Shown: piece after piece, positions 1 to 64,000 of the stretch
Layout of the letters: each line of letters opens with the position of its first letter
How positions within the stretch are numbered: the stretch's first letter is position 1
Source: Eggerthellaceae bacterium
Lineage (GTDB): Bacteria > Actinomycetota > Coriobacteriia > Coriobacteriales > Eggerthellaceae
Length of the DNA stretch: 64,000 bases
Reading direction: 5' to 3'
NCBI GenBank assembly: GCA_050951095.1
Contig: JBMNIQ010000002.1
Span: forward strand, 239,099-303,098
Translations under genes and position numbers: made by a program
The notes under the pieces: model-generated
What the model saw: only the letters and a program-made list of their open reading frames with translations
Databases searched by the model: none
Told to the model about the DNA's origin: nothing

Positions 1-1
1 C

Positions 2-1066
2 GTGAAGCTGTCCACGTTGAAGCCCGCCTTTGTATTCACGAGCGAAAACAGCGTGCGCTTGGGGAAGTATACGTATTCGTTCCCCGTTCAGATCGAGGAC
101 GGGTATTACTACGGTACCGTGAAGCGCGAAGGCTCGAAAAAAGGTGCTTCCGGCGCGCTGTTTGCGGAAAGCGGAACGCTGCATGCCGCATCGGAGCTGA
201 GCATTGCCCAGAAACCGACGGGCCTCGCGGCGTTTGCGGAGTTCCTGGCGAATCTGGATTGGCGCCCGCTGTGGGTGTCATTGAAGACCACCGGCGTGGC
301 GCTGGCGTTCATATTCGTGTTCGGCATTCTGGCTGCCTGGGCCACGATCAATGCCACCAGTCGGCTAAAGGGCGTGCTGGATACGATTTTCACCATTCCC
401 ATGGTGCTGCCGCCGACCGTTGTGGGCTTCCTGTTGCTGATGCTGTTCGGACGTTCTACCGCCATCGGCCGCTGGTTCATAGCCCACGGCATCGACATCG
501 TGTTTACGTGGCCTGCTGCAGTAATCGCTTGCGCAGTGGTGGGTTTTCCGTTGCTGTACCGCACGGCGCGCGGTGCCTTCGAGAACCTGGATTCCACTAT
601 GCTGGATGCCGCCCGTACGCTGGGATGGACGGAAGGCCGCATATTCCGCCAGCTCATGTTGCCGCTTGCGTGGCCGTCTATCGCGGCGGGTACCGTGCTC
701 GGTTTCGCGCGGGCCATGGGCGAATTCGGCGCGACGCTGTTCTTTGCGGGCAACTTCGCCGGCGTGACGCAGACGCTGCCGATTGCCATTTACTACGACT
801 GGATGGCCGGCGACACGGATGCCGCCATCTTCTGGGTGGTTGTGGTTATCCTCATATCGTTCTTGGTCATCCTGTTTATCAACATCTACTCGTCACGCAC
901 GCAGCGCTATCGCATCGGCGGCGATGTTTCGCGCAAACGCCGCAAGCGCGGCAAAGACAGGGATGAGAATGGCAATAACGCCATTCGCGCTGATCAGGAA
1001 ACGGACAGCGAAACCTTGTCTTCGCTTTCGCCCGGCGAATCCACTCGGGGAGTGAGGTCGGTATGA
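2..1066 (+). CDS. modB: ABC importer permease, ModB/CysTW-like (open to the window edge, with an N-terminal extension)
   Basis: The ORF is open from nt 2. Residues ~85-300 show hydrophobic helices plus the permease EAA-type loop (DAARTLGWTEGRIFRQLMLPLAWPSIAAG). About 85 extra N-terminal residues and a ~55-aa Arg/Lys/Asp-rich tail are atypical. The stop overlaps the next ATG (ATGA at 1063-1066). Confidence 0.8.
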   Translation: MKLSTLKPAFVFTSENSVRLGKYTYSFPVQIEDGYYYGTVKREGSKKGASGALFAESGTLHAASELSIAQKPTGLAAFAEFLANLDWRPLWVSLKTTGVALAFIFVFGILAAWATINATSRLKGVLDTIFTIPMVLPPTVVGFLLLMLFGRSTAIGRWFIAHGIDIVFTWPAAVIACAVVGFPLLYRTARGAFENLDSTMLDAARTLGWTEGRIFRQLMLPLAWPSIAAGTVLGFARAMGEFGATLFFAGNFAGVTQTLPIAIYYDWMAGDTDAAIFWVVVVILISFLVILFINIYSSRTQRYRIGGDVSRKRRKRGKDRDENGNNAIRADQETDSETLSSLSPGESTRGVRSV

Positions 1067-2133
1067 GCCTTTCGGTCGATATACGGAAAACGCTCGGCTC
1101 GTTCGATCTGGATGTCTCGTTCGAGATGGAGAACGAGACGCTGGGGCTGCTGGGCGCGTCTGGGTGCGGCAAATCCATGACGCTGCGCTGCATTGCCGGC
1201 GTGGAAAAACCCGACAGCGGCCGCATTGTGATAAACAATCGCGTGTTGTTCGATTCCGAGAAGGGCATCAACCTTCCCGCACGCGAGAGGAAGACGGCGC
1301 TCTTGTTCCAGAGCTTCCAACTGTTTCCGAATATGACGGTAGAAAAGAACATCGGCGCCGGTATCGGGAAGGAAGTGAGTGCCGAAGAGCGCGCGCAGCG
1401 CATTCGACATCAACTTGAGCGCTTCCAGCTGGTGGGACTTGAAAAGCGCTACCCGGCGTTTCTTTCCGGCGGCCAGCAGCAGCGCGTGGCGCTTGCTCGC
1501 ATGCTTGCGGCGCAGCCGGGTGCCTTGTTCCTGGACGAGCCGTTTTCGGCGCTGGATGCGCATCTGAAAGCGCAATTGGAAGAGGACTTGCTGGACCTGT
1601 TCGGCAGCTTCAAGGGGTCCGTTGTCTACGTGAGTCACGACATCGACGAAGCATTCCGCTTCTGCGGTCGCATTGCCGTGATGGATGATGGCCGCATTCG
1701 CGAAATTGCGAAAACTACGGCGTTGGTAAAGTATCCTCATACGCTTGCCACTGCGAAGATCACGGGTTGTGAAAACACGTCTGCCGCCCGCAAGATCAAC
1801 GACTATACGTTCGAAGCCCTGGATTGGGGCGGTATGCGGTTGACGTCATCGAATATCATTCCCGATGATTTGGCGTATGTCGCCGTACGCGCGTTCTATA
1901 TTTCCCCGGCGCAACAGCAATCCATCAATGTGGTGTCGTGTACGGTCCAGCGTGTGTCGGATAGTCGTTTCGAACGAACGGTGGGCGTTCGCCCGTCAAG
2001 CGCTGCGGCTGTGAACCGGCTCATTCAGTGGAACGTCGACAAGCTGCAGGTTCCCGAAAGCCAGTTGCCGGACGTCGGCGACGAGGTGCGCCTGTTCTTC
2101 GACCCGAAGAACATGTACTTGCTGACGGAGTAG
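1063..2133 (+). CDS. modC: ABC importer ATPase, ModC-like, with a C-terminal TOBE-like domain
   Basis: Walker A GASGCGKS, signature LSGGQQQRVALAR, Walker B LFLDEPFSALD and H-loop VSHD are present. A ~130-aa C-terminal extension follows. The gene is translationally coupled to the permease. Confidence 0.85.
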   Translation: MSLSVDIRKTLGSFDLDVSFEMENETLGLLGASGCGKSMTLRCIAGVEKPDSGRIVINNRVLFDSEKGINLPARERKTALLFQSFQLFPNMTVEKNIGAGIGKEVSAEERAQRIRHQLERFQLVGLEKRYPAFLSGGQQQRVALARMLAAQPGALFLDEPFSALDAHLKAQLEEDLLDLFGSFKGSVVYVSHDIDEAFRFCGRIAVMDDGRIREIAKTTALVKYPHTLATAKITGCENTSAARKINDYTFEALDWGGMRLTSSNIIPDDLAYVAVRAFYISPAQQQSINVVSCTVQRVSDSRFERTVGVRPSSAAAVNRLIQWNVDKLQVPESQLPDVGDEVRLFFDPKNMYLLTE

Positions 2134-2317
2134 CTCTTTCTTGCCCTGGTCGGGGGGGGGTGCATTCTGCCCGCGAGCTCTGCTGCAATCTTTTCGCATG
2201 GTGCAACAACGGTGTTGCAACCTGATTGCGGGGTGCCTCTGCCGGTTCCCTATAAAGCCTGCTTTTTCGTTAGCATATGCTTATGCTCGATACGAACGAG
2301 AGAGAAGCGAGGGCGGC

Positions 2318-4858
2318 GTGGCAGCAGAGTATGAGGAACCGGATGCAATCGAAGTAGTCGGCGCGCGGGTGCATAACTTGAAGAATGTGGATGTCAGCGT
2401 GCCGCTGCATAAACTTGTCGGCATTGCCGGCGTTTCGGGATCGGGAAAGAGCTCGCTTGCCCTGGGAGTGCTGTATGCCGAAGGCTCGCGGCGATACCTG
2501 GAAGCGCTCTCAACATACACGCGCCGTCGCCTTGGCCAACAGGCGCGGGCCGATGTGGACCAGGTGGAGCATGTGCCGGCGGCTCTTGCTCTGCGCCAGC
2601 GTCCGGCCGTGCCCGGCGTCCGCAGTACGTTCGGCACCTCCACAGAGCTGCTGAATGCCCTGCGCTTGCTGTTCTCGCGCGTCGGTTCGTATACATGCCC
2701 GAACGGGCATCGTGTTCCTCCGACGATGAATGTTGCCCTGGAGAAGCCCATCGTGTGCCCGGAATGCCAGGCGAAATTCTACGGTCGGGGAGCGGAAGAG
2801 CTTGCGTTCAACAGCGACGGTGCCTGCCCCACGTGCGGCGGCACAGGGGTGCAGCGCGTTGTTGACGAATCCACGCTCGTCCCCGATGAAACGAAGAGCA
2901 TCGATGATGGCGCCGTGGTGGTGTGGGGCACGCTGATGTGGTCGTTGATGAAGGATGTCTGCCGCGAGATGGGCGTTCGTACGGATGTGCCGTTCAATCA
3001 GCTGACGCCCGAAGAACGTGAAATGGTGTTTCACGGTCCAGCGGAGAAACGCCATGTGGTGGTGCAGAACAAGGGATCGAATACGGCAACGGCGCTGGAT
3101 TTCACGTATTACAGCGCCGTGCGGTCCGTGGAAAACGCGCTGGCAAAGGCGAAAACGGAGAGTGCGTACAAGCGCATCGCCCGTTTCTTGACGGAAGGCC
3201 CGTGCCCCGATTGCCATGGCACGCGGCTGTCCGAAGCAGCGCGCGACCCGCAGGTATGTGGTATCAATTTGGCTGAAGCCACGATGATGACGCTCGATCA
3301 GCTTGCGGATTGGCTGCCCGGCGTTCCTCCGACGCTTCCGGAAGAGGTGCGTCCCATGGCGCAGACCGTGCTCGACAGCATGGACGAGCCCATCTTGCGG
3401 TTGCAACAGCTGGGCTTGGGTTACCTTTCGCTAGATCGTGCTGGTGCAACATTGTCGACGGGCGAACGGCAGCGCGTTCAATTGGCGCGTGCTGTTCGCA
3501 ATCGCACGACCGGTGTGCTGTATGTGTTGGACGAGCCGTCCATCGGCCTTCATCCGGCAAACGTCGACGGCTTGTTGGGTGTGATGGATGATTTGCTGGC
3601 GGACGGCAATACCGTGGTGGTTGTGGACCATGATGTGCGGGTGCTTCGCCATGTGCAGCATCTGATAGAGGTGGGTCCCGCATCAGGTGCTGATGGCGGG
3701 CGGATCATTGCGCAGGGCAGCGTGCCTGATGTGGAGCGGAATGAGGCATCGCGCATAGCTCCATTCTTGACCGGCGAGGCGAACGTGAGCGTTCGCCCGG
3801 CGATTCCCGCCGACGAGGTATTTGCCGAAGGAGCGATACGCCTGCAAATGGACCGCATCCATACCGTGCAACCGCTGGAAGTGCGTATTCCGCGCGGACG
3901 GATGACGGCCGTTTCGGGCGTATCCGGCTCCGGTAAGACCACGCTGGTGCTGGAAAGCTTGGTGCCGGCCTTGCGCGCCCTGGCGGCGGGGACGAAGCTT
4001 CCAAGCCACGTGCAGAGAATAGACGCGTGCGGCATCACCCGTGTCAATCTCATCGATTCCACACCTATCGGCGCAAACGTGCGGTCGACTGTTGCAACAT
4101 ATTCCGGCATTCTTGACGGCTTGCGCCGATCGTTTGCGAAGACGGAGGATGCGAAGGATCGGCAGCTGAAAGCGGGCGACTTCTCGTACAACACCGGTTC
4201 CCTGCGCTGTCCGACATGCGAAGGCACGGGAACGATCTCGCTTGATGTGCAATTCCTGCCCGACGTGGAGGTCCGCTGCCCGGATTGCCGGGGGTCGCGT
4301 TATTCCGAACGCGCGTGGCACATTCGCCGGCCATTGGCACATGCGTATTCGCTTCAGGAAGAAGGCGGCGCGGCGGAGGATGTCATCGAGGCCATCTCGT
4401 TGCCGCAACTGATGGAGCTTACCGTTGACCAAGCTTTGGAATGTTTGCCGGATATGCGCACGGTGCGCGGCAAGCTGCAAACGCTTCACGATCTGGGGTT
4501 GAGGTACCTTACGTTGGGCGAATCGACGCCGGCGCTTTCCGGCGGCGAGGCGCAGCGGTTGAAGTTGGCAAGCGAAGTGGGCCGCGATCAGCATGATGCA
4601 TTGTTCGTATTCGACGAACCCACAATCGGTCTGCATCCTCTTGATGTGCGGGTGCTGTTGCGGGTGTTGCAGGGGCTGGTGGATAACGGCGCCACGGTCG
4701 TGGTTATCGAACACGATCTGGACATGCTCAAGAATGCGGACTGGATCGTGGATATGGGTCCGGGCGGCGGCGAAAAGGGCGGACGCGTGGTATGCGCTGG
4801 TACGCCATCGCAAGTTGCCGCGTGTCCCGAAAGCATCACGGGAAGATACCTGCAATAG
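2318..4858 (+). CDS. UvrA-family ABC ATPase paralogue lacking the UvrB-binding domain (class II UvrA-like)
   Basis: Two ABC halves are present (GVSGSGKSS / GVSGSGKTT; LSTGERQRVQLA / LSGGEAQRLKLA). Zinc modules are CPNGH..CPEC, CPTCGGTG, CPDCHGTR, CPTCEGTG and CPDCRGSR. Only ~25 aa separate the first zinc-module halves, where canonical UvrA has ~140 aa. The start is placed at GTG 2318 after GAGGG; the ORF-track ATG at 2141 adds a non-protein-like leader. Confidence 0.85.
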   Translation: MAAEYEEPDAIEVVGARVHNLKNVDVSVPLHKLVGIAGVSGSGKSSLALGVLYAEGSRRYLEALSTYTRRRLGQQARADVDQVEHVPAALALRQRPAVPGVRSTFGTSTELLNALRLLFSRVGSYTCPNGHRVPPTMNVALEKPIVCPECQAKFYGRGAEELAFNSDGACPTCGGTGVQRVVDESTLVPDETKSIDDGAVVVWGTLMWSLMKDVCREMGVRTDVPFNQLTPEEREMVFHGPAEKRHVVVQNKGSNTATALDFTYYSAVRSVENALAKAKTESAYKRIARFLTEGPCPDCHGTRLSEAARDPQVCGINLAEATMMTLDQLADWLPGVPPTLPEEVRPMAQTVLDSMDEPILRLQQLGLGYLSLDRAGATLSTGERQRVQLARAVRNRTTGVLYVLDEPSIGLHPANVDGLLGVMDDLLADGNTVVVVDHDVRVLRHVQHLIEVGPASGADGGRIIAQGSVPDVERNEASRIAPFLTGEANVSVRPAIPADEVFAEGAIRLQMDRIHTVQPLEVRIPRGRMTAVSGVSGSGKTTLVLESLVPALRALAAGTKLPSHVQRIDACGITRVNLIDSTPIGANVRSTVATYSGILDGLRRSFAKTEDAKDRQLKAGDFSYNTGSLRCPTCEGTGTISLDVQFLPDVEVRCPDCRGSRYSERAWHIRRPLAHAYSLQEEGGAAEDVIEAISLPQLMELTVDQALECLPDMRTVRGKLQTLHDLGLRYLTLGESTPALSGGEAQRLKLASEVGRDQHDALFVFDEPTIGLHPLDVRVLLRVLQGLVDNGATVVVIEHDLDMLKNADWIVDMGPGGGEKGGRVVCAGTPSQVAACPESITGRYLQ

Positions 4859-4963
4859 GTTCCGTAATGCATGGGAGGGATGCGAACGTACGAGCGAAAT
4901 GACGTTGCGGAAGAGGGAGCGTCGCCGCTGCTTTGATGGGAAAGCGGCAGCGCCGGCACGTAC

Positions 4964-6646
4964 CTAGTTGGTGCTGGTCGGTGTCAGCAATGCAAGCTCG
5001 TCGTTCATTTCCTTGGTCAGTTCATTCTGGAGATCCTGCTTGTATTGCTCTCTGTTCGGTGTCCAGATCTTCGTGGGGATATCGCTTGTCAGTTTTTTGC
5101 CGACATCGGATGCTTCCAGCTGTGCCGTAATGCCGTTCGACACGGTTGTGGAATCCGCGTTTCCCGCTGGAGTGATTCCCAGCTTCGCACCTGCTGCAAC
5201 GATGTTTGCAACGGATTGCGTTGCAGCTTCGGATAGTGCGGCATCCACGGGAGTTGCTTCCTTGATAAGCCAGTCGGGGATTTCGCCGGTTATGGCGCAG
5301 TCGGACAATGCGTTCTTGTCGAAGCGTTGCAGGGCATCTGCTTCGTTCACGTAAGACTGCATGTTTGCTGCAAGAGCGGAATCATCTGCGCCTGTGCTGA
5401 GCTTCTCGCCAAGCTGGCTCTTGATGCCGTCATCGTTGAAGAGCTTGCTGCCCCAATTTTGCGAATCGCAATACCAATCCAAGAAGCTGTCTACGTTGTT
5501 AATTCGTGTTTGATAGGCCTGCGTTATCAACGGCGTAAGCGTTTCATTCGCCTGCGTGGCAAGAGAAGTGTATTTCTGCTCCAAGAGCGAATGGTCGTAG
5601 TATGTGCCGTCGGATACGTCGATGATGAATCCGACGGTGCTGCGTATCAGGCTCTTCACTTGCGTGACTTGTCCGCTCTGCTCGATGCTTGCCGCATGTT
5701 CGTCTGCGGCGACAGAGCAGCCAATGAGGATGACGGGAAGCAATATGCCCAACACGACATACCGTTTCTGCGGCAAGGACTCCGTAGAGGCGTTCGCGGA
5801 CTCTTTGATGGGGGAGAATGCCGTTTTCAACTCATCCGCGCGCAGCCAACATACGCCGAACAGGCAGGCGATTGAATAGAAAGTCGTGATGTTCAGGATG
5901 ACTTCCAGCACTTCGTAGATGCTATACGACACGTTGGAGATGGCGGACATTCCGTAGGCAGTGAGCCCTTGAGACAATGCAGAGAACCAAGCTAAATCGG
6001 AAATCAATGTTGAGGGAGAATTTTCAAAGGGCTGGTTGACAGAGAGAACCGCTTGAACGGGTCCTGTATATTCTGCCGGTTGTGTTGCATTCATCAATGC
6101 AACATTCGCGAACAGCAAGAGCACCGTTACGGCAATGCAACTTATGCGGATGATGTGCGCCTGTCGGAAAAATGGCGTGTATTCGCGTTCTACAAGCTTC
6201 CGTGTAAGCAGATAGGCGGCAGGGAAAATGAAGATAGCGGCAAGAACCAGCAGCCAGTTCTCTACCTTCCATCCAGGGGCTTGCAGAATAAGCGTCAGCG
6301 AGCAGAAGGCGGAAACCACGAACAGCACGATGATGCTGAGTATGCGCCCGTTGTTCAGCTTGAAGAATGTGCTGTCCGGCTGAAGTTGCTGATGGCGGAC
6401 CGTTTTTCGAAGAACGACATGTGTGTATAACGGCGTGATTGTTGCAATAACGCTCACGGCGGCCCAGAGCACTGCCACGCCCGGCAAGGGGAGGCTTGGT
6501 GCAACGATTGAGCCTGCATAGAGAAGAACGCACAGGAAGCTTGCTTTCGTGAAATAGCTGATCCAGTGCGACGGGGGCGCCGCCTGATTGCCGCTCAACA
6601 ATTCAGCGGTCGCTGCATCAGGATGATGTGATTCTATGGCGGCCAT
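4964..6646 (-). CDS. Polytopic membrane protein with a ~220-aa C-terminal extracytoplasmic domain, function unknown
   Basis: Start is taken at MAAIESHH (ATG 6646, GGGGAA upstream). About 8 hydrophobic helices are followed by a hydrophilic Asp/Gln/Thr-rich domain. The gene is visibly more AT-rich than its neighbours. Confidence 0.6.
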   Translation of the reverse strand: MAAIESHHPDAATAELLSGNQAAPPSHWISYFTKASFLCVLLYAGSIVAPSLPLPGVAVLWAAVSVIATITPLYTHVVLRKTVRHQQLQPDSTFFKLNNGRILSIIVLFVVSAFCSLTLILQAPGWKVENWLLVLAAIFIFPAAYLLTRKLVEREYTPFFRQAHIIRISCIAVTVLLLFANVALMNATQPAEYTGPVQAVLSVNQPFENSPSTLISDLAWFSALSQGLTAYGMSAISNVSYSIYEVLEVILNITTFYSIACLFGVCWLRADELKTAFSPIKESANASTESLPQKRYVVLGILLPVILIGCSVAADEHAASIEQSGQVTQVKSLIRSTVGFIIDVSDGTYYDHSLLEQKYTSLATQANETLTPLITQAYQTRINNVDSFLDWYCDSQNWGSKLFNDDGIKSQLGEKLSTGADDSALAANMQSYVNEADALQRFDKNALSDCAITGEIPDWLIKEATPVDAALSEAATQSVANIVAAGAKLGITPAGNADSTTVSNGITAQLEASDVGKKLTSDIPTKIWTPNREQYKQDLQNELTKEMNDELALLTPTSTN

Positions 6647-6747
6647 GTGGATGTTCCCCAGTTTGCTCCTGACAGATTTCGATACACGCGGAGTATACCC
6701 GAACGAAAACGGTGCTCGCATTCTACGGCCTGCTGTTCGCATAGGGG

Positions 6748-7021
6748 ATGAGCATGTTGCAACGCCTGCTGCTGGCAAGTTTTATGACGCTTGCGCTGCA
6801 TCAATTCGAGGAGTACCAGCTTCCCGACAGCGGGCACGTATACGCTGGCCGATTTGCTGTTGGCCATTGCATGGGTGGTCGTGAACTACCGGTTCGTTTT
6901 CCGTTCGCCGTTCTACCAGTGGATGGGTCGCAAGAAGCAGTATTCCTTCCCGGAAGATCAGGTGCAGAAGGCGAGTGCGTACATCGCTGCATGCCAAGCC
7001 CGCGCGGCGCAGGGCAAGTAG
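6748..7021 (+). pseudogene. Remnant of an HXXEE-domain membrane protein (two frames)
   Basis: One frame gives MSMLQRLLLASFMTLALHQFEEYQLP (HXXEE motif). An adjacent frame gives a plausible C-terminus (LADLLLAIAWVVVNYRF...QARAAQGK). The total is far shorter than the family norm. Confidence 0.3.
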
Positions 7022-7146
7022 CCGAATCGCAGCGCTGCATCGTGAAATGCGGGCAAGTGGGGGGAGCAGCGCAACAGGGCCCTTCCCCTTGCCCGCTGCC
7101 ATTCATACGCGGTCGGTGCTTTGCCGTCCTTGTTGAATCGGCGGCG

Positions 7147-8274
7147 CTATATCTGAGCGTGCAGCTTGTCGAAGTAGTCCATAACGGAGGGCTTCGTTGG
7201 GCCGGTTCGTTTGACTATCAGCGCATCATGGGCGCATGCCTTCAGGCACTGTCCGCAGCCGGCGCACCATTCGGATACGTGTGCCTTGCCGTTGACGACA
7301 TGAATGTTGTCATGCGGGCACGTTGCCTGGCAGGCTCCGCAGCCAATGCAGCGCTCTGCATCCACCACGCAGCTCCAGCCGCTGCGTTGATGCAGAATAC
7401 GCTTGAGTTCTCCGCCGGCGCCCTGCTCGAACTTCACGGCCGAACAGCAGCAGGGGCAGCAGAAGCAGATTTCCAGGAAATTCGGCATATCCTTGTCGTG
7501 GAAGCCCCATACGTACTCTTCCACCTCTACAAAATAGGCGCTGGCGGAAAGACCCGCTGCCTTGGCGCGGTCGATATGGTCGTGCGCTTGCTGTTTTGTG
7601 GCCTTAATGGCAATGCCGCGTTCGACGCACGAGCGCGCCGCCGGTCCCAAGAACAGACAGCCCAGGTCAAGCGGATAGTCCGTGCAGCCTTGAATCTTTC
7701 GGCAGAGGCATTCGTTCATAATGGCCAGATACGTGGCGCTTTCAACGGCATCGTGCAGCATTTCCTCGGGCGGCTTCACGGCATGGACGTTCGAGAACGC
7801 CGTAGTGTTCATCTGGATTCGCCGGGTGCCAGTAGCGGGAGAAGGCTTCGCGGTAGCGGCGTGTGCTCCTGCTGACAGAGTACTTGCAGCCGTTTCTTCG
7901 GCGGAACCGCTGCTTGACGGCTGATGTTCAGCGGCATGCACCGCGGATGCTCCGGATGGCGCATCCTGCGCACTCTGCGTTCCGGGTGAGCCAAGCGGCT
8001 TTTCGCCATCGACCCAGAACGGCATCGAAACGCCCTTCGTGTTGTGGGTGCCGCCCATCATGGCAATGCCTTTGATCAGGGCGTCCGTCGGAGGAAACTT
8101 CGTCAGCGGCGCCGCGGCGATGATGGTGCGGAAGAACATCTGGCCGAATCGGTCGTCGCCTTCTTTTGCCGCGGTGATGTTCTTTATGGCATCGCGAATG
8201 CCAAGAATGGGCTTTCGAGGCTGATAGTCTTTCTCGCAATTACCCAGACGGTTCCAGTTGTATTCGTGAGTCAT
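7147..8274 (-). CDS. Iron-sulfur protein with a C-terminal 2x[4Fe-4S] ferredoxin domain and a CFCCPCCC motif
   Basis: CIGCGACQATCP and CAGCGQCLKACA ferredoxin motifs are present, preceded by ICFCCPCCCS. A ~60-aa Ser/Ala/Pro low-complexity insert splits the N-terminal domain from the rest. Confidence 0.75.
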   Translation of the reverse strand: MTHEYNWNRLGNCEKDYQPRKPILGIRDAIKNITAAKEGDDRFGQMFFRTIIAAAPLTKFPPTDALIKGIAMMGGTHNTKGVSMPFWVDGEKPLGSPGTQSAQDAPSGASAVHAAEHQPSSSGSAEETAASTLSAGAHAATAKPSPATGTRRIQMNTTAFSNVHAVKPPEEMLHDAVESATYLAIMNECLCRKIQGCTDYPLDLGCLFLGPAARSCVERGIAIKATKQQAHDHIDRAKAAGLSASAYFVEVEEYVWGFHDKDMPNFLEICFCCPCCCSAVKFEQGAGGELKRILHQRSGWSCVVDAERCIGCGACQATCPHDNIHVVNGKAHVSEWCAGCGQCLKACAHDALIVKRTGPTKPSVMDYFDKLHAQI

Positions 8275-8525
8275 CGCAGCGCCTCCCCCTGATTGCGGCC
8301 GCTTTTTGCCTTCGCATTCAGTTCCTTAACTCGAAGCATAGTGTGCGGTCAGCGCGCCTGTCACGGTTCAAAACATTGGAATTGTCTCATCCTAAGCGGA
8401 GGCAAAGGCGGTACATGGCGCCCACTGGTATGCGGGGAAGCGCCCGTCGTTCTGAAGTTGCCGCAGCTGGGGTGTTAGCGCTGGAAAACGGTATCTACTG
8501 GAAAGTCTTGGCGCTCGATGACGCC

Positions 8526-9431
8526 CTAGATTTCCCGTGAGCGCGAAGGCTCGTTCGAGTGGAGCTGGACGACAATGATCGCGGCAAAAATAAGCACGAA
8601 ACCCACCAGCATCTTGAGCGTGAATACCTCGCCGAAGAACAGCGCTCCGAACACGGCGCAGAACACGCTCTCCAATGAGCAGAGCAGACCCGCCTCGGCC
8701 GCTGGGATGTGCTTCTGCGCAATGTTCTGAGCGATGGCCCCGAACGCGGCCGATCCCAGAATGACGTACGCCATCGACCCGAGGAAATCCGGGGATGACA
8801 GCTGGGCCGCAGTTGGCCAGGGCTGCGAAACCATGGCGATTATCAGGGCAAGCACGCCGGCAACCAGTTGCTGGACAACCGTGACCGTGATCACGTCGTT
8901 GCCCTTCAAAGCAAGGCTGATGATCACGATCTCGCCGCCATATAGGAAGGCCGAAAGGATGCTCACGCCGTCGCCGAGCCCGATCGAGAGGCTGTCGGTG
9001 AGCGAGACAAGGCCGATGCCGACCGTGCAAACGGCTGCGGCGCCGATGGTCCACGCATTCGGCCGGCGCTTCGTGATAACCCACCACACGAACGGAACCG
9101 TGATGCAGTAACAGGCACTCAGGAACGCGTTCTTCGACGGTGTGGTCCATTCCAGACCGATGAATTGGGACCAGAATCCGAGAAACGATGCAACGCCGAT
9201 AATGCATCCGGACCTGAGAACCTGGCTGTTGAAGTTCTTCTTTACGTGCGGCCACATAATCAGCGCCAGCACGACTGTTGCGCCAAGGAACCGAAACGCC
9301 GTGAACCAAGTGGCGCCCACGACGGAAATTGCACCTTTGCCGATGGTGAAGCCGAGACCCCAGACAGCGGCGGCCGATATCAGCAGCAGGCGATACGCTG
9401 CCAAGGGGAAATTACGTTTTGATGATTGCAT
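8526..9431 (-). CDS. EamA/DMT-family transporter
   Basis: Start at MQSSKRNF (ATG 9431). There are ten predicted helices in two EamA-like halves. Confidence 0.8.
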   Translation of the reverse strand: MQSSKRNFPLAAYRLLLISAAAVWGLGFTIGKGAISVVGATWFTAFRFLGATVVLALIMWPHVKKNFNSQVLRSGCIIGVASFLGFWSQFIGLEWTTPSKNAFLSACYCITVPFVWWVITKRRPNAWTIGAAAVCTVGIGLVSLTDSLSIGLGDGVSILSAFLYGGEIVIISLALKGNDVITVTVVQQLVAGVLALIIAMVSQPWPTAAQLSSPDFLGSMAYVILGSAAFGAIAQNIAQKHIPAAEAGLLCSLESVFCAVFGALFFGEVFTLKMLVGFVLIFAAIIVVQLHSNEPSRSREI

Positions 9432-9579
9432 GCGAATGAGTATAGCGGTGATTGAGGGTAATGCCCTGCATTGCATTCTTGTGTAGTTACCATCGCTCCG
9501 CGCCCCGCTCGTTACCTTCTCGAAAATGCGCTGGTGTAACGTGAGAATCGACAACCCATAACAAGAAAGGATATTGAAT

Positions 9580-10113
9580 ATGGATGTATCCGAAGCAATC
9601 AATCGCCGTCGTTCTATCAGGAGCTTTACCGGGGAAGAGCCCGACGAAGGTGCCTTGAAGGCCATTCTGAAAGCTGCCGAGGAGGCGCCGGTCGGCATGG
9701 GACAGTTCGAGAACTACCGTCTGACCGTGTTGAAGAACAAAGATGTGCTGGGCAAGATCAACGAATGCGCTGCAGCAATATTCAATCGGCCTGGCATGGA
9801 TGCGTTCTACGGTGCGCCGATGCTCGTGGTGGTTTCGACGAAAAAGCCCGCTCCGGGACTGGAGAATGCCGTGTATTCCAGCTGCGCCTGCATCGTGCAG
9901 AACATGGCCTTGGAAGCAGTTGAACAGGGAGTTGGCTGCTGCCATATCTGGGGCGCGATCATGGCCGCCCAACGCAACGAGAACGTTGTGGCCAGCTTGC
10001 AGCTTCCCGATGGCTTCGTGCCCTGCTGCGGCATAGCCCTGGGCAAGACGAATGAGGCGTTCGAACCGCGCGACATCGACCAGAACCGCCTGGCCCTCAA
10101 TGTGATTGAATAG
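9580..10113 (+). CDS. Nitroreductase-family flavoprotein
   Basis: The N-terminal AINRRRSIRSF motif and overall size are typical. ATG 9580 lies behind AAAGGA; the ORF-track start at 9574 is TTG. Confidence 0.85.
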   Translation: MDVSEAINRRRSIRSFTGEEPDEGALKAILKAAEEAPVGMGQFENYRLTVLKNKDVLGKINECAAAIFNRPGMDAFYGAPMLVVVSTKKPAPGLENAVYSSCACIVQNMALEAVEQGVGCCHIWGAIMAAQRNENVVASLQLPDGFVPCCGIALGKTNEAFEPRDIDQNRLALNVIE

Positions 10114-10214
10114 CGGCTTGCTTTTTACAAAAAATTATAAATTGTAGTTGCTCTCTCTGACAGCATAAGGCAGAATCAATCGGCGCGAAGGGGGATTGCA
10201 GGGGAGGCTTCAAG

Positions 10215-11438
10215 ATGGTGGCATTTTCGGACTACCGAAAGGCACGTGCGCTTTCGGAGGGGTCGTGGATCGGACGATGGATCTGGTGCGCGATTCTGCT
10301 GACAGCTGCGTGTTGCGCAGGCGCGTTCGCCTATGCCACCTACTCCGTTCAGTCAGATGCGACGGCGCCCATATCCTGGGACGCGGCAGTAACGGGCACC
10401 ATCTCCCATGCCGATGAGAGCCTCATCAACGGCCAGGTTGACCGCCAAAACCAGGCGGTCCTCTATGCTGCCATGGGGGATTTCTCTCAGGTTTCTTCCG
10501 ACACCGTTACCAAGAGGTATCCCGCGGATGACGAGGACAAGGGAGCTCTGAGCGGAGAGCTTCAGAACCTGTATCCCGTCAATGCCCCTATCGGTGGCGA
10601 CATTGCCGTCCAGGGCTTCCAACTAGTATCGACTTACGGCAACGACAGCCTGATTGCAAGTCCTTGGTTCTCTGAGAATGACCTGGTCGAAGGCACGCTC
10701 AACAATGCCAATCCGGTTATCGTAGACGCATATACTGCTGCGGAGTTCGAGGTGCATCCGGGTTCGAAAATCACTGTGAAGGCCAGGACGGGCAAAGACG
10801 ACGAGGAGACGAGCGAGAAGCTTGTCGTTACCGGTATCGTCCGCCCAACGAAGAGATTCACGGGAATCTGCGCCCAGCTCCCTGCCATTCAGAAGGCGCT
10901 TGAGAAGAGTGGACAGACGACGGTTGACATGGCTTACGTGTACGGGATGAAAGGAGATTCCGCCACCTCGTTCGTGAATGCCGTGAACAACGGGCTTTCG
11001 GACAAGGGATCGACCTTGGCGTCGCTTCCCTCGCAGGAAGTGGCGAACGAAGGCGTTAAGCAGTGGACCGACGTGCCGTCGTTCTCTCCCTGGTATGTGG
11101 TTATCTTCCTGTTGGCGGCGGCTTTGCTTGTCAGCCTTCTCGTCATCGATGCGCGTCGCACGGGCAACGCCATGCGCGAGGAGGGACTGGCATCCAATCG
11201 GGGCTTCTACCTGTACTACCTAGGAGACGGGATTGCGATGTGGCTTGTGGCCTGCTTCGTTGCCCAGTACTTCTTCTCGGCTTTCACGATAACCGGGAGC
11301 ATCTACTTCATCTGGTACCTTCTGCCGTATTCCTTCATCTCGCTTGCGATTGTTATTGGAGGCGCCGCGCTTGCGGCCGTTCTCCGGCTGATCTTCGTCC
11401 GACATGGTTCGGCGACGGACGTGCAGGTTTCGCAGTAA
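10215..11438 (+). CDS. Membrane protein with MacB/FtsX-like topology (TM1, large ectodomain, 3 C-terminal TMs)
   Basis: The call rests on topology only. No ABC ATPase gene lies adjacent. GGGGAGG sits 8 nt upstream of the ATG. Confidence 0.45.
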   Translation: MVAFSDYRKARALSEGSWIGRWIWCAILLTAACCAGAFAYATYSVQSDATAPISWDAAVTGTISHADESLINGQVDRQNQAVLYAAMGDFSQVSSDTVTKRYPADDEDKGALSGELQNLYPVNAPIGGDIAVQGFQLVSTYGNDSLIASPWFSENDLVEGTLNNANPVIVDAYTAAEFEVHPGSKITVKARTGKDDEETSEKLVVTGIVRPTKRFTGICAQLPAIQKALEKSGQTTVDMAYVYGMKGDSATSFVNAVNNGLSDKGSTLASLPSQEVANEGVKQWTDVPSFSPWYVVIFLLAAALLVSLLVIDARRTGNAMREEGLASNRGFYLYYLGDGIAMWLVACFVAQYFFSAFTITGSIYFIWYLLPYSFISLAIVIGGAALAAVLRLIFVRHGSATDVQVSQ

Positions 11439-11509
11439 GCGCCCATTGCCGTAAACAGAGGAAATCCCGGTAGCGGGGAGGCCTGAATTGGGGCCCTTGC
11501 ATTAATAAA

Positions 11510-11538
11510 GCGGGCCGCATGTTTCTCATGCGGCCCGT
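11510..11538. terminator. Bidirectional hairpin terminator between convergent genes
   Basis: GCGGGCCGCAT-gtttctc-ATGCGGCCCG, with A-rich sequence upstream and TTTCG downstream. Confidence 0.6.
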
Positions 11539-11585
11539 TTCGTAATAACCGAAACTATGTCAAGCTAGCTTTTCGGTGGTGCTAC

Positions 11586-14409
11586 CTAAGCATTCCTGCT
11601 TCCATCCTTGTTCCGCCGGCGGTTCGCTAGGACCAAGAGCCCTGCAGCACCCGCGGCAGCAAACATTAGCGGCAAGAATACCATGCCAGCGGAATCACCC
11701 GTTTCGGGCATGCTGGAACTTGAAGAAGAAGAAGAAGTTGCCTCTTCGGAGCTTGTGGATCCGCCGGTATTTTGCGCGGCAGCCTTAGTGCTGTTGCCCT
11801 GCTTGGATTTCGTGGTGTCCGTCCCGGAAGGAGTGTGGTGCTTGCCCGAATTATTATTGGGCGTCGGGTTGTCCTTGTCCTGCGTGTAGGCGTTCTCGAG
11901 CGAGAGCTCGGCCGTGCCGCCCTTCGTCACCTCGGCCGTCGCGGTGCCGCCGACCTTAAGCGTCCAGCCGTCCACGTCGGCGCCGCTCTCCTCGACGGTG
12001 TAGGTGCCCATCGGCAGGCCGTCCAGCACGATGCTGCCGCCCTGGAGCTCGCCGTAGGTCACGGTCCTGCTCCAGCCGCCGGGCCCGGAGATGGCGAACT
12101 CGGCGGAGGCGGGCGTCTCGTGCCCGATGGAGGTCTTGGTCAGCCTCAGGCTGCCGGTGTTAGAGGTGTTGTTGAATGTCATGCTGTTAACAGCGGTGCC
12201 GTCCTTGCTGATGCTGGGGGGTGGCGATGATGTTCCCGGTCGGGTTCCCGTCGCTGTCTGTCTCGAGCTGCGGCGTCACCGTCACGGTGTACACGCTGGG
12301 GTCGTAGGTATAGGAGGCATCATCTCCGGAGACTTCCTTCACCTTGTACATGAAGGTCTTTCCGACATCGCTGGCATTGTAGGAAATGCGGTCGAATGAA
12401 ATCTTCCCGTCCGCATCGTTCGTCTTCGTCTGCAGGACGGTATCGTCACTCGAAAGCAGCTGGAACGAGAACTGTCCGGCAGTGAGTCCGCTACTCTTTC
12501 CGTCAATCTGCTTCGTCGCGTCCAGCGTCATGCTGCCGCCGTACTTCGTAGTTTTCGTCGTGTTTCCGCCAACGGAATTCTTCACGGTGTAGCCAACGGG
12601 AACATTGCTCATATCAACCATGAAGCGCACGTACGTGGTGGTTGAGCTGTCGATTGCCTTCGTGTTCGAAATCTTGATCTTGTGCGGGTCGGAAGCATCC
12701 TGCTCAATGGAGAAGCAGTCGCTTTCATCAGCGCTCACGAACGATACGTGAGAGTCAAGTTCGTCCGTCAGATTGATTTCTCCCGCAGCGAATCCGTTGC
12801 TGTTCCAGAATTTGATGGTGTACGTGACGAATTGGTCATCCGGATCGGTCGAGATGATGGATTTGTCCACGCTCTTCTCGCCGTTCGAGGCATTGTTATC
12901 CGTTCCTTGAAGCACGTAATTGCGGTGTTCCTGATGGGTTTCGCCGTTCTGCATGTACGTGATGGTCGCCGTGTTCGTGTACTTCGAGGTGTTCGATCCT
13001 GCGGGGATGTCGACCCAATAGTTGACCTGGATGGTGTTGCTCGTGCTTCCCGGGTACTTGAACGTGAGCGTCTGGCCGTCGATTTCAATCGAGTAGTTCG
13101 AAGGATCTATCGCTTTACCTGTGGCCTGATCCGTGACTTCGATGCTCTTGCTCATGTTGAGCGTCATTCCGTCGGGGATGCGGTCAACCACTGTTACGTT
13201 CGAGATGTTGCCCTTCTTGTCATTGATGTACAGGCGATATTTGAACGTGCCGCCATTCGTGAGGTCGGCAACGCCTACCTGGGCTGCGTTGTTGCCATAG
13301 CCCTCCGAGTAGTCGTAGCCGTCGTAGCTGACGCCGTCGTTTTCAAACCCGTCTTTCATAATCGTGTCGGTGTAGGTTCCCGTTCCGCTGGGCGATCCGC
13401 TCGGGACAATCGTGATCGTCTTGCTTGCATCGCCGGCACTGATGGTTCCCGGCGTGGTTGCATCGACATTTTTTGCCGTTACATACGCGTTGAAGCTGCC
13501 GGAAATTCCGCTCTCGATGCCGCTGCCAAACGTCAACTTATACTGGCTGTTTCCCAGGTCCTCGGAGCCGCTGAAGTGCTGGCTATTCAGTGAGAAGCGA
13601 ACTTTCGAGGCGATGCTAGACGGTATGGTGACGATCACATAGTCGCCGGTGCTGACGCTTCCCTGGTCAAGCGTGTATTTGAAGGTGACGATGGCAGTGG
13701 TGCCTGCTTCGTACGTGTCATTGTTCGTCGTGATAGTTGCATGCATATGCGCCGATGCATCAGAGCCGGCCACCTGTGTTTTCAGCGCGGCCTTCTTTGC
13801 GGATTTGAGAGTGTGCGCCGTTGTTGCGGAAGCGCTTGAACTGGAAGTGCTCGAAACAATGGAAGGGCCGGAGGCGCTTGATGTCTTGGAATCTGCCTTT
13901 TCGGAAGTGGCCGCATTGGCATCTCTCTCATTGACAATCGAGATTGTGCGGTCCTTTGCGACCTTTCCGTTTACGGTGACATTGCCGTCAGCGTCCACCT
14001 TGAAGTTAACGGCCTTGGGGGTCTGATAGCCCGAAGGGGTTTGCGATTCGCTTACCGTGTAGGAACCCGCAGCAAGGGAAACATGCGAATCGGCCGTGAG
14101 AGTTTCGCCGTTCTTGGCTTTGATTTCGAAAGTTGCTCCATTAAGCGAATCGCCGGAGTCATTGACGGCTTTGAACTGCATCTCGAATGTTTGCTCGATT
14201 GTCTTCGGGCTCTCCGTAGACGATGACGAAGCCGCAGCGTTGTTCTCTGACGTTTCGTTCGTCTGGAACGATGCCGTGCTTTGCTGCTCTGTTGAGCTTG
14301 TCGGATTTTCCGCAAAGGCCTGCACCGGCAAGGTTATCGTCGATGCGAGAGCGAATGCGAAAAATGCGGTGGCGAGCTTCTTTCCGATTCGTTTTGATTT
14401 CATTTTCAT
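11586..14409 (-). pseudogene. Sortase-anchored (xPETG) surface adhesin/pilin-like protein split by a frameshift at a C6 tract
   Basis: The N-terminal fragment (12187-14409) has signal peptide MKMKSKRIGKKLATAFFAFALASTITLPVQAFA, Cna-B/SpaA-like repeats and a pilin isopeptide-type domain. The C-terminal fragment (11586 to ~12215) has a Cna-B repeat, a Ser-rich stalk, MPETG, a hydrophobic helix and RRRNK. The frames meet at G6, 12216-12221. Confidence 0.8.
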
Positions 14410-15153
14410 TGGGCTTTCCATCCCCTCCCCATCTTTAAATGCCGATAAGGCGTCTGTTCCGCTTGCCCATGAAAGATGCCTCGGCAAAGCAAGTGAATGT
14501 GCGAGCCGATTGGGGCGGGCAAGCGGGAAACGTGGAGAGATGACACGCAGAAACGCTATCTAGATACCATTTCATAGCAGATGTCAATCTCTTCCCGGTA
14601 AAACAATTAATAGATAGCATATTTTACTAAGGTTGTCACTTAGCAAGATAATGGCAATGTGTTTGGGATTACAGCTTTGAATATTTGTGCGCTGCATCGT
14701 TATGAGCTTCTGATTAGGCGCTACTCGCCAGGCTTCGCCCGCTATCTCAACGCGTGGTAGTACGCGATGGCAATCTGAGTGCGGTTCTCCAGGCCTCGTT
14801 CGAACTTATGGCCTCGAACGTGCAGGGCTTGGCGCAGCTCACGCCGGGATATTGGCGCAATGAGGTGCTGACAATTGCGTTTACAACAAGCGATTGAAGT
14901 GTCCTGGCAGGTCGGGTAACGACGGATTTGGGTATGCTAATGCTGTTTGCTGTGGTGACGGCGCTGGTGGGAATGGCATTGTCGCGGGTGCATGCGCTGT
15001 GTTCGACAAGGGCGGTGTAGACGGCTCGTACGGCTGAGTAGAATCGAGGGTATTGTTTTGTGGGCAGGGATGCGGCCTGCTTAGAGTTTCGTCGTTTCCG
15101 TTTTGAATGGTTAGTGAGAAAAGCGTCGATAACGTTTTCAAGAAGAGGAGCAA

Positions 15154-15507
15154 ATGATGCAAGCGACCGATTGGCAAACGTTCGTGTCGATGTATCAGGC
15201 CTTGGACGCGGCATACGACGAAGGGAAACCCCAAAAGGTCTTCTCGTTCATCGCCGATGCCAACCCTAACATCTGGAAAGGCAGGGTTTCGGGCGATCCA
15301 GCCGTCTTCTCCGAGTTCTCGGAAGCCTTCGCCGAGCGCTTCCCGCAGGGGAAGGCGGATCCCGCCGCAGCGGCGGAGTTCGCGCGAGCGTTCCTGTCAA
15401 AGCAGAACGCGGAGTACGGCTGGGCGAAAGGTGACCTCGTGGCGTCCTTCGACTCCGTCGTGACCCCCGAGCTTTGGGAGAGGGCCCTTTCCGAGGCTCC
15501 TGAGTAG
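15154..15507 (+). CDS. Hypothetical 117-aa acidic protein (paralogue of 16122-16478)
   Basis: GAGGAG RBS upstream. The two copies differ at ~28 synonymous codons versus 5 replacements (hand alignment), which supports real coding. Confidence 0.65.
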   Translation: MMQATDWQTFVSMYQALDAAYDEGKPQKVFSFIADANPNIWKGRVSGDPAVFSEFSEAFAERFPQGKADPAAAAEFARAFLSKQNAEYGWAKGDLVASFDSVVTPELWERALSEAPE

Positions 15508-15532
15508 TTGAACGACAACCGCTCAACCAAAA

Positions 15533-15618
15533 GCAGGTCAGAGGAAAAATGTCCTCTGGCCTGCATCATTTCATGGTGCCCCCGGGCGGATTCGAACCGT
15601 CGACACCCGCTTTAGGAG
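15533..15618 (-). repeat. att copy 1: terminator hairpin plus 45-nt 3' segment of tRNA-Arg(CCU)
   Basis: 15574-15618 is identical to 27547-27591. The hairpin at 15533-15564 matches 27506-27537. Confidence 0.85.
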
Positions 15619-15778
15619 TGGGTCGGAGGGGTGTACTCGCATACGTATGGATTGCAAAACGCCTGTTCAGAGCGGTATGTGTCGGTTGGCGAAGGTAAAG
15701 AAAATCCTGCCTCCGCCAGGGTTTCTGGCCATTTTATGGCCATGAACGTCTCTGCCTAGACGGTATTTCGGAAGCCTC

Positions 15779-15835
15779 GGTGACGATGGTGACGATAGTG
15801 ACGATGGTTCACATATAGGAGTCTTCATCGTCACC
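15779..15835 (+). repeat. GTGACGAT palindromic module P1
   Basis: GGTGACGATGGTGACGATAGTGACGATGG-TTCACATATAGGAGTCT-TCATCGTCACC. Confidence 0.8.
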
Positions 15836-16121
15836 GGCGATCCAATTGAAGCGGCGACCGGCTCGCGTCTCCGGTCTCGCTTGCACTGGGATTCCGCTGT
15901 AAATCTTCATGCTCGGCAACCCGAACGCGCAGCGAGCGCAAAAGAACGCCTCGGCATGCGAGAATGCTTGAAGATGGATCCCAGTTATGGGCATCGGTCC
16001 TTAATGGTGTTGTGCAAAACTGCGGGAAGAACGACCCTCCGCACTCCTGGGACGACGAAACGGGGCTGAGTCGAAACATTAGCAAAACCGCCGATAACGT
16101 TTTCAAGAAGAGGAGCAAATA

Positions 16122-16478
16122 ATGCAAGCGACCGATTGGCAAACGTTCGTGTCGATGTACCAGGCCTTGGACGCAGCATACGACGAGGGGAAATCCCAGA
16201 AGGTCTTTTCGTTCATTGCCGACGCTAACCCGAACATCTGGAAGGGTAAGGTGTCGGGCGACCCGGCTGTCTTCTCTGAGTTCTCGGAGGCCTTTGCCGA
16301 GCGCTTCCCGCAGGGGAAGGCGGATCCCGCCGCCGCCGCGAAGTTCGCGCGAGCGTTCCTGTCCGAGCAGAACGCGGAGTATGGCTGGGCGGAAGGCGAC
16401 CTCGTGGCGTCCTTCGATTCCGTCGTGACCCCTGAGCTTTGGGAACGTGCCCTTTCCGAGGCTCCTGAACAACCATAA
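16122..16478 (+). CDS. Hypothetical 118-aa acidic protein (paralogue of 15154-15507)
   Basis: Same RBS context as the other copy. About 96% amino-acid identity with mostly synonymous nucleotide differences. Confidence 0.65.
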   Translation: MQATDWQTFVSMYQALDAAYDEGKSQKVFSFIADANPNIWKGKVSGDPAVFSEFSEAFAERFPQGKADPAAAAKFARAFLSEQNAEYGWAEGDLVASFDSVVTPELWERALSEAPEQP

Positions 16479-16582
16479 ACGACAATCGCTAACGATAGTA
16501 GGATAGAGAAAGATGCCTCTGTTCCGCCGCTTATGGTCTAAATTTGGCACATTATCCGAAATCGATGTCTTCGAAGCAAAAA

Positions 16583-16667
16583 GCAGGCCAGAGGTAACAC
16601 GTCCTCTAGCCTGCGTATTTACTGGTGCCCCCGATACGATTCGAACCGTCGACACCCGCTTTAGGAG
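16583..16667 (-). repeat. att copy 2: diverged terminator hairpin plus 45-nt tRNA-Arg 3' segment
   Basis: 16623-16667 matches 27547-27591 with 4 mismatches (ccgatacg vs ccgggcgg). Confidence 0.8.
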
Positions 16668-16827
16668 GGAAACGGGGAGGGCGAGGACGTTCGCAAAGAT
16701 TGAAAAACGCCTGTTCAGAACGGTGCCCGTCCATCAACGGCGGTGAAGAAAACCGGGATTGAAGCGGAAATTCGGGCCAAATTCGGGACGGGGCCGACCC
16801 TCGGAGAACGACGGGATGGCCCATGCA

Positions 16828-16866
16828 GGTGACGATGGTTCACATATAGGGGGTTTCATCGTCACC
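16828..16866 (+). repeat. GTGACGAT palindromic module P2 (single-repeat version)
   Basis: GGTGACGATGG-TTCACATATAGGGGGTT-TCATCGTCACC. Confidence 0.8.
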
Positions 16867-16960
16867 GAGCGCCTTTTCCAGAAGCCGCCGCCGGCGTTTT
16901 CGACCCGGGAAGCCCGGGGCAGGCCCTCCCGATCGCCTTGAGGCCCGTCTCAAGCCGGTG

Positions 16961-16989
16961 TTGACATATCGCATCCGTCGCTCTATTCT
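16961..16989 (+). promoter_or_regulatory. Candidate sigma-70-type promoter of arsR
   Basis: TTGACA, 17 nt, TATTCT. It lies immediately upstream of the operator at 16993. Confidence 0.5.
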
Positions 16990-16992
16990 CAT

Positions 16993-17008
16993 ATCAAAAT
17001 TTTTCGAT
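16993..17008. promoter_or_regulatory. Candidate ArsR operator 1 (near-palindrome ATCAAAATTTTTCGAT)
   Basis: An identical 16-mer recurs at 17387-17402. This copy lies 15 nt before the arsR ATG. Confidence 0.55.
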
Positions 17009-17022
17009 GTGAGGAGGCTTCC

Positions 17023-17331
17023 ATGGCGAGGGACAACGAGAGGGACGCGAGGGTCTTCAAGGCGTTCTGCAACGAGTACCGCCTCCAGGTGCTCGAGAGG
17101 CTGCGCACCGGGGAGAAGTGCGCCTGCGACCTGCTGGATCACATCGACATCAGCCAGTCGAACCTCTCGCATCACATGAAGATCCTCGTGGACTCGGGCG
17201 TGGTGTCGGCGCGCCAGGACGGCAAGTGGACCCACTACTCCATCGACCCGGAGGGGGCCAGGGCGGCGGTCGAGCTGCTCGAGGAGCTCACGACGATCCG
17301 CGGCGGCGGAGGTGGCTGCTCCTCCTGCTAG
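17023..17331 (+). CDS. arsR: ArsR/SmtB-family metalloregulator
   Basis: Winged-HTH with a CAC metal site (EKCACDLLDHIDISQSNLSHHMKILVDSGVV) and a C-terminal CSSC. Confidence 0.9.
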   Translation: MARDNERDARVFKAFCNEYRLQVLERLRTGEKCACDLLDHIDISQSNLSHHMKILVDSGVVSARQDGKWTHYSIDPEGARAAVELLEELTTIRGGGGGCSSC

Positions 17332-17386
17332 GGAGGGAGCCGTTCGACGAAGAGCCGCCGCGCGCGGCGTTTTTCTGGGCCAACAC

Positions 17387-17402
17387 ATCAAAATTTTTCG
17401 AT
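17387..17402. promoter_or_regulatory. Candidate ArsR operator 2
   Basis: Same 16-mer as 16993-17008, 21 nt before the acr3 ATG. It is preceded by a GC hairpin plus T5 (17353-17376). Confidence 0.5.
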
Positions 17403-17422
17403 ATGTGAAGGAGACAATCAAC

Positions 17423-18490
17423 ATGAGTCCTAGCGAAAACAGGAAGGGCGCGGCGTCCGGCCTCGGGCTTTGGGACCGGCTGCTCACCCTCTGGATCTTC
17501 CTGGCGATGGGAGCCGGCATCGCCATAGGGGCGGCGTTTCCGGGGTTCTCGGAGGTCCTCGGGGGGCTCTCGATGGGCACCACCAACGTGCCGATCGCCG
17601 TCGGCCTCGTTCTCATGATGTACTCGCCGCTCGCCAAGGTTCGCTACTCGGAGATGCCCAAGGTCTTCGCCGACAAGAAGCTCCTCGCGCTCTCGCTCCT
17701 GCTCAACTGGGTGGTCGGGCCGCTCCTCATGCTCGCGCTGGCCGTCCTGTTCCTCGCGGACATGCCCGAGTACATGGCGGGCGTCGTCATGATCGGGCTC
17801 GCCCGCTGCATCGCGATGGTCCTCGTGTGGAACGAGCTCGCCGGGGGCTCATCGGAGTACGCGGCCGGGCTCGTGGCCCTGAACGCCGTCTTCCAGGTCC
17901 TCCTCTACGGGCCGATGGCCTGGCTGTTCCTCTCCGTGCTCGCCCCCGCGCTCGGCGCCCGGGCGGTCGCCGTCGACGTCTCCATGTGGCAGATAGCCCA
18001 GGGCGTCCTCGTCTACCTCGGCGTCCCTATGGCCGCCGGCGCGCTCACCCGGCACCTGGGCGTGAGGGCGCTCGGCGAGGAGGGGTACGCGCGGCGCGTG
18101 ATCCCCAGGATATCGAAGATCACCCCGGCCGCGCTGATCTTCACCATCGTGGTCATGTTCTCGCTGAAGGGCGGAATGATAGCGACGCTGCCCTACGACG
18201 TCGCGAGGATCGCCGTCCCGCTGGTCGCCTACTTCTGCACCATGTTCTTCGCCAGCTCCTGGCTCGCGCACCGGGCCGGGGCCGACTACCCGCGCATGGC
18301 CTCGGTGGCCTTCACCGCTACCGGCAACAACTTCGAGCTCACCATCGCCATCGCCGCCGCCACGTTCGGGCTCGCCAGCGGGCAGGCCCTGGCGGCCGTC
18401 GTGGGGCCCCTGGTCGAGGTCCCCTCGCTCATCCTGCTGGTGAACGCCGCGCTCGCCCTGAAGCGGCGCTGGTACGAGGGGAAGGGGTAG
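17423..18490 (+). CDS. acr3: ACR3-family arsenite efflux transporter
   Basis: Start at MSPSENRK (ATG 17423, GAAGGAG upstream). It is a ten-helix protein with an ACR3-type N-terminus (LGLWDRLLTLWIFLAMGAGIAIG). Confidence 0.85.
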   Translation: MSPSENRKGAASGLGLWDRLLTLWIFLAMGAGIAIGAAFPGFSEVLGGLSMGTTNVPIAVGLVLMMYSPLAKVRYSEMPKVFADKKLLALSLLLNWVVGPLLMLALAVLFLADMPEYMAGVVMIGLARCIAMVLVWNELAGGSSEYAAGLVALNAVFQVLLYGPMAWLFLSVLAPALGARAVAVDVSMWQIAQGVLVYLGVPMAAGALTRHLGVRALGEEGYARRVIPRISKITPAALIFTIVVMFSLKGGMIATLPYDVARIAVPLVAYFCTMFFASSWLAHRAGADYPRMASVAFTATGNNFELTIAIAAATFGLASGQALAAVVGPLVEVPSLILLVNAALALKRRWYEGKG

Positions 18491-18493
18491 CGG

Positions 18494-19495
18494 ATGGAGG
18501 CGTTCGGGTCGTTCGTCATGGACCAGCTGCTCAAGATGCAGTGGCTGAGCGGGCTCGTATGGAGGCTCCTGTCGCCCCTCGGGCTGACGGAGGGCACGCA
18601 ATGGGGCGAGACGCTCCACTTCTTCGTGTACGACACGGCGAAGATCGTCATCCTGCTCGTCACGATGATATTCGCGATCGGGTACGTCCAGAGTTTCTTC
18701 CCGCCCGAGCGCAGCCGCAGGATCATGGGGCGCTTCAGGGGGTTCTGGGCCAACGTCGTGGGCGCGCTCTTGGGTACTGTCACTCCGTTCTGCAGTTGCA
18801 GCTCGATCCCGCTGTTCATCGGGTTTACGAGGGCGGGGCTGCCGCTGGGGGTCACCTTCAGCTTCCTCATCTCATCCCCTATGGTCGACCTGGGGAGCCT
18901 CGTGCTCATCATGAGCATCTTCGGGCCGGGCGTGGCAGCCGTCTACACGGTCGTGGGCCTGATGATTGCCATCTTGGGCGGCGCGTTTATCGAACGCCTT
19001 CACATGGACGACCAGATCGCCGACTTCGTGCGGGGAGACGCGCCCACCGACGCCGAGCTCCTGGCCATGAGCGTGCGCGACCGGCTCGCCTTTGCGGGGC
19101 GCGAGACATGGTCGACCTTCAAGAAGGTGTTCCCCTACGTCCTCGCCGGCGTCGCGATAGGCAGCCTCATCCACAACTGGATACCTCAGGACGCCGTCGA
19201 GCTCGTGCTGGGCGACCAGAACCCGCTCGCGGTCGTGCTGGCCACCGTCGTCGGCGCCCCCATCTACGCGGACACCTTTGGCGCCATCCCCATTGCCGAG
19301 GCGCTCTACTACAAGGGGACGCAGCTGGGCACGGTTCTGGCGTTCATGATGAGTGTCACGGTGCTGTCCATCCCCAGCTTGACCATGCTCTCGCGGGTTG
19401 TGAAGCCCAAGCTCCTGGCGACGTTCGTGGTGGTCTGCATGGTGGGGATGATTATCAGCGGATATGTCTTCAACTTCCTACAGCCCTTGTTATAG
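18494..19495 (+). CDS. UPF0718/ArsP-like permease with a TPFCSCSS motif
   Basis: Polytopic protein with the motif GTVTPFCSCSSIPLF. It is followed by the small redox-active disulfide protein that typically partners this family. Confidence 0.75.
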   Translation: MEAFGSFVMDQLLKMQWLSGLVWRLLSPLGLTEGTQWGETLHFFVYDTAKIVILLVTMIFAIGYVQSFFPPERSRRIMGRFRGFWANVVGALLGTVTPFCSCSSIPLFIGFTRAGLPLGVTFSFLISSPMVDLGSLVLIMSIFGPGVAAVYTVVGLMIAILGGAFIERLHMDDQIADFVRGDAPTDAELLAMSVRDRLAFAGRETWSTFKKVFPYVLAGVAIGSLIHNWIPQDAVELVLGDQNPLAVVLATVVGAPIYADTFGAIPIAEALYYKGTQLGTVLAFMMSVTVLSIPSLTMLSRVVKPKLLATFVVVCMVGMIISGYVFNFLQPLL

Positions 19496-19549
19496 GAGGA
19501 GCTTCTCAATAGCTGTCCAAGACACAGGCGTTTTGAAAGGAGAAAAACG

Positions 19550-19774
19550 ATGACAAAGGTTCAGGTAATGGGCTCGGGGTGCAAGAAATGCCGCCAGCTC
19601 TACGAAAACGCCGTGGAGGCGCTGGGCGAGGACTCCGTTGAGTACGTCACCGACATGGAACGCATCGCAAATGCCGGCATAATGACCACACCAGCCCTGG
19701 TAGTCGACGGAAAGCCCGTGAGCACGGGCAAGGTGCTCAAGCCCTCCGAGATTTCTGCCCTGGTCTCGGACTGA
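19550..19774 (+). CDS. Thioredoxin-fold small protein (redox-active disulfide protein 2 type)
   Basis: 74 aa with CKKC near the N-terminus (MGSGCKKC) and the TPALVVDG motif. Confidence 0.8.
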   Translation: MTKVQVMGSGCKKCRQLYENAVEALGEDSVEYVTDMERIANAGIMTTPALVVDGKPVSTGKVLKPSEISALVSD

Positions 19775-19778
19775 TTCT

Positions 19779-19822
19779 GAGGGGCAGCCGCGCGGACCGG
19801 CGTCAATCGCGGCTGTCCCCTC
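19779..19822 (+). terminator. 14-bp-stem hairpin after the ars cassette
   Basis: GAGGGGCAGCCGCG-15 nt-CGCGGCTGTCCCCTC. There is no clear U-tract. Confidence 0.45.
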
Positions 19823-19927
19823 TGCTGACACCGCTGCGCACTGGTAAAACCGCACAGCAGTCCTCCTCGCTCCACAGAGGTCGGAGCTGATACCACCGTC
19901 TTCGAAATCGGCGAAACCGTCTCCGGT

Positions 19928-20191
19928 GTGTCAATCGTCAACGATATCGCCGACGTGTACGGTAACGGCGTCCACGTGGCGAGACTCGAGTACCCTCAAG
20001 CTGTGGCTTTCGACACCGACGGCGGGGTGCTCATGCTGGACAAGGAGGTCTGGTTCTCGGAGATAACCGCCATCAAGAGGGGCGACGGCATCGACGGGCT
20101 CCTATACGACGACTCAGCCAGCTGGGAGGACCGACCGGACGAGGACCCCACGACCCACTACGAGTTTCTAACGGAGATGCAGGAACTCTAG
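19928..20191 (+). CDS. Hypothetical acidic 87-aa protein
   Basis: ORF only, with a GTG start. No motif recognised. Confidence 0.3.
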   Translation: MSIVNDIADVYGNGVHVARLEYPQAVAFDTDGGVLMLDKEVWFSEITAIKRGDGIDGLLYDDSASWEDRPDEDPTTHYEFLTEMQEL

Positions 20192-20237
20192 GTAAGTGAT
20201 GACTTTACCGACGCCTTCTTCAATGCATGGTCATCCC

Positions 20238-20292
20238 GTGACGATGGTGACGATAGTGACGATGATTGATATATAAGGGGCTTATCGTCACC
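20238..20292 (+). repeat. GTGACGAT palindromic module P3 (abuts the integrase 3' end)
   Basis: GTGACGATGGTGACGATAGTGACGATGA-TTGATATATAAGGGGCT-TATCGTCACC. Confidence 0.8.
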
Positions 20293-20355
20293 GTTGGCTC
20301 GATCGACCGGAGGCCGCCCCTCTTCTTGGTTTCCGCAGCGGTGTTTCTACGCTGC

Positions 20356-21720
20356 TTAGCCGGCTGCTCGCATGACGAATTCGTCCAGATCGCAGAGCTT
20401 GGCGCACTCCGTCACCACGAGCCCCGCTCCGTTGCATTCCTTGGCCCAGCAAGCGCCACGCGTTGCATCGTCGGGGGACTCCGTCCATTGCCTGCAGTTG
20501 CGACATTGGGTTTCATTGCCATTCGGCGCGACTAGCGTGCCTATTCTCCGCGCCGCCTCGCGCTTCCACTCGTCGTTGGTGTGGGTGTAGACGCTGTACG
20601 CCTGAAGGCTCTTGTGCCCGGAGAGGTCCCGTGTTGTCCTCTCGTCCATGCCGCAATCACGCGATAGGAAGGTCACATAGGTGTGGCGAAGGCCGTGGAA
20701 CCCAAACCCTTCCGGCACCGGGTAGCGCTTTCGCTCCTGCGCGAACCATCGGTCGAACCGCGCCTGCTGCACGTGGTTTCCCTTGCTGCTGCTGACGATG
20801 GGCATCCCGGTGCTCCATTTCAGGCCGACCTCGTCGCACCATTCTTGCTGGCTCTCCCGCCAACTCTCTAGCAGCGGAACGAGCGGAGGCGGGCAGGGAA
20901 CGATGCGCTCCTCGCCGTTCTTCGTGGACTTGGTCCTCTGGCTGTTCTTCTCCAGGCTGCGGCGGACGTCGAAAAGCCCCCTGTCGTAATCGTCCCAAGT
21001 GAGGGCGAGGACCTCGGAAAGGCGGAACCCGCACATCAACGCGAGGAGCACGCCCATCGGCAGCGCCGCGGGAGGCTCCGATGCGATCAAATCAAAGAGT
21101 TCCTGCGCCTGTCTCGGCGTGAGCGCAGACTTCTCAGGAGTGTCGTTCTTCGGTATGGTCGCCTTGTCGCATGGGTTCACGGTAATGAAGCCGTAGTCGA
21201 TCGCCTTGTTGAACATGCACGAGAGCACGCTATGGGTACGTCGCAGCGTCGTGCCGCTGTAAGGCTTTCCTCTGGGGTTAAGCTTGCCACCGGTGCGCAT
21301 CTCAGCGTACATCTTGTCGATGCTGAGGCTCGTTACCTGATCAAGGCGCTTTTTGCCGATATAGGGAATGGTTCTCGATAGGCATTCGCGGTCAGTTCTC
21401 ACCGTTCGGTTCGAAACGACCATCTGCCCCGCTCTCAGCTCGCAGTACGTCTCCGCGAACTCGCGCACAGTGGGAATGTGCTTGGCATCCTTCCGCCTCG
21501 CGTTGCGCCTGTATTCGGAGATGTTCGCTCGGTTGCCCCCGTGGTAAACGAAGTCGTTAATTTCCTTGAGGACGGAAACCGCTTCCGCCTCGCTCTCGAA
21601 ATCCTCCTGGTAAGCCTCGTACCGCTTCGTCTCATCGTTCCAACCGAGGGGGTAGCGAATCTGCCAAGTGCCGCTATTCCGTTGCCGGAAACTGCCCTTG
21701 TTATGCGGGATCTGCGCCAT
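20356..21720 (-). CDS. int: Tyrosine recombinase/integrase with a ~75-aa Cys-rich C-terminal tail
   Basis: Start at MAQIPHNKG (ATG 21720). Catalytic signature: GFRLSE (R), HGLRHTY (HxxR), GHKSLQAYSVYTH (H..Y). The tail is CRNC..C..C..C..C. Confidence 0.85.
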   Translation of the reverse strand: MAQIPHNKGSFRQRNSGTWQIRYPLGWNDETKRYEAYQEDFESEAEAVSVLKEINDFVYHGGNRANISEYRRNARRKDAKHIPTVREFAETYCELRAGQMVVSNRTVRTDRECLSRTIPYIGKKRLDQVTSLSIDKMYAEMRTGGKLNPRGKPYSGTTLRRTHSVLSCMFNKAIDYGFITVNPCDKATIPKNDTPEKSALTPRQAQELFDLIASEPPAALPMGVLLALMCGFRLSEVLALTWDDYDRGLFDVRRSLEKNSQRTKSTKNGEERIVPCPPPLVPLLESWRESQQEWCDEVGLKWSTGMPIVSSSKGNHVQQARFDRWFAQERKRYPVPEGFGFHGLRHTYVTFLSRDCGMDERTTRDLSGHKSLQAYSVYTHTNDEWKREAARRIGTLVAPNGNETQCRNCRQWTESPDDATRGACWAKECNGAGLVVTECAKLCDLDEFVMRAAG

Positions 21721-22897
21721 CGGCCCCCGCGGCCTTCCTGCGGTTGGCATCGCGCACGCGGCATGCGTCGCTGCAGTAGTCCTTGCGCGTTCCCCGCTCG
21801 TTGGAGAGCACGGCGTTGCCGCAGAGGCGGCACACGGTGATCCGCTTGCCCTCGTGGTACGAGAGCGCGTACCAGAGCGCCGAGGCGAACGAGCGGCACA
21901 GGATGCGCGGGGCGTCGATGTTCTCATGCTCGCCGGAAACGTCGTACTCCCAGCCCGCCTTCTCGCCCTCGAGGTCCAGGTTCACGTACTCGTAGCTGAA
22001 CGACTCGACCACGGAGCGGGCCATCGCCCCCTGGTCCCCGGAGTCCTCGACGCAGAGGTAGAGCGTCCGGTCCTCAGCCGGGACGCGGTTGGGGCGGAAA
22101 AGGCTCCCCCAGGAGGGCAGGTCGTCGGTGGCGAGGGGCTTGGTGGTGAAGAACACGCCCTCGTTTCGGGGGTCGGGATAGCTCGGCGTTATGTCGCCGA
22201 CTCCGGGGATGCTCGTCGCGCGCCTCGCCTTCGGGGCCATCGCCGAGAACAGCGGGTCAGAGGCCGCGTCCACCGCCGCGCTCTTGGCGGGCTTGGCGAA
22301 GAACGGGTTGAACTTGGCAGGTATCACGAGCAGGGGCGCGCCGATGCGCTTGTTGTCAACGCGCTCGAAGCCGGCCTTCGCGAAGATCTGCGGCTCGCCG
22401 CCCTCCATGAGGCCCTTGAGCCTTAGCGCCGTCGAGAGCTGGTTGCGCACGGCCATCCAGTCCTGCACGGGCTCTACCAGGACGGTGAACTCGTCGGAGA
22501 GCGAACCCATGCGCTCCGCGGCCCCCGCGCCGTCGCGGCAGTACTTCTCGACGAACTTCCCGAGCGCGAGGCCGTTGGCTCGCAGGCCCTCGGCGGAGTC
22601 CAGGAAGAGCTCGGCAGCAAGCACGTCGGCGTCGCAAGCGGTGAAGACGGCGGAGAGGAGCTTCGCGGCGTCCGCCGGCGCGAGCATGCGGGGAACCCCC
22701 GCCAGGCTCTCGACGGCGACGATCGGGGGCAGGCCGTCGACGATCTGCACGAGCGCCCCGGGGGCCTTCACGGCGAGGAGGGCGTTGAGCGCGGAGGGGT
22801 CCGGCTCGAAGCTCTCGCGCCTCGCGACGTCGGCGGGCACCGCCCTGACCAGGTAGTGCGTCCTCGTCTTTTTGTTCCTCGTGATGCAGGCGAGCAT
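21701..22897 (-). CDS. Orphan 398-aa protein with a C-terminal zinc-ribbon (CRLC...CSDAC), co-transcribed with int
   Basis: Its stop overlaps the integrase start by 20 nt. No family was recognised by eye. Confidence 0.6.
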   Translation of the reverse strand: MLACITRNKKTRTHYLVRAVPADVARRESFEPDPSALNALLAVKAPGALVQIVDGLPPIVAVESLAGVPRMLAPADAAKLLSAVFTACDADVLAAELFLDSAEGLRANGLALGKFVEKYCRDGAGAAERMGSLSDEFTVLVEPVQDWMAVRNQLSTALRLKGLMEGGEPQIFAKAGFERVDNKRIGAPLLVIPAKFNPFFAKPAKSAAVDAASDPLFSAMAPKARRATSIPGVGDITPSYPDPRNEGVFFTTKPLATDDLPSWGSLFRPNRVPAEDRTLYLCVEDSGDQGAMARSVVESFSYEYVNLDLEGEKAGWEYDVSGEHENIDAPRILCRSFASALWYALSYHEGKRITVCRLCGNAVLSNERGTRKDYCSDACRVRDANRRKAAGADGADPA

Positions 22898-23047
22898 GCG
22901 GGCCCCCTAGATGATCAAGTTACGTCTTTTAGGTCAGTATACCGTTAAATTACGCTATTGCAACATGCTTAGCCGTATGTGATAATCGCGCTAACGGCAT
23001 AATTATAAACGATGCTGTTAACCGTAAATCGAAGAAAGGAGCGAAGG

Positions 23048-23248
23048 ATGGACGAGCTGCTCAACCTCACGGAGGCGTGCGAGGTAATGCACGTGTCCTA
23101 CTCGAAGGGCCAGAAGCTGGCGAAGGCGGGCGCGCTGCCGTTCCGAAAGCTGGGAGCGACCTGGTACATATCCCGATCGGCGCTCTACCGCGAGCTCGGG
23201 ATGGAGGCACCGCGCGGTAAGGAGGAGGACGAGAAGACATGCGCATAG
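23048..23248 (+). CDS. Excisionase-family HTH DNA-binding protein
   Basis: LLNLTEACEVMHVSYSKGQKLAKAGALPFRKLGATWYISRSAL. AAAGGAG RBS. Divergent from the ORF398-int operon. Confidence 0.75.
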   Translation: MDELLNLTEACEVMHVSYSKGQKLAKAGALPFRKLGATWYISRSALYRELGMEAPRGKEEDEKTCA

Positions 23249-23352
23249 ACGAAACGCCCGCCGCGGCCGGTGAAATCTTGGCGGAAGACACGGCCGGGCA
23301 GGCGCCTGCGCCCGGAATCATACCATCCGGCACCGATGCGGGGGCGATGTAG

Positions 23353-23556
23353 ATGGCGCGCAGCTTCTTCTCCGACATGCTCGCCGATGAGCGCCTTCTG
23401 AGCAAGCACGGGCTCGACGCGTGGCCAGAGGAGCGCGAGCTCGCCCGCTACCTGTTCGACCTCGAGGGCAAGGTGGACGCGATCGCCAGGGCGAGCGGCC
23501 TCGCGGTCGAGAAGGACGTGCGGGGCAACTGGCAAGTCTCCCGCCTGGGGCGGTGA
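23353..23556 (+). CDS. Hypothetical 67-aa protein
   Basis: ORF ends 6 nt before the AAA ATPase start. No motif recognised. Confidence 0.4.
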   Translation: MARSFFSDMLADERLLSKHGLDAWPEERELARYLFDLEGKVDAIARASGLAVEKDVRGNWQVSRLGR

Positions 23557-23561
23557 GCCCC

Positions 23562-24566
23562 ATGGCAGCAGCGCTCGAGACGCACGACGCCCAGTGGCTG
23601 CTCGAGCAACCGCTTCCGAAGCACAGCTGGCTCGTGGAGGACCTGATCTCCTCCGGGCTCGTGCTCCTCGTGGGCGCGCCCAAGATCGGGAAGTCGTGGG
23701 CCTCGCTGCAGCTCGCCCTGGCCGTGAGCACCGGCCAGCCGTTCCTCGGGTTCGCCACCACGCAGGGCGACGTGCTCTACCTCTGCCTCGAGGACACCTT
23801 CCAGCGCGTCCAGCAGCGCCTGTTCCGCCTCACCGACGAGGCGAACGACCGGCTCCACTTCGCCGTGGACGCCGAGAAGCTCAGGTGCGGGCTCGTCGAG
23901 CAGCTCGAGGCCTTCGCCGGCGCGCACCCGAGCCTGCGGCTCGTCATCGTGGACACGTTCCAGGCTGTGCGCGTTCCCACGGCGGAGAGCGCCTACAAGG
24001 CGGACTACGGCGACCTGGGCGAGCTCAAGAGGTTCGGCGACGAGCGCGGGATAACCGTCGTGGCGGTGCACCACACCAGGAAGATGGGCGACCCGTCCGA
24101 CGTGTTCAACACGGTCTCGGGAACCAACGGGATCACGGGCAGCGCCGACGAGACCATGGTGCTCGCCAAGGCCAACCGCTACGACGGCACCGCCACCCTC
24201 AACGTCACCGGGCGCGACGTGGAGATGGCCGAGTACCGGCTGCGCTTCCGCGACTGCCGCTGGGAGCTCGTGGGCAAGACCAGCGAGGAGGAGCTCGAGG
24301 AGCGTGAGACGCCGGACGCCGTTCTCGCCGTGCTCGACTTCATGGCGGGCAACGTGACGGGTTGGCGCGGGACCGCCACGAGGCTCATAGCGGACGCGGG
24401 GATAGACGGGGTCAGGCCCAACGTGCTCTCGAAACTCCTCAACGAGCACAGCGACTTCATGGCCGAGCGGGGCGTGCGCTACTCGAGCACCAGAACGAAC
24501 GCAAGCCGCATGCTGCGCCTCGAGAACGTGCCTCCCGAACAATCCCGAGGGCGAGAATCGCGATGA
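23562..24566 (+). CDS. RecA-fold AAA ATPase of the RepA/AAA_25 type (island replication protein candidate)
   Basis: Start at MAAALETHD (ATG 23562). Walker A LLVGAPKIGKSW, Walker B LRLVIVDTFQ, sensor VVAVHHTRK. Confidence 0.75.
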   Translation: MAAALETHDAQWLLEQPLPKHSWLVEDLISSGLVLLVGAPKIGKSWASLQLALAVSTGQPFLGFATTQGDVLYLCLEDTFQRVQQRLFRLTDEANDRLHFAVDAEKLRCGLVEQLEAFAGAHPSLRLVIVDTFQAVRVPTAESAYKADYGDLGELKRFGDERGITVVAVHHTRKMGDPSDVFNTVSGTNGITGSADETMVLAKANRYDGTATLNVTGRDVEMAEYRLRFRDCRWELVGKTSEEELEERETPDAVLAVLDFMAGNVTGWRGTATRLIADAGIDGVRPNVLSKLLNEHSDFMAERGVRYSSTRTNASRMLRLENVPPEQSRGRESR

Positions 24567-24650
24567 TGGCAAGTAGCCTGATTCGTGCGCACAACGCTCA
24601 AATCGGGCGCTCGCCGGGATGCAGCTTGTTGCAGGTTCACGGGACAAAAC

Positions 24651-24846
24651 AGCACAATAGTGTGCTCTTTTGCCCCAGGATTTCCGTGCAGCAAGCTACC
24701 CATTGTGTGACACAAATCGTCACACAATGGATTTCGCATCGTTGATAGCAAGCTACCTATTGTGTGCGCACAAAGCGCGCACACAATCCCCGCTTGCCCG
24801 AAGGCCCGGGTCTCCCCACGCCCCGCCACTATGGAGGGTGGCGGGG
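24651..24846. promoter_or_regulatory. Cluster of hairpins/iterons sharing the CACACAAT/ATTGTGTG motif (candidate origin or operator array)
   Basis: Hairpins lie at 24651-24666, 24700-24730 (12-bp stem), 24759-24787 (11-bp stem) and 24821-24846. The two middle ones are each preceded by GCAAGCTACC (24691, 24748). Confidence 0.5.
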
Positions 24847-24991
24847 CCCGCCGGGCCTTCTCTCTTCGGCGATGCGATGTGGGGGGAGCCCCCGCGCCCC
24901 TGGGACAGAACAAAGCCCGAAAACCCACAGGCCGGAACCCCACACTCTCGGGTACCATTGGAAAACGGAAACCGATCACCCGGGAGCAACC

Positions 24992-25735
24992 ATGCCGATA
25001 GAATTCCGCGACGACTTGCCTTATGACCCGACCGACAAAAAGTCGGTAATCGCATATGCCGGCGCGCTCGTCGGCCACACGCTGCGCGAGGCGACCGACG
25101 CCGGCTCCATCGAGGTCCCGAAGGTCCGCCGCGGAGCTTTCGGCGACAGCGTCGAGTACAGCTACTTCGGAATCGAGCCGAACAGCGTGCAGGGCCCCGA
25201 TTTCCCCGAAGCGGGGCTCGAGCTCAAGACGACCCCGTTGAAGATGACCAAATCGGGCAAGCTCGCCGCCAAGGAGCGCCTCGTCATCACCATGATCGAC
25301 TACATGTCCGTCGTGGACGAGGAGTTCGAGACCAGCACGCTCGTCGACAAGGCGAGGGATATCCTGCTCGTCACCTACCTCTACGAGAGGGACAAGGACC
25401 CGCTCGACTACGTCGTGGAGCTCGCCACGGAGTGGGGCCTCCCCGAGGAGGACATGCCGGTGTTCAAGGAGGACTGGGAGACCGTCGTCGGCAAGGTGCG
25501 CGCGGGCAAGGCGCACGAGATCTCCGGCAGCGACACGCTCTACCTGGAGGCCTGCACCAAGGCGTCCGACTCGTCCATCCGGCGCAAGCAGCCCTTCTCG
25601 GACGTTCCCGCCAAGCAGCGCGGGCGCGACTTCGCAATCATCCTGTCGTGCCTGGCCGAGGAGGGGTACTCCGTGGAGTGGCGCGTGATCAACGCCGCCG
25701 AGTACGGCATGCCCCAGAAGAGGCGCGCGCAGGCG
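24992..25735 (+). pseudogene. Dead R-M system: Sau3AI/MutH-type endonuclease N-terminal part fused to an internal fragment of a C5 cytosine methyltransferase
   Basis: MPIEFRDD... contains DFPEAGLELKTTP and YLEACTKA (MutH/Sau3AI-like). After ...SDVPAKQRG the frame continues as DFAIILSCLAEEGYSVEWRVINAAEYGMPQKRR (Dcm motif VIII context), then it is cut by the IS. Confidence 0.6.
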
Positions 25736-27003
25736 CTCGCGTTTATCGCCTGGCGCGCTATCGCGAGCGCCTGCGCGCGCCTCTCCTCGCCGATCTCGGC
25801 GGGCTCCGGCCGCTCCGCGTAGAGCTCGGCGATCTTGCCGGCGGCGAAGTAGCGGGCCTCCGACCATTCCTCGTCCTGGTCGCACATCACGGCGCCCACG
25901 AGCCTCAGCAGCGAACCCGCAGACGGGAAGACCTGCACCACCCTCGACCTGCGCTTTATCTCGCGGTTGGTGCGCTCCTGCAGGTTGTTGGTACGCAGGC
26001 GCTTCCAGTGGGACCGCGGGAAGTCGAGGTACGCCAGCGCGTCCGGCTCGGCCTCCTCCATGATCGCCGCCGCCCTCGGGCAGCAGCCCTCGAGCATGTC
26101 GATGGCGACGTGGTACATGGCTCGGACGACGTCGGCGTCCTTTGCCCTGAACACGGGCGCGATTATCCTGGCGACGCGCCTGGAGAGCGGGCCGCGCCCG
26201 GCCTCGCGGATGCAGTTGCGCATCAGGTGCACGGCGCACCGCTGCCAGGCGGCGCCCTGGAACGCCTCTGCGATCGCGCGCTTTAGCCCCTCGTGGGCGT
26301 CGGACACGACGAGCTCCACGCCGCAGATGCCGCGCTCCCGCAGGCTTCTCAGGAAGGCCGTCCACGAGTCGTAGGACTCGGTGTCCACCACGTCGAAGCC
26401 CACGACGTGGCGCCAGCCGCCGTCGTCGCAGCCGATCGCGGTCACTACGGCGGTGGAGGCGACGTGCCCCTCCGACCTGCACTTGACGTAGGTGGCGTCG
26501 AGCCACAGGTAGGGCATCCTCGTGCCGCGCAGGTCGCGGCCGAGCAGCTCGTCGGCCTCGGCGTCCAGGCTCTGCGCGATGGCGCTCACCTGGTCCTTCG
26601 ACAGGCGCTCGATCCCCATCTTCGCCGCGACCTTGGCGACCTTGCGGGTGCTGGTGCCGGTGGCGTACATCTCCGCGACCGTTGCGGCCACCGCGCGGTC
26701 GACGCGCTGGTATCGCTCGATGACGTCCTCGGGGAAGAAGCTGCCGCTCCTGAGCTTGGGGATGCGCAGCGTGAGCGTGCCGACGCAGGTCGCGAGCTTG
26801 CGCTCCCTGTAGCCGTTGCGGGCGTTGCCGGTGGCGCCGCACAGCTGGTCGGCCTCGGCGCTCATGATCTCGTTCACCAGCGTCTCGGCCATGCACCTGA
26901 TGAGCTCCTGCATGTTGACGGTGCCGTCCGCGAACCTGGGCATCTGCTGGGGCGCCGGCGCGGTGACGGCCGCGTTCTCTGGTATGATTTCCATCGTGGT
27001 CAT
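25540..27003 (-). CDS. tnp: IS256-family (mutator-type) transposase; the last ~75 codons probably read through the IS end
   Basis: MTTMEIIPE... matches the typical IS256 layout (ADQLCGA, YLWLDATYVK, VVSDAHEGLK, WQRCAVHLMRN). Family proteins are ~410 aa. Confidence 0.85.
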   Translation of the reverse strand: MTTMEIIPENAAVTAPAPQQMPRFADGTVNMQELIRCMAETLVNEIMSAEADQLCGATGNARNGYRERKLATCVGTLTLRIPKLRSGSFFPEDVIERYQRVDRAVAATVAEMYATGTSTRKVAKVAAKMGIERLSKDQVSAIAQSLDAEADELLGRDLRGTRMPYLWLDATYVKCRSEGHVASTAVVTAIGCDDGGWRHVVGFDVVDTESYDSWTAFLRSLRERGICGVELVVSDAHEGLKRAIAEAFQGAAWQRCAVHLMRNCIREAGRGPLSRRVARIIAPVFRAKDADVVRAMYHVAIDMLEGCCPRAAAIMEEAEPDALAYLDFPRSHWKRLRTNNLQERTNREIKRRSRVVQVFPSAGSLLRLVGAVMCDQDEEWSEARYFAAGKIAELYAERPEPAEIGEERRAQALAIARQAINASACARLFWGMPYSAALITRHSTEYPSSARHDRMIAKSRPRCLAGTSEKGCLRRMDESDALVQASR

Positions 27004-27082
27004 TGCCTTTCACTCGAACCTGACTTGTCGTGATTTCAGATTCTAGGCGATGGCCACACCCTTTCACAGCGGCGCTATCGCG
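25750..27082 (-). mobile_element. IS256-family insertion sequence (boundaries approximate)
   Basis: Contains the transposase ORF. An 11-bp direct repeat GCGCTATCGCG at 25755-25765 and 27072-27082 may be the target duplication. I could not confirm terminal inverted repeats. Confidence 0.6.
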
Positions 27083-27286
27083 CCTCGGCCCTTACACCAA
27101 CTTTTCCGACGCGATCGCGCCTTCTGCATGGGCAACGCGCTCGTCGTGGGCATTCCTCATCGGATTGGAACAATCATAGCGGGAGAGCAAGAAGGGTAAT
27201 TTCTGGACTCGATGCCTGTTCGCATTCAGCGACTTCGGTGCATTGAAAGAACGCGACTGAAGGTATTGAGATCCAACCCATGGCCC

Positions 27287-27343
27287 GGTGACGATAAGAC
27301 CCTCTATATCGAAAAGACCGTCACCATCGTCACCATCGTCACC
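27287..27343 (-). repeat. GTGACGAT palindromic module P4 (inverted relative to P1-P3)
   Basis: The reverse complement reads GGTGACGATGGTGACGATGGTGACGG-TCTTTTCGATATAGAGGGTCT-TATCGTCACC. Confidence 0.8.
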
Positions 27344-27505
27344 GTTTCGCTGTAAGTAGGCTGAACCGGAGCGGTCTCCTGTTTCGCTAAATGGCGTAAA
27401 CGTCGGTTGCCGACGTGTGCTATCTGCGTCCATTTGTCGAGCTCATGAAAGAAATTCTGGCCAAATTCTGGCCATCGGGCCGAAAAGTATCCCCTAAAAC
27501 GCAAA

Positions 27506-27537
27506 GCAGGTCAGAGGAAAAATGTCCTCTGACCTGC
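27506..27537 (-). terminator. Terminator hairpin of tRNA-Arg
   Basis: GCAGGTCAGAGGA-loop-TCCTCTGACCTGC, followed on the minus strand by TTTGCGTTTT. Confidence 0.7.
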
Positions 27538-27546
27538 GGTTTCATC

Positions 27547-27622
27547 TGGTGCCCCCGGGCGGATTCGAACCGTCGACACCCGCTTTAGGAGAGCGGTGCT
27601 CTATCCCCTGAGCTACGGAGGC
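27547..27622 (-). tRNA. tRNA-Arg (anticodon CCU), CCA encoded
   Basis: The hand-folded cloverleaf has acceptor GCCTCCG/CGGGGGC, anticodon stem CCGCT/AGCGG, loop CUCCUAA and T-loop GGTTCGAATCC. Confidence 0.9.
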
Positions 27623-27630
27623 GAAGTTAA

Positions 27631-27662
27631 TACCGAGAGGCTATTGTAGCAGCCTCTCGGTA
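27631..27662 (-). terminator. Hairpin after pknB
   Basis: TACCGAGAGGCT-8 nt-AGCCTCTCGGTA, 4 nt downstream of the pknB stop. Confidence 0.5.
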
Positions 27663-27665
27663 CGA

Positions 27666-29618
27666 TTAATTGCTCGATTTGCTGCTCTTGGATGAGCTGC
27701 TGGAGCTCGACGAAGAGCTTGAGCTGCTGGAACTCGAAGAGCTGCTGCTGGATTCCTCCACCGTCAGGTAGATGGTGTCGCCCTTCGACGCGGACGTGGG
27801 GGAGTAGCCGGTTACCGTGCCACTTGTGCTGCTTGCACTTACCTTGAACCCTGCAGCGCGCAGCGTGCTGGTAGCGGACTTCACGGACATGCCGGTGACG
27901 TTCGGAACATCCACTTCATTCGGGCCCGTGCTGACCACGATGGTGATCGTGGAGCCCTTGTCGGCCTGCGAACCACCCGACGGGTTCTGCGAGATAACGT
28001 CGCCCTTGCTTACCGTGTCGCTGGAATCGTTCGTGACGTACACTTCGAAGCCGGCGTTGCTCAGCGTGCTGGTAGCCGAACTCTGGCTCTGGCCGGTGAC
28101 ATCCGGCACGGAGACCTGCGAAGGACCAAGCGAAACAACGTACGTGACTTCGCTGCCCTTATCTACCAGCGTATTTGCCGACGGGTCGGTGCTGATGATC
28201 TTGCCCTTGGCAACCGTATCGGAATTCTGCGAATCGCCAGCCGTAGCGGTCAGGCCTGCTTCCGTCAATGCGGCAACGGCCTTCGCCTCCGACTTGCCGG
28301 TCACGTCGGGCACGTTCACCTGCTCTGTGCCCTTCGACACGTTGATGTTCACACGCGTGCCCTGATCAGCCTGCGTGCCTGCCTGCGGGTCCGTGCTGAC
28401 AACCTTGCCCTTTTCGACGGTGGTGCTGTACACCTCCGTGACGGTGCCGATGGAATAGCCGTCGCTCGACAGCGTCTGCTCGGCGGTGTTCAGCTCCTGG
28501 CCGGTGACATCCGGCACGGTGTGCGTATTCATCATGGCCCAAGCGGCATAGCCGATGGCTGCGGCAATAAGGAGCAACAGGATAACGATGAGCGCCTTCT
28601 TCTTGCCGCTCATCTTCTGCTTCTTGCCGCTGTTCGCACGGAAGTCCGTCTTATGCGAAGCCGGCTGGTTGTCATCCTTAATGGCATTCATGACCTTCGT
28701 GGTACCGGCGCCGGCGGGCACATAGGCACCAGCAGGGGCGGCAGCCGTATTCATCTGCTGCGTCCGCGCTTCGGAGAAGCGGTTGCCCAGGCGTCCCGCC
28801 AGGTAGTCCGTCAGCACCTGGCGCATTTCCAGAGCGGTGGAGAAGCGACGGTTCGGGTCCTTCTCCATGGCCTTCATGATGATGCTTTCCAGGTTCGGGT
28901 CGATGTCGGGTACCCAATGGCTGGGCGGCTCCGGCGTCTCCTTCACCTGCTTCATGGCAACGCTGACGGCATCGGGGCCGTCGAACGGCAGATGGCCGGT
29001 CACGGCTTCGTACATGACAATGCCCAGCGAATAGATGTCGCTTGCAGCGGTGAGCTCCTTGCCCTGCGCCTGTTCCGGCGAGATGTAATGCGCCGTTCCC
29101 AGCACGGACGAGGTCTGCGCCTTCATGGAGTTCTTCGCGCGTGCAATGCCGAAGTCCATGACTTTGATGTTGCCATCAGGCTGAATCATGATGTTCTGCG
29201 GCTTGATGTCGCGGTGGATGATGTCCAGATGATGGGCTACGCTCAGCGCCTGGCATACCTGGGAGCCGATCTGCGCCACCTTGCGTTCGCTGATGGCGCC
29301 GCGCTCCTGGATAGCGGTCTTAAGGTCGGATCCGCGCACGTACTCCATGACGATGTAGTACGTGCCTTCGTCCTGACCCCAGTCGTAAACATTGACGATA
29401 TAAGGACTCTGCAGGTTGGCGGCAGCAGAGGCCTCTTGTCGGAAACGACGGGTGAAATCGGGATCTTCCGCGTATTGAGGGAGCATGACCTTCACGGCCA
29501 CCACTCGGCCGAGCACGTTGTCCTGGGCACGGTAAACCTCTGCCATGCCACCGATGCCAATGCGCTCAGTGATGCGGTAACGTCCGTTGAAGGTTCTGCC
29601 AACCATGTTTCCGGCCAC
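27666..29618 (-). CDS. pknB: Ser/Thr protein kinase with four PASTA repeats and a C-terminal poly-Ser tail
   Basis: [22 protein letters not shown], DFGIA and SPEQ motifs. A TM helix is followed by four ~65-aa PASTA units. GTG start behind AAGGAG. Confidence 0.92.
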   Translation of the reverse strand: [650 protein letters not shown]

Positions 29619-29728
29619 GTTTAAACTCCTTTTGGATACATGCTAAAGCGAACCTGAATCGACTGCTTTAGCTTACTCCATTTCGCACTTCACCAGACGG
29701 TTGAATAGGTACTCAACCGAATTGTTTC

Positions 29729-32497
29729 TTACAAATCTCCCTGTTCTTTAAGGGCGGTCTCCAGCACGTCATGTGCCGCGCTGGTTGCGGTGCCCTCATC
29801 GGATTCCTCGCAGACCATTGCGATAACCACATCGGCGTCATCGCTGGGGCCCATGCCCACGAACCACGAGTTGTCCTTTTCCTTGCCCGTCTCGGCCGTG
29901 CCGGTCTTGCCGGCAATGGTCACGCCGTCAACAGCCGCCGCAGTACCGGTACCGCTCTTGACAACGGTTTCCAGCACCTTGCGCACGCGCTTTGCGGTGC
30001 TGCTGCTGATGGGGGACAGGTACGCCTCCGAAGACGCCGTGTAGCTGCGCACGCCGTCGGAATTGTAGATGCCGTCCACCAAGTACGGCTTCTCGATTAC
30101 GCCGTTGTTCGCAATGGCGCAACCCACCATGGCCATCTGCAGCACGGTTGCCTGCGGGCCGGCTGGGCTGGAATGCTCGCCGACGGGCTGGCCGTCAGCG
30201 GCCCACGCGGTTTCCCACTCGGTCATCTGGTCCGGATCGGGCATGAGCGACGTGTACAGCGGGATGTCGAAGTCAAGTTCGCGGTTGAAGCCGAAGTTCT
30301 TCGCGCTGGCAACCAGCTTGTCGGCACCGATCTGTTGGCCGACCTGGGCGAACACGGTGTTCGACGAAAGCGCGGTTGCCTGCGTCAGCGTCAACGTGCC
30401 GTAGTTGTTGTGGTCGAAGTTGTACACCTTGCCGCCGCCGATGGTGATGCTGCCGGGCGACGAATACGTGCTGTCCTCGGAGGCGATGTTGTTCTCCAGG
30501 GCCGTGGACAGCGTCACGATCTTGAACGTGGAACCGGGCGCGTACAGCGTGTTCGTTGCACGGTTCAGCAGCGCGCCGTTGGACACATCCGTGGGCGTGT
30601 CCTTACCTGCCAGGATCTTGTCGATCTTGTTCGCGTTGTACGTGGGCGCCGTTGCCATGGCAAGGATGGCGCCCGTCTTCGGGTTGATGACCACGCATGC
30701 GCCCTTGCGACCCTCGAGCGCCTTGTTCGCCGCCTTCTGGATCTTCGAGTTCAGCGTCAGCGTGATGTCGTTGCCCTTCACGCCGGCGCCGCTCATGCCG
30801 GCAAGCACGTCGCTCCACGACGAGTAGCTTTCAGAACCGGTCAGCTGCGAATTGTATTTCTGCTCGATGCCGGAGGTGCCGTACTGCGTGGAGGCGTAGC
30901 CCACCACGTTGCTGGCCAACGTGCCGGCGGGGTATTCGCGTTTATAGACGTTCGTTCCCTCTTGCAACACGCTGCGCGCAAGCACTACGCCATCGCTGGT
31001 GCTGATAGTGCCGCGTTGGTTCTTCTCCTGCTTTGCAATGGTGTGGTTGTTGTTCGCCATATTCTGGATGTCGCTGGCCTCGGCCACCATGACGTACGTC
31101 AGATTGCCCAGCAGCACGGCGAACAGGATGCAGATAACGGCCAGCACGGCGTTGATGCGCTTGCCCAGCGACACGCGGCCCAGCACGCCGATGCTCTGCA
31201 TGGACGTGGTGTTCTGCTGTATCTCGGAACCTAAGCCGGTGCCTTCGTCGCCGCATCGCAGCAACATGCCCACGGCCATGAAGCTGGCCAGCAGCGAGGA
31301 ACCGCCTTGGCTGATGAACGGAAGCGTCAGGCCAGTCAGGGGGATGAGGTCCGTGACGCCGCCGACGATGATGAACGCCTGCAGCGCGATGGTGGACGTC
31401 AGGCCCACGGCGATGAACGAGCTCACGTCGCTCTTCGCGCGCGCTGCGGTCAGCAGGCCGCGGACGGCGAAGCAGACGTACATGAGCAGGATGGCGCCGG
31501 CGCCCAGCAGGCCCGTCTCCTCGGCGATGGCGGAGAAGATGAAGTCGCTTTCCACAACAGGGATCTGTTCGGCCATGCCGTTGCCGATGCCCACGCCGAA
31601 CATGCCGCCGTCAGCAATGCTATACAGCGATTGCGCCAGCTGGTAGCCCGTGTCCTGAGCGTCTGCGAACGGGTTCAGCCACGTGTTCACGCGGACCTGG
31701 ACATGCCCGAACGCCATATAGGCGGCCACGCCGCCGATGGCGGCCAGCAGGATGCCGAACAGCAGGTAGGACTTCTTGCCGGTAGCCGTGTACAGCATGG
31801 TCAGGAACACGAGGAAGACCACCAGGGCGGAACCCAGGTCCCTCTCGAAGATGACGATGACCATGGAGATGCCCCACATCAGCAGCAGCGGCAGCATGGT
31901 TCGCAGGTCGGGGATGTGGAACGGGCCCACCTTCACGGTGAACACGGACAGCATCTCGCGGTTCTGCGCCAGGTAGGCGGCCAGGAACAACACGATGCAC
32001 AGCTTCGCCAGCTCGCCGGGCTGGAACGAGAAACCGCCGATGGACAGCCAAATGCGCGAACCGTACTGCTCCATGCCGATGCCGGGCAGCAACGGAGAAA
32101 GCAGCAGGACGACGCCGATGGCCATCAGCGTGTATTTGTATTTCGCGGACTTGTCTATGCGGCGCACGAACACCAGGATCAGGACCATGAAGGCGATGCT
32201 CACATACAGCCAGATCAGCTGGCGGATGGCCATGTCGGGGGCCAGGCGCGTGACGAAGGCGATGCCGATGCCGGAAAGCGCGTACGCCAGCGGCAGGATG
32301 GCGGGGTCGGCGCCCGGCGCGAACTTGCGCACGGCCAGGTGCGATATGGCGAACGCCACGAAGATGCCGATGGGCGTTCCCAGCGTCTCAACGGTGGGCG
32401 TGCCGCCGTTGTTCACGATGAGCATGGCAAACGGGAGGATGACGATCGGCGTCGCCACCAGCAACAGAATAAGCTCGATATTGCGTCTTGACATCAC
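29729..32497 (-). CDS. Single-ORF fusion of a SEDS glycosyltransferase (RodA/FtsW) and a class B PBP transpeptidase (PbpA)
   Basis: Residues 1 to ~430 are polytopic SEDS (SFQPGELAKL, PLTGLTLPFISQGGSS). These are followed by a TM anchor and a PBP with STFK, SSN and KTGTA motifs. No stop lies between the two parts. Confidence 0.85.
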   Translation of the reverse strand: MMSRRNIELILLLVATPIVILPFAMLIVNNGGTPTVETLGTPIGIFVAFAISHLAVRKFAPGADPAILPLAYALSGIGIAFVTRLAPDMAIRQLIWLYVSIAFMVLILVFVRRIDKSAKYKYTLMAIGVVLLLSPLLPGIGMEQYGSRIWLSIGGFSFQPGELAKLCIVLFLAAYLAQNREMLSVFTVKVGPFHIPDLRTMLPLLLMWGISMVIVIFERDLGSALVVFLVFLTMLYTATGKKSYLLFGILLAAIGGVAAYMAFGHVQVRVNTWLNPFADAQDTGYQLAQSLYSIADGGMFGVGIGNGMAEQIPVVESDFIFSAIAEETGLLGAGAILLMYVCFAVRGLLTAARAKSDVSSFIAVGLTSTIALQAFIIVGGVTDLIPLTGLTLPFISQGGSSLLASFMAVGMLLRCGDEGTGLGSEIQQNTTSMQSIGVLGRVSLGKRINAVLAVICILFAVLLGNLTYVMVAEASDIQNMANNNHTIAKQEKNQRGTISTSDGVVLARSVLQEGTNVYKREYPAGTLASNVVGYASTQYGTSGIEQKYNSQLTGSESYSSWSDVLAGMSGAGVKGNDITLTLNSKIQKAANKALEGRKGACVVINPKTGAILAMATAPTYNANKIDKILAGKDTPTDVSNGALLNRATNTLYAPGSTFKIVTLSTALENNIASEDSTYSSPGSITIGGGKVYNFDHNNYGTLTLTQATALSSNTVFAQVGQQIGADKLVASAKNFGFNRELDFDIPLYTSLMPDPDQMTEWETAWAADGQPVGEHSSPAGPQATVLQMAMVGCAIANNGVIEKPYLVDGIYNSDGVRSYTASSEAYLSPISSSTAKRVRKVLETVVKSGTGTAAAVDGVTIAGKTGTAETGKEKDNSWFVGMGPSDDADVVIAMVCEESDEGTATSAAHDVLETALKEQGDL

Positions 32498-32506
32498 TCA
32501 TCACCC

Positions 32507-33685
32507 CTAATCGGCGGTCGATGAAGAGGAGCTGCTGCTACTCGAGCTGCTCGACTTCTTTTCGTTCTGCTTTTTCTTCTGCGCGGTTGCCTGGGCAGCT
32601 TCCTGCGCCGCCTTGGCTTCGCTCTCGTATTCGGAAACCAGGTTCGCGGCCTCGTCGAGGTTGTCCACCTGGATGTTCTGCTTGATGTGCTCCTGCACGC
32701 CGGGCTGCAAGTCGCTCAGGCTGACGTCCGTCACATAGCTGAGCTGCGACGTCTCTATGCCGAAGATGGCCCCGGGTGTGCCGGTGTACACGGCCACCTT
32801 GCCGTCTTGCTCGCCGATGTACGCGCTGTTGCTGAAGTAGTAGTACGCGCCCGCGCAACCGCCGGCGATGACTGCCGCCAGCAGCAGGATGATGAACGTC
32901 CACCACAGGCGCGAACGGCGTGCGATGCGCTTGCGCGTGGCCACCGTGTCGCCCACGATGTCCACGACCACGACCGTGACGTTGTCCAGGCCGCCGGCGC
33001 TGATGGCATCGTTGACCAGGGCGCTTGCGCAGCGTTGCGGGTCGCGAATACGGGCCAGCTGCGACTGGATGCGGCTGTTCTCCACCATGCTGTACAGGCC
33101 GTCGCTGCAGAGCAGCAGGCGGTCGCCGGGGGACGCCGTGATTTCGTACAGGTCGGGTTGCATGTTCGGGTCGCTGCCGATGGCGCGCGTGATGATGGAG
33201 CGGTTCGGATGGACGCGGGCTTCCTCTTCCGTGAGTCGGCCGGCCTCTACCATGTCCGCCACCAGGCTGTGGTCGCGCGTCAGCTGCTGCAGCTTGCCAT
33301 GGTGCAGCAGGTAGGCGCGCGAGTCGCCCACGTGTGCGATGGCCAGATGCGTGCCTTCGATGACGCATGCCGTCATGGTGGTGCCCATGCCGGCAAGTTC
33401 GGCGCGCAGCGCTTCGTTGATTACGGCGTGATTCGCCTTGATGACCGCTTCGCCCAGCATATCCACATCTGCGGTGGTCGGCGCGTTCTTCATCAGGACC
33501 TTGACGGCGAGCTCGGACGCAACATCGCCGGCGGCATGACCTCCCATGCCGTCCGCTACGGCGAACAGCGGAGGCGAAACCGCCAGGCTGTCCTCGTTGC
33601 GTTCGCGCACGCAGCCAACGTCGGTGCGGCTGCCGAAAATCGCGTGGGTGCGCGGCATTTTCTGCTTCAAAGGATTGCGTGGCAT
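32507..33685 (-). CDS. pstP: PP2C-family Ser/Thr phosphatase with a TM anchor and extracellular tail
   Basis: [23 protein letters not shown] and LLLCSDGL motifs, a TM helix, and a tail ending in poly-Ser. Confidence 0.9.
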   Translation of the reverse strand: [392 protein letters not shown]

Positions 33686-34116
33686 TATGCGTACCTCACG
33701 CGAATGGCCACGTCGCCGACGTTCACCACGTCACCGCTCTTCAGCACGGTGGGCTCGGTGATGCGCTGGCCGTTCACGGCCGTTCCGTTCGTGGAACCCA
33801 GATCCTCGATGAACAGGTTCTGGCCCATGATGGTGAAGCGCGCGTGACGGCCGGAGACGTACTCCGCTCCGATGACGATGTCGGATCCCGGGCTGCGGCC
33901 GATGATAACGGGGCCGCGAACGGTGATCTTCACGCCGCGCAGCTCTTTCGGGCCGCGTTCCACGGCTACCGTCCAGTTCTTCGTCTGCTTGCGCTGACCG
34001 CGGACGGCACCGATGCCGGTTTTCATGATGGCAAACAGGAACACGAACATCAGCGCGATGAACAATATTCGCGCTACGAGCAATGTCATATCTATCAACG
34101 GAGCAACTCCTGACAC
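33685..34116 (-). CDS. fhaB: Membrane-anchored FHA-domain protein (FhaB/FipA-like)
   Basis: N-terminal TM plus an FHA core (GRSPGSDIVI..SGRHARF..DLGSTNGTAVNG). Confidence 0.85.
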   Translation of the reverse strand: MSGVAPLIDMTLLVARILFIALMFVFLFAIMKTGIGAVRGQRKQTKNWTVAVERGPKELRGVKITVRGPVIIGRSPGSDIVIGAEYVSGRHARFTIMGQNLFIEDLGSTNGTAVNGQRITEPTVLKSGDVVNVGDVAIRVRYA

Positions 34117-34177
34117 TCGAAGCTGAGGGCATACGTGCCCATTGCAGCGGAAATCATGCTAGCTTCCGACTTCTCCT

Positions 34178-35335
34178 TTAATGCCGGCAAGTGAACAGAT
34201 AGTTCGTCAAACCGATGGTGATGCGGTCGCCTTCCTGCAGGCGCTGGGAGGCGATTCGCTGGCCGTTGACCTTCGTCCCGTTCGTGGAATCCAGGTCCGT
34301 GATGATCCAGGAACCGTCAGGCTGTGCCTGAAGGCGCGCATGCATGCGGCTGGCGTTGATGTCGCTGACGGCGATGTCGGAATCTGCGCCGCGGCCCAGC
34401 GTGTACGTGCCGGGCTCCAGGTTCTCGATGCGGTTCGTGGACATGTTCGTCAGGCGAATGGGCTTGGATGCCGCCGCCGGGGCGTTGTTGATGAGCTGCG
34501 TGGCAGCTGCGCTGTTGACGCCGTGCGGGCGGGCATTCGAAGGAGCGGACTCGTAGATGGGAGGCGCGCTGACTGCCTGGGCGCGGTTGCGGCCCTGGGC
34601 GAAGTCCTCGCCGTTGTAGGGGTATTCGCCGTAATTGGCGGAACGGTTCATCTCGGATTCGGGAGCATAGGAAAATTCGTTCGGGGCCTGCGCAGCATGC
34701 GATTGGGGCGCGGGTGCGGGCGCCTGGTAGGCGGGAGCTTGCTGGTAGGCGGGCTGGGCTGCCGGCTGCGGCGCGGGCTGCTGCGGCATGGACTGGCGTG
34801 CCGCCTGCTGGGCGTCGCGCGCGGCCTGCTGATGCGCAGCGTGGCTGTGGGCGCCGGTGACGTGGCGGTAGTTGCTCTGCTCGAAGTTCTGCGCCTGGCC
34901 TACGGGGCGGCTGTTGCCGATGCCGTAGCGCGCCATTTCCTCAGCGCGGAGCTGCTTGATAATGGGCGCGGACACCATTTCGGCGATGATGTCGAAGCGG
35001 CCGTGCTTCAGGTCGTCGTCCACGATGAAGCGGACCAGGGGCTGGCCGTCCATCAACAGGCCCTCTTCCTGGGCCTTTGCGGCAAGATACGTTTCCGTTT
35101 CGCCTGCAAGCGTGGGGTAGTACCCGAACAGGCGCTGGTCGTCTTGCGGGTTGACCAGGACGGTGTACAACGTGGGCGCGTATTCCTTGCCCGCGCCGAC
35201 CATCTTCTCCTGCTTCATGGCCTTTTCAGCCTTCTTGGAAATCTGAACAGGGGAAATAGGCGCGTCGAACATCTTGTCCGCGGCTCCCTCGAGCCCGTTT
35301 TCCATGTGCTTCTCGAAGCGCGAGAAAAGACCCAT
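34178..35335 (-). CDS. fhaA: FhaA-like protein (DUF3662-type N-domain, Q/A/P-rich linker, C-terminal FHA)
   Basis: Start at MGLFSRFEKH (ATG 35335, AAGGAG upstream). FHA core LGRGADSDIAV..RMHARL..DLDSTNGTKVNG. Confidence 0.85.
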   Translation of the reverse strand: MGLFSRFEKHMENGLEGAADKMFDAPISPVQISKKAEKAMKQEKMVGAGKEYAPTLYTVLVNPQDDQRLFGYYPTLAGETETYLAAKAQEEGLLMDGQPLVRFIVDDDLKHGRFDIIAEMVSAPIIKQLRAEEMARYGIGNSRPVGQAQNFEQSNYRHVTGAHSHAAHQQAARDAQQAARQSMPQQPAPQPAAQPAYQQAPAYQAPAPAPQSHAAQAPNEFSYAPESEMNRSANYGEYPYNGEDFAQGRNRAQAVSAPPIYESAPSNARPHGVNSAAATQLINNAPAAASKPIRLTNMSTNRIENLEPGTYTLGRGADSDIAVSDINASRMHARLQAQPDGSWIITDLDSTNGTKVNGQRIASQRLQEGDRITIGLTNYLFTCRH

Positions 35336-35509
35336 CGGTGCTCCTTTGCTGTGGTTTTGCTGCTGTAGATTCAACAAAACACTATGCCATAAAGCGCAAG
35401 CGTTAAATGTGTTTTCTATTTAATCGTCACGTGAAATTTGGCTGTTTACGTGCGGATTAGCGCTACACGACCGCTGCGTTGCCGACCCGTGGCCGGCCCA
35501 TGGAGCCCG

Positions 35510-36454
35510 CTAGATAATGCACATGGTGACAAGCGGGATGGTGATGATGGACAGAATAGTGGTCAGGAACATGCATTGGGACGTGGTGGTCAGGTCGCCG
35601 CCGTACGTCAGGCACATGACGGTGCCCAGAGCCGCGGCGGGCATGGCGGACACCAGCGTGATGGTGGCCAGCAGGTAGGGGTCCGAGATCATGAAGCCGC
35701 CCAGGAAGAAGACGATGGCGGGCGCCATAAGCAGGCGTCCCAGCGCGCTGACGTAGCCCCACTTGTTTTTAAGCATGGCCCCCAGCTGGTATTTCGCCAG
35801 CGTAGAGCCAATGACGAGCATACTGGCGGGCGGCGTCATGGCGCCGATGAGCGAGCACGTTTTCCCGATGATGCCGCTGTCCGTGACGTGCAGCAGCGCC
35901 AGCACCAGCGCTACGATGCAGGTGATCATGGTGGGGCTGATCAGGTTCTTCTTCAGGTATTCCAGCTGCTCGCGCCGCGAGAGCTTGACGCTGCCGGAGC
36001 GCGCCATGAAGAATGCGCCCACGCTGAAGATGAACAGGTTGAACGGGATATTGTAGATGGAGGCGTACAGCACGGAGTTGCTGCCCAGGATGGCGCCGCA
36101 GACCGCGAAGCCGATGAACCCGGTGTTGCCGAACGCGATGGTGAACGAATGAGCACCGCGCGTGTTGACGGGGGCACGGAAGATGATGGGGATAAGGTAC
36201 GCCAGCACGAAGATGGGCAGATACGTGACGATGGATACGCCCAGCACCTGCAAGATGACGTCGTCGGAGGGCAGTTGCGAGTTCGACAGCACGGAATCCA
36301 GGATCATGGCCGGGCAGGTGATGGTCATGATGAGCTTCGACATGGCGGCATCGAAGTGGTCGTCCATCAAGTGGATCTTACGCGCCATATAACCGAGGGC
36401 GATGGTGATGAACAGCATGATCATGGTGGATCCTGCATTCAGGAATGTGTCCAT
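35510..36454 (-). CDS. AEC (auxin efflux carrier)-family transporter
   Basis: About 10 helices in two halves. The family call is by overall resemblance. Confidence 0.7.
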   Translation of the reverse strand: MDTFLNAGSTMIMLFITIALGYMARKIHLMDDHFDAAMSKLIMTITCPAMILDSVLSNSQLPSDDVILQVLGVSIVTYLPIFVLAYLIPIIFRAPVNTRGAHSFTIAFGNTGFIGFAVCGAILGSNSVLYASIYNIPFNLFIFSVGAFFMARSGSVKLSRREQLEYLKKNLISPTMITCIVALVLALLHVTDSGIIGKTCSLIGAMTPPASMLVIGSTLAKYQLGAMLKNKWGYVSALGRLLMAPAIVFFLGGFMISDPYLLATITLVSAMPAAALGTVMCLTYGGDLTTTSQCMFLTTILSIITIPLVTMCII

Positions 36455-36554
36455 GCGAACCCCTCCCTTCAGTCCGATGCGTTCAGTCTAACGTGGCATG
36501 TGCCTGTTATAGAACGCAAAAAGCGCCCGCCTTACGGCGAGCGCTTGCAGTTTC

Positions 36555-36641
36555 TGGTGCGGGTGAAAGGACTTGAACCTTCATGAAGTTGCCTTCATAC
36601 GGACCTGAACCGTACGCGTCTGCCAATTCCGCCACACCCGC
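36555..36641 (-). tRNA. tRNA-Leu (anticodon CAG), long variable arm, CCA encoded
   Basis: Hand fold: acceptor GCGGGTG/CACCCGC, anticodon loop UUCAGGU, 14-nt variable arm. Confidence 0.9.
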
Positions 36642-36917
36642 ATGTGCTTTGTGACGCAAGCAAGGACTATACATACTTTGCTTGGGAATTGCAAGGGGAA
36701 GTTCCCAGATTTTTTTAAATTGCTTGTTGTGTGTGGGAGATATGCAGGTTGACGCGTGTTTGGCGCCTTGCCAAGCCGGTGCCTGCACCGCGCCCGCGGT
36801 CCGAGCGTGCGCCCGCCCTGCGGCCACTGCGCTCTCGGGGCCGGCGGGGCCCGCGCGCCTGCGGCCTAGCGTGCGCTGTGCCGTGCCCGTGACGCGACGG
36901 CAGGCCCGCGTTTCCCG

Positions 36918-38582
36918 CTACTGCTCCAGGGCGAACAGCGCCGCTCCCAGTGCGCCGCACAGCTGCGCCATATCGGAGATGTACAGCGGGGCACCCACCT
37001 TCTCCTCGATGGCGTGCACCACGCCCGCGTTCTGCGCCACGCCGCCCGTCATCATGAACTCCTCTTCGGCGCCTACGCGCTTGACCAGTGTGTTTATCTT
37101 TGCGGCAACGGAATTGTCAAGGCCGTGGACAATGTCCGGCACTGCCTTGTTCTGCGCCACCAGGCTGACCACCTCCGACTCCGCGAACACGGAGCACATG
37201 CTGGAGATGGTGATGTCCTCGTCCCATTTCAGGCCCATGCGGCTCATGTCGTCCAGCGAGATCTGCAGCGCGCGGGCCATCATTTCCAGGAAGCGTCCCG
37301 TGCCCGCGGCGCACTTGTCGTTCATGGCGAAATTCTCCACATGTCCTTCGCCGTCGATGCGGATGACCTTGTTGTCCTGGCCGCCGATGTCGATGATCGT
37401 GCGCACGTGCGGATTCAGATAGTGCGCGCCCTTCGCGTGGCACGTGATCTCCGTGATGGAGTTGTCGCCGGCATCGATGTAGGCGCGCCCGTAGCCAGTG
37501 GTTACGATGCTGCGGATCTCGTCCTGCGCGATGCCGGCCTGGCTCAGCGCCTCCTTCAGGCAGGCGTCCGCGCTCTTCTGCGCGCCGCCGCCCGTGGGGA
37601 TGATGGCCGTGGCCCGCACAGTGCCGTCGGGGTTCAGGATGACCACGTCTGTGCTGGTGGAGCCGCTGTCAAGGCCCGCCACGTACGTGCCCGTGCCGGC
37701 AGGGGAGTTCGTTTTCTTGCTCATGTCGGAATCTTTCTTCTTGAATTGCAGCGTCTCCGCGAATGCCTCGACGCGCGTGCGCAGCTGCTCTTTGCTCTGC
37801 AGCGTGAAATCGGATTCTATCTTCAGCACGGGCACGGAGCACTGCTCTTTGATCTGGGCATACTCGGGACCGTAGAAGTCGCAGAACTTCATGGAGTGGT
37901 AGATGATGCCGCGCAGGTTCGGATCCTCGAACAGCTGGCGGCGTCCGCTGGGATCGTTCATGCGCATGCAGGGGATCTGCCCCAGCAGCGCCTGCGCGTA
38001 CGCGTGGAAGAACGCGTCCTCGTCTTCGGTCGCCAGCGCTTCCGCATCCATGTGCAGCGCGCGGTTGCCGGTGCACGTCAGGTTGCGGACGGGCAGGTCG
38101 AACGTGTCTTCGATCATCTGCTCCATCTCGTCGCCCGCGCGCACGCCCAGCACGCCGACGTACGGCTCCGTATACGCTTTCGGCTTCTTGAAGGCGGCTT
38201 GGCAGGCCTTCAGGTTGAATACCGTTCCCGAGCTGCGCTCATACGCGTTCTTCAGGCGCTTCAGCGAGCGCGCAAGCGCGTCGATCTGGCACGGGCCGTC
38301 CGAATGCGGCAGGTCCATGAGGTAGGTGAAGCGTTCGTTGCCCGCGGTGCTGACCACCTCGTATGCGCGGCGCATGACGTCGCAGCAGTTCGCCAGTACC
38401 AGCTGGTCCGCGCCGCCTTCCAGCGCCGTCTGGATGACGGTCTTGCCGAAGCCGCACAGGTTCACGTGCGCCACGCTGTCGGACAGGTCGAAGTTGTCGG
38501 CCATGTGGTCCAGCACCGTGCAGTTCTGCCCGAAACCCGCGAACAGCTCTACGGGCGTGTATTTGCAAACGACGGAGATCAT
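36918..38582 (-). CDS. 2-hydroxyacyl-CoA dehydratase small-subunit-like domain fused to a BcrAD/BadFG (HgdC-type) activase ATPase
   Basis: The N-terminal half is MISVVCKYTPVELFAGFG...NCCDVMRR. The C-terminal half is GLDSGSTSTDVVIL, IIDIGGQDNKVI, NDKCAAGTGRFLE. ATGA overlap with the upstream gene. Confidence 0.8.
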   Translation of the reverse strand: MISVVCKYTPVELFAGFGQNCTVLDHMADNFDLSDSVAHVNLCGFGKTVIQTALEGGADQLVLANCCDVMRRAYEVVSTAGNERFTYLMDLPHSDGPCQIDALARSLKRLKNAYERSSGTVFNLKACQAAFKKPKAYTEPYVGVLGVRAGDEMEQMIEDTFDLPVRNLTCTGNRALHMDAEALATEDEDAFFHAYAQALLGQIPCMRMNDPSGRRQLFEDPNLRGIIYHSMKFCDFYGPEYAQIKEQCSVPVLKIESDFTLQSKEQLRTRVEAFAETLQFKKKDSDMSKKTNSPAGTGTYVAGLDSGSTSTDVVILNPDGTVRATAIIPTGGGAQKSADACLKEALSQAGIAQDEIRSIVTTGYGRAYIDAGDNSITEITCHAKGAHYLNPHVRTIIDIGGQDNKVIRIDGEGHVENFAMNDKCAAGTGRFLEMMARALQISLDDMSRMGLKWDEDITISSMCSVFAESEVVSLVAQNKAVPDIVHGLDNSVAAKINTLVKRVGAEEEFMMTGGVAQNAGVVHAIEEKVGAPLYISDMAQLCGALGAALFALEQ

Positions 38583-39850
38583 GCGCGCCTCTCTTCCAGC
38601 AGCTCCAAGAATGCGTCGAAGCGAGTGGACGTTTGGCCGTCGCTGCGGTTCGCTTCGTCCACGCCGTCGCCGTCCAGCAGCAGGCACGGATAGCCTGCTT
38701 CCTCAACCCGTTGCTTTATCAGGTGCGATGCTCCCAGCGTGGCCTTGCAGCCCCAGTGGTTGAACAGCACCACGCCGTCCGCCTCCGTTTCGCGCGCCAT
38801 GTCCAGGGCCAGCTTGATGCGATTCTCCGTGGGCCCGTCCATGCACGAATACACTAGGCGACGCGCCATGGCCTCGTAGGGCCTGTCGGGGTCGATGTCT
38901 ATCCTGACGGGGTCCACGGCCAGGTCGCAGGCCGTGACGAATGCCTTGTCGTTGAAGTTGATGCGCTCGATGAGCGGAGCCTGCGAGAACGGCATGGTGT
39001 GCAGCCAGACCAGGCGCAGCCCGTTGCTTTCCGGCGCCTGCTCCATCTCGTCCGCCAGCATGTGGCAGTACTTTTCCGTTTCCGGCGAGCCGGAAAGGAC
39101 GTGATTCATCATGAACGCGTACATCTCGTTCGTCATGTCTGCCGGCAGGCGCTTGCCGGGCGACGCCTTCAGGAAGCGCCGATAGTCCAGGGAGCTGCGC
39201 CAGCTGCGCGCCATGGCCTCGCGCAGCGCCTCGTGCGTGATACGCGTGCCCGTGCAGTCCTGGATGAACTCCACCATTTGATGCAGCTGCTGCTCCACGT
39301 CGTGGACGGCGTCTTCGCTTTGCTCGAACGGCACGTCGATGCAGAAGCCCGGGATATCGAAGTGGCGCTGGATGTACGGGAACGTGATCAGGTTGCCATC
39401 GCAGACCAGCGTGGTGTACACGGTGAATTTCGGCTTCGGCATCATGTTGCACGCCGCGGCGCCCAGGAAGATGCGGTGGTACGAGCACATGGTTTCCGAG
39501 AATCCCGCGTTGCCGGCAAGTTCCAGGAACTTGCGTTCCGCATGCGAGCCGCCGATGAACGACGACATCTGCTCCACGGAGAACGGGAGGATGCCTGCGG
39601 CCTGCAGCGGTTCGTACGGCGTGAACAGGCTGATGGCAGCAGCTTTTTCGGGATGCTTCATAGCCTGCGTGATCTTTTCCATGCAGACCCGCGCGGCGTA
39701 CTGTCGTGCGGGCGGCAGGCGCTTGTCTGCGTTTACGGTGAGATTCAGCAGCTGCGCGCGCCATCCGGCGTAGAGGATTTTCTCCGCTCGTTCCGGGTGC
39801 TCCTCGGCTTGGCTGCTGACAATGTTTCCAAATGTCTGGACGATGTCCAC
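38579..39850 (-). CDS. 2-hydroxyacyl-CoA dehydratase / benzoyl-CoA reductase B/C-family large subunit
   Basis: Family-typical segments are FTPYEPLQAAGILPF, SETMCSYHR, VCDGN and HWGCKA. GTG start behind AGGAGAAAGGG. Confidence 0.8.
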   Translation of the reverse strand: MDIVQTFGNIVSSQAEEHPERAEKILYAGWRAQLLNLTVNADKRLPPARQYAARVCMEKITQAMKHPEKAAAISLFTPYEPLQAAGILPFSVEQMSSFIGGSHAERKFLELAGNAGFSETMCSYHRIFLGAAACNMMPKPKFTVYTTLVCDGNLITFPYIQRHFDIPGFCIDVPFEQSEDAVHDVEQQLHQMVEFIQDCTGTRITHEALREAMARSWRSSLDYRRFLKASPGKRLPADMTNEMYAFMMNHVLSGSPETEKYCHMLADEMEQAPESNGLRLVWLHTMPFSQAPLIERINFNDKAFVTACDLAVDPVRIDIDPDRPYEAMARRLVYSCMDGPTENRIKLALDMARETEADGVVLFNHWGCKATLGASHLIKQRVEEAGYPCLLLDGDGVDEANRSDGQTSTRFDAFLELLEERRA

Positions 39851-40180
39851 TTGCCGTTCGCCCTTTCTCCTGCTTATTGCGCGGATTTGCAGTGTACGCG
39901 CAATTGCCTGCGAGATGCTGCAGAATGTCCGAACGTCAGCGAATAGTCAAATACTTAGACAATCTAAGGATTAATGCACCAGCGGTGATGGCTGGGCGCG
40001 GCTGGTGACAGGTGGCGTGCACGGCAGATGACAGCTGGCGGGCGGCCTGGCTGATGGTGGCGGGCGCGACGCTGGGCGCGGCGAGCCATGGCACGCCGTG
40101 CGGACGAGTGACGCGGCTGCCGACTCGCGCGGACTGCGACGCTGAGCATTGACGGCCGCAGAGGCATTTCAGCTGCCGGC

Positions 40181-40413
40181 CGCCAACAGATTTCAAATAA
40201 TTGGACGACAAGTGAAGTTGGGAATGGTATAGCTGCCCCTAACTTAGGCGACGGCATTATGACGCGGAAGAAACGGTGAATTGCCGCAAAATACTATGCC
40301 TCTGACCTGGTATTATACAAGTACTACCGACACGTAAAATTTGACGACGAGAATTAGCTGCGGTGAAACCATTCCCAAGTTCGATTCACGTCCAAATAAT
40401 CGGAATTTGCTGG
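40181..40413. mobile_element. MITE-like element, copy 1 (~233 bp, AT-rich, ~48-bp imperfect terminal inverted repeats)
   Basis: The left end is CCAACAGATTTCAAATAATTGGACG..GTTGGGAATGGT. The right end is ACCATTCCCAAG..CGTCCAAATAATCGGAATTTGCTGG. Confidence 0.6.
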
Positions 40414-40564
40414 AGGGGACTCCCACGAACCGCTCGCTCCAGCCCTTGCGCGCCGCGGTAGTCGCCTGCGGAGGCGGCCCCGCGGCCCCGCGCGTTGCAC
40501 TCATGCATGGCAGCCTGCGCGGTAGACCTCGCACGCTGCGGTGGGGCGCATCGGCCTCACCGCA

Positions 40565-40882
40565 TTACGCCAGCGCGAATGCATCCTGCATGAAGTTGTC
40601 GAACTCCGGTATCCAGCCGCCCTCGCCGCCGAACCCGTGCGGCCAGTTTTGCAAGATGCGGGCGCGCACGCGGTAGTCAACCACGAAGCAGTGGTGCCCG
40701 CGGGCAGTCAGCGCGCTGGCAGTGGGATAGCAATCGGAGTTGTCGCCGCGAATAGCGAATGCGCCGCCAGCGCACAGCAGCACGCCGCCTTTGACATCCG
40801 TCCTGCTTGCTGCGGAAACGTGGGTGACGGTAGGGCGGAATCCGGACGGGTCGTAACCGCTGGAGGATTTATGCGCCGCCAT
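40565..40882 (-). pseudogene. Truncated alpha/beta-hydrolase (esterase/lipase-type) N-terminal fragment
   Basis: 105 aa containing GGVLLCAGGAFAIRGD, but no nucleophile-elbow region. Confidence 0.4.
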
Positions 40883-40885
40883 GGC

Positions 40886-42128
<1,243 letters not shown>

Positions 42129-42190
42129 TTAGCGATGGGCGAGGACGGTACGAAGCCTCCTGAGATAGCTGCCGCCGCGTTTTGCGATGT

Positions 42191-42428
42191 CGGCCGCCAA
42201 CAGATTTCAAATAATTGGACGTCAATTGAGGTTGGGAATGGTTTTGTATTTCCTAACTTGAACGATTGCGCTGCGAGCCGAAATCGGTTGCAGGACGGGG
42301 CGAAAAACTATGCTGCTGAACAGGCATTATACAAAATTATCAATAAAGTAAAAAAAGTGTACTAGAAGTTAGACATGATGAAACCATTCCCAAGTTCATT
42401 TCACGTCCAAAATATCGGAATTTGTTGG
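42191..42428. mobile_element. MITE-like element, copy 2 (same orientation as copy 1)
   Basis: Same terminal repeats as copy 1. The interior is diverged but alignable (..aactatgc..ctga.c.gg.attatacaa..). Confidence 0.6.
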
Positions 42429-42844
42429 CAGTGAGGTTGCCGAGCGTCGTCCGACGCGCCTAAAAGAGGGGGCGATGTTGGTTGTGGCTCCGCCGCGGCC
42501 CATCGTGGGCGCGCGGTCCACTGCGCGGCTGGTGCGTTATGCAGACGGCATGCGGACAGCGGGTAGCAGGCAACGGCGGCGGCAGGCAGCTGGCGGCACG
42601 CGGGCAGCTGGCGGCATCAGGCAGCGAGCGGCACGCGGGCAGTGGCCGGCCGCAGCCAACCGCAAGCCGCGGCCCGCACGCCGCAGCTACCCGCGGGCGC
42701 GGCGCACCCGCCTGCATCGCGAAATGAAAAGCGGCCGCGCCAAGAGGGCGCAGCCGCATGCGAAAGGAGCGGTTGTTGCAGGCTGTTGCAGGTGCCGCTA
42801 AGGCGGCCAACTTGCAACAGCGTGCGAATTATCAGGCGAAACAA

Positions 42845-43699
42845 TCAGTCGCGCGGCAGCTCGGCAAGCTCGGCCTGCGTGAACACGGGCCCCTCCAGGC
42901 AGATGAAGTGGCCGCCGATGTTGCAGCGTCCGCATTTGCCCACGCCGCATTTCATGCGCATCTCCAACGTGGTGATGATGTCCTCCGGCGCGAAACCCAT
43001 CTTTGCCAGGCTCTCGCTGCAGGTACGGTACAGGCTGGGGCCGCCGCACAGGCAGACCGCCGTGTTGTCGGGCTTGAAATCCAGGCTCTCCAGGAACGGG
43101 GCCGTGTACGCCACCGTGCCGTCCCAGTCGTCGTTGCCGTGGTACACGCTCACATGTACGTGCACGTCGGGCTCATCGGGCCACTTGTCGAACAGGTCGC
43201 GCTGGAACACCAGATCGCCGGGCGTGCTGGCGGAATACACCACGTCGATGCGTCCGTAATCCTCGCGATGCGCCAGACAGTACTTGATGAACGCGCGGAC
43301 GGGCGCGAAGCCGATGCCGCCGCTGATGAACAGCATGTTCTTGCCCTTCGTGGTCTCGTACGGGAACCAGTTGCCGTACGGCCCGCGCACGCCCACCTCG
43401 TCGCCCACATGCAGGTCATGCAGCTGCTCGGTGACCATGCCCACGCGCTTCACGGTGAACTGGATGGTGTCCTCCGTCTGCGCGGACACGCAGAACATGC
43501 ACTCGCCGGATGGGATGACGGACAGCATGCCCAGCTGTCCCGGCTCCGCCTCGAAGGGCTTTTTGCCGTCCAACGTCTGGACCGCGAACGTCTTAACGTC
43601 GTGCGTCTCGGGGATGATATCCACCACCTTGCACACGGTGGGGATGAACGGTTCGCCCATGTCACGGGCACATCCGTGTTGGATGACGATGTCCGACAT
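42845..43699 (-). CDS. FAD/NAD(P)-binding [2Fe-2S] oxidoreductase (FlxA / HydG / AsrB-like)
   Basis: Start at MSDIVIQ (ATG 43699). NAD-binding MLFISGGIGFAP and a C-terminal CGVGKCGRC cluster motif. Confidence 0.8.
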   Translation of the reverse strand: MSDIVIQHGCARDMGEPFIPTVCKVVDIIPETHDVKTFAVQTLDGKKPFEAEPGQLGMLSVIPSGECMFCVSAQTEDTIQFTVKRVGMVTEQLHDLHVGDEVGVRGPYGNWFPYETTKGKNMLFISGGIGFAPVRAFIKYCLAHREDYGRIDVVYSASTPGDLVFQRDLFDKWPDEPDVHVHVSVYHGNDDWDGTVAYTAPFLESLDFKPDNTAVCLCGGPSLYRTCSESLAKMGFAPEDIITTLEMRMKCGVGKCGRCNIGGHFICLEGPVFTQAELAELPRD

Positions 43700-43700
43700 G

Positions 43701-44780
43701 CTAGGCCTCCTTCTTCGTGCGCGGATCCGTGGCGCCGGGTCCGGTGGGCGCCGGCATGGGCACGCCCTCGGGCGCTCCCGCATCTTCGAAATCCGGCGTG
43801 GAGGCAATGCGATCGATGAGCACCGTGATATCCAGCGCCACCGGGCACTTCTGCACGCAGCGTCCGCAGCCCACGCAGAGCTCCTTGCCGTAGCGGTCCT
43901 CGAAGTAGTTCAGCTTGTGCATGAAGCGGTTGCGCACGCGCTCCTTCTTCGTGGGACGCGGGTTGTGGCCGCCGGCCATCTCCGTGTATTCCGAGAACAT
44001 GCAGCTGTCCCAGCAGCGGAAGCGCACGCCCTCCTTCATCTTGTTCTCCTGGCAGATGTCGAAGCAGTAGCAAGTGGGGCACACGAACGTGCAGGTGCCG
44101 CAGTTCAGGCACTTCCGCGACACGTCGTCCCACAGCGGGTCGTCGAACATGTGGTCCAGCTTCTGCTTCACCCCGTCCATATGCACCTTGAGCGTGCACT
44201 CCACGGGGTCAACGTCCACGTCGCCGTCCTCCAGGAACGGCGCCCACTTCTCAAGCGCGGCCTTGCCCTTGTCGGTCTGCGCCTCCACGCGGTAGGCCTG
44301 CCCGCCGTCGTGCAGCATCACGTCCGCTGCCGGCGCCTGGTTCGGGTCCGCCTGCATGGAATCGCAGAAGCAGGTTTCGCCCACCTCCGTGCAGGCAATG
44401 CACACGGTGGTGATCTTGTCGCGCAGGCCCTGGTAGAACTCGTCCACGTATCCCTTGGTCAGGAACACGTCGTCCAGGCATTCGATGCTGCGCATGTCGC
44501 ACGGCCGGATGCCGAACACGGTCTGGGGCGCGGATTCGTCGGTGGGCTGGATGTACATGTCGCCCGCATCGTTCACGCCGTAGCGGTACATCTTCTGCGT
44601 CTGCGGGAACAGCAGGTCCTTCGGCGGCAGAGCGGTGTTGATCAGGTCGAATCGGGCCGGGCCCTCGGAAATGTACGGCGCGAACTTCGCCACGTCGTCG
44701 ACGATCTTCGGAACGTAGACCACTTCATCTTGCGAAAGCTGTTCGAGCAAATCGTTCAGCCGGTTTTTCTGTAGCAGCAT
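43701..44780 (-). CDS. Fe-S subunit (FlxB / HydB / AsrA-like)
   Basis: CLNCGTCTFVCPTCYC and CVGCGRCVQKCP motifs. AGGAGG RBS. Confidence 0.8.
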   Translation of the reverse strand: MLLQKNRLNDLLEQLSQDEVVYVPKIVDDVAKFAPYISEGPARFDLINTALPPKDLLFPQTQKMYRYGVNDAGDMYIQPTDESAPQTVFGIRPCDMRSIECLDDVFLTKGYVDEFYQGLRDKITTVCIACTEVGETCFCDSMQADPNQAPAADVMLHDGGQAYRVEAQTDKGKAALEKWAPFLEDGDVDVDPVECTLKVHMDGVKQKLDHMFDDPLWDDVSRKCLNCGTCTFVCPTCYCFDICQENKMKEGVRFRCWDSCMFSEYTEMAGGHNPRPTKKERVRNRFMHKLNYFEDRYGKELCVGCGRCVQKCPVALDITVLIDRIASTPDFEDAGAPEGVPMPAPTGPGATDPRTKKEA

Positions 44781-44793
44781 AGCGGCCTCCTTC

Positions 44794-45651
44794 CTACATG
44801 AATTCCTCGACGTCGTCCAGCTTGTAGTTGCGCAGGACGTCGGCGTTGTTCGTATCCATACCGCTTTCGAACTCCCCGAACAGCTCGTTCATGTCCTTGA
44901 TCAGCTTGCGGTTGATCAGCATCAGGGGAAGGTTCATGGGGCACACGCGCTCGCATTCGCCGCATTCGATGCAGCGGTCGCCAATGTGGAAGGCGCGCGT
45001 CAGGCCGTAGAAGCGGTTCTCGTTCAGGTTGTTCTGCTTGCCCTGCCAACCGGCGCGGCGCTGGTCCACGAAGCAGATGCGGCAGGTGCAGCACGGGCAC
45101 ACATCGCGGCAGGCATAGCAGCGGATGCACTTGCTGAAGATATCCTCGAACTCCTTCTCGCGGGTGTCGCGCGACATGTTCTCCAGGCGCTCCACCATGC
45201 CGAAGCGGTCCTCCGGCGTGCGGTCCGGGCCGGCTTCGGCCAGCATCTCGTCGAATACCACGGGCCCCTGATGGCGGCACTCCGCGCATTTCTTCAGCAT
45301 CTGGTCCTCGTCGTGGCGATACACCATGCCTTCGCAGGGGAGGCCCAGCAGGTACACGTCTTCGCGCTTCAGCTGGTTGTCCTCGATCATGCGGTTGATG
45401 GCGCGCGATTCGCAACCGCGCGTGCACAGCGCCACCTTGCCTTTGTTGCGGTAGTCCAGCACGTACTTGCCCAGCGCGTTCACGCAATGGCGGTTGTACA
45501 CCAGGCGGCCCACGTCTTCGGGATCGCTGACGAAGCACGGCGTGGTCTGGTTCTCGAAGCGGCCGCTCTCCCAGCCGATGACGCAGACCACCTCGCCGGA
45601 TTGCAGCAGCTCGGCGGCGCGCTGGCGGAGCTTGTCCTCAAGGGCGCTCAT
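44794..45651 (-). CDS. 2x[4Fe-4S] protein (FlxC-like)
   Basis: Start at MSALEDK (ATG 45651, ATGA overlap with the upstream gene). CIRCYACRDVCPCCTC and CIECGECERVCP motifs. Confidence 0.75.
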   Translation of the reverse strand: MSALEDKLRQRAAELLQSGEVVCVIGWESGRFENQTTPCFVSDPEDVGRLVYNRHCVNALGKYVLDYRNKGKVALCTRGCESRAINRMIEDNQLKREDVYLLGLPCEGMVYRHDEDQMLKKCAECRHQGPVVFDEMLAEAGPDRTPEDRFGMVERLENMSRDTREKEFEDIFSKCIRCYACRDVCPCCTCRICFVDQRRAGWQGKQNNLNENRFYGLTRAFHIGDRCIECGECERVCPMNLPLMLINRKLIKDMNELFGEFESGMDTNNADVLRNYKLDDVEEFM

Positions 45652-46115
45652 AGCTCGGCCTCCTTCTGGTTCGTATGCAGCGGCCCCAGCTGGCGAATCT
45701 CCTCGCACACCTGGGTCACGGTGTCGCGGAACTTGCCGGCCTCGGCGCCGGAGATCCAGCGCACCTGGAAGCGCTCGGGCTCCAGGCCGGCGAACTCCAG
45801 CAGGCGCTTGTACACCAGCATGCGCCGGCGGGTGAAGTAGTTGCCGCTGGTGTAGTGGCAGTCGCCGGGATGGCAGCCGCACACCAGCACGGCGTCGCAG
45901 CCGCGTTGCAGTGCCTCCAGCACGTATTGCGGATTCACGCGGCCGGAGCACGGCACGCGCAGCAGGCGAATGTCGGCAGGATATTTCATGCGGTTCAGTC
46001 CGGCCAGGTCGGCGCCGGCGTAGGTGCACCAGTTGCAGCAGAATGCCAAGATCTTCGGGCGGAATTCGCCGTCTGCCTGCGCGGTCTCCGCGGCAGCGTT
46101 CTCTACCATTGGCAT
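45648..46115 (-). CDS. mvhD: MvhD/FlxD-like [2Fe-2S] protein
   Basis: FCCNWCTYAGAD...VPCSGRV...CGCHPGDCHY, the canonical MvhD cysteine pattern. Confidence 0.85.
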   Translation of the reverse strand: MPMVENAAAETAQADGEFRPKILAFCCNWCTYAGADLAGLNRMKYPADIRLLRVPCSGRVNPQYVLEALQRGCDAVLVCGCHPGDCHYTSGNYFTRRRMLVYKRLLEFAGLEPERFQVRWISGAEAGKFRDTVTQVCEEIRQLGPLHTNQKEAEL

Positions 46116-48085
46116 AGCGCGTTCACCTCTTTCATGATCTCTTCGTCCGAGAAGCCCTTCAGGTCAAGGGCGCCGGGACGGCACGCCACGGTGCAGGCGC
46201 CGCAGCCTTGGCACAGCGCCTCGTTTACCACGGCCACCTGGCGTTCCACCTTCACGGAGTTCTCGCGGAACTTCTTGGTCTGCAGGCTGATGGCCTGGTA
46301 GGGGCAGATGTTCACGCACGTGCCGCATCCCGAGCATTTCGCGGTGTCCACGTGGCTGATCATGGGGTTCGACTCGATGGAGTCCTTACTCAGCAGACCG
46401 ATGATCTTCGACGCGGCCGCACCGGCTTGCGCCACGGTGTCCGGAATGTCCTTCGGACCCTGCGCGGTACCGGCCAGGTACACGCCCGCCATCTGCGTTT
46501 CCACCGGGCGCAGCTTCGGGTGCGCCTCGGTGATCCAGTTGTGCTGGTCGCAGGCGGCGCCGAACAATCCGGCCAGCTCGCGCGTTCCCGCACTGGGAAC
46601 CATGGCCGTTTCCAGCACCACCATGTCCGCGTTCACGCGGATGCCTTCGCCGGACAGCGTGTCGGCGCCCAGGCAGACGTAGTGGTCGCCTTCGCGGTAG
46701 ATCTTCGACACGCGGCCGCGGATGTACAGCGCGCCGTCATGCTGTGCGCGCATGTAGAACTCGTCGTAGTTCTTTCCGGGCGTGCGAATGTCCATGTAGA
46801 ACACGTAGCACTTGCCGTCTGGCACCTTTTCCAGGTACTGGTGCGCGTGCTTTGCGCCGTACATGCAGCAGGCGCGGCTGCAGTAGGGAACGCCCTTGGC
46901 GGGGTCGCGGCTGCCCACGCACTTCACGATGACGACGCTCTTGGGCTCCTTCTGGTCGGAGGGGCGCCGCACGTGGCCTTCCGTGGGGCCGGAGGCGTTC
47001 ACCAGGCGCTCGAAGTGCAGGCCGGTGATGACGTCGGGGTACTGGCCGCCGCCGTATTCGGGGTAGATGTCCTCCCACTTGATCAGGTCGTAGCCGGTTG
47101 CCAGCAGCACGGCGCCGTACGTTTCCGTGGTCAGCGTGTCCGTGTCCTTGTAGTTGATGGCGTCGGCCGTGCACACCTTGGCGCACACGCCGCACTTGCC
47201 CTTCGTCAGCATGCGGCAGTGGTCGGGGTCGATGACGGGCTTGCTGGGCACCGCCTGCGGGAACATCTTGTAGATGGCGCGCCGCTCCGACATGCCCTGG
47301 TCGAACTCGTTCGTCACGCGCTGCGGGCATTTCGTCTCGCACATGCCGCAGCCCGTGCACTTGTCGTAGTCGATGTACTTCGCCTTCTCGCGGATGGTCA
47401 CCTCGAAGTTGCCCACGTAGCCGCTGACCTCTTCCACTTCGGCCAGCGTCTTGATGGTGATGTTCGGGTGGCCGCCCACCTCGGCCATCTTCGGCGTGCA
47501 GATGCAGGCCGAGCAGTCAAGCGTGGGGAACGTCTTGTCCAGCATGACCATCTTGCCGCCCAAGCTGGGCTTGCGCTCCACGATGGTCACCTGGTGACCG
47601 GCATCGGCAATGTCAAGCGCTGCCTGCATGCCGGCGATGCCGCCGCCGATGATCAGCGCGCGCTTGTGGATGGGGATCTCGGACGTGTACAGCGGCGCGT
47701 CGCGGTCGACCTTCGCCACGGCCATCTTCACCAGGTCGATGGCCTTGAGCGTTGCCTCTTCCTTGTCCGTGGTGACCCACGAAACCTGCTCGCGGATGTT
47801 CGCCACCTCCAGCATGAAGGGGTTCACGTTCGTGTCCGCCAGCATCTTGCGCCAGGTGGCCTCGTGCATGCGCGGCGAGCAGGCCGTCATGACCACGCGG
47901 TCGATGTCGTACTTCTCAATGGCTTCCTTGACGGTTTCCTGGCCGGGCTGGGAGCAGGTGTACTTGTTTGTCATGGCGAACACGACGTTCGGCATGTTGC
48001 GCGCGGCTTCCGCCACGCGCTCGACGTCCACGACGGAAGCGATGTTCGTTCCGCAGTGGCAGACGAAAACTCCGATGCGGCTCAT
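46103..48085 (-). CDS. hdrA: Heterodisulfide reductase subunit A-like flavoprotein
   Basis: FAD fold IIGGGIAGMQAAL, LDCSACICTP, and several CxxCxxCxxxCP ferredoxin motifs. 660 aa. Confidence 0.88.
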   Translation of the reverse strand: MSRIGVFVCHCGTNIASVVDVERVAEAARNMPNVVFAMTNKYTCSQPGQETVKEAIEKYDIDRVVMTACSPRMHEATWRKMLADTNVNPFMLEVANIREQVSWVTTDKEEATLKAIDLVKMAVAKVDRDAPLYTSEIPIHKRALIIGGGIAGMQAALDIADAGHQVTIVERKPSLGGKMVMLDKTFPTLDCSACICTPKMAEVGGHPNITIKTLAEVEEVSGYVGNFEVTIREKAKYIDYDKCTGCGMCETKCPQRVTNEFDQGMSERRAIYKMFPQAVPSKPVIDPDHCRMLTKGKCGVCAKVCTADAINYKDTDTLTTETYGAVLLATGYDLIKWEDIYPEYGGGQYPDVITGLHFERLVNASGPTEGHVRRPSDQKEPKSVVIVKCVGSRDPAKGVPYCSRACCMYGAKHAHQYLEKVPDGKCYVFYMDIRTPGKNYDEFYMRAQHDGALYIRGRVSKIYREGDHYVCLGADTLSGEGIRVNADMVVLETAMVPSAGTRELAGLFGAACDQHNWITEAHPKLRPVETQMAGVYLAGTAQGPKDIPDTVAQAGAAASKIIGLLSKDSIESNPMISHVDTAKCSGCGTCVNICPYQAISLQTKKFRENSVKVERQVAVVNEALCQGCGACTVACRPGALDLKGFSDEEIMKEVNALCQW

Positions 48086-49092
48086 GCGTTCACCTCTTCC
48101 TTGTCAGCGGGCGCTGCCTTGGCGGCTTCGGCCTGGGCCTTCTTGCGGGCGGCGGCCTTTGCCTTCGCCTCTGCGATGCGGCGCTCCTTGTCCGTCATCT
48201 TGGGCTCCACCTTGCGGGCCATGACTTCCTTCACGAAGCCCGTGGCGTCCTTGAAGTGCTTGTCGATGCCGGCTTGTTCCAGCGTCGCACCCATGGCCAG
48301 CGCCAGGATCTGCGTGAAGTAGAACACGGGCATGTCGTAGTCCGTGCCGAACTTGCGGTTGATTTCGTCTTCGCGCATGTCCAGGTTCAGCCAGCACAGC
48401 GGGCACGCCGTGACAATGGCCTCGGCGCCGCAGGCCTGCGCGTTGCGATAGATGCGGTTGATCAGCGGGCGCGTCTCGTCGGCCACGATGACCTGGTTCG
48501 ATGCGCCGCAGCATTCCGTTTTGAAGCCCCAATCAACCGGTTCGGCGCCCACGGCGGCCATCAGGTTGTCCATGCTGGTGGGGTTTTCCACGTCGTCGAA
48601 TTCGCACACGCCGGCGGGGCGCACCAGCGTGCAGCCGTAGTAGCAGGCCAGCTTCACGCCGTTGAGCGATTTCATGGCGCGCTGCTTGATGAGCTCCGTG
48701 ATCTCCGGGCGGGCGAACAGCTCCAGCAGGCTGACCACGTTGTTGGTTGCCTGGAAGGGCATCTTGATCAGCTGCGACAGGTGCTGGCGCAGCTCGTCGT
48801 CCTGGCGGGCGGCAACGGACGCGCGCTTCAGGTTGTTGTAGCAGCTGGCGCACGGGGCCACCACGTCGGGGTTGCCCGGCAGCGTTTCCGCCAGCGCCAG
48901 GCTGCGGGCGGGAAGCGCGTAGCCCAGGTCGCGGTTCTCGACGCTTGCGGCCGATGCGCCGCAGCAGTTCCAGTCGGGAATCTCGCGGAAGTTCAGGCCG
49001 ATGGCCTGGTTCACGTAATTCATGGACATGGTGTAGCTGATGCCGGTGGTGTCGGCCGAGCAGCCGGGGAAATAGGCGAAGACCCTATCCAT
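48082..49092 (-). CDS. hdrB: Heterodisulfide reductase subunit B-like (two CCG domains)
   Basis: Start at MDRVFAYFPGCS (ATG 49092, GGAAGGAGG upstream). WNCCGAS and TECCGAS CCG motifs. Lys/Ala-rich C-terminal tail. Confidence 0.85.
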   Translation of the reverse strand: MDRVFAYFPGCSADTTGISYTMSMNYVNQAIGLNFREIPDWNCCGASAASVENRDLGYALPARSLALAETLPGNPDVVAPCASCYNNLKRASVAARQDDELRQHLSQLIKMPFQATNNVVSLLELFARPEITELIKQRAMKSLNGVKLACYYGCTLVRPAGVCEFDDVENPTSMDNLMAAVGAEPVDWGFKTECCGASNQVIVADETRPLINRIYRNAQACGAEAIVTACPLCWLNLDMREDEINRKFGTDYDMPVFYFTQILALAMGATLEQAGIDKHFKDATGFVKEVMARKVEPKMTDKERRIAEAKAKAAARKKAQAEAAKAAPADKEEVNA

Positions 49093-49663
49093 TCTGGGCG
49101 CCTCCTTCCTGGTTGAAGCAGCGGTCGATGAGGTCGGCAACCGCCGGCTGGCACGACGCGGGCGTCTCGCGCACGGAGATCATGCCGCGCTGCAGCATCT
49201 TCGGGGCGCCCGCCACGTCTTGGAACAGGTGGCCGGAGCCCAGGTTGAACTTCATGGCAAGGCGGGATTCCGAAGAGCGGCCGTACTTGCGCACGCCCTT
49301 GATGAATTCCTCTTCGAACACGTTGCTGGCCGGCACGGGATGATGCCCGGTGGCCTTGGATGCCTTGCGAACCTCGCGCATCAGGTCGGTGATGTGGACG
49401 TTCTGCGGGCAGCGGGCCGAGCAGACTTCGCAGCCTGCGCAGATCCAGGGCCCGCGTGCGGCAAGGGTGGGTTCCAGGATGCCCAGTTGCAGATGACGAA
49501 TGACCTGCTGGGGACGCATGTCCATAGCGTCGGTCATGGGACAGCCTGCAGAGCATTTGCCGCATTGGTAGCAGTCCTTCAGGTCGACGCCGGCGTTTGC
49601 GGCAATCTGCGCAATAGCCTGCAAGTCGTTATCGCTGATTTCGGACAGATTGGCAGCTTGCAC
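49085..49663 (-). CDS. hdrC: Heterodisulfide reductase subunit C-like
   Basis: CYQCGKCSAGCP and CAGCEVCSARCP motifs. Confidence 0.85.
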   Translation of the reverse strand: MQAANLSEISDNDLQAIAQIAANAGVDLKDCYQCGKCSAGCPMTDAMDMRPQQVIRHLQLGILEPTLAARGPWICAGCEVCSARCPQNVHITDLMREVRKASKATGHHPVPASNVFEEEFIKGVRKYGRSSESRLAMKFNLGSGHLFQDVAGAPKMLQRGMISVRETPASCQPAVADLIDRCFNQEGGAQNG

Positions 49664-50087
49664 GAATGTCTCCTTTCCGCCTTAGGGGAAGGCTGCCTCG
49701 TTGCGATGGTTGTTGGGCGTGTCCCGACGCCCTTGTCTCATTTGTTAGTGCAACGATGACAGTTAAAAGATTGCGCCAAAGCTGCCGCCTGCGCGTGTGG
49801 GGAATTGCGAACGGCGTGCGATGAATGGTGGGCGGGTGAATGCTGTCGGAAAGAAAACCCAGCTCAAAGGTAGGAATAACCGCGTTGTGTTAACGGCTTG
49901 GGCGGTGTTGTAGCATGCCGCGAGCAGGGTGCGGCATGCGATGCCCGGCGGGCGGTATGCGGCGCGCGATAGGCGGCATCGGACGATAGGCGGCGCCGGA
50001 TGGATGACGGGCGCCCAGCGGCCCGTTGCGCGAGGCGGCCGACTGCGCGCGATAGGCGGCGCCGGCCGCGCGGATGACGGGCGGGAG

Positions 50088-51119
50088 CTAGAAGAAGATG
50101 CGGGCGCAGATCAGGGCGAACAGCATGAGCGCCGCCGACGTGCCCAGCGCCACGCCGAAGGCGTTGCGGCCGCGTTCGAACAGCACGCGGAAGTTTACCG
50201 TCATGCCCAGGGCGGCCATGGCCATGCCCAGCAGCAGGTAGCTGACATTCACCAGCCCAGCAATCACGTCGGCTCCCAGGGGGACGAACGTGCCCACCAC
50301 GCTGGCGGCAACAAAGCCCACCATGAACCAGGGAATGGGAACGCGACCTGCGGCTTCGCCCGATTCCGCTGCAGCTGACCCGCGGCGGTACCACACGCCG
50401 ATGATCATCGCCGCGGGAGCCAGTAGCAGCACGCGCGAAAGCTTGGTGATGATGGCTGCGTCAAGGCCCGCGGAGCCCATTGCGCTGCCCGCCGCCACGG
50501 CATGGGCAATCTCGTGCAGCGATCCGCCGGTGAATACGCCGAACTGTTCCGCCGTCAGGCCCAGCAGCGGCTTGATGGTGACATCTATCAGCGTGAACAC
50601 GGTGCCCAGGATGGCGACGATCGCCACGGCCACCACCTTGTTCTCCGCTTGGCGCGCCTGCTCGGCTTCGGTTTTGCCTTTGGGCAGCTGCGAGGAAATG
50701 CCCATGACCGCTGCCGCGCCGCAGATGCCGCAGCCCGATGCGGTGAGGATGGCCAGGTGCTTGTCCACGTCCGCTTTCCGTTCAAGCATATAGGTGAGCG
50801 CAATGGTGCCTGCCACAATCACGCAGGCCAGCGCGATGGTGCGCACGCCCGAATCGGCAAGCACCAGAAGGTTGAGGCGGAAGCCCAGCAGGATGATGCC
50901 CGCGCGTAGGAATTTGTTCGAGATAAGGGCGATGCCGCGGCTTCCGAATGCCACGGCGCGGCGCAGGAATTGGGCCAGCATGCCCAGCAGAAGAGACAAC
51001 ACCATGGCGCCCGCAATCTGCAGGTAGGGCAGCTTGGCAAGGGCGCTGCCGGCCAGCGAGCAGGCGAACGTGAGCGCGAGGGCGACGATAAATCCTTTGG
51101 AAAGCACAACGTCTTTCAT
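50088..51119 (-). CDS. YeiH/UPF0324-family membrane protein (putative sulfate-exporter family)
   Basis: Start at MKDVVLSKG. About 10 helices. Divergent LysR partner, as in yeiE-yeiH pairs. Confidence 0.7.
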   Translation of the reverse strand: MKDVVLSKGFIVALALTFACSLAGSALAKLPYLQIAGAMVLSLLLGMLAQFLRRAVAFGSRGIALISNKFLRAGIILLGFRLNLLVLADSGVRTIALACVIVAGTIALTYMLERKADVDKHLAILTASGCGICGAAAVMGISSQLPKGKTEAEQARQAENKVVAVAIVAILGTVFTLIDVTIKPLLGLTAEQFGVFTGGSLHEIAHAVAAGSAMGSAGLDAAIITKLSRVLLLAPAAMIIGVWYRRGSAAAESGEAAGRVPIPWFMVGFVAASVVGTFVPLGADVIAGLVNVSYLLLGMAMAALGMTVNFRVLFERGRNAFGVALGTSAALMLFALICARIFF

Positions 51120-51211
51120 ACTTGGTCCTTTCAGTTGGATGCGGACCAAGTGTAGTCATGTTCGCTTATAATCTAATCCAATACTTCGTTATCAATAAGT
51201 AAGTAATTCTT

Positions 51212-52108
51212 ATGAATGAGGATGCCATGTTCGACTTGCTGGACCATCGCCTTGCAACGCTTGCGGTTGTGGCACGCACCGGATCGTATACCGCGGCTGC
51301 CGAGGAGCTGTTCATCAGCCAGCCGGCGGTGTCGCAACAGATTGCCTCTCTTTCCTCGGAGCTGGGCGTTCGCTTGATAGAGCGGCGCGGCCGGCGTATG
51401 GAGCTCACGCAGGCCGCACTGGATTTGGTGGGGTACGCCAACCGCGTGGGGATCGACGGCCAGCACCTTGTGGAGCGCTTGCAGCTCGGTGTCGAGCGTC
51501 CCATTGCCCTGGGCGCCACCTTGTCCATCAGCCAGTTTCTGCTGCCGCGTCTGGTTGCGCGGGCGGTGGCCGATAAGGTGCCTTTCAGCGTGCGGATCTC
51601 GAACACGGCCGACCTGCTTGAGGGCATCGACGCGGGCACGATAGACCTGGCGCTGATAGAGGGGAACTTCGACCGGACCGCGTACGGATTCATGGACTTG
51701 CATGCAGAGCCGTTCGTTGCGGTGCTGCCGGCGGACGCCCCGCAGCCGAGCGGTTTCGAGGATCTGCTGCAAACCCCGCTGCTGCTGCGCGAACGCGGAT
51801 CGGGCACGCGTGCAATTTTCGAGGACATGTTGGCTGCCCGCGGGCTTGGCCTAACTGATTTCCGCAGGGTGATTGAAGTGAGCGATCCCGCTGCCATCAT
51901 CGAGATTCTGAAGCAGGGATGCGGCGTGTCGTTCATGTATCGCGCGCTGGTGGCCGACCTGCTTGCGCGCGGCGAGCTGCTGGAAGGGCGGGCAAGCTGC
52001 CTGCATTCCGAGCATTTGCTTTCCGCCGTGTATTTGAAGGGGTCGTCCGATGTCGCTCGCTATTGGGCCTTCCTTGATCTGGGACGCGAAAGGAAGGCTG
52101 CTCGGTAG
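51212..52108 (+). CDS. LysR-family transcriptional regulator
   Basis: N-terminal HTH (ARTGSYTAAAEELFISQPAVSQQI) plus a substrate-binding domain. Confidence 0.88.
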   Translation: MNEDAMFDLLDHRLATLAVVARTGSYTAAAEELFISQPAVSQQIASLSSELGVRLIERRGRRMELTQAALDLVGYANRVGIDGQHLVERLQLGVERPIALGATLSISQFLLPRLVARAVADKVPFSVRISNTADLLEGIDAGTIDLALIEGNFDRTAYGFMDLHAEPFVAVLPADAPQPSGFEDLLQTPLLLRERGSGTRAIFEDMLAARGLGLTDFRRVIEVSDPAAIIEILKQGCGVSFMYRALVADLLARGELLEGRASCLHSEHLLSAVYLKGSSDVARYWAFLDLGRERKAAR

Positions 52109-52206
52109 CCGGTTGTTCGAGTGCGGCCGGCTGCTCGGGTGCGGATGGCGGCGCCTGGCGATTGCTGGATGCCGGGTGCGGGGTGCCCGCCTCTGCGTGA
52201 GCGCCG

Positions 52207-52530
52207 CTACTTGCGGTTCTTCGCGCGCGACTGGGCCGCTTTCTTGTTGGTGCGCTTCTTGTCCTTGCTCTTCGTGCCGCCGCCCTTGCTGCCGCTGGAC
52301 TTCTTCTTCGAGGAGTCCTTGCGCTGGTTCGCCTGGCTCTTCTTCTTGAAATGGCGGTTGGTGAGCGACATGATGATGCCCGATGCCACAACGATCAGGA
52401 TGCCCAGGAACAAGCCGAGTTGCGTGTTGCCTTCCGATGCGCCTCCGTCGGCGAATGCGGCGGGGGCTACGGCCAATACGGAAATACCGGCAAGTGCAAG
52501 GGTGGAACGGAGGGTAGAGCGCTTATTCAC
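52207..52530 (-). CDS. Small (107 aa) protein: signal peptide, one TM, Lys-rich tail
   Basis: GTG start 6 nt after AAGGAG. Sequence: MNKRSTLRSTLALAGISVLAVAPAAFA, ~10 aa, LGLFLGILIVVASGIIMSL, K/S-rich tail. Confidence 0.5.
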   Translation of the reverse strand: MNKRSTLRSTLALAGISVLAVAPAAFADGGASEGNTQLGLFLGILIVVASGIIMSLTNRHFKKKSQANQRKDSSKKKSSGSKGGGTKSKDKKRTNKKAAQSRAKNRK

Positions 52531-52726
52531 GGGAGCTCCTTCTCATGCGGCGGGTGCGCATGTACATGCTGTTCGTACGGGGAACAAGTATAGATGATTC
52601 CCCTGGATGGGTGCCGAAAGGTTCGAACCCGTGGCAAAGTGCGGGAGAGTACTATCTCGTTTGGTTGAAGACGGCAGGGCGCGCGGTTCCCATCCGGCAG
52701 ACACCATATAATTCGACATGGAGGAT

Positions 52727-52755
52727 ATCGGCTGCCGCGTGTGCGGCCGGCCGAT
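52727..52755 (+). promoter_or_regulatory. 5'-UTR hairpin with GTGT loop upstream of SH3 paralogue 1
   Basis: ATCGGC..GCCGC-GTGT-GCGGC..GCCGAT, downstream of TATAAT (52707-52712) and ~25 nt before GGGAGG. Confidence 0.45.
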
Positions 52756-52780
52756 ACGAGGTATGTATGAGGGAGGAACA

Positions 52781-53704
52781 ATGGAGCAGAGAATCAGTAG
52801 CCGCAGGTCATGGCTTGTTGCCCTGGCTGTTGCATGCGTTCTGGGGCTGTTCGCCTGCATGATGGCGTCGGCGCAGCCCGCGCAGGCCGCAACGGCGAAG
52901 AACGTCACGATTATCGGTACGCATTCGAAGGCGAATTCCCCATCCGCATTCAGCAAGACGGTGAAGGCGTACGACATCACCGGCGACAAGAAGGCGGACA
53001 AGCTGACCATCAAAACGACGCATACGAACGACGGCTACAAAACGAACCTGAAGATCTATGTGAACGGGAAGAAGGTCAAGACCCTTTCCTGCAGCGCATC
53101 GACGTATGCAGAGGTCCACGTGAAGTACCTGTGCACCTCTTCTAAGAAGCCGTTCCTGTACATATCCCTTACCGGGGAAAACGCGGAGGGCATCTACGGC
53201 GTGTACCGCTACAAGTCCGGCAAGCTTGTAAAGCTTGTGGGCGCCACCAGCGCCATTGCGCAGAAGTATGGCACTCATATGCACCTGGCCACGGCCAAGG
53301 CTTCTGGCAAGAAGGTCTCCGTGCGCTTCAACTCCATGACGAAGACGATCGGCGAGACGGACTACACGTACACCTACACGTATAAGTCCGGCAAGCTGGT
53401 GCGCACCTCCGCCACCGCGTCGAAGCTGTCCACGTTCAAGGGCGTATCGCTGAAGAACCAGCCGCTGGCGTTCAAGACGAAAGTGTACAAGGCAGCCGGG
53501 TCCAGCAAGGTGGCCTACACCGCCAAGGCCGGCGCGAAGCTGACCATCAGCAAGATGAAGACGGTGAAGGGACAGCCCTGGTTCTACGTGAAGAACGCGA
53601 AGGGCCAGACGGGCTGGATCAAGGGAATCAGCAAGGGTGTCTGGGAGCTCTACGGTACCTTCAATTACAGCACGCTGTTCAAGAACCTGCAGATGGCAGG
53701 CTAG
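52781..53704 (+). CDS. Secreted protein with a C-terminal bacterial SH3 domain (paralogue 1)
   Basis: Signal peptide with an RR motif (SSRRSWLVALAVACVLGLFA...AQA). C-terminal KVYKAAGSSKVAYTAKAGAKLTI..GQPWFYVKNAKGQTGWIKG. Confidence 0.75.
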   Translation: MEQRISSRRSWLVALAVACVLGLFACMMASAQPAQAATAKNVTIIGTHSKANSPSAFSKTVKAYDITGDKKADKLTIKTTHTNDGYKTNLKIYVNGKKVKTLSCSASTYAEVHVKYLCTSSKKPFLYISLTGENAEGIYGVYRYKSGKLVKLVGATSAIAQKYGTHMHLATAKASGKKVSVRFNSMTKTIGETDYTYTYTYKSGKLVRTSATASKLSTFKGVSLKNQPLAFKTKVYKAAGSSKVAYTAKAGAKLTISKMKTVKGQPWFYVKNAKGQTGWIKGISKGVWELYGTFNYSTLFKNLQMAG

Positions 53705-53930
53705 ATAGCGCAGGCTAGGGAATTTCCTGGGCGGCTTCCGTGCATGCGGTTGGCTTCGGCCGGTTATGCGTGTGCGGGGCCGCTTTTTTGCTGCCTGTTT
53801 GGGGGGGGTGGGAGTTTTCTCTCCGGGCCGCTGGCGCCCGTGAATGCGGCGTTGGAACGATGTTATGCCCGATGAGCGGCGGCAGGCTGCTTGCGCAATG
53901 GCGCCCGCCCTATAATTCCCGAAGGAGGAC

Positions 53931-53961
53931 ATCGGTTGATGCACGTGTGTGCTCGGCCGAT
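53931..53961 (+). promoter_or_regulatory. 5'-UTR hairpin with GTGT loop upstream of SH3 paralogue 2
   Basis: ATCGG..GCAC-GTGT-GTGC..CCGAT, downstream of TATAAT (53911-53916). Confidence 0.45.
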
Positions 53962-53986
53962 GCGGGATTGCTTATAGGGAGGGACC

Positions 53987-54910
53987 ATGGATCGGAGAAT
54001 GGGGAATCGCTGGCTACTCGTTGCGGCCTTGTGCGCCGCATGTGCTGTCGGGCTGTTCGCCTGCCTGATGGTGACCGCGCAACCTGCGCAGGCCGCAACG
54101 GCGAAGAACGCCACGATCATCGGCGTGCATTCGAAGATGAGCACTTCGTTCGCATACACCAAGACGGTGAAAGCGTACGACATAACGGGCGACAAGAAGG
54201 CAGACAAGCTGACTATTAAAAAGTCACGCAAGAATAGCAGCTCTGTCACATCCTTGTGCATCTACGTGAACGGGAAGAAAGTTAAGACCCTTTCCATTTA
54301 CTTTCCGCCGGGATCAGCGCCGGAGGTTCAGGTGAAATACCTGCGTACTTCTTCGAAGAAGCCCTTCCTGTACATCTCTCTTATCGGAGTAGATTTGAAC
54401 GGCATCTACGGCGTGTACCGCTACAAGTCCGACAAGCTGGTGAAGCTCGTGAAACCGACCAGCGCCATCGCGCAGAAGTACGGAGACAGCATGATATTGG
54501 ACTCGGCCAAGGCGTCCGGCAAGAAGGTCTCCGTGCGATTCCTGTCTATAACGAAAACGCTCGGAGCAATAGGCTACGCTTACGACTACGCGTACAAGTC
54601 CGGCAAGCTGGTGCGTACCTCTGCCACCGCGTCGAAGTTTGCGTCGGTCGAGGGAGTTTCCCTGAAGAATCAGCCATTGGCGTATAACACGAAGATTTAC
54701 AAAGCAGCAGGCTCCAGCAATGTGGCCTACACCGCAAAGGCGGGCACGAAGCTGACCATCAGCAAGATGGTGACCCTGAAGGGGCAGCCTTGGTTCTACG
54801 TGAAAAACGCGAAAGGCCAGACGGGCTGGATCAAAGGAATCAGCAAATACACTTTCGAGCTTTTCGGCACCTACAAGTACAGCACGTTGTTTAAGAATCT
54901 GTACCTGTAA
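53987..54910 (+). CDS. Secreted protein with a C-terminal bacterial SH3 domain (paralogue 2)
   Basis: Collinear with 52781-53704 over its full length. Confidence 0.75.
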   Translation: MDRRMGNRWLLVAALCAACAVGLFACLMVTAQPAQAATAKNATIIGVHSKMSTSFAYTKTVKAYDITGDKKADKLTIKKSRKNSSSVTSLCIYVNGKKVKTLSIYFPPGSAPEVQVKYLRTSSKKPFLYISLIGVDLNGIYGVYRYKSDKLVKLVKPTSAIAQKYGDSMILDSAKASGKKVSVRFLSITKTLGAIGYAYDYAYKSGKLVRTSATASKFASVEGVSLKNQPLAYNTKIYKAAGSSNVAYTAKAGTKLTISKMVTLKGQPWFYVKNAKGQTGWIKGISKYTFELFGTYKYSTLFKNLYL

Positions 54911-54936
54911 AGTTAAAAAGCAGACGAGCGGTGTTA

Positions 54937-54992
54937 GACGGCTCTAGTGCGCGCTGCTGGCTTCGGCCAGTCAGATGAGCGCTAGAGCCGTC
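54937..54992 (+). terminator. Long hairpin plus T-run after SH3 paralogue 2
   Basis: GACGGCTCTAG..GCGC...GCGCTAGAGCCGTC followed by ATTTT. Confidence 0.6.
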
Positions 54993-55272
54993 ATTTTGCG
55001 TTAGACCCAGAAGCGGGGCGAAGCGAGGATTCACATAGCGCTGGGTTGGCGTGAAGTGGTAGCGGAACGCGGTCGGGACCGAAGTACAGCCAATTTCGCA
55101 TCCTTTTCACCTTCCTTGCTTTCCTCAAGGCGCAATAAGGACGCATCGCGCAGATATTCGCCTAGCCGAGCCGCCCTGTTGCTGCTCGCCCTTCCCTAAG
55201 ACAAAAAGAAAGCGCCCGCACGAATGTGAGCGCTTTCTGCATTGCAGCACCGGTACGAGTGAGGAACTGCAA

Positions 55273-55830
55273 TTAGTCGTCGAAGTTGATCAGCGTCTTG
55301 ACCTTCTGATGGTTGATCAGGTAGTACGCGGTGACCGCGATAGACCAGCCCCAAACGGCGTGGCCCAGGCACTCGCTGAAGTGCTCTTCGAACGGGCAAT
55401 CCCACGGAGCGGGGGTGGTGCCCAGCAGCGGCATCAGGATGATGTGCCACAGTACCCACAGAACCAAGCCGTAGACAACGCCCTGGCCCATTGCAACCTT
55501 TCTCCAGTTCTGGATCAGCAGAATGAACAGGAAAGAGAATGCAATGGCGAAGGTGAAGTGCAGCAGCAGCGTGAACGGCATAATGGCGTTTCCGTTGTAG
55601 TAGACGGTGCCGAAAATGACGTCGTCGGGAATACCGAGCTGCTGAGCCATGTGCTGCGGCGGGTTGGGATCATTGCGGATGGGGGTGCGGGGCGGGAACA
55701 GGTTCTCCCAGCCCATCTTGATCCATCCGGAGAAGATGCCAACGATGATGCCGTACCAGATGCTCTTGCCGACAACTTTGGCGGTAATCGGATTCTTCTT
55801 CTCCGATTTTGCGGGGGTGTTGGTAGACAT
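55273..55830 (-). CDS. DUF1440/YagU-family inner-membrane protein
   Basis: Start at MSTNTPAK. IKMGWENLFPPRTP and LLGTTPAPWDCPFEEHFSECLGHAVWGWSI resemble E. coli YagU segments. Confidence 0.75.
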   Translation of the reverse strand: MSTNTPAKSEKKNPITAKVVGKSIWYGIIVGIFSGWIKMGWENLFPPRTPIRNDPNPPQHMAQQLGIPDDVIFGTVYYNGNAIMPFTLLLHFTFAIAFSFLFILLIQNWRKVAMGQGVVYGLVLWVLWHIILMPLLGTTPAPWDCPFEEHFSECLGHAVWGWSIAVTAYYLINHQKVKTLINFDD

Positions 55831-55872
55831 GTTATTCTCCCTTTCGTTCCCCAGGTTTGTAAAAGCACTAGC

Positions 55873-55901
55873 ATTGTGGTCGGGAAAAAGGGGCATGTCA
55901 A
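55873..55901 (-). promoter_or_regulatory. Candidate promoter of the yagU-like gene
   Basis: The minus strand reads TTGACA, 17 nt, CACAAT, ~40 nt upstream of the start codon. Confidence 0.45.
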
Positions 55902-56283
55902 CACAAACTGGTCATTTTGCCGAAACTTATTGATAACTTCTTTAGAATGTAACAATCATCGGTAGACGGCGCGAATAAATCGGCGGCTGACTAATGAGGG
56001 CATTTTACAAACTGAGAAAACATGGAAATTAATGGCTGACAGCTGTGCATTGCCGTCGCGACTTCTGCTTATATCTGTGCCCTGTAAAGACATGTAAGGC
56101 GCTCGTTTGATAGTCAGGGATAAATAACAGCGTATGGCTACTCGCGGGAGAGTGGTTCGAAGTGACCTGCATAATTGAATGTAGTTGTTTAGACGTGAAC
56201 GTTTTGTGAACGATAGAGATAAAGCTTGCGAGTGCTGCTTACGGAACCTATTATGCAGGAGTTGCGAAAAGCAACCCAGACAT

Positions 56284-56360
56284 TGCGGGGTGGAGCAGTC
56301 TGGTAGCTCGCCGGGCTCATAACCCGGAGGTCGTTGGTTCAAATCCAGCCCCCGCGACCA
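56284..56360 (+). tRNA. tRNA-Met (CAU), initiator-like
   Basis: Near-identical by eye to E. coli tRNA-fMet (GCGGGGUGGAGCAG..CUCGCCGGGCUCAUAACCCGGAGG..). It has three G-C pairs closing the anticodon stem and a non-Watson-Crick 1:72 pair. CCA is encoded. Confidence 0.88.
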
Positions 56361-56369
56361 AAAACTTAG

Positions 56370-56404
56370 TCCCTGACCTGCGAAAACGGGTCGGGGATTT
56401 TTTT
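56370..56404 (+). terminator. tRNA-Met terminator
   Basis: TCCCTGACC-loop-GGTCGGGGA followed by T7. Confidence 0.7.
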
Positions 56405-56447
56405 GACCACCACTTGACCACCATCGCGACCACCATTCTACCACCAA
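56403..56447 (+). repeat. Four tandem ~11-12-bp repeats containing (G/T)ACCACCA
   Basis: TTGACCACCAC TTGACCACCATC GCGACCACCATTC TACCACC. Confidence 0.7.
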
Positions 56448-56811
56448 AAACATTTGTTCGGGTCGGCGTTTCGGCTGCATCTGGGCCGTTTCGGGGCCTT
56501 TGGCGGTCGCGCGATCATGGGGATTTCGTGGTGGGCTCCGAGGTGTTTTCGGCGGTTCTCTAAGCACTTCTCAAAACAGTTCACAAATCCATAGCTCGGA
56601 CCGGCGGACACCTTGAACACGACGCATTCGCGCGAAGCGTTGCGAACCGTCGCGTTCGAGCGTGTGTGCGCCTCGTGGATGCCCTCCCAAAATGGGAGTA
56701 AGCCGTCCCATCTCGGGTGACTTCGCTCCGACTTTGGGAGGGTTTGCTGACTCGTTTGTGACAGCGGGTGAGAATCGGAAGCCCTGAAAGCACGAACGAA
56801 CGGGGCAACCG

Positions 56812-57045
56812 ATGAAGACCCAAACCACGCAGGGCGGCGCGTCCGCCCGCATCATGACCCTGCAGGAAGCGGCCGAGTACCTGCACACCTCGTACTCGAC
56901 GGTGTACCGGCTGGTGACGTCCGGGGAGCTGGACGCGTTCCGGCTGCGCAACTCGTGGCGTACGAGCTCGCTCGCATGCGAGGCGTACGTGCGGCACCAG
57001 TTCGCCGAGCAGGCGATCTCCTGCAGGCCCGTGGCAGCGGAATGA
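56812..57045 (+). CDS. Excisionase-family HTH protein (prophage)
   Basis: IMTLQEAAEYLHTSYSTVYRLVTSGELDAFRL. Confidence 0.7.
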   Translation: MKTQTTQGGASARIMTLQEAAEYLHTSYSTVYRLVTSGELDAFRLRNSWRTSSLACEAYVRHQFAEQAISCRPVAAE

Positions 57046-57285
57046 GGCCCGCATGCCGTCCCTTATGCTTGTGAGCCGTTCTTATTCCGACGGGCGCGGG
57101 GGTCATCGCCCATCGGACAACGCCGTCTGCCACACAGATCCAGGCACGTCCCACCCCGCGACGGGCAGGGGCGCTGCCGTCAAACCTGCTTCGACGCAGT
57201 CCCGTGGCCATGCTGTGGCCCGTGGGCGCGTCCGCTCCTGCGGCCCTGCGGATCCCACCCGGGTCGCGAGGTTAGGAGACGAAGC

Positions 57286-57621
57286 ATGAAGCAGCCGCGA
57301 CTTTCACTGGAGGGCAAGACCCTCGACGAGTACATCATCGACATCCTTGACTACCTGCGCGAGGCGAGCGGCCTGACCGTGGCCGAGCTGGCCCGCAGGT
57401 CGGGGCTGACGGACTCCGCACTTGGGAAGGTGCTCCGGCACGAGCGCGCCCTGAAGGCCGACGAGTTCGTGCGGCTGTGCTTTACGCTGCGCGCGAGCGG
57501 GACGCTGTTCCTGCCCAAGGAGCTTGCGAGGGAGCTCGCCGAGGCAAACTACCGCACGCTCGACGGCAAGAGGCTGCTGCCAGACGGCGACGCGGGGGAC
57601 TGGATGGTGCCTCATGCATGA
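57286..57621 (+). CDS. HTH DNA-binding protein (prophage regulator candidate)
   Basis: SGLTVAELARRSGLTDSALGKVLRHE. The stop overlaps the next start by 8 nt. Confidence 0.55.
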   Translation: MKQPRLSLEGKTLDEYIIDILDYLREASGLTVAELARRSGLTDSALGKVLRHERALKADEFVRLCFTLRASGTLFLPKELARELAEANYRTLDGKRLLPDGDAGDWMVPHA

Positions 57622-60416
57622 TTTGAGCAAGGTGCCCGCCGAGCTGAAGCGCGAGCCGCGCTGGGTGTGCTGGCGTGCGCAGGCCCGCGACGGCGGGAAG
57701 ATGACCAAGCTGCCGGTGGACCCGCACAACGGGCGCATGGCGAAGACGACTGACGCGGCCACGTGGGCGACGTTTGACGAGGCCGTGGCTGCCGTGGGGC
57801 GCTGGAACTGCACGGGCGTGGGGTTCGTGTTCGGGCCTGACCGCGCCTACACCGGGCTCGACCTGGACCATGTGATCAGCGACGGCCGGCTGGCCGACGC
57901 GTATAGGTGGGTGGTGAACGAGTGCCACTCCTACGTAGAGGTGTCTCCCTCCGGGGACGGGCTGCACATTCTGTTCCGGGGGTCGAAGCCCGAGGGCGCC
58001 ACCCGCTGCAGGCGCGGGCCGGTGGAGATGTACGACCACGAGCGGTTCTTCACCGTGACGGGCAACGTCGTTGCCGGACATGAGGCACTCGGGGAGAACC
58101 CGCGCGTGGTGGAGAAGGCGTACAAGCTGTGGATCGAGCCGGGGTTCGGGCAGGCGGCTGGCGCTGGGCAGGCGTCGCTGGCTGGGGCGGGCGGCGGTGG
58201 CACTGCGCGTGGCAATGGCGGTGACACCCGCAGCGACGGTGATTCCGGTGGGGTTGTGCTCACTGACGACGAACTGGTGCGGCGCATGCGTGGGTCTCGC
58301 AACGGCGCGGCCATCGGGGCGCTGCTCGACGGCGACATGTCGGCCTACGGCGATGACCACTCCAAGGCAGACTTCGCGCTGTGCTCCCACCTGGCGTTCT
58401 GGTGCGCGGGGGACGCGGCGCGGATGGACCGGATCTTCCGCGGCAGCGGTTTGATGCGCCGGAAGTGGGACTCCCGGCGCGGCGGCTCGACCTACGGGGC
58501 TCAGACCATCGAGCGGGCGATCTCGGAGTGCCGGGAGTTCTACTCGCCCAGGGCGGCGCGACCTGAGGGCCAGCGAAACGCTGTGGCCAAAGACACAAAC
58601 AGATGTTCGATTGTTCGAACGGGCACGGACGAGAGGGGTTCTAGCGCTTCCGATGATTCGGAGCCCCAGTTCGACACCGAGCGCGCCCCCTCCGTGGAGG
58701 CCTGGCGGGTGACTGACGACGGGGCGCTGTGGCAGGTTGATGCCGACGGGAAGCTGCGGCACTCGGTGACCTCGACGGCCCCGTGGGTGGCATGCGACCT
58801 GGTTGATGTGGACACCCGTGACGTGCGGGCGCTCGTGCGCATGCGCGTGCCGGGCGGCACGGTGGAGCGGGCCTTCGACCGGGACGTTCTGCTGAGCCAG
58901 AACAGGATTGTGTCTGCCTTGGCCCCCATGGGCGGCAACGTGTCGAGTGCCAACTGCAAGGATGTGATCCGCTACCTCACCGACTGCGAGAAGCGGCTCG
59001 GGCGGCTGCGGCCGCGCGTGGCGAGCGTGACGCACCTGGGCTGGGCCGACGGGCCGCTCGGGGCTTTCATGCCTTACGACGCCGACGAGGGCGCGGTGCG
59101 GTTCGATCCCTCTCCCGACGAGGAGGCCAAGGCCAGGCCGTTTCTGGAGCCGGAGGGGACGCTGGAGGCTGGGTGGCGGCGATGGGGCCGGTGCGGGATT
59201 CTTCGCCCGCGTTCCGCTGCGTGCTGGCGGCGAGCTTTGCTTCTCCGCTCGTGGCCGTGGTGGGCGCGCAGGCGTTCATCGTGTACCTGTGGGGACGGTC
59301 GCGCTCGGGCAAGACGCCGACGCTCAAGGCGGCTGGCAGCGTGTGGGGCGACCCGACCGAGGGCGCCGACTCGTACTTCCGCACCTTCGCCGACACGCCG
59401 AAGTCGATCGTGCGCGCGGCGGCGCTGCTGCACGACGTGCCGCTCATCGTGGACGAGCTGCAGAGCAAGGGCAGCGCCGGCGGGCAGGCTGGCAAGCGGC
59501 AGTACGTGGAGGACCTGCTCTACTCGCTCAGCATAGGGCACGAGCGCGGGGCACTGAACTCGGACCGCTCGATGATGCGCGTGGGCAGCTGGCGCTGCCT
59601 CACCATCGCCACCGGCGAGATCCCCATCGTGGGCGGCTCGACCCAGCAGGGCGCGGCCAACAGAACCCTGGAGCTCAACGCCGAGCCCTTCTCTGACGTG
59701 CGAGCCGCCCAGGCGATGCACCACGTCGTGGCCGTGCAGCACGGGACCGCGGGGCGTACGTATGTTCGAGCGCTTCGGACGAACACGGGGAATGGTACGT
59801 GGGGCAACTCGGCCTCTTCCGCAGGCAGGTGGCCGAGATGGCGCTCGGGCACCCGCAGGCCGACAACGTCGCGCTCGTCGCCCTGGCGGACGCACTCGCC
59901 TCGTTCTACGTGTTCGGCTGCGCGGACTGGGACGTGTGCGTGGGCAACGCGCTTGCCATGGCCGCGTGGGCGCTCGGCAACTCGACCGGCGCCGAGGCCG
60001 GCGACACCGACCTCAAGGCGATCCAGTTCGTGGCCGAGTGGCTGGTGAGGAGCCGCCTGCACTTCGAGGACTCCGCCGAGATGGACCGCCTGGACCGCTG
60101 GGGCGACATCGAGCGCAGGCCGTGCGAGACGAACTTCAACTGGTGCGTGTTCTCGCACGTGCTGGAGAAGGCGCTCGACGGCGAGAACTTCGACCGGCAG
60201 AAGACGCTTCGGCGCATGGACGAGGAGGGGCTGCTCGTGAAGGGCGGCTCCGGCAAGCGGTTCACGCGGCTGCGGCGGTTCAAGGGCGGCGGGCGCGTCT
60301 GGTGCGTCTGCATCGACAACGACGCGCTGGCGGCGTTCCTGGAGCGCGTCGACGGGGGCACGGGCGGGCGGTGCGACGTCCGGCCGTCATCGCCGCCCGG
60401 TCGCGCCTTCGAGTGA
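57614..60416 (+). pseudogene. Prim-Pol / PriCT / DUF927-type primase-helicase, in three reading frames
   Basis: Frame 1: GVGFVFG..GLDLDH..YVEVSPSGDGLHILF, then DHSKADFALCSHLAFW. Frame 2 from ~59173: Walker A GRSRSGKTP and IVDELQ. Frame 3 from ~59780: C-terminal domain. Confidence 0.75.
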
Positions 60417-60640
60417 TGACGGGGGTGATGACAGGTGAGGGGGCTGGTGGAGACCCGTGTTGTACGTTGGTGTCATCGTTGTCATCACTTATATGGGCAA
60501 GGGTGGTGGCCTCGCGCGCGGGCGCGCGCGCGCGCATGCGCGGGGGACTGCGGCCCGATTGGCGATGACGTGATGACGCGGGGCGTTCGCGCAGGTGGCG
60601 GGGCGGTTTCGCGTCATCGGCGGCGTGATGACGGCCGGGC
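60414..60640. repeat. Non-coding cluster of GTGATGAC / GTCATCAC repeats plus a (CG)n run
   Basis: GTGATGAC lies at 60414, 60426, 60571 and 60626. GTCATC(AC) lies at 60473, 60482 and 60613. TTATATGGG is at 60490, and an alternating CG run is at ~60511-60545. Confidence 0.7.
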
Positions 60641-61160
60641 GGGTGTCAGCGCATGAGGTGGGATGCGGAGCAGGACGACGTCCTGCGTGAGTGCTCGTAT
60701 CGGGGCGCCCGGTACGTGCGCGGACGAGATCAAGCGGCGCTGCGGCGTGGCCCACACCCTGCGCGCGGTGGAGATGCGGGCAAGCCGGATCCACTGCTCG
60801 CTGGCCGTGCGGACCGTGTGCCCCAGCTGCGGCGCCGTGGGCGTGGACATCAACAAGGCAACCGGGCATCTGCCGGAGGTGCTCGGAGCAGTTCCATCTT
60901 GAGCAGGAGCGCGTGTTCAGCGCGATGCTGGAGCCTGAGCGGCCAAGAGGCCGAGGGCTCGCCGACGTTGACGCGACGTACGCCGCGAGCGCGACCGGCT
61001 GCGGAAGGCGAACTCGCGGCTGTGCAAGAAGTACGGGCTGAAGAGCCGCAAGGACCGGGGGATGTTCGGGAGGGCTCCCGTGGCTGCTTCTGGCCCGGCT
61101 CGTGACGGCCTCCGATGATGTTCGCTGTGCAGGACTATGCGAACGAAGGAGGTGGCCTGC

Positions 61161-61622
61161 ATGGCGAGGCGGGCGAAGCTGACCGAGGAGATGGTGCAGC
61201 AGGCCATCAGGCTGAAGGCCGACGGCCTTTCCAACGGCGACATCATCTGCGCGCTGGGCATCCACGAGAGCACGTTCTACCGCTGGATCGGCGAGCCCAA
61301 GAACAGGCTGCAGCGCGAGTTAAGCGAGGGACTAAAAAAGGAGGAGGCCGAGTTCAAGCACACGCTGCTGACCACGATCCGGGCGGCGGCGCTGGCGAGG
61401 AACCAGTACTGGACCGCGGCCGCGTGGCTGCTCGAGCGCAAGTACCCCGACGAGTACGGCAAGGCCGACCGCCGGCGGGACGAGGACGAGGGCGGCGACG
61501 CGCCGCGGATCGTGCTCGGCGTGGTGGCCAAGCCCGTGCAGGAGCGGATCGACTTCTCCGCGTGCGAGGCGCGGGGCGCCGAGGACGCTCACTGGCGGGC
61601 GGCCTTCTCACTCCTCTTCTGA
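61161..61622 (+). CDS. Terminase small-subunit-like HTH protein
   Basis: MARRAKLTEEMVQQAIRLKADGLSNGDIICALGIHESTFYRWI. GAAGGAGG lies 7 nt upstream. The gene sits immediately 5' of the large terminase. Confidence 0.6.
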   Translation: MARRAKLTEEMVQQAIRLKADGLSNGDIICALGIHESTFYRWIGEPKNRLQRELSEGLKKEEAEFKHTLLTTIRAAALARNQYWTAAAWLLERKYPDEYGKADRRRDEDEGGDAPRIVLGVVAKPVQERIDFSACEARGAEDAHWRAAFSLLF

Positions 61623-61644
61623 TTCCACGAGAGGGAGGGCGCAG

Positions 61645-62935
61645 GTGATGGCGACGGTGGACGCGAGCGAGCTGGTGATCCCGGCGTTCCACGACGTGCT
61701 GGGCGACGTGATGGCGCACGGGCACACGCACTACTGGCTGCACGGCGGGCGAGGGTCCACCAAGAGCTCGTTCGTCTCCGTGGCCATCGTGCTGCTGCTC
61801 CTGGCGCACCCGGACGCCAACGCGGTGGTGATTCGGCGCTTCTCGCAACACGCTGAGGGACTCCGTCTACGAGCAGGTGCAGTGGGCCATCGCGGAGCTC
61901 GGCTTGGAGCGGTGGTTCAGGGCGCGGGTGTCTCCCATGGAGCTGACGTACCTGCCCACGGGGCAGCGGATCGTGTTCCGCGGGGCGGACGACCCGCTCA
62001 AGCTCAAGGGCACGAAGTTCGGGCACGGGTACGCGGCCGTGGTGTGGTTCGAGGAGCTGGACCAGTTCGACGGGATCGAGGCGGTGCGCTCCATCCTCAA
62101 CTCTCTGCGGCGCGGGGGCGACGACTTCTGGATCTTCTACACGTACAACCCGCCGCGCACCCTGTGGAGCTGGGTGAACAGGGAGGAGATCGAGAGGGAG
62201 AAGAGGGCGGACACGCTCGTGAGGCGTTCGTCTTATCTCGACGTGATTGGCTCTCACCCGGAATGGCTGGGGGCAGCCGTTCATCGAGGAGGCCGAGTAC
62301 CTGCGGGAGACTGACGAGCGGGCTTGGCGTTCCGAGTACCTGGGCGAGGTAACAGGCACGGGCGGCGGCGTGTTCGGCAACGTCACGGGCAGCGGCTCAC
62401 CGACGCGCAGTGCCGTGGCTTCTCCCGCACGAGGAATGGGATCGACTGGGGCTGGTTTCCTGACCCGTGGAGGTTCGTGCGGTGCGGGTGGGTGCCCGGG
62501 GAGCGGAGGCTGTTCCTCTTCCAGGAGCTTTCGGCCAATCGCAAGACGCCGCAGGAGACCGGGGCCATGGTCGCCAACGCCTTGACCTTCTCCGATGACG
62601 CGGGCAAGGACGCCTACCAGCACGACGAGCTGATATGGTGCGATGACACGCCGGACGGGAAGCAGTCGATGGCCGTGTACCGGCGCGAGCTGGGGCTGCG
62701 CGTTCGCCCTGCTCGCAAGTCGAACATGAGACGGCTGTCGTACGAGTGGCTGGCGGGGCTGCGGGAGATCGTGATCGACCCGGTACGGTGCCCGCTCGCC
62801 TATGAGGAGTTCAGGCTGAAGGAGTTCGAGCGCGACCGCGACGGGACGTGGATTGACGAGATTCCCGACGGGAACGACCACTCCATCGATGCGGTGCGCT
62901 ACGCGATGATGGACGACGTTCTCAGAGGGGCGTAG
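61645..62935 (+). pseudogene. Terminase large subunit broken by three frameshifts
   Basis: Walker A HGGRGSTKSSF (frame 1). NTLRDSVYEQVQWAI...VVWFEELDQF (frame 2). QPFIEEAEYLRETDERAWRSEYLGE (frame 3). WGWFPDPWRF...GNDHSIDAVRYAM (frame 2). The shifts lie at ~61845, at G5 62269-62273, and at ~62388. Confidence 0.8.
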
Positions 62936-63099
62936 AATGCAGGCAGGGCACGCCCGGACCTTCGAATCGGGACACGGCCCGGAGGATTCGCCCGCTGACC
63001 TTTGCAGGGGGCTTCAATCCTTCCATGTAGGGGCGATTCCTACCGCGGTTCAGGTCAGCGGTGTCTGGGCGCCCCTTTTTCTTGCCCCCTCTTCTCGGC

Positions 63100-63309
63100 C
63101 TAGAAGATGTCCTCCCATGAATAGCCGCAGTCGAGGCAGCGGAACTCGGAGACGGGGGCGACGTGGGTGCCGTCGAAGGTGGTCAGCGGGCTGGCCGGTA
63201 ATGGTACGAGGCCCTTCTCCTGCTGCTCGACGTTGGTGGAGCCGCACCGGGGGCAGGGATGGGCTGATGAGGTCCTCTTCCCTCTGTCGTGATTGAAGAG
63301 CAGACCCAT
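63100..63309 (-). CDS. Small (69 aa) double-CxxC zinc-ribbon protein, antisense to the packaging module
   Basis: MGLLFNHDRGKRTSSAHPCPRCGST...FRCLDCGYSWEDIF, with GGAGG ~12 nt upstream. The longer 287-aa ORF-track version is not credible. Confidence 0.5.
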   Translation of the reverse strand: MGLLFNHDRGKRTSSAHPCPRCGSTNVEQQEKGLVPLPASPLTTFDGTHVAPVSEFRCLDCGYSWEDIF

Positions 63310-63420
63310 GGGCTTCTCGCCTCCGTCCTTCTCTGCATGGCCTTGGTTGCTTGGCCCATGGCCTGTGACCGTGGCCGATGCTTTCACCACTTCATTATCG
63401 ACGAAACAGAGGAGCGGGCC

Positions 63421-64000
63421 ATGGTTGAGCAGAGAGACGAGTACTGGGTGCCGGAGTGCGTGAGGGCTTATCTGCGCGGGGCAGGCTTTAGCACGCGGGT
63501 GCTGGAGGACATGGAGCCGCGCGTTAGGGAGTGGGACTCGTGGATGCGGGCCATCGGGGAGTTCTACGACTACCGGGACACGGATGGCTTCGGGCGGGTG
63601 TATCAGGTGCATCGCAGGACGATCATGCCTGCGATGCGGGTTTGTCGGGAGTGGGGTTCTCTGCTTCTTGATGAGAAGATCACCGTGGCCTGCGATGATC
63701 AAAAATGCACTGACTGGCTTGGCTCGTTCTTCTCCTCTACTAACTTCTGGGGACGGGCGCAGGAGACCGTCGTGAGGGCCTTCGGGCTTGGCACGGGTGC
63801 GTTCGCCTTGTGGCTGGACGTGAGGCGCAAGGCTATCAAGATCAGGCACTACGACGCGCGGATGGTGGTTCCTCTCAGCTGGGACTCGGAAGGTATCGGG
63901 GAGTGCGCGTTCGTCACGCGGGCGTTTGTCAATGGCGAGAGCATCGACCAGGTTCAGATGCACGTCGTTGGAAGTGATGGCGCTTATCTCATTCGCACGG
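63421..64000 (+). CDS. Phage portal protein (SPP1 gp6-like), 3'-truncated by the window edge
   Basis: My own translation from ATG 63421 gives MVEQRDEYWVPECVRAYL...RTIMPAMRVCREWGSLLLDEKITV...FWGRAQETVVRAFGLGTGAFALWLD..., open to the window end. The position after terminase is canonical. Confidence 0.65.
   Translation, partial: MVEQRDEYWVPECVRAYLRGAGFSTRVLEDMEPRVREWDSWMRAIGEFYDYRDTDGFGRVYQVHRRTIMPAMRVCREWGSLLLDEKITVACDDQKCTDWLGSFFSSTNFWGRAQETVVRAFGLGTGAFALWLDVRRKAIKIRHYDARMVVPLSWDSEGIGECAFVTRAFVNGESIDQVQMHVVGSDGAYLIRT

Follow-up and report, generated by a model that had tools for sequence, protein, structure and literature searches.

Site-specific integrative elements probably stacked in tandem at the 3' half of tRNA-Arg(CCU) in a bacterium of Eggerthellaceae type

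The window, by which we mean the whole 64,000-nucleotide stretch of DNA that was analysed, contains a single tRNA-Arg(CCU) gene, and the last 45 nt of this gene recur at two other positions, each copy lying beside a hairpin. The recurrence of the tRNA end and of the hairpin had both been described in the earlier note, and both were borne out.

27547-27622, minus: tRNA-Arg(CCU), intact, called by ARAGORN as tRNA-Arg(CCT) and confirmed by Rfam
27547-27591, minus: core A (attL), the 3' 45 nt of the tRNA
27506-27537, minus: intrinsic tRNA terminator, situated in the P' arm of the integrase element
16623-16667, minus: core B, 41/45 against core A
16583-16614, minus: terminator copy B
15574-15618, minus: core C, 45/45 against core A; no att copy lies farther out in the window
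15533-15564, minus: terminator copy C

By chance, ~1e-22 exact copies of a 45-mer would be expected, and no further copies were found in the 64-kb window with up to 10 mismatches allowed. The four mismatches of core B are adjacent and lie in the 3' strand of the T stem, beyond the mapped exchange region, and the 3' half of the tRNA at 27547-27622 is of the element-supplied type, with an A50.C64 mismatch in the T stem. The three hairpins are 83-93% alike. Read on the tRNA strand, each is followed by a T-rich tail, and their folding energies lie between -21 and -28 kcal/mol (z from -3 to -6), which makes them intrinsic terminators of the tRNA. Their duplication had been called unusual, which it is not, as the terminator is part of the P' arm of each element. 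The GC content is 0.60-0.71 inside 16800-27000, and 0.51-0.56 (14000-16999) and 0.54-0.62 (27200-29800) in the flanks.

The segment next to the tRNA is occupied by a unit carrying an integrase, E1.

19876-27546: E1, integrase element
19877-20191, plus: remnant of a 193-aa gene, 5'-truncated (aa 88-191)
20356-21720, minus: tyrosine integrase, 454 aa (Pfam Phage_integrase, 3.6e-16)
21701-22897, minus: 398-aa protein with a C-terminal zinc ribbon, always adjoining the integrase gene
23048-23248, plus: HTH_17 excisionase-like protein
23562-24566, plus: AAA_25 (RepA / primase-helicase-like) ATPase
24560-24900, strand not applicable: non-coding stretch, rich in repeats and palindromes, downstream of the AAA_25 gene
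24764-25822, plus: decayed restriction-modification cargo
25540-27003, minus: IS256-family (Mutator-type) transposase ORF within the decayed cargo

The catalytic set of the integrase is complete (R, K, H-x-x-R, H, Y), the alignment with XerD showing R in CGFRLSE as well as HGLRH, GHKS and YTH. Its Collinsella relatives (47% identity) were uninformative, since no tRNA or core adjoins them. The 398-aa protein has just six homologue clusters, no PDB sequence match and no family or significant Foldseek match to its AlphaFold model (pLDDT 72.5). The stretch at 24560-24900 is conserved in three related loci (L015, L033 and L061) and is a candidate origin of the element. In the restriction-modification cargo, the N-terminal ~200 aa of a Sau3AI-type endonuclease are joined to a short C5-methyltransferase fragment, and a simple search located no terminal inverted repeats of the IS256 element.

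E1 is followed by an arsenic-resistance unit, E2, with a short junction between the two.

16668-19774: E2, integrase-less arsenic-resistance element
17023-19774, plus: arsenic-resistance cargo block
17023-17331, plus: ArsR
17405-18490, plus: ACR3
18494-19495, plus: ArsP
19550-19774, plus: thioredoxin-like protein
19775-19875, strand not applicable: deletion junction fusing E1 to the ars element

E1 and E2 together make up the ~10.9-kb segment (16668-27546) that had been taken for one element. The comparison does not bear this out; the segment is two elements welded by a deletion, because L033 keeps them apart by a complete junction, in which the start of the 193-aa gene (intact in L033), an arm, a P-arm box, a fourth core copy and a terminator are all present. 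The identities of the two units are also discordant, 95% to L033 and 80.5% to L015 for E2 as compared to 85% and 87% for E1, which indicates that E1 and E2 have independent histories.

Each unit is accompanied by repeats resembling attachment-site arms.

27451-27480, plus: P'-arm short direct repeats, AAATTCTGGCC x2
27285-27344, minus: armR, an inverted copy of the (GGTGACGAT)x3 - ATATAG - ATCGTCACC repeat, ~200 nt from the core
20238-20295, plus: armM, an additional arm-repeat copy just downstream of the integrase gene
16668-16870, plus: P arm of the ars element, 290/290 identical to L033
16705-16719: box of this P arm, AAACGCCTGTTCAGA
16767-16790: short repeats of this P arm
16811-16870: arm repeat of this P arm
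16537-16565: P'-type short repeat by terminator copy B, between ORF118 and the terminator
15619-15837, plus: P arm of remnant B, 290/290 identical to L008
15657-15671: box of the remnant B P arm
15722-15744: short repeats of the remnant B P arm
15778-15837: arm repeat of the remnant B P arm

The AAATTCTGGCC motif class adjoins every core in all loci, the arm architecture is identical in kind at 13/13 cores examined, and in 13 junctions from 6 loci the boundary of the repeat falls exactly at tRNA position 32. armR is a putative arm-type protein-binding site, and the repeats as a class may serve as arm sites for protein binding. Simple stacking gives no explanation for the extra arm copy by the integrase gene, nor for the opposite orientation of the integrase module in L015 and L061. 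An arm-flanked invertible segment carrying this module was considered and rejected, as the other breakpoint in L015 has no arm remnant.

The outer end of the locus is made up of a ~1-kb unit and a gene resembling the one it carries.

15619-16622: B, ~1-kb unit keeping ORF118
15955-16119, plus: 3' stub of a 123-aa gene (aa 69-123)
16122-16478, plus: ORF118
15119-15507, plus: ORF117 (15157-15507), preceded by 38 nt that are homologous to unit B

The duplicated segment had been said to reach across this whole 118-aa gene, and the duplication is real (15119-15418 against 16084-16383, 90%). The two products share 96% amino acid identity (dN/dS 0.05), and their dS of 0.49 indicates that ORF117 and ORF118 come from diverged lineages. 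The view of B as a remnant stands, and the stub of the 123-aa gene together with ORF118 adds a larger parent element to it: B is a deletion remnant of that element. PADLOC gave 0 matches for the ORF117, 123-aa, DUF4417, 398-aa and 193-aa proteins.

Related loci at the same tRNA differ in the number of cores (one, two or four) and in the order of the modules that they share. In L015, a MAG from Eggerthellaceae, the integrase and ars genes are combined in one 8.1-kb element between two cores, and L061 likewise has both in one two-core element. L033 has four cores, between which lie E2 and a further unit, E3. In L062, E1 is joined to E3, followed by two more cores, and L008 carries B and the ars module at 99% identity with a different outer flank. 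The neighbour of E2 is B in the window and L008 and E3 in L033, and the neighbour of E3 in L062 is E1. Occupancy varies among L015, L033, L062 and L008 with breakpoints at the repeat, and modular reshuffling between loci is demonstrated. L058 had been considered as a link between L008 and the integrase element, and was rejected because it is 100% identical to the window strain. Exact-protein look-ups, including PknB and ORF117, returned the same strain only, always in the same fused arrangement; one scan of JGI metagenome contigs, a collection evidently without the source samples, gave 0 matches for the pattern from the ORF117 end to the tRNA 3' end. Neither search found an empty site or a circular attP junction.

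The position of the exchange is given by the cores themselves, inside which the identity between loci drops from 100% to unrelated. Core C of the window matches L008 at 290/290 positions on the P-arm side and is diverged on the other, the last mismatch falling at position 30 of the 45-nt core, and core B matches core 3 of L033 at 290/290 positions on the P-arm side and is unrelated on the other.

We consider it very probable (about 85%) that the region 15119-27622 consists of site-specific integrative elements arrayed in tandem at the 3' half of tRNA-Arg(CCU). The earlier note had proposed that a tyrosine integrase inserted here at least twice. Stacked insertion is supported by the intact integrase, the reshuffled modules in related loci and the identity switch inside the core; the count of two units does not hold, as the anatomy of the array gives at least three and probably four. 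Moving away from the tRNA, the order is E1 (tyrosine integrase, excisionase-like HTH protein, RepA-like ATPase, 398-aa protein, decayed restriction-modification cargo and IS256), E2, welded to E1 after a deletion took out their shared junction, B, and ORF117. Each unit has its own attachment-site arms. One arm holds the replacement tRNA 3' half, the terminator and short AAATTYGG-type repeats; the other has these short repeats too, together with a box that is conserved and, at ~160 nt from the core, a cluster of TGACGAT repeats. Strand exchange by the integrase takes place in the anticodon loop and 3' anticodon stem (tRNA positions 32-46), so that the tRNA is reconstituted with element DNA at each insertion and its previous 3' half is displaced outward. 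Units lacking an integrase were presumably moved by that of E1, in cis or in trans, and the array may still be mobile.

Alternatively, exactly two insertions could have taken place, with the 10.9-kb segment acquired as one element and L033 representing a later insertion or rearrangement. This is improbable; the combined element of L015 and L061 and the fused form in all contigs of the same strain agree with it, whereas the truncation of the 193-aa gene in the window, the missing arm, box, core and terminator, the discordant identities and the weld of E1 to another unit by a different deletion in L062 do not. Far less credible still is a segmental or tandem duplication independent of the integrase, which had been named as part of what would refute the insertion model. 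The adjacent and co-linear ~1-kb units (15119-15837 and 16084-16870) would suit a duplication, yet it is contradicted by the boundaries at position 32 and the identity switch inside the cores, by flanking modules that vary independently among loci, and by units that are ~10-25% diverged from each other with counterparts in other genomes that are 99-100% identical. It is likewise improbable that E1, instead of being a mobilisable island, is a PICI-like phage satellite or what remains of a prophage: its small size, its module of integrase, excisionase-like and primase-helicase-like genes and its ori-like repeat region resemble a satellite, but Pfam and PHROGs gave no capsid, terminase or packaging-related matches and 2.9 million viral contigs yielded no integrase relatives. 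An integron was rejected, with the integron-integrase model at 33.5 bits against a 265-bit cutoff and units bounded by tRNA cores, not attC.

The origin of ORF117 deserves more weight. ORF117, terminator and tRNA might be the native arrangement, ORF118 being host flank that aberrant excision took from a related host, much as happens with specialised transducing phages, and that homologous or site-specific recombination then put back. ORF117 and ORF118 do share position and orientation next to a terminator and core, their dS would fit copies from diverged lineages, and in another organism (L031) an ORF117-like pseudogene lies beside an identical core. However, distant homologues of ORF117 form the last gene of an XRE / ImmA-like / DUF4417 / 123-aa operon of a kind typical of mobile elements, the 123-aa gene preceding them in intact operons elsewhere, and none of them adjoins a core. 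Stubs of the 123-aa gene are kept in both B and L031, P'-type short repeats separate ORF118 from the terminator in B, and beyond ORF117 the flanks of the window and L031 are unrelated. We therefore find a native ORF117 possible and the less likely reading; ORF117 is probably what remains of the P' end of a fourth element. No further core, P-arm box or arm cluster that might mark the far end of this putative element was found left of 15574 in the window. Since ORF117 is probably element-derived and not native flank, the empty site predicted previously, reading ORF117, hairpin and tRNA, is doubtful.

The complete catalytic set, the tRNA with direct repeats of its 3' end and the variable occupancy are those of a tRNA-targeting tyrosine-integrase element. 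E2 and B, which have no recombinase in the window, are att-flanked units adjoining an integrase-bearing one, as E2 and E3 between the cores of L033 also illustrate, and the same unit occurs beside different neighbours, as expected of cis-mobilizable elements (CIMEs). No Pfam domain of a conjugation module (T4SS or FtsK/SpoIIIE-like TraB) was found in any ORF of 15100-27600, and no relaxase family matched among the ORFs searched in the region. Lambda-type tyrosine integrases act with arm-type sites, and pSAM2-type AICEs are tRNA-integrating elements of Actinobacteria. These systems share with the present locus a large integrase with an N-terminal extension, an excisionase-like partner, an attP of ~450 bp whose two arms both carry repeated motifs, and a tRNA 3' half carried by the element. 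The present locus differs from them in that neither an FtsK/SpoIIIE-like transfer protein nor a RepSA-type replication gene was found in it, and in that its arm-site binding is putative.

The locus fits the known pattern of tandem accretion with CIMEs, exemplified by ICESt1/ICESt3-CIME of Streptococcus thermophilus (reviewed in PMC5704250), where tandem ICE/IME and CIME units also integrate site-specifically into the 3' end of a conserved gene, the stack combines one unit bearing an integrase with others that are decayed or lack one and yet retain att sites, and internal chimeric att sites and composite units occur in varied combinations. The array described here differs in its target, which in these Coriobacteriia is tRNA-Arg(CCU) around the anticodon loop, in the lack of detected conjugation or relaxase genes, in the deletion of some internal junctions, by which units were welded, and in that its mobilisation is presumed. 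In Dehalococcoides, alignment of repeats served to map the insertion point of ssrA-specific tandem genomic islands (PMC3146451); these likewise show many direct repeats of the 3' end downstream of an intact small RNA gene, islands with and without an integration module, and adaptive cargo. They use a serine recombinase and a 20-bp tmRNA repeat, in contrast to the tyrosine integrase, the 45-nt repeat with terminator and the long arm regions here.

Stacking at tRNA genes is a well-known way in which genomic islands build up; the mechanism is not new, and the current view of genomic-island formation is unchanged by this locus. Tentatively, the tRNA-Arg(CCU) locus of Eggerthellaceae might be a modular capture platform, in which one integrase lineage, acting in trans, keeps shuffling many small integrase-less units that are more than decayed relics. 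If so, the ars unit, the DUF4417 / 123-aa / ORF117 unit and the ATPase unit would each travel with full attachment arms, a replacement tRNA half and a terminator, and orphan ORF117-type genes would be retained as protection against a lost partner toxin. The locus documents the movement of arsenic resistance and other cargo among gut-type Coriobacteriia via small elements with one common tRNA insertion site. It also provides a sequence-level map of this site, on which the region of exchange and two kinds of arm repeat are placed and which could guide excision assays or genetic tools in a group that has few.

A single tRNA-Arg(CCT) gene was called (27547-27622, minus strand; ARAGORN, with which Rfam agrees), and its 3'-most 45 nt (core A, 27547-27591) recur exactly at 15574-15618 (core C) and, with differences at four adjacent positions, at 16623-16667 (core B); no further copies were found in the window at a tolerance of up to 10 mismatches. 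Beside every copy lies a 32-nt hairpin (27506-27537, 16583-16614, and 15533-15564). Because each is followed by a T-rich tail on the tRNA strand and folds far better than shuffled controls, the hairpins are the intrinsic terminator of tRNA-Arg and two copies of it, which bears out the earlier note's three copies of the tRNA 3' segment with terminator. GC content is 0.60-0.71 at 16800-27000, between the outer cores, and 0.51-0.56 (14000-16999) and 0.54-0.62 (27200-29800) in the flanks. The right flank carries PknB and a RodA-PBP fusion. The PASTA kinase PknB (27666-29618), whose four PASTA units form ~201-204-nt direct repeats (27841-28519), ends in a ~30-residue poly-serine tail and neighbours the 922-aa fusion (29729-32497).

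Genes between the outer cores, with families assigned by Pfam, PHROGs, and NCBIfam
17023-17331: ArsR
17405-18490: ACR3
18494-19495: ArsP
19550-19774: thioredoxin-like protein
20356-21720, minus strand: tyrosine integrase (int)
21701-22897: 398-aa protein without family assignment
23048-23248: excisionase-like HTH_17 protein
23562-24566: AAA_25 RepA / primase-helicase-like ATPase
24764-25822: truncated Sau3AI-type endonuclease fused to a methyltransferase fragment
25540-27003: IS256-family transposase

All catalytic residues are present in the integrase (alignment to XerD), and the same three databases revealed no conjugation, relaxase, or phage morphogenesis domains in the region. A Cys-rich tail of ~70 residues follows the catalytic Tyr (20356-20580), and the 398-aa protein terminates in a CxxC...YCSxxC zinc ribbon (21701-21830), to which a 379-aa protein encoded by the DUF4417 element of the related locus L033 has a weakly similar counterpart. 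The stretch at 24764-27067 is heavily decayed R-M cargo, and is not present in L033 or in L015, another related locus. Here only the first ~200 codons of the Sau3AI-type gene remain, continuing in frame into a C5-methyltransferase fragment of 38 residues, and the IS256-family element interrupts the fusion. In the stretch at 24560-24900, which follows the AAA_25 gene on its downstream side, a ~27-nt repeat (GTAGCAAGCTACCTATTGTGTGCGCACAA type) occurs three times, together with perfect palindromes (e.g., 24701-24729) and a GC-rich hairpin (24800-24860). This stretch is conserved in L015, L033, and L061 and looks like a candidate origin.

Flanking sequences were aligned for 13 cores, drawn from six loci. 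Toward the tRNA 5' half, identity stops in all alignments at tRNA position 32, where the anticodon loop begins. At every non-tRNA junction, the side facing that half carries a conserved box, two short repeats, and a repeat cluster; the opposite side of the core carries the tRNA 3' half, the terminator, and short repeats of the AAATTYGG class (27451-27480, 16537-16565).

Repeats around the cores
15657 and 16705: conserved box AAACGCCTGTTCAGA
Two per non-tRNA junction, same side as the box: short AAATTYGG-type repeats
15778-15837 and 16811-16870: cluster [GGTGACGAT]n - ATATAG - ATCGTCACC, ~160 nt from the core
27285-27344: inverted copy of the cluster, in the integrase element
20238-20295: additional cluster copy directly downstream of int

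This arrangement has the layout of a ~450-bp attP with putative arm-type sites, and we infer that Int or the excisionase-like protein binds the repeats. In this layout the terminator copy is simply part of the P' arm that each element carries, restoring a complete, terminated tRNA gene after insertion; the reach of the duplication into the terminator, earlier deemed unusual, is then ordinary.

The closest relative of the integrase is in an Eggerthellaceae MAG, by which the host is placed in Coriobacteriia. L015, from an Eggerthellaceae MAG, encodes an integrase 73% identical to that of the window; its two cores at the same tRNA enclose a single 8.1-kb int and ars element, with PknB adjoining. 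L033 (integrase 76% identical) has four cores, in the order tRNA, int element, core, ars element, core, DUF4417 element, core; in L062, which has two full cores, the int element is welded to the DUF4417 element, followed by an ATPase element and a RelB/Sel1 flank. L008 matches window 15525-18981 at 99%, and its outer flank is unlike that of the window, being the RelB/Sel1 region of L062. On the arm side, core C and its L008 counterpart match at 290/290 positions, and on the terminator side they have diverged; as position 30 of the 45-nt core holds their last mismatch, strand exchange can be placed within tRNA positions 32-46. Core B and the third core of L033 are likewise identical on the arm side (290/290), and their other sides are unrelated. 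The window ars module is 95% identical to L033 and 80.5% to L015, and the int module 85% and 87%, respectively; the two modules thus have separate histories. Taken together, junction switches, module identities, and the differing arrangements of L015, L033, L062, and L008 rule out a plain segmental duplication and support reshuffling along with repeated site-specific insertion, the latter proposed in the earlier note for a tyrosine integrase at this tRNA. Neither an empty site nor a circular junction turned up among the related loci and contigs matched. In L015 (6815-11365) and L061 (2083-6631), the module comprising AAA_25, HTH, the 398-aa gene, int, and the downstream arm repeat faces the opposite way, with respect to the tRNA and ars genes, from its orientation in the window (20356-24901), L033, and L062; in L015 the second inversion breakpoint showed no arm remnant.

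The 10.9-kb segment between cores A and B, previously taken as one element, comprises two units. The int element of L033 closes with a complete 193-aa gene, arm, box, core, and terminator, after which the ars element starts, while the window keeps only residues 88-191 of that gene (19877-20191) and lacks all L033-type sequence from this remnant to the point where the thioredoxin gene stops, with a deletion junction at 19775-19875. L062 has another deletion of the same end (3886-3948); the distal end of the integrase element has been lost twice, independently. Each deletion begins shortly past the int-adjacent arm copy, and that of L062 reaches as far as the T-loop of the following core.

Unit B (15619-16622), the earlier note's ~1-kb remnant, is indeed a remnant, more precisely a deletion remnant with a gene stub: 15955-16119 codes for the C-terminal 55 residues of a 123-aa protein, whose gene elsewhere precedes ORF117 homologues in an operon of XRE, ImmA-like, DUF4417, 123-aa, and ORF117 genes. 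As homology between ORF117 and unit B begins at 15119, with none further out, ORF117 is probably a similar stub, left by one end of a fourth element. A rather unlikely alternative is that ORF117 belongs to the native flank and that ORF118 is captured flank. With dS of 0.49 and dN/dS of 0.05, the two genes are old, selected copies and not recent duplicates. ORF117 (15157-15507) and ORF118 (16122-16478) are intact under strong purifying selection, and the 123-aa gene that overlaps them upstream has been truncated or lost (cf. L051 1263-1984). In this they resemble an orphan antitoxin or immunity gene; neither a family nor a defence-system match was found for them. Between a SpaA-type pilin gene and ORF117, a non-coding stretch of ~630 nt (14488-15118) has the lowest GC of the region (about 0.51) and no similarity to any related locus compared; the far island boundary may lie within it or further left.

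In the mechanism we propose, the core of an incoming circle would pair with the intact tRNA gene and Int would swap strands in the anticodon loop/stem, so that the tRNA is completed by the element's own 3' half and terminator and the old 3' half is moved out to the far end. Repeated rounds would stack units with the youngest closest to the tRNA, and later deletions would strip integrase genes or entire junctions. Core A matches core C exactly, and none of the four changes of core B falls in the mapped exchange region; excision of the 11.9-kb composite, of the 10.9-kb pair of int and ars units, or of unit B alone would thus still be conceivable in principle. In the window (27547-27622), L015, and L033, the active tRNA-Arg(CCU) has an A50.C64 mismatch in its T stem, which comes with the element-supplied 3' half; displaced copies in L015, L008, L062, and core 2 of L033 have G50 and a perfect T stem. 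The sites compared are 3514-3558 and 11685-11760 in L015, and 2688-2763 and 8776-8820 in L033. Insertion thus seems to exchange the tRNA for a slightly imperfect one.

The array is not an integron, an ICE or AICE was rejected because the profile searches showed no transfer genes in it, and it is not demonstrably a prophage or satellite. It shows the accretion/CIME pattern of streptococcal ICEs and IMEs (PMC5704250) and likewise matches the tandem ssrA islands of Dehalococcoides (PMC3146451); it is a further instance of this known type.

Follow-up and report, generated by a model that had tools for sequence, protein, structure and literature searches.

Palindromic repeat modules of a Coriobacteriia tRNA-Arg island as candidate iteron-type sites of its winged-helix helicase

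The Rep helicases of SaPI islands recognise their iterons via a C-terminal winged helix, and these iterons lie immediately downstream of rep in opposite directions, equally divided between the two flanks of an AT-rich centre (PMC9371898). At oriV of the IncQ plasmid RSF1010, a separate initiator, RepC, binds iterons that are direct repeats of 20 bp, and RSF1010 RepA has no winged helix. Satellite phage P4 integrates into a tRNA gene by means of a tyrosine integrase; its alpha protein (primase plus SF3 helicase) binds ori and crr through a C-terminal winged-helix origin-binding domain, and its 8-bp type I iterons, used in both orientations, form two separate clusters kilobases apart on one element.

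The tRNA-Arg island studied here appears, by analogy, to match the SaPI precedent point for point: it is an integrative island, its helicase has a predicted winged helix at the C terminus, short iterons in opposite directions flank an AT-rich centre and, in metagenome relatives, start immediately downstream of the helicase ORF, and a separate initiator is not evident. The differences are that this helicase is RecA-fold and RepA/DnaB-like (SF4, AAA_25), whereas SaPI Rep is AAA+ and SF3/MCM-like, that the units measure 9 bp against 5-6 bp, and that in the lineage of the window (the whole 64-kb stretch of DNA analysed) the site occurs twice, with a 3+1 asymmetry, at the backbone ends beside the att arms, not after the helicase gene. 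Tyrosine integrase, tRNA target, winged-helix helicase, short units in both orientations and two distinct iteron clusters at kilobase distance are shared with phage P4; alpha differs in combining a primase with an SF3 helicase, and no sequence relation to the phage P4 system was detected in this analysis. We propose that the modules are iteron clusters forming the cognate, SaPI-ori-like DNA site of the island's self-loading RepA/DnaB-like helicase, a reading to which we give a somewhat better than even chance.

All four modules of the original prediction, P1 to P4, are present where it had placed them, with tandem units, spacer and inverted unit. The shared build is one to three tandem GTGACGATR units, an AT-rich spacer of 17-22 bp and one inverted unit. 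In module P1 (15779-15836, plus strand), three 9-bp units in tandem are followed by an AT-rich spacer of 18 bp (33% GC) and a single inverted unit, reading in order GGTGACGATG GTGACGATA GTGACGATG gttcacatataggagtctt CATCGTCACC; module P2 (16828-16867, plus) consists of a single unit, a 19-bp spacer and the inverted unit; module P3 (20238-20293, plus) has three units, the spacer and an inverted unit pointing to the integrase stop; and module P4 (27286-27343, minus) has GTGACGATG GTGACGATG GTGACGGTC, a 22-bp spacer and the inverted unit. The 8-mer GTGACGAT occurs 19 times against 2.27 expected, a count reached in none of 100 shuffles, and the palindromic pattern GTGACGAT-N15-25-ATCGTCAC three times against 0.00 expected, module P4 escaping this strict search because GTGACGGT stands as its inner unit. 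TRF picked up the 9-bp arrays of P1, P3 and P4, the modules with several units, P2 having just one, and the spacers have 33-42% GC in a window of 61.5%. The 8-mer had not been noticed outside the modules; it is also found at 12442, 13628, 13685, 24716, 35423 and 36225, each time as a singleton, and none of these six copies builds a module.

The integration target is the intact tRNA-Arg(cct) gene (27547-27622, minus), with the att core in its 3' part, and displaced copies of the core remain in two tRNA-Arg 3' fragments (15574-15618 and 16623-16667, both minus), each preceded by a terminator hairpin. As predicted, P1 and P2 lie about 160 bp inside these fragments (each starts 160 bp away), and P4, predicted some 200 bp inside the intact tRNA, ends 203 bp from its 3' end; a 113-aa gene call spanning P4 (27092-27433, minus) gave no match in the family search. 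P3 does not abut the integrase stop, as had been stated, but is separated by 63 bp from that codon (20356-20358). In most relatives, about 20 in number, a module begins 8-15 bp past the integrase stop, and P3 corresponds to this canonical integrase-adjacent copy. The integrase gene (454 aa, 20356-21720, minus) encodes a tyrosine recombinase with a lambda-Int-like N-terminal domain and a C-terminal Cys4 domain. Its start is overlapped by the conserved partner gene orf398 (21701-22897, minus), whose product has a C-terminal CxxC...CxxxC motif and found no match in family and structure comparison.

The recurrence of the module also holds, several element copies making up the island. The window has four of them because, fused to one complete element (P4...P3), the island retains the distal ends of two decayed elements in tandem: P2 marks that end in a remnant with the ars genes, and P1 belongs to a decayed element copy. 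The ars cargo (17023-19774, plus; ArsR, ACR3-type SBF, ArsP permease and a thioredoxin-like protein), collinear with relatives L008/L011 and L134, is indeed bracketed by the direct repeats P2 and P3, and homology among related elements often ends at the outer edge of the module, as might be expected of integron-attC-like cassette recombination sites that insert or excise cargo such as the ars operon. This function we regard as extremely improbable. It is contradicted by the near relative L134 (83-95% identical to the window), where orf87 is parted from the same ars genes (94.8% identity) by a complete module-arm-tRNA-fragment-hairpin unit, and the P2/P3 bracket is therefore the remnant of tandem integration and internal deletion. 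Moreover, L008/L011 have the same ars operon with one flanking module only, and the 19-bp spacer between inverted units exceeds the length of a tyrosine-recombinase core site.

The helicase operon opens with an excisionase-family HTH_17 gene (66 aa, 23048-23248, plus), and the AAA_25 helicase gene (334 aa, 23562-24566, plus) encodes a core of RecA fold resembling RSF1010 RepA and DnaB. In the PDB profile search it matched the RSF1010 RepA helicase (1g8y, E = 8.5e-9), the closest solved relative of this core, and Foldseek comparison gave a TM of 0.68-0.70. To this the AF2 model (overall pLDDT 82.5) adds residues 250-322, modelled with pLDDT ~90 as a winged helix of H-S-H-H-S-S order.

Judged from the distribution among relatives, the module seems to track this winged-helix helicase and not the integrase, the relaxosome or the cassette boundaries. 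The exact module pattern was searched in metagenome contigs and is present in at least 120, of which 109 were assessable; the winged-helix gene ends less than 200 bp from the first unit in 97 of these 109, with a median gap of 0 bp. There the module is single and symmetric, mostly with 3+2 or 3+3 units. The winged-helix motif FM..W.GT.TEL...PN.L.K.LN is found also on other scaffolds that adjoin larger GTGACGAT arrays, in a PrimPol-type protein (L165), a 564-aa protein (L092) and a 710-aa protein (L136). On an Enterococcus faecalis plasmid, the stop codon of a gene for an AAA_25 homologue (49% identity) is immediately followed by two 3+1 modules in tandem, their spacer being of the TAGGATA type. 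Helicase and module occur together without relaxosome genes in the window, L007 and L008, and with them in L212, L028, the Collinsella loci and L046. The L034 group keeps integrase, orf398, HTH_17, NikA, T4CP and relaxase genes; a VapE-like helicase replaces AAA_25, the module is absent, and other 9-bp iterons (GGTGCCGAT) directly follow the VapE gene as two forward and two reverse copies separated by 62 bp, plus 1+1. Against this association stands the L031 group, which has an AAA_25 homologue at 41% identity, yet no RTGACR module.

The original prediction was right in seeing a conserved non-coding cis-acting site in the outer att arms; the three functions it offered, a cassette site among them, are not the best fit. 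One was that of an outer arm-type site for the N-terminal domain of the integrase, aiding intasome assembly on both att arms. In lambda, the arm sites P1/P2 and the tandem P'1-P'3 help intasome assembly, and several features are alike: tandem short repeats stand in both att arms, 160-255 bp from the core with the tandem units core-proximal in the window, L007, L008/L011 and L029, as well as close behind the integrase gene; the integrase N-terminal domain is a three-strand sheet plus helix whose best structural matches are full-length lambda Int; and the unit resembles the lambda arm consensus around GTCAC. Nevertheless, the module, unlike lambda arm sites, does not co-occur with the integrase family and can be kilobases from the core. 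The identical module is carried by more than 100 elements whose integrases are 24-30% identical to that of the window, with barely alignable N-terminal domains, and L097, the one metagenome element mapped in detail, has its att site, at the guaA end, 3.6 kb from the module. Conversely, the L034-L047 elements retain the same integrase family over residues 1-448, including the N-terminal domain, and lack the module. We therefore find an arm-site function quite unlikely.

The position expected of arm sites is held by a different, 11-bp repeat. Direct repeat pairs of this period lie between core and P1 (15722-15743, plus; TTTATGGCCAT x2), between core and P2 (16768-16789, plus; AAATTCGGGCC / AAATTCGGGAC) and between P4 and the tRNA gene (27452-27474, plus; AAATTCTGGCC x2.1). 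The relatives examined, the module-less L031 included, have such pairs in their att arms, and these vary by lineage, as expected of arm sites. In Eggerthella L212 a 0.9-kb Abi_2 cargo gene separates module and core, and the 11-bp repeat (TTCTGCTCAT x4) stays beside the core. This pair, kept beside the att core in the relatives examined, is the better arm-site candidate.

Many relatives are mobilisable elements, and the modules could be thought of as an oriT, or as accessory sites of the relaxosome, to which a NikA-like ribbon-helix-helix protein binds for conjugative mobilisation. Ribbon-helix-helix proteins typically target short tandem or inverted repeats; L097-type loci have the order NikA-like gene, AAA_25, module and, ~250 bp on, MobV relaxase; in relatives from Eggerthella and Collinsella the module-flanked backbone includes genes for a NikA-like protein, a T4CP and a relaxase; and the inverted units are able to pair as a 10-bp hairpin, although with modest z-scores and an ambiguous pairing register. 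What makes the oriT function very improbable is that the clade of the window, L007 and L008 has well-conserved modules and no NikA, coupling-protein or relaxase homologue, while the three genes are all present in the L034 group (44-54% identity), which lacks the module. Furthermore, the module-adjoining relaxases come from unrelated families (Mob_Pre versus PF03432), and in L135-type loci a separate inverted repeat is closer to the start of mobV and makes a more conventional candidate for oriT.

Since the module tracks the replication helicase rather than the integrase, its most probable identity is that of a binding site of the replication-origin type. The winged helices of the helicase oligomer would bind 9-bp RTGACGRYN units facing each other over the 17-22 bp AT-rich spacer; the spacer would then melt and the helicase load itself, so that the module would act as a replication-origin-type loading site, serving the replication of the excised, or still integrated, element. 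We infer binding, melting and origin function from the sequence, copy structure and conservation of the modules and from their co-occurrence with the helicase winged helix. Several observations count against this reading. No primase or initiator partner was identified for the helicase. In the window no module abuts the helicase gene: P3 adjoins the integrase, and P4 is 2.7 kb away, or ~380 bp after discounting 24902-27283, a segment absent from L007 in which an inserted IS256-family transposase gene (25540-27003, minus) separates P4 from the helicase-side region. Each module has a single unit on one of its sides, against at least two per side in SaPI origins, and the actual origin could instead be a separate set of ~29-bp repeats (24561-24776) that follows the helicase gene directly on its 3' side.

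Nor would a plain origin predict the regular position of the Coriobacteriia modules at both backbone ends near att. In this lineage the site is away from the helicase gene, and two inverted 3+1 copies are placed, unusually, at the conserved backbone ends, one past the integrase stop and the other towards the helicase, each immediately inward of an att arm. The helicase-module pair might accordingly serve, in addition to origin firing or in its place, an architectural or a regulatory purpose, such as end pairing that couples excision with replication, handcuffing-type copy control or backbone inversion between the inverted copies. The constant terminal placement agrees with it, the excised circle would bring the two inverted modules ~400-470 bp apart across attP, and additional iteron clusters that act in pairing or as enhancers are familiar from phage P4 ori/crr and plasmid handcuffing. 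Still, L097-type elements have a single symmetric copy away from att, and we judge such a role unlikely. Compared with L008/L011, the backbone 20444-24901 has the opposite orientation, with ars genes and arms collinear, and P3 and P4 are the inverted repeats bounding exactly that block, but this inversion could be a rare homologous event. In the same backbone region and beyond it, the minus-strand 'ORF399' and 'ORF862' were rejected as spurious high-GC ORFs, the true genes there being the plus-strand AAA_25 helicase gene and the IS256-family transposase gene.

The modules in question, each made of one to three tandem 9-bp GTGACGATR units, an AT-rich spacer and one inverted unit, are present at the four positions given for them in the original prediction, which is borne out both by the sequence and by shuffle statistics: the recurrent 8-mer occurs 19 times in the window against an expected 2.27, a count reached in 0 of 100 shuffles, and the palindromic pattern is found three times against an expected 0.00. 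P1 (15779-15836) consists of the units GTGACGATG, GTGACGATA and GTGACGATG, the 18-bp spacer ttcacatataggagtctt and the inverted unit CATCGTCAC; P3 (20238-20293) is built in the same way, P4 (27286-27343) has a P1-like build on the opposite strand, its inner unit being GTGACGGTC, and P2 (16828-16867) has a single unit, a spacer and an inverted unit. Counted per side, the modules P1 to P4 are 3+1, 1+1, 3+1 and 3+1, and the 9-bp arrays of the multi-unit ones (P1, P3 and P4) are also detected by TRF. The spacers have 33-42% GC against a background of 61.5%, leaving an AT-rich centre with units opposed in orientation. Distances to the tRNA sequences hold as well, being 160 bp for each of the two tRNA-Arg fragments (15574-15618 and 16623-16667) and 203 bp for the intact tRNA-Arg(cct) (27547-27622). 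Two details had to be corrected: the 8-mer, not noticed at first in the rest of the window, has six more isolated copies, none of them in a module, and P3, described as directly abutting the integrase stop, is separated from it by 63 bp. Two lone copies of GTGACGAT, 57 bp apart at 13628-13692, fall within a large SpaA-domain surface-protein gene (12187-14487, minus strand), where they are coding sequence and form no module. A gene call of the source assembly spanning P4 (27092-27433, minus strand, 113 aa) is without a family match and is probably spurious.

The leftmost genes of the island, on the plus strand, are arsR, ACR3, arsP, a thioredoxin-like gene and orf87. The tyrosine integrase (454 aa, 20356-21720) and orf398 (21701-22897), which overlaps the integrase start by 20 nt, are on the minus strand, while an excisionase-family HTH_17 gene, two small ORFs and then an AAA_25 ATPase of 334 aa (23562-24566), the helicase discussed below, are on the plus strand; homologues of neither integrase nor helicase were found elsewhere in the window. 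An IS256-family (Transposase_mut/MULE) transposase (25540-27003) separates the helicase-side region from P4. The match to L007, a closely related locus, restarts only at 27284, indicating an insertion of roughly 2.4 kb (24902-27283) in the window; P4 stands 2.7 kb from the helicase stop, or roughly 380 bp if this insertion is discounted, and P3 lies next to the integrase. A ~29-bp repeat (TGTGCnnACAAnnTAGGnAGCTTGCTAC, 24561-24860) occurs in four to five copies immediately 3' of the helicase gene, followed by a GC-rich hairpin (24800-24860). Both recur in L007 (375-800) and in a second close relative, L008 (6820-7100), which belong to a clade without relaxase genes, and these repeats could serve as an additional cis-site or as the origin proper.

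P2 and P3 bracket the ars genes, and one option raised for the modules was that they are cassette recombination sites resembling attC. A metagenomic contig, L134, which is 83-95% identical to the window, speaks against it. Its order is integrase, P3, orf87, a unit of module, arm, tRNA fragment and hairpin, and then two more units, one with the thioredoxin gene to arsR, P2, arm and a second fragment, the other with cargo, module, arm and a third fragment. The first of these units is absent from the window, so that L134 has a whole module-arm-tRNA fragment unit at the site of a deletion in the window; besides, in L008 the same ars genes adjoin only one module. By this gene order the island is a tandem array at tRNA-Arg, in which a complete element (P4 to P3) is followed first by the distal end of an ars element (P2), which an internal deletion has fused to it, and then by another remnant (P1). 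A tandem array with a deletion makes a cassette-recombination function unneeded, and the modules are most likely not sites of this kind. A duplicated ORF of 117/118 aa (15154-15507 and 16122-16478, ~90% nucleotide identity) is followed in each copy by a terminator hairpin and a 3' fragment of tRNA-Arg, so that the repetition takes in part of the tRNA downstream flank as well as the att core.

The integrase belongs to a family of about 40 proteins with 41-74% identity, beyond which there is a large identity gap. Among 185,579 species genomes scanned, 37 loci of this family were found, hosted by Eggerthellaceae, Collinsella, Slackia, Raoultibacter and Denitrobacterium. In L007 (integrase 74% identical) the tRNA is followed after 200 bp by a module and the helicase, and the integrase by cargo, an inverted module and, 160 bp further, the tRNA fragment. 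In L008 and another close relative, L011 (integrase 73% identical) the unit is ATGACGAT, the module 8 bp past the integrase stop adjoins the intact tRNA, and a second module is beside the tRNA fragment. About 20 of the 37 loci show an inverted unit, a spacer and three units beginning 8-15 bp past the integrase stop, with a second, inverted module ~9 kb off; unit variation among the family leaves an RTGACR core constant. One locus, L029, uses tRNA-Leu as a target, and its att repeat is separated from the modules by 195 and 225 bp; att repeats were sought but not found for the Collinsella and Raoultibacter elements and for the right end of the metagenomic locus L097.

An unbiased search of JGI/ENA metagenome contigs for the exact pattern GTGACGATRGTGACGRT-N15-25-ATCGTCAC recovered at least 120 contigs, mostly of the human gut; no exact module was found in viral contigs. 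Here the module is single and symmetric, mostly with 3+2 or 3+3 units, and comes directly after an AAA_25 homologue 35-43% identical to ours, in elements whose integrase is just 24-30% identical. Using an HMM built on the last 77 residues of the helicase, which carry a predicted winged helix, we found that among the 109 contigs long enough for assessment (11 were too short) the gene carrying this domain ends no more than 200 bp before the first unit in 97, with a median gap of 0 bp. Nine contigs have no winged-helix domain, and two of these (L109 and L134) are att arms of the window type. The same domain is also fused to other scaffolds adjoining larger GTGACGAT arrays, namely a 727-aa PrimPol-type protein (L165), a 564-aa protein (L092) and a 710-aa protein (L136). 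Homology among the metagenome loci ends at the outer edge of the module. In L097 the order is the 3' end of guaA, HTH_3, an integrase with a Pfam Arm-DNA-bind_4 domain, a NikA-like gene, AAA_25, module, orf184, a Mob_Pre relaxase and a methylase, so that 3.6 kb separate the module from the att site; adjoining guaA is a different repeat, GGCAAC, twice with an 11-bp period.

According to our comparison of gene presence, the module follows the AAA_25 helicase rather than the integrase, orf398, the excisionase or the relaxosome. The integrase, orf398 and HTH_17 genes are shared by all four groups compared. The window, L007 and L008/L011 have the AAA_25 helicase and an RTGACR module; L212 (an Eggerthella locus), L028, the Collinsella loci L016-L027 and L046 have, in addition, NikA, T4CP and relaxase genes, and modules flanking the backbone. 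In L034-L039, L045, L047 and L035, with NikA, T4CP and relaxase 44-54% identical, a VapE-like helicase (PF05272) takes the place of AAA_25 and there is no module. This L034 group has instead a 9-bp iteron, GGTGCCGAT, directly after the VapE gene (L034, 6532-6686), laid out as two forward copies, 62 bp, two reverse copies and then 1+1, and differing from GGTGACGAT by one base, so that the cis-site changes where the helicase is swapped, as expected of a cognate pair. The one exception within the integrase family is the L031 group, with NikA, a relaxase and an AAA_25 protein 41% identical, but no module; its helicase has Ser at a position of the putative recognition helix where Asn is nearly invariant. 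L117, L148 and L149 are further exceptions to the co-occurrence. Both the anatomy of the module and its co-occurrence with the helicase are direct observations.

These distributions bear on two further options of the original prediction. An oriT would be expected to occur with its cognate relaxase and accessory protein, but the window, L007 and L008 keep the module with no relaxase, T4CP or NikA, whereas the L034 group has all three and lacks it, and the relaxase family is not fixed across module-bearing elements; the modules are therefore most likely not oriT. That they are arm-type sites of a heterobivalent tyrosine integrase was an early hypothesis, and it agrees with the N-terminal domain of the integrase, which is of the arm-binding type (in the AF2 model strands 10-13, 19-28 and 33-41 form a three-strand sheet followed by helix 44-59, and the best Foldseek matches are full-length lambda Int), as well as with a module-to-core distance of 160-255 bp in the window, L007, L008 and L029. 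This distance, however, grows to 1.15 kb in L212 and to 3.6 kb in L097, the loci L034-L047 lack the module though their integrase is of the same family, and in the metagenome contigs an identical module sequence occurs beside divergent integrases with N-domains that barely align. We downgraded the arm-type reading on the metagenome scan, the gene presence comparison and the Eggerthella locus: module and integrase neither co-occur nor co-vary, and the reading is most likely wrong. What stands of the original interpretation is that the island is composite and has a conserved cis-site in its outer att arms.

A better candidate for arm sites is a pair of direct repeats with an 11-bp period, found between core and module in every lineage examined. 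In the window the pairs are at 15722-15743, 16768-16789 and 27452-27474; L007 has GTCCCGAAT, L008 has GGCACA, the module-less L031 has TTGAACGGAAT twice in both arms, and L212 has TTCTGCTCAT four times. In L212 a 0.9-kb Abi_2 gene is inserted between these repeats, which stay at the core, and the module, which has kept its place at the integrase stop, at a distance of 1.15 kb. The repeats vary by lineage, as expected of arm sites, and we infer that they, not the modules, serve the integrase or the excisionase. The integrase family is also marked by an invariant C-terminal Cys4 mini-domain (C406, C409, C424, C443), unusual among tyrosine recombinases, and orf398 has a C-terminal CxxC...CxxxC motif of its own, with no relatives of known function detectable.

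Other candidates for the module or its binder were considered and rejected. No promoter-like site overlaps a module, and a promoter in P3 would fire antisense into the integrase. No Rfam match is found at any module at E ≤ 1. DNA folding z-scores of -1.4 to -3.9 are modest for a hairpin or rolling-circle nick site, with ambiguous register, and no HUH protein was found. A small DNA-binding protein shared by both element families was sought, but the 67-aa protein and the NikA-like protein of L097 are unrelated. As for orf398, proposed as a binder or relaxase, it has only a C-terminal zinc ribbon and no Pfam, NCBIfam or PDB match, and the L034 group, which has no module, carries it too.

The helicase belongs to a family of over 2,000 homologues (E ≤ 1e-10). 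Its best PDB profile match is the hexameric helicase RepA of RSF1010 (1g8y, E = 8.5e-9), followed by Twinkle and DnaB; Foldseek gives a TM of 0.68-0.70 to RepA, RadA is also among the profile and Foldseek matches, SaPI Rep is not, and the PHROG matches are the helicase parts of primase-helicases. The AF2 model (pLDDT 82.5) has a RecA-like core and a C-terminal H-S-H-H-S-S winged helix (residues 250-322, pLDDT ~90), conserved across 13 relatives, with a motif W268-G270 ... PN.L.K.LN kept from the window to Firmicutes. Among the latter, an E. faecalis plasmid encodes a homologue 49% identical with two tandem 3+1 modules, with a spacer of the TAGGATA type, directly past the stop codon, a layout that ties the asymmetric architecture seen in the window directly to the helicase gene. 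On this plasmid (L213, LR962508.1, record 15139-28083) the helicase and modules are ~2.5 kb from tet(O), and such elements are thereby linked to antibiotic-resistance cargo in clinical enterococci. The plasmid collection has only 7 records of the helicase, which gives no support to AAA_25 as a common stand-alone plasmid Rep.

Taking this into account, it would be logical to suggest, with somewhat more confidence than doubt, that each module is a cluster of iterons serving a winged-helix helicase of the RepA/DnaB-like type. About the same confidence applies to the helicase binding itself; the origin function proper is less certain. The helicase would bind the iterons, the AT-rich spacer would melt, and the modules would act as iteron-type sites at which the island helicase loads itself and replication may begin. 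A similar logic is known for the Rep helicases of SaPIs, which are their own initiators by means of a C-terminal winged helix reading short iterons immediately downstream of rep, which are divided equally between the two sides of an AT-rich centre and point in opposite directions, where self-loading of two hexamers is thought to occur (PMC9371898). Our system shares the element-encoded helicase of replicative type with a C-terminal winged helix. Its iterons are opposed around an AT-rich centre; they come directly downstream of the gene in the 97 metagenome contigs and the E. faecalis plasmid, but not in the window. The SaPI origin has at least two iterons per side; the window modules are 3+1 or 1+1 and those of relatives mostly 3+2 or 3+3. 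The two systems differ in that our helicase is a RecA-fold SF4 protein while SaPI Rep is AAA+ and SF3/MCM-like; the likeness would thus be one of working and not of descent.

In the Coriobacteriia lineage two inverted 3+1 copies are found at the backbone ends inside the att arms, not beside the helicase gene. In the excised circle, with attP between them, copies of the P3/P4 type would be separated by about 400-470 bp. The window backbone from integrase to helicase (20444-24901) is inverted relative to L008 (11277-6818) and L011 (11277-6815), while collinearity with both is kept in the ars operon and the two att arms; with L007 the window is collinear. P3 and P4 are inverted repeats bounding the inverted block. 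We may even suggest, while regarding it as improbable, that the inverted 3+1 modules are halves of a divided helicase-loading system flanking attP, by which replication licensing would be physically coupled to site-specific recombination: excision would bring the halves close together, or the helicase would pair the island ends before excision. Some room for pairing of element ends, or for coupling of excision to replication, is left by the end position, by the inversion bounded by P3 and P4 and by the second, ~29-bp repeat family, and precedents exist in plasmid handcuffing and in P4 ori/crr (a namesake of our module only), but we hold such a role to be a long shot compared with simple iteron loading. 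Were it true, the inverted pair would also let the whole backbone flip relative to the tRNA, as between window and L007 on one side and L008 and L011 on the other.

If the iteron reading is right, a cis-acting replication site and the likely domain binding it would be defined for a very common, uncharacterised helicase family, found in Coriobacteriia and Firmicutes of the human gut on integrative and mobilisable elements that in some cases carry arsenic-resistance, tet(O) or defence genes. It would also mean that the principle of a self-loading helicase with iterons, known from the AAA+ Rep of SaPIs, extends to a RepA/DnaB-like scaffold with a RecA fold. The SaPI model does not lead one to expect the duplicated layout, with copies at both ends by the att arms, and this layout could reveal a coupling of excision and replication. 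A literature search for the module sequence returned no published occurrence, and the site-protein pair is apparently undescribed, though widespread in gut mobile elements and unusually arranged; the biology is otherwise familiar. The signature RTGACGRYN, with a 9-bp period and opposed across ~20 bp, can be used for finding such elements and their boundaries in metagenomes. Elsewhere in the window, at 60410-60495, there is a palindromic set of similar style, in which GTGATGAC occurs twice with an 11-bp period and is followed after ~33 bp by two copies of GTCATCAC.

Follow-up and report, generated by a model that had tools for sequence, protein, structure and literature searches.

The island at a tRNA-Arg(CCT) gene of a gut Eggerthellaceae bacterium, contained in the 64-kb stretch of DNA analysed here (hereafter the window), is probably a member of an undescribed Coriobacteriia family of IMEs (integrative mobilizable elements), in a sub-lineage devoid of the relaxase module; the element integrates at this tRNA gene. 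A stripped-down mobilizable element is more likely than a phage satellite, as the relatives of the island carry conjugation-hijacking genes. An earlier reading of the same DNA (the sequence-only reading) had described a compact site-specific integrative element in which an integrase/accessory operon diverges from an operon of an xis-type HTH and a replication ATPase, with ori-like iterons and decayed cargo, and our analyses support this description. The gene order was also borne out, every feature listed being found at or near the position given for it: repeat cluster, int, ORF398, divergent region, HTH_17, 67-aa ORF, AAA_25 ATPase, iterons/hairpins, dead R-M, IS256-family IS and tRNA-Arg(CCT) (Table 1). 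Likewise, no capsid, terminase or conjugation genes were detected in the island, with no terminase match in the nine ORFs tested (19928-27433) and no structural or capsid match among the island ORFs, and the proposed size of ~6 kb without the IS agrees with an intact relaxase-less version of 6.06 kb, with both attL and attR, on contig L018. The left limit proposed at 20238 did not hold as the end of the element, this position being that of a repeat cluster and not of an att end.

Table 1. Features of the island and its tandem array (positions in the window)
Feature	Position	Strand	Remarks
tRNA-Arg 3' fragment A + terminator hairpin	15530..15618	-	outermost attR-type repeat of tandem array; core 15574-15618
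GTGACGAT cluster, P-arm-type	15780..15834	+	3 direct + 1 inverted; 162 nt from fragment A
tRNA-Arg 3' fragment B + terminator hairpin	16580..16667	-	attR-type repeat closing ars island; core copy 16623-16667
GTGACGAT palindromic site (1+1)	16829..16865	+	162 nt from fragment B
ars island	17023..19774	+	in tandem with element
ArsR	17023-17331		ars island
SBF/ACR3-type carrier	17405-18490		ars island
ArsP permease	18494-19495		ars island
Thioredoxin-like	19550-19774		ars island
Deletion scar	19765..19874	n/a	stands in for ~700 nt present in L018
ORF87	19928..20191	+	C-terminal remainder of ORF193 (193 aa in L018), truncated
Int-proximal GTGACGAT cluster ('P3')	20238..20293	+	3+1; inverted copy of 27286-27343
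Tyrosine integrase, 454 aa	20356..21720	-	PF00589 E=3.6e-16; phrog_1 E=1.5e-61
ORF398	21701..22897	-	overlaps int start by 20 nt
Divergent control region, AT-rich, 150 bp	22898..23047		between ORF398 and HTH_17
HTH_17 protein, 66 aa, Xis/AlpA/MerR-type	23048..23248	+	PF12728
67-aa ORF	23353..23556	+	conserved in element family
AAA_25 RecA-fold ATPase, 334 aa	23562..24566	+	PF13481 E=1.4e-30
Iteron/hairpin cluster	24560..24905	+	three ~21-nt iterons, consensus TAGCAAGCTACCTATTGTGTG, and perfect hairpins
Dead R-M	24992..25726	+	REase N-half fused to C5-methylase fragment
IS256-family (Transposase_mut) transposase ORF	25540..27003	-	PF00872 E=2.7e-105
tRNA-proximal GTGACGAT cluster, P'-arm-type	27286..27343	-	203 nt from tRNA 3' end
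Terminator hairpin of tRNA-Arg(CCT)	27510-27537
tRNA-Arg(CCT)	27547..27622	-	attL: 3' 45 nt (27547-27591) = att core

The assignment relies mainly on the company kept by the core genes. A synteny survey of homologous islands recovered the five-gene core (ATPase, 67-aa ORF and HTH_17 reading away from ORF398 and int), including the adjacency of ORF398 and int, in at least 10 Coriobacteriia lineages. In every distant relative of which enough sequence is available, NikA/MobC and a MobA/VirD2 or MobL relaxase, often with a T4 coupling protein, come after the replication ATPase, itself of the AAA_25 type or, in two lineages, of the VapE or IstB type. The core module precedes NikA, T4CP and MobA/VirD2 in L012, NikA and a relaxase in L011, and NikA, T4CP and a relaxase in L021/L020; it is followed by MobL and T4CP in L003, where a weak VapE/DUF5906 match occupies the ATPase position, and by a NikA-like gene in L004-6. 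The synteny of core module and downstream mob genes is shared by L011, L008 and L009, and the ATPase homologues of L023, L024 and L058, as well as those filed as 'Bacteriophage sp.' in GenBank, adjoin relaxases. Since the relatives carry mob genes after the replication ATPase, the family is best regarded as one of IMEs. In the window itself, tblastn detected neither genes nor remnants for relaxase, NikA or T4CP, and no mobilization module was identified. It does retain an integration/excision module (the intact int and the Xis-type HTH), and it lacks a complete T4SS, hence is not self-transmissible; no FtsK_SpoIIIE or Rep match was obtained among the island ORFs, which sets it apart from AICEs (actinomycete ICEs), with their FtsK/SpoIIIE-type Tra translocase and RepSA or prim-pol replication protein. 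No conjugative helper is visible within the 64-kb window. The element would hitch-hike for its transfer, most probably by means of a relaxase and T4SS supplied in trans, which would act on an oriT within the hairpin region.

The integrase displays the RxxE, HGLRH, GH and Y motifs, followed by a Cys-rich C-terminal extension, and would integrate and excise the element at the tRNA-derived core. ORF398 constitutes a new integrase-coupled family: it ends in a CxxC...CxxxC zinc ribbon, has no HTH and no match in Pfam, NCBIfam or PADLOC, and is predicted with a confident fold, yet without a PDB neighbour. It would serve as an accessory factor coupled to the integrase. In the divergent control region, GC content falls to 0.43 over the 114 nt measured (22898-23011) versus ~0.65 in the surroundings, and two promoter-like sites stand back to back (22936-22986) with a common palindromic TTGCAA -35, where 0.3 are expected. 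The HTH_17 protein, which scores 28.0 bits against the 'excisionase' model TIGR01764 (cut-off 28.8) and also matches excisionase PHROGs, would act as directionality factor or switch; no family match was found for the 67-aa ORF. Among PDB sequences, the ATPase best matches, albeit weakly (E=0.0034), the RepA helicase of RSF1010, and the enzyme is devoid of a primase domain (PF13481 was its only Pfam match, with neither DUF3987 nor DUF5906). This RepA-like ATPase would replicate the excised circle from the adjoining iteron/hairpin cluster, a candidate oriV and/or oriT that is kept in L007 and L018 and folds as ssDNA with z=-7.3. The iteron region shows no sequence similarity to any part of the mob-bearing relatives, and no oriT was identified by this comparison.

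The 3' end of the tRNA gene is repeated along an array of ~12 kb in which the element, the ars island and a remnant lie in tandem, each closed by a tRNA-Arg 3' fragment. The core of fragment A is identical to the tRNA 3' end (45/45), and fragment B aligned over 89 nt with the query of tRNA plus terminator, at 84% identity. Both direct repeats, attL and attR, are present in the intact L018 copy (tRNA-Arg at 2688-2763, a 47-nt tRNA fragment at 8776-8822), whereas the window has attL and the two attR-type copies at 16623-16667 and 15574-15618. Relative to L018, the window lacks ~700 nt that comprise the attR core with its terminator, a (1+1) repeat site and the N-half of ORF193, so that the own attR of the window element was removed by a ~0.7-kb deletion. 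The cargo has also decayed: the Sau3AI/MutH-type REase N-half (24992-25612) runs into a dcm fragment (25613-25726), and a C-terminal methylase remnant may lie at ~27092-27199. The window copy is thus degraded, with its attR deleted and its Sau3AI-type R-M cargo truncated and disrupted by the IS, and could exit only as a composite of ~11-12 kb that includes the ars island, for which fragment B or A would provide attR.

These losses, the reduction of ORF193 to ORF87 (itself without family match) and the same fixed arrangement in three assemblies of the same species are what an immobile, decaying remnant would leave, deprived of attR and cargo function, its conserved genes reflecting recent decay or a role beneficial to the host. 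We regard this explanation as rather unlikely, since the five core ORFs are intact in three lineages and purifying selection acts on all of them in the sub-lineage, with dN/dS of 0.33-0.46 in the 67-aa ORF and 0.13-0.26 in the other four genes. Moreover, the perfect core copy with its 3+1 cluster (15574-15834) and the core copy at 16623-16865 could provide the attR for composite excision, and the array of ars island and element is common to another host (94.8% and 84.6% identity; 94.8% for the ars island against its L018 copy), in which the DNA upstream of the tRNA gene had no blastn counterpart in the window. Genes of the sub-lineage recombine between hosts: dS between the window and L007 forms a mosaic (0.078 in ORF398 versus 0.94 in int), and hosts that share 95-100% identity in ORF398 and the promoter region show ~79-81% in the flanks.

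The GTGACGAT 9-mer occurs 19 times versus 2.27 expected, and its palindromic site three times versus 0 expected. Its clusters flank the att core at about 160-200 nt on each side, in inverted orientation, and recur directly after int, where 'P3' combines three GTGACGATN with one inverted copy; in L058, a GTGACGAT array lies between the ATPase and the nikA-like/relaxase operon, far from the att site. The inverted relationship of the two clusters bounding the 7-kb segment, with their palindromic core-like structure, would also suit an invertible cassette in which they serve as crossover sites for the tyrosine recombinase, leading to flipping instead of excision, and in L007 and L017 the same flanks do enclose a core of reversed orientation, its int bordering on the tRNA-proximal cluster. 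Such a cassette is nonetheless highly improbable: each lineage shows one orientation (3 and 2 assemblies), L007 has one cluster only, the ars island and the remnant likewise have clusters at their attR-type ends, and the direct tRNA-fragment repeats of L018 denote ordinary attL/attR integration.

Could the relaxase-less five-/six-gene elements (window, L007 and L018) be a new kind of minimalist, self-sufficient hitch-hiker in Coriobacteriia? We consider this doubtful. In one form they might be phage satellites resembling PICMIs, the first from a gut lineage of Gram-positive anaerobes; in another, the novel-fold, integrase-coupled ORF398 might supply a new excision or transfer function. If so, an int-overlapping gene divergent from alpA, small ORF and replicase would be the shared ancestral core of IMEs and minimalist satellites. 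PICMIs are the phage-inducible chromosomal minimalist islands of Vibrionaceae (Barcia-Cruz et al. 2024, PMC10803314), modelled as int and AlpA (PF05930/PF12728) with a DUF3987 or DUF5906 primase, next to fis; in PICMI115 (6,110 bp), iolg, which overlaps int and is needed for excision, lies opposite alpA-up1-prim, with one cargo gene (PMC10803314). A satellite of this type would have its HTH_17/AlpA induced by a helper phage, be excised by Int and ORF398 and replicated from the iterons by the ATPase, with its concatemers entering helper capsids although it encodes no packaging or capsid genes itself. The 6.06-kb L018 copy matches the layout of PICMI115 (ORF398 overlapping int, opposite HTH_17, 67-aa ORF and ATPase, plus ORF193); having no relaxase of its own, the element nonetheless moves and recombines between hosts; its ATPase weakly matches phage primase/helicase PHROGs over the helicase part; and the phage predicted in the same window was recovered as a phage-like region with primase/helicase and terL fragments from ~57.5 kb. 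A PICMI-type satellite is, however, improbable. Relaxase modules occur in all more distant relatives with enough sequence, pattern scans of IMG/VR found no ORF398 or ATPase relative, and the 'phage' database matches of the ATPase are IME-like. The comparison with the resident phage-like region gave no similarity at the DNA or protein level, and so no cos or pac mimic.

The element resembles PICMIs in size (~6 kb, six genes), in the gene overlapping int upstream (ORF398 in place of iolg), in the divergent operon of AlpA/HTH_17, small ORF and replication protein, in the single cargo gene and in the absence of capsid or packaging genes. The int and AlpA components of the PICMI model are present, but the model does not apply, for want of a DUF3987/DUF5906 primase domain in the ATPase and of a location beside fis: its replication protein is an AAA_25 helicase-type ATPase, its target tRNA-Arg(CCT) and its host a Gram-positive anaerobe; in addition, its relatives carry relaxases. 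PICIs, as defined in SatelliteFinder, have five core components, at least four of which are needed (PMC10085698). With PICIs/SaPIs the element shares small size, cargo, int with a divergent regulator/xis region, and ori-like repeats behind a replication gene, while differing in the lack of a Stl-like HTH repressor, terS, a capsid-morphogenesis gene and a primase-replicase domain. Its integrase (PF00589, phrog_1) and its regulation module of the alpA, merR or stl type (PF12728) represent two components, the AAA_25 ATPase alone stands for the replication gene, and small terminase and capsid morphogenesis genes are absent. The PICI assignment of the sequence-only reading is therefore not supported, terS and capsid genes being absent and viral relatives not having been found, with two to three of the five components and an ATPase without primase domain; that reading was to yield to profile matches of the ATPase and ORF398 with conjugative or plasmid-maintenance systems, and the tie to conjugation emerged through synteny instead.

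In ICEBs1, immR-immA-int is divergent from xis and the genes downstream. As in the window, an int operon with an upstream accessory/regulatory gene faces a xis-led operon running into DNA-processing genes, although the window element is far smaller and has no ImmR/ImmA homologues or conjugation genes; the mirror layout is therefore generic to integrated elements, and not particular to PICI. From IncQ/RSF1010 (RepA helicase, iterons, MOBQ relaxase) the element differs in the weakness of the RepA match (E=0.0034), in that no RepB primase or RepC initiator was identified, and in its chromosomal integration via a tyrosine recombinase; the RepA-like ATPase beside iterons is nevertheless common to both, and in relatives the ATPase also adjoins the NikA/MobC-relaxase module.

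Tandem accretion, CIMEs and oriT-only IMEs at tRNA 3' ends belong to the established IME framework (Guedon et al. 2017, PMC5704250; Faecalibacterium mobilome 2025, PMC12084326). Compared with it, the sub-lineage has no relaxase, accessory gene or demonstrable oriT, the window copy has no cognate attR, and the conserved 398-aa protein overlapping the integrase and the RepA-like AAA_25 ATPase with iterons are distinctive. The element nonetheless resembles IMEs in its own tyrosine integrase and Xis-type HTH, its integration at a tRNA 3' end with direct repeats, its tandem accretion with decayed elements, its lack of T4SS genes, its R-M and ars cargo, and its relatives with NikA/MobC, relaxase and coupling protein.

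The element at tRNA-Arg(CCT) appears, from its gene order and that of its relatives, to be a relaxase-less member of a family of integrative mobilizable elements (IMEs). The gene order proposed in the sequence-only reading, which had described a compact PICI-like satellite, is correct; every feature of the element that it listed was found in the window (see table) and, as it claimed, the element lacks capsid, terminase and conjugation genes. The integrase carries at its C-terminus (20356-20520) a Cys-rich extension of ~55 aa past the catalytic Tyr (CRNCRQW...CWAKEC...C..C), and the divergent control region contains two promoter-like sites with a common palindromic TTGCAA -35. The RSF1010 RepA helicase was the top PDB sequence match of the ATPase, albeit a weak one (E=0.0034). 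The single-strand fold of the iteron/hairpin cluster is far stabler than that of shuffled sequences (z=-7.3), and the loop of a perfect 12-bp hairpin in this region holds one ATCGTCAC copy (24716-24723) of the 'arm' 8-mer, the repeat clustered near the att sites. The cargo joins the N-terminal half of a Sau3AI/MutH-type endonuclease to a C5-methylase fragment, and this R-M cargo is broken up by an IS256-family transposase gene, whose terminal repeats and target duplication were looked for in the window without any being delimited. Assignments to an AICE or to a plasmid-partition system were rejected, the defining genes being absent in both cases.

Coordinates of features in the window and in L018, the contig bearing an intact copy of the element
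Record	Feature	Position	Strand	Remarks
Window	tRNA-Arg 3' fragment A with terminator	15530-15618		core 45/45 identical to tRNA
Window	GTGACGAT site before fragment A	15780-15834		3+1; at 162 nt
Window	tRNA-Arg 3' fragment B with terminator	16580-16667		84% identity to tRNA-plus-terminator query
Window	GTGACGAT site before fragment B	16829-16865		1+1; at 162 nt
Window	Repeat cluster	20238-20293		3 x GTGACGATN and 1 inverted copy
Window	Tyrosine integrase (int)	20356-21720	-	PF00589, phrog_1; catalytic motifs readable in sequence
Window	ORF398	21701-22897	-	20-nt overlap with int start
Window	Divergent control region	22898-23047		150 bp, AT-rich; GC 0.43 over 114 nt measured
Window	HTH_17 protein	23048-23248	rightward
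Window	67-aa ORF	23353-23556	rightward
Window	AAA_25 ATPase	23562-24566	rightward
Window	Iteron/hairpin cluster	24560-24905		~345 nt; kept in two other lineages
Window	tRNA-Arg(CCT)	27547-27622
L018	tRNA-Arg(CCT), intact	2688-2763		element follows tRNA
L018	tRNA 3' fragment with terminator	8776-8875		47-nt fragment

A JGI metagenome contig (Ga0534105_00125, 3300053716) was 99.99-100% identical to the window. The five-gene core, in which the genes for the ATPase, the 67-aa ORF and the HTH protein diverge from ORF398 and int, was found in at least ten lineages, with the ORF398 homologue always overlapping int or sitting directly upstream of it. Wherever a more distant relative offers enough sequence, the ATPase is followed by mobilization genes: NikA/MobC, an 87-aa ORF, a TraG/VirD4 coupling protein and a MobA/VirD2 relaxase, then R-M cargo, in a Raoultibacter MAG (L012); NikA, a coupling protein and a relaxase in L021 and L020; NikA/MobC and a relaxase in Denitrobacterium (L011, L008 and L009); a MobL relaxase and coupling proteins in L003; and a NikA-like protein in L004-L006. 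Homologues of the ATPase in phage and plasmid collections gave the same picture of mobilization-gene neighbours. Of two records filed as 'UNVERIFIED Bacteriophage sp.', L023 (MT836902.1) encodes TnpV and a MobA/MobL relaxase as well as int and AAA_25, and L024 (MT838398.1) encodes NikA, a serine recombinase and a relaxase in addition to AAA_25. The IMG/VR contig L058 (IMGVR_UViG_3300029420_000106) has, next to a prophage lysin, two ints, a relaxase and tRNA-Arg(CCG) together with AAA_25 and a nikA-like gene. Scans of IMG/VR by pattern returned no relatives of ORF398 or of the ATPase. The mobilization genes of the relatives and of the collection homologues, together with this null result, therefore point to an IME family. 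In the window itself, tblastn found no remnants of a relaxase, NikA or a coupling protein, and the iteron region, compared with the mob-bearing relatives for oriT homology, gave no match, its motif being absent from those relatives. A further record (L022, MN270279.1) has its AAA_25 homologue in the company of tet(O)/tet(40), a site-specific recombinase and ParB; in L022-L024, which GenBank lists under 'Bacteriophage sp.' or 'Streptococcus phage', the regions matched resemble DNA of the IME or ICE type rather than phage DNA.

The earlier description is thus supported as regards a compact integrative mobile element but not as regards a satellite: when the synteny of homologous islands was surveyed, the distant relatives carried relaxase modules. 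The specific PICI reading fails, since terS, capsid-morphogenesis genes and a primase domain are lacking and therefore at most three of the five core components of the PICI model (PMC10085698) are present. The formal model of PICMIs, the ~6-kb minimalist satellites of Vibrionaceae, fails too, as the element has no DUF3987/DUF5906 primase and does not adjoin fis. Because its working layout and size are close to those of PICMIs, a satellite lifestyle was retained as the main rival; we consider it improbable, however, in view of the relaxase-bearing relatives, the failure to find viral ones and the fact that the phage-like region of the window (57.5-63 kb) shows no similarity to the element. The GC-rich (0.68-0.72) phage-like region (56284-63000) begins after tRNA-Met and encodes a primase/helicase (57524-60048) and a terminase large subunit in two overlapping ORFs (61645-62352 and 62324-62935), a split that suggests frameshift or decay.

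The boundaries of the IME-family element were resolved by comparison with L018, whose arrangement is that of the window without the IS and the R-M genes, and in which the element spans 6.06 kb with both attL and attR. A search next to 20238 for a directly repeated tRNA 3' end was negative, owing to a deletion of ~0.7 kb: the match of the window to L018 runs up to 19875 and resumes from 19764, so that ~700 nt are gone. As judged from L018, the missing stretch contained the attR core, a small repeat site and the N-terminal half of a 193-aa ORF whose C-terminal part survives as ORF87 of the window. The window copy is therefore degraded, with attR deleted, the R-M system dead, an IS inserted and ORF193 truncated. 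Metagenome contigs searched for the exact tRNA-terminator sequence yielded no empty site (0 matches).

Against an expectation of 2.27, the window contains 19 copies of the 'arm' 8-mer, 14 of them in four clusters. The 'terminal inverted repeats' (20238-20293 and 27286-27343) probably represent P- and P'-arm clusters for recombinase binding. The additional tRNA-Arg fragments, each with its repeat site, therefore point to a tandem accretion of ~12 kb at tRNA-Arg, in which the element is joined by an ars island and by a remnant of ~1 kb, a pattern known for IMEs and CIMEs (PMC5704250). Homologous segments of ~440 nt, encoding ORFs of 116 and 118 aa, follow the fragments (15119-15558 versus 16084-16521, 87.6% identical); fragments and segments at 15119-16800 indicate repeated accretion at this site. 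The ars island (17023-19774; ArsR, an SBF/ACR3-type carrier, an ArsP permease and a thioredoxin-like protein) is 94.8% identical to its L018 copy (8973-12154) and, having a repeat site and a tRNA fragment of its own at its end, looks like a CIME travelling with the element. The L018 stretch upstream of the tRNA gene had no blastn match in the window. Elsewhere in the window, a PknB-like kinase (27666-29618) and a PP2C phosphatase (32507-33685) both have long poly-serine C-terminal tails.

The repeat motif differs in the sister-species contig L007 (ATGACGAT). Covariation of the motif with the Int N-terminal domain was rejected, as identities are 63-66% regardless of motif; the one part of Int that follows the motif is its C-terminal extension, which is physically linked to the site (91% identity to the window in L018, only 54% in L007). 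The triple 9-mer had 36 exact matches in IMG/VR, 35 of which showed no island protein relative at E<=1e-3 save a weak ATPase match in L033 (E 1.2e-6). The remaining one is L058 (6304-12065), a relaxase-bearing IME adjoining the prophage lysin, where the same GTGACGAT 9-mers form a 3+3 array 4.6 kb from tRNA-Arg(CCG); the array is flanked by an AAA_25 ATPase of 36% identity and by the nikA-like/relaxase operon, and its binder may therefore be a protein other than Int. In L007 (7860-12940) and L017 the flanks are the same (ars/thioredoxin on one side, tRNA-Arg/pknB on the other) and the core between them is inverted, with a single repeat cluster and int abutting the tRNA-proximal cluster, an arrangement for which recombination between two inverted clusters, followed by deletion, would account.

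In the relaxase-less sub-lineage (window, L018 and L007) all five core genes are intact and of equal lengths, with dN/dS of 0.13-0.26 for four of them and 0.33-0.46 for the 67-aa ORF, and the notion that this form is a wreck was rejected on these grounds. Divergence is mosaic: synonymous values run from 0.045 to 1.28 by gene and pair, and the comparison of the window with L007 gives 95-100% identity for ORF398 and the promoter region, ~79-81% for the chromosomal flanks and only 73% for the int protein. Constrained genes and mosaic divergence thus argue that the sub-lineage is maintained, swapping modules between hosts.

Small integrase-bearing islands without transfer genes are very common and mostly unclassified. 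Synteny with distant relatives can assign such an island to an IME family, and a relaxase-less derivative can persist under selection, still trading modules across species. The message of the window itself is modest, i.e. a partly decayed copy in a tRNA-Arg accretion hotspot that also bears an arsenic-resistance island; the main weight of the finding lies in the ORF398 family and in the parallel between IMEs and minimalist satellites.

ORF398 had no significant match in Pfam, NCBIfam, PHROGs or PADLOC, and a PDB profile search returned zinc-finger noise only. Close homologues are few; among 1.8 billion representative proteins, a profile search recovered 273 relatives at E<=1e-3, and a second, word-indexed search with a 40-sequence profile only six proteins. 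An AlphaFold2 model from the 40-sequence alignment (pLDDT 91.8, pTM 0.91) had no PDB neighbour in Foldseek (best E 0.6), and an earlier model (pLDDT 72.5) had none in PDB or BFVD (best E over both models ~0.3-0.6). Its C-terminal CxxC...CxxxC ribbon is the sole part resembling a known fold, the YacG/DUF1470 zinc ribbon, and E142 and the four cysteines are invariant. ORF398 represents a family of integrase-coupled proteins, widespread and uncharacterised, that comprises at least 273 clusters at 50% identity and has a confidently predicted new fold. The iolg gene of PICMI satellites, which is needed for excision, occupies the same position, overlapping int and divergent from an AlpA-type gene (PMC10803314). 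By analogy, ORF398 may act as an excision/integration or regulatory cofactor of Int; were such a role general, it would link the biology of IMEs to that of minimalist satellites.

Follow-up and report, generated by a model that had tools for sequence, protein, structure and literature searches.

ORF398 is a real, conserved and expressed gene. It serves here as the type member of a protein family that has no name and is carried on integrative mobilisable elements of Coriobacteriia. The best explanation of the data, held tentatively, is that it acts as an island regulator of the int/xis switch devoid of any HTH and functionally comparable to ImmR, Rep, CI or Stl; DNA binding, repression and sensing by ORF398 are inferred. 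The support for this regulator reading was all positional or correlative. Features are located in Table 1 by their positions in the window, which designates the whole stretch of DNA analyzed (64,000 nucleotides).

Table 1. Position and strand of the features discussed in the window, with the evidence for each
Feature	Position	Strand	Evidence or remark
Tyrosine integrase, 454 aa	20356..21720	-	PF00589 E=2.5e-16; phrog_1 E=2.5e-61
Cys-rich integrase C-terminal extension (CxxC..W..SP.D...GxCW...C)	20359..20505	-	comparison of integrases
Overlap of ORF398 3' end and integrase start, 20 nt	21701..21720	-	sequence; also recombination breakpoint and assembly-graph branch point
ORF398 CDS (398 aa + stop; unnamed Coriobacteriia family)	21701..22897	-	homologues, dN/dS, metatranscriptomes, AlphaFold2 model
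ORF398 C-terminal module, residues 322-398: strand, helix (S..LWY), Cys4 ribbon, basic helix	21704..21934	-	hhalign, genome search
Cys4 ribbon C356-x2-C359-x15-C375-x3-C379 (CxxCG...[FY]CSxxCR), FCS/TRASH/YacG type	21761..21832	-	alignment, Pfam, Foldseek
Most conserved body motif VEPVQDWMAVRN (residues 141-152)	22442..22477	-	alignment of 74 sequences, AlphaFold2 model
Divergent control region, 150 bp, ORF398 to HTH_17 gene	22898..23047	.	jointly with ORF398, 98% identity to L008
Candidate ORF398 promoter: TTGCAA, 16 nt, TATACT	22936..22963	-	promoter scan; RNA contig ends
Inverted repeat TATACCGTTA / TAACGGCATA, arms 22938-22947 and 22992-23001	22938..23001	.	over -10 and +1 regions of both promoters
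Candidate HTH_17-operon promoter: TTGCAA, 17 nt, (TG)GATAAT	22958..22986	+	promoter scan
HTH_17 (Xis/AlpA-like) gene	23048..23248	+	PF12728 E=2e-07; TIGR01764
67-aa ORF between HTH_17 and AAA_25 genes	23353..23556	+	equivalent 67-aa gene in L001, L002
AAA_25 RepA/helicase-like ATPase, replication module	23553..24566	+	PF13481 E=1e-30
tRNA-Arg(CCT), integration site	27547..27622	-	3' part repeated at 16617-16680 and 15568-15631

The ORF398 gene and its family

The 398-aa frame proposed by the sequence-only reading was confirmed on the minus strand from ATG to TAA, with homologue alignments starting at residue 1. It had been called an orphan, wrongly, as homologues formed about 137 clusters at 50% identity, mostly of 370 to 430 aa and all of them without annotation or labelled "hypothetical protein". 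A second, word-based search added just 2 proteins. Named genome records of the family all belonged to Coriobacteriia, except for one cluster member binned to Kiritimatiellia, and among about 400 sampled Actinomycetota genomes no full-length member was obtained outside the order of the source genome. Plasmid and phage collections searched with tblastn contained no homologue, and a literature search found no published work on DUF6076 or on integrative mobilisable elements in Eggerthella.

ORF398 was under purifying selection (dN/dS of 0.13 to 0.22) and was the fastest-evolving gene of its module, as displayed by the identities to locus L011 (32% for the ORF, 50% for int, 68% for xis and 64% for AAA_25). 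Fast divergence under purifying selection is the typical pattern for immunity or sensor proteins, and favours the regulator reading.

In the body of the protein, the conserved motif was VEP(V/L)xDW...RN, together with G176-F177 and IPxKFNPFF. Within the motif VEPVQDWMAVRN, located at the junction from a strand to a long helix in the AlphaFold2 model, E142 was invariant and D146 and R151 near-invariant in the family alignment, although the latter two were lost in the wider superfamily. Two other blocks had looked conserved from the letters: YLCVEDSGDQ was so among closer relatives but not beyond them, while FFTTKPLATDDLPSWGSLFRPNRVP was not conserved family-wide, and its C-terminal part (around residues 261 to 280) showed the lowest pLDDT of the model.

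Zinc ribbon and predicted structure

ORF398 matched nothing in Pfam (0 families at E<=0.1), NCBIfam or PADLOC, and with PHROGs included these searches produced at most faint matches to the ribbon. The sequence-only reading was right in recognizing no HTH: none was found in ORF398 by Pfam, NCBIfam or PHROGs, nor in the Pfam scan of 74 family members, which returned small zinc-finger families only. These appeared in 12 of the 74 members (at E<=0.01, zf-FCS in 6, zf-FLZ in 3, zf-CGNR in 2 and TRASH in 1), ORF398 itself staying below every Pfam threshold, zf-FCS (PF06467) and its relatives included.

Across the family, conservation was highest in the C-terminal Cys4 ribbon with its basic tail. The CRLCGNAV/CSDACR ribbon noticed earlier is real, with a spacer of 11 residues rather than the 12 then counted. 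C356, C359, C375 and C379 were invariant in 74 sequences and form a putative zinc ligand set, according to the zf-FCS/TRASH four-Cys pattern C-x2-C-x(n)-[FYW]-C-S-x2-C present in ORF398 (CRLCGNAVLSNERGTRKDYCSDAC); the four-Cys regular expression was matched by 116 of 141 family proteins. The tail was always net basic (+1 to +11 across the family) and the body mostly acidic, which favours the regulator reading. The whole C-terminal module was also found on other protein families with different bodies. Aligned by hhalign with a 470-aa family, the ORF398-family alignment gave a probability of 97% over 71 columns, and genome-search matches covering profile positions 320 to 389 only corresponded to proteins of 280 to 530 aa.

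The AlphaFold2 model of ORF398 (pLDDT 93.2, pTM 0.92) packed the ribbon onto a body of about 345 residues. Searched with Foldseek against PDB and BFVD, it gave nothing at E<0.1, the ribbon being the sole exception to the lack of neighbours; the body is thus a confidently modelled, predicted fold with no PDB or BFVD neighbour. For the 470-aa sister family, modelled with a pLDDT of 77, Foldseek likewise gave nothing significant (best E=0.009, TM about 0.1).

The ribbon resembles FCS/MYM/TRASH treble-clef fingers and E. coli YacG through its C-x2-C-x15-[FY]CS-x2-C pattern, a likeness limited to about 35 of the 398 residues. The PDB sequence profile and Foldseek touched YacG (1lv3, 4tma) and the polyhomeotic FCS (2l8e), with E=2.6, probability 0.44 and TMt of 0.5 to 0.57 for 4tma in Foldseek, and E=0.24 to 0.35 for YacG in the sequence profile, over the ribbon only. 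Profile matches to PRDM9 and ZBTB were artefacts caused by repeats of the CxxCG motif. YacG is a gyrase inhibitor made up of a single domain of 65 aa, with a C-terminal tail that binds GyrB; ORF398, with 398 aa, a ribbon carried on a large body and a fold match restricted to the ribbon, was rejected as a YacG. The ABATE and zf-CGNR (DUF1470) putative regulators of Actinobacteria similarly display an uncharacterized N-terminal body, with a CS..C(G/R) ribbon and then a basic tail at the C-terminal end, but the ORF398 body is unrelated to theirs (Foldseek to 3h0n: probability 0.06, TMt 0.27). Identity with ABATE-CGNR (PF07336 and PF11706) was rejected, hhalign giving a probability of 4.8% with the ribbon alone aligned. 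Ribbons of the FCS and YacG types can bind protein instead of DNA, and the regulator reading is weakened because this small ribbon was the only DNA-binding candidate detected.

Zinc ribbons are common in primases, and together with the conserved acidic E142 and D146 this ribbon could suit a replication or transfer initiation factor, either an origin-binding initiator or a primase-like partner of the AAA_25 helicase. A replication module always adjoined the gene (AAA_25, VapE, DnaB or a RecA-like ATPase). Such a role is nevertheless very improbable, given the lack of similarity to AEP, DnaG, Rep or any initiator in Pfam, PHROGs, PDB sequence and Foldseek searches, the location of ORF398 on the strand opposite to the replication genes, and the loss of D146 and R151 in the superfamily. 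No well-known family, such as the replication initiator that would have overturned the sequence-only reading, emerged from the homology searches or from AlphaFold with Foldseek.

Locus architecture, control region and integrase

ORF398-family genes occupied a fixed slot between the divergent HTH_17 gene and the integrase in at least 15 loci (L001-3, L008-19, L025, L052 and L053), down to 21 to 25% identity. In the usual setting, the gene was divergent from a small HTH_17 gene and a replication-mobilisation operon, with an integrase of a single tyrosine-integrase clade immediately downstream, while in L031-33 other families with the C-terminal module filled the slot beside XRE or HTH_17 genes and integrases. 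Where no integrase was adjacent, the ORF398-type gene was still divergent from early/replication operons (next to a DnaB operon, a 2190-aa methylase-helicase gene or an HTH_17-ATPase-int operon), and this retention of the slot favours the regulator reading. Compared with L008, ORF398, the control region and the 5' end of xis formed one block of 95 to 100% identity, whereas int was 73% identical. ORF398 is co-inherited with its control region rather than with the integrase.

The promoter scan of the control region displayed 2 sites against 0.4 expected, with a palindromic -35 hexamer common to the candidate promoters of ORF398 and of the HTH_17 operon, the former being near-consensus. RNA contigs from two runs ended at 22932 and 22937, and a transcription start is predicted near 22930. 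The sequence-only reading had placed ORF398 where islands usually encode their master regulator, and this argument holds because the slot is conserved, the palindromic -35 is shared and the control region is co-inherited. The inverted repeat is a candidate operator and a weak lead only, and 2 of the 16 CCGTTA hexamers of the window fell inside the 150 bp. The regulator reading is weakened because a k-mer search of 10 control regions gave no operator motif common to the loci.

On the other side of the control region, the true start of the HTH_17 gene is likely Met13 of the mechanical ORF beginning at 23012; its homologues are 66 aa long and start with MDELL. ORF398 was rejected as an excisionase/RDF on account of its 398 aa, the absence of an HTH_17 match and the separate 66-aa HTH_17 gene adjoining it. 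The HTH_17 protein alone could be the sole regulator. In the minimal elements L052 and L053, the other conserved genes were all for integration, replication or mobilisation, and the lack of any other repressor-like gene favours ORF398 as the regulator by elimination. The AAA_25 helicase of the window island had no primase domain.

In prophages of Gram-positive bacteria, sie and ltp genes sit between int and the switch, and ORF398 could accordingly be an accessory (moron-type) gene of the integrated island, acting in superinfection exclusion, anti-phage or anti-defence functions. Its rapid divergence, the related families with variable bodies on a constant C-terminal module, its transcription at good depth in environmental samples, the restriction-modification or methylase genes beside some members (L046, L045, L052) and the MutH-like REase/Dcm gene in the cargo of the window island would all fit. 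We consider this account unlikely, as ORF398 is a core gene keeping one fixed slot while the cargo changes, no other repressor candidate lies on its strand, 0 families of PADLOC-DB were matched by ORF398 and two further proteins, and the phage and plasmid collections held no homologue.

The integrase has a conserved start (MAQIPHNKG) at the ATG at 21720, so that ORF398 ends 20 nt inside it, in agreement with the sequence-only reading. The operon with coupled expression deduced from this overlap was supported in part only: the overlap exists here but is not conserved among homologous loci (overlaps of 20 and 8 nt, gaps of 30 and 235 nt), RNA depth dropped across the junction, and a breakpoint lies there. 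Identity to L008 fell at this point from 97% to 54-81%, and DNA metagenome contigs ended at 21692-21721. The junction showed neither an intrinsic terminator nor an RNA fold of unusual stability.

Unnormalized RNA contig depth, a poor measure of expression, was in four metatranscriptomes 9 to 30 for ORF398, 2 to 4 for xis, 0 to 3 for int and 5 to 22 for AAA_25 (about equal to ORF398). The depth of ORF398 above those of xis and int favours the regulator reading, whereas the transcription of AAA_25 about as strong as that of ORF398 weakens it, and implies that the rightward module is not completely shut off, unless AAA_25 has its own promoter. RNA contig ends near the ORF398/int junction were rejected as a transcript 3' end, since DNA contigs break there too; when compared with the alternative integrase allele, RNA continued into the window-type int and then thinned out. 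The ORF398 block was itself 1.5 to 3 times deeper than the window-type int in DNA metagenomes of other sites, which weakens the RNA contrast as support for the regulator.

The Cys-rich C-terminal extension was present in 13 of 13 integrases of the clade and missing from the other integrases beside superfamily members. Co-occurrence with this clade, a check suggested by the sequence-only reading, was found in every homologous island examined: an intact ORF398-family gene was directly upstream in 6 of the 6 sampled genomes carrying the clade, and likewise in metagenomic loci. This association, the position immediately upstream of int (overlapping at some loci), the extension unique to the ORF398-linked clade and the nearest structural match of the ribbon, YacG, which inhibits a DNA enzyme by binding, could point to a recombination accessory factor, i.e., a directionality, target-choice or inhibitory integrase partner with its ribbon docking, possibly onto the Cys-rich tail of the integrase. 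This is doubtful, however. Some members were located 13 to 58 kb from any integrase, so that ORF398 is not an obligate integrase partner, or on contigs without integrase, and the breakpoint falls exactly between the two genes, a 98%-identical ORF398 working beside a 73%-identical integrase. A separate Xis-type HTH_17 gene is present, and ORF398 both exceeded int several-fold in RNA contig depth and diverged much faster.

A possible regulator of the int/xis switch

Two known regulators hold positions like that of ORF398, namely rep in BPs-type mycobacteriophages, where rep-int opposes cro and immunity is integration-dependent (PMC3694055), and immR in ICEBs1, where immR-immA-int opposes Pxis (PMC5812530). 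Like ImmR and Rep, ORF398 runs leftward with int, and its candidate promoter is in a control region of 150 to 200 bp, divergent from the xis/cro promoter, and its expression appears constitutive in the integrated state. Unlike ImmR, Rep and CI, it has no HTH_3/XRE or other recognized DNA-binding domain; it shares no sequence or fold similarity with ImmR and Rep and is also 3 to 4 times larger than these two, with no ImmA-type protease partner and with attP outside the gene. Stl of SaPI/PICI offers another parallel, as ORF398 is upstream of int, divergent from a xis/pri-rep operon and highly divergent between related islands, with a large non-DNA-binding body as a possible sensor. The order is reversed, however, with the body N-terminal and the putative nucleic-acid-binding ribbon C-terminal, and no HTH. 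The ORF398 elements also differ from SaPI/PICI in being mobilisable islands with relaxase, T4CP and NikA, in which no packaging or interference genes were seen.

In the mechanism proposed for ORF398 as a regulator, a strong leftward promoter would drive its constitutive transcription in the integrated island, and int would receive weak read-through. As a compact unit of about 345 aa, the body would serve as a sensor or oligomerisation domain, while the rigidly attached Cys4 ribbon and the basic C-terminal helix would make contact with nucleic acid within the 150 bp of the control region. ORF398 would in this way hold down the opposing promoter of the HTH_17 (Xis-like) gene and of the replication-mobilisation operon.

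It is conceivable, if rather unlikely, that ORF398 and the families sharing the 70-aa C-terminal module represent a new class of master regulators for mobile elements. In these, an FCS-type ribbon would replace the HTH for operator or partner binding and would be joined to sensor bodies that diversify rapidly and have a fold absent from solved structures. Such proteins would set the decision between integrated and excised states in Coriobacteriia islands, and they may act both on the Cys-tailed integrase and on the DNA of the control region.

Coriobacteriia, Eggerthellaceae among them, are common in the gut, the rumen and bioreactors. To our knowledge, almost nothing is known about the control of their mobile elements, which carry arsenic resistance, restriction-modification and other cargo. 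The ORF398 family is the only conserved core gene without assigned role in a class of small mobilisable islands, located at the point of the excision decision. Whatever its function, ORF398 is a good target for structure determination, with a fold that has no PDB or BFVD neighbour and as a member of one of several families sharing the ribbon module. If it is a regulator, it would represent a non-HTH solution to the integrase/excisionase switch and would offer a means to predict the mobility of the islands or to manipulate it.

The ORF398 family

ORF398, the gene of the 398-aa zinc-ribbon protein, belongs with good support to a lineage-restricted family that is uncharacterised. Taken for an orphan in the sequence-only reading, it had 137 homologue clusters at E<=0.001 (66 at E<=1e-10) when HMMER was run exhaustively over 1.84 billion representatives; a word-indexed search returned only 6 relatives. 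Nearly all clusters were 370-430 aa long and aligned end to end, and every public name of a member was "hypothetical protein". Sources were Denitrobacterium, Olsenella, Eggerthellaceae, Coriobacteriaceae and Coriobacteriales. The one other source was a MAG binned as Kiritimatiellia, which encoded a 405-aa member, identical in cluster to a Denitrobacterium protein (cluster of P0004), which reflects either mis-binning or transfer outside Actinomycetota. Full-length members were found in about 13 of 401 sampled Coriobacteriia genomes. Among about 400 sampled Actinomycetota genomes there was, the window genome aside, one full-length match, from the same order, and the plasmid and phage collections searched gave no matches.

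Homologues aligning from residue 1 and a G-rich Shine-Dalgarno-like stretch supported the ORF398 start. The mechanical integrase ORF extends to 21927; the conserved N-terminus (MAQIPHNKG) begins at ATG 21720, likewise in relatives, and this placement upholds the 20-nt overlap with ORF398 described earlier. E142 and four Cys were invariant across a 74-sequence alignment, and L93, D146, R151, G176, G369 and R380 nearly so. Against two relatives, dN/dS of ORF398 was 0.13 and 0.22, with similar values for neighbouring genes, and environmental RNA carried 8 substitutions that kept the frame.

Predicted structure and related modules

The AlphaFold2 model built from this alignment (mean pLDDT 93.2, pTM 0.92) indicates one compact alpha/beta globule against which the ribbon packs. 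Foldseek gave best matches of E=1.7 in PDB and E=0.13 in BFVD, and the sensible local ones were zinc ribbons only: YacG 4tma (probability 0.44, TMt 0.5-0.57), HNH-associated ribbons and FlhC. A PDB sequence profile search likewise matched ribbons alone. The structure is confidently predicted and has no solved relative, a "novel fold" only in the sense of lacking a neighbour in PDB and BFVD. The C-terminal motif was present as C356-x2-C359-x15-C375-x3-C379 followed by a basic helix, with a spacer of 11 residues rather than the 12 first given. Pfam matches of some members (zf-FCS, zf-FLZ, zf-CGNR or TRASH) assign the ribbon, at the sequence level, to FCS/TRASH-type treble clefs. The ABATE-CGNR architecture looked alike and was rejected (hhalign probability 4.8%, ribbon alone aligned).

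When genomes were searched with the family profile, many proteins of 280-530 aa matched as well, only at profile positions ~320-389. The 71 residues concerned (strand, S..LW helix, ribbon, basic helix) form a module homologous to that of a 470-aa family (hhalign probability 97%); the two bodies gave no hhalign alignment. The model of that family (pLDDT 77) has a similar predicted order of secondary structure with an extra C-terminal helical domain, and no PDB neighbour was found for it. Smaller relatives (L031, L032, L033) occupy an ORF398-type slot, divergent from an XRE/HTH_17 gene and upstream of an integrase. Proteins of 450-530 aa (loci L034, L036-L040 in genomes G180, G284, G324, G138, G337 and G052; L028-L030, L035, L041, L042) share the module only and append a ~100-aa helical domain after it. 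Many genomes of a single genus encode this family, whose genes adjoin those of an ATPase and zinc-ribbon membrane proteins in surroundings that are not an obvious mobile element; it may be a domesticated relative.

Island layout and the integrase clade

The island is integrated at tRNA-Arg(CCT). The 3' segment of this tRNA occurs three times in the window, which denotes stacked elements. Int and ORF398 lie on one side of the control region; HTH_17 (xis), a 67-aa ORF, AAA_25 and cargo follow in this order on the other. This core recurred in homologous loci L001-3, L008-19, L025, L052 and L053, with ORF identity from 98% to 21%. Elements with this core also held NikA-like, T4CP (TraG), MOB relaxase or VapE primase genes, and are thus integrative mobilisable elements.

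Coordinates of features in the window
Feature	Position	Strand	Remark
tRNA-Arg 3' segments	15568-15631, 16617-16680, 27541-27604
GTGACGATG tandem units	15780-15825, 16811-16856, 20238-20283		candidate arm-type sites
ars genes	17023-19774
int	20356-21720	minus	tyrosine integrase, 454 aa
Cys-rich integrase extension	20359-20505		residues 406-454, past catalytic Tyr; CxxC-x2-W-x2-SP-x-D-x3-G-x-CW ... C
ORF398	21701-22897	minus	398 aa
Control region	22898-23047		150 bp
Leftward promoter-like site	22963-22936	minus	TTGCAA-16-TATACT
Rightward promoter-like site	22958-22986	plus	TTGCAA-17-TGnGATAAT
Inverted repeat TATACCGTTA/TAACGGCATA			over two -10/+1 regions; candidate operator
xis (HTH_17)	23048-23248	plus
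AAA_25	23553-24566	plus
MutH-like type II restriction endonuclease, fused/adjacent to Dcm-type methylase fragment, interrupted by IS256-like transposase gene	24764-25822 and 25540-27003

The GTGACGATG units lie close to every att copy and shortly downstream of int, and 26-28 nt of the module are retained in L001. Relative to L008 (640-8938), an Eggerthellaceae MAG locus, the ars cassette lies opposite, across the int-ORF398-xis-AAA_25 core; int abuts the tRNA in L008 and the cargo end does so in the window, which looks like circular permutation or two elements stacked in a different order. An IS256-like transposase gene, 487 aa and on the minus strand, interrupts the endonuclease/methylase locus, so that the restriction-modification cargo is broken.

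Within the integrase clade (E<=1e-60), the ORF was directly upstream in all six genomes of the class sample. A Cys-rich C-terminal extension, unusual among tyrosine recombinases, was carried by 13/13 integrases of the ORF398-associated clade (that of the window and those of L001, L003, L008, L010, L011, L013, L014, L052, L053, L055, L058 and L059) and was absent from integrases adjoining other superfamily members; it may be a metal-binding module. This co-occurrence and the Cys-tailed integrase favour ORF398 as an accessory or inhibitory partner of the integrase, a role that is nevertheless unlikely given family members far from any integrase and a breakpoint between the two genes. The ORF is ~58 kb from a 444-aa integrase in G124, G210 and G364, where its divergent neighbour is a 2190-aa methylase-helicase gene, and 13 kb from the nearest one in G194; the G311 contig has no integrase, the family gene being divergent from a DnaB operon, and in G323 the integrase is within the opposite operon. 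Integrase adjacency is therefore not constant. What stays constant is a neighbouring early or replication operon, belonging to a mobile element, from which the gene is divergent. That ORF398 would itself be a replication initiator is very improbable.

Linkage, expression and possible role

Window and L008 were 95-100% identical from 23150 to 21750, a stretch with the 5' end of xis, the control region and the whole of ORF398; identity dropped to 54-81% exactly at the ORF398 stop, through the N-terminal half of int (protein identity 98% for ORF398, only 73% for int). Contigs of four DNA metagenomes, from bioreactor and landfill, broke where ORF398 meets int (21692-21721); the ORF398/control block, common to co-occurring elements bearing different integrases, was 1.5-3 times deeper than window-type int. 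Breaks and depth together show the same block circulating with different integrases. Across more distant loci ORF398 was the fastest-diverging gene of the module (ORF, int, xis and AAA_25 identities of 32, 50, 68 and 64% in L011; 24, 48, 67 and 57% in L016).

Two promoter-like sites were present in the control region (0.4 expected by chance), with one palindromic -35 in common. The inverted repeat is a weak lead only as candidate operator, and no operator motif common to the loci was found. In four mud metatranscriptomes containing the element as a variant of 99% identity, RNA contig depth, a crude expression measure not normalised to matched DNA, was 9-30 for ORF398, 2-4 for xis, 5-22 for AAA_25 and 0-3, fragmentary, over int. 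Two ORF398 contigs ended at 22932 and 22937, near the predicted start site. RNA continued ~22 nt into window-type int before ending, and the L008-type integrase, checked as alternative allele, had no RNA coverage, so RNA is less abundant over int, and an allele switch does not explain the fall in depth. No terminator or unusually stable fold was found at the junction. The earlier claim of a coupled operon is right only in part. Contigs over the 67-aa ORF and AAA_25 began at 23181, 23224 (right after adaptor sequence) and 23307 and were 3-10 times deeper than xis contigs, which suggests that the replication genes have a promoter of their own, or a processing site, within or after xis. All four variants left the window sequence right after 24532, near the AAA_25 end, for one common unrelated sequence, which places the cargo boundary of the element there.

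The layout of ORF398, int and xis corresponds to that of documented switches. PRep of BPs-type phages drives rep and int leftward and PR drives cro rightward across a control region of ~200 bp (PMC3694055); ICEBs1 has immR, immA and int in one operon, apparently constitutive, that faces Pxis (PMC5812530). In minimal elements all other conserved genes have integration, replication or mobilisation roles and there is no other repressor candidate, and the ribbon tail is basic throughout the family. With the control-region linkage, fast divergence and expression pattern, these features make an HTH-less regulator of the int/xis switch the best explanation, held tentatively; an exclusion or defence moron appears doubtful. 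The earlier observation, which placed ORF398 in the slot of an island master regulator, was correct in essentials. The slot is a known functional one in an element of a known kind, and a regulatory role for this family member is plausible.
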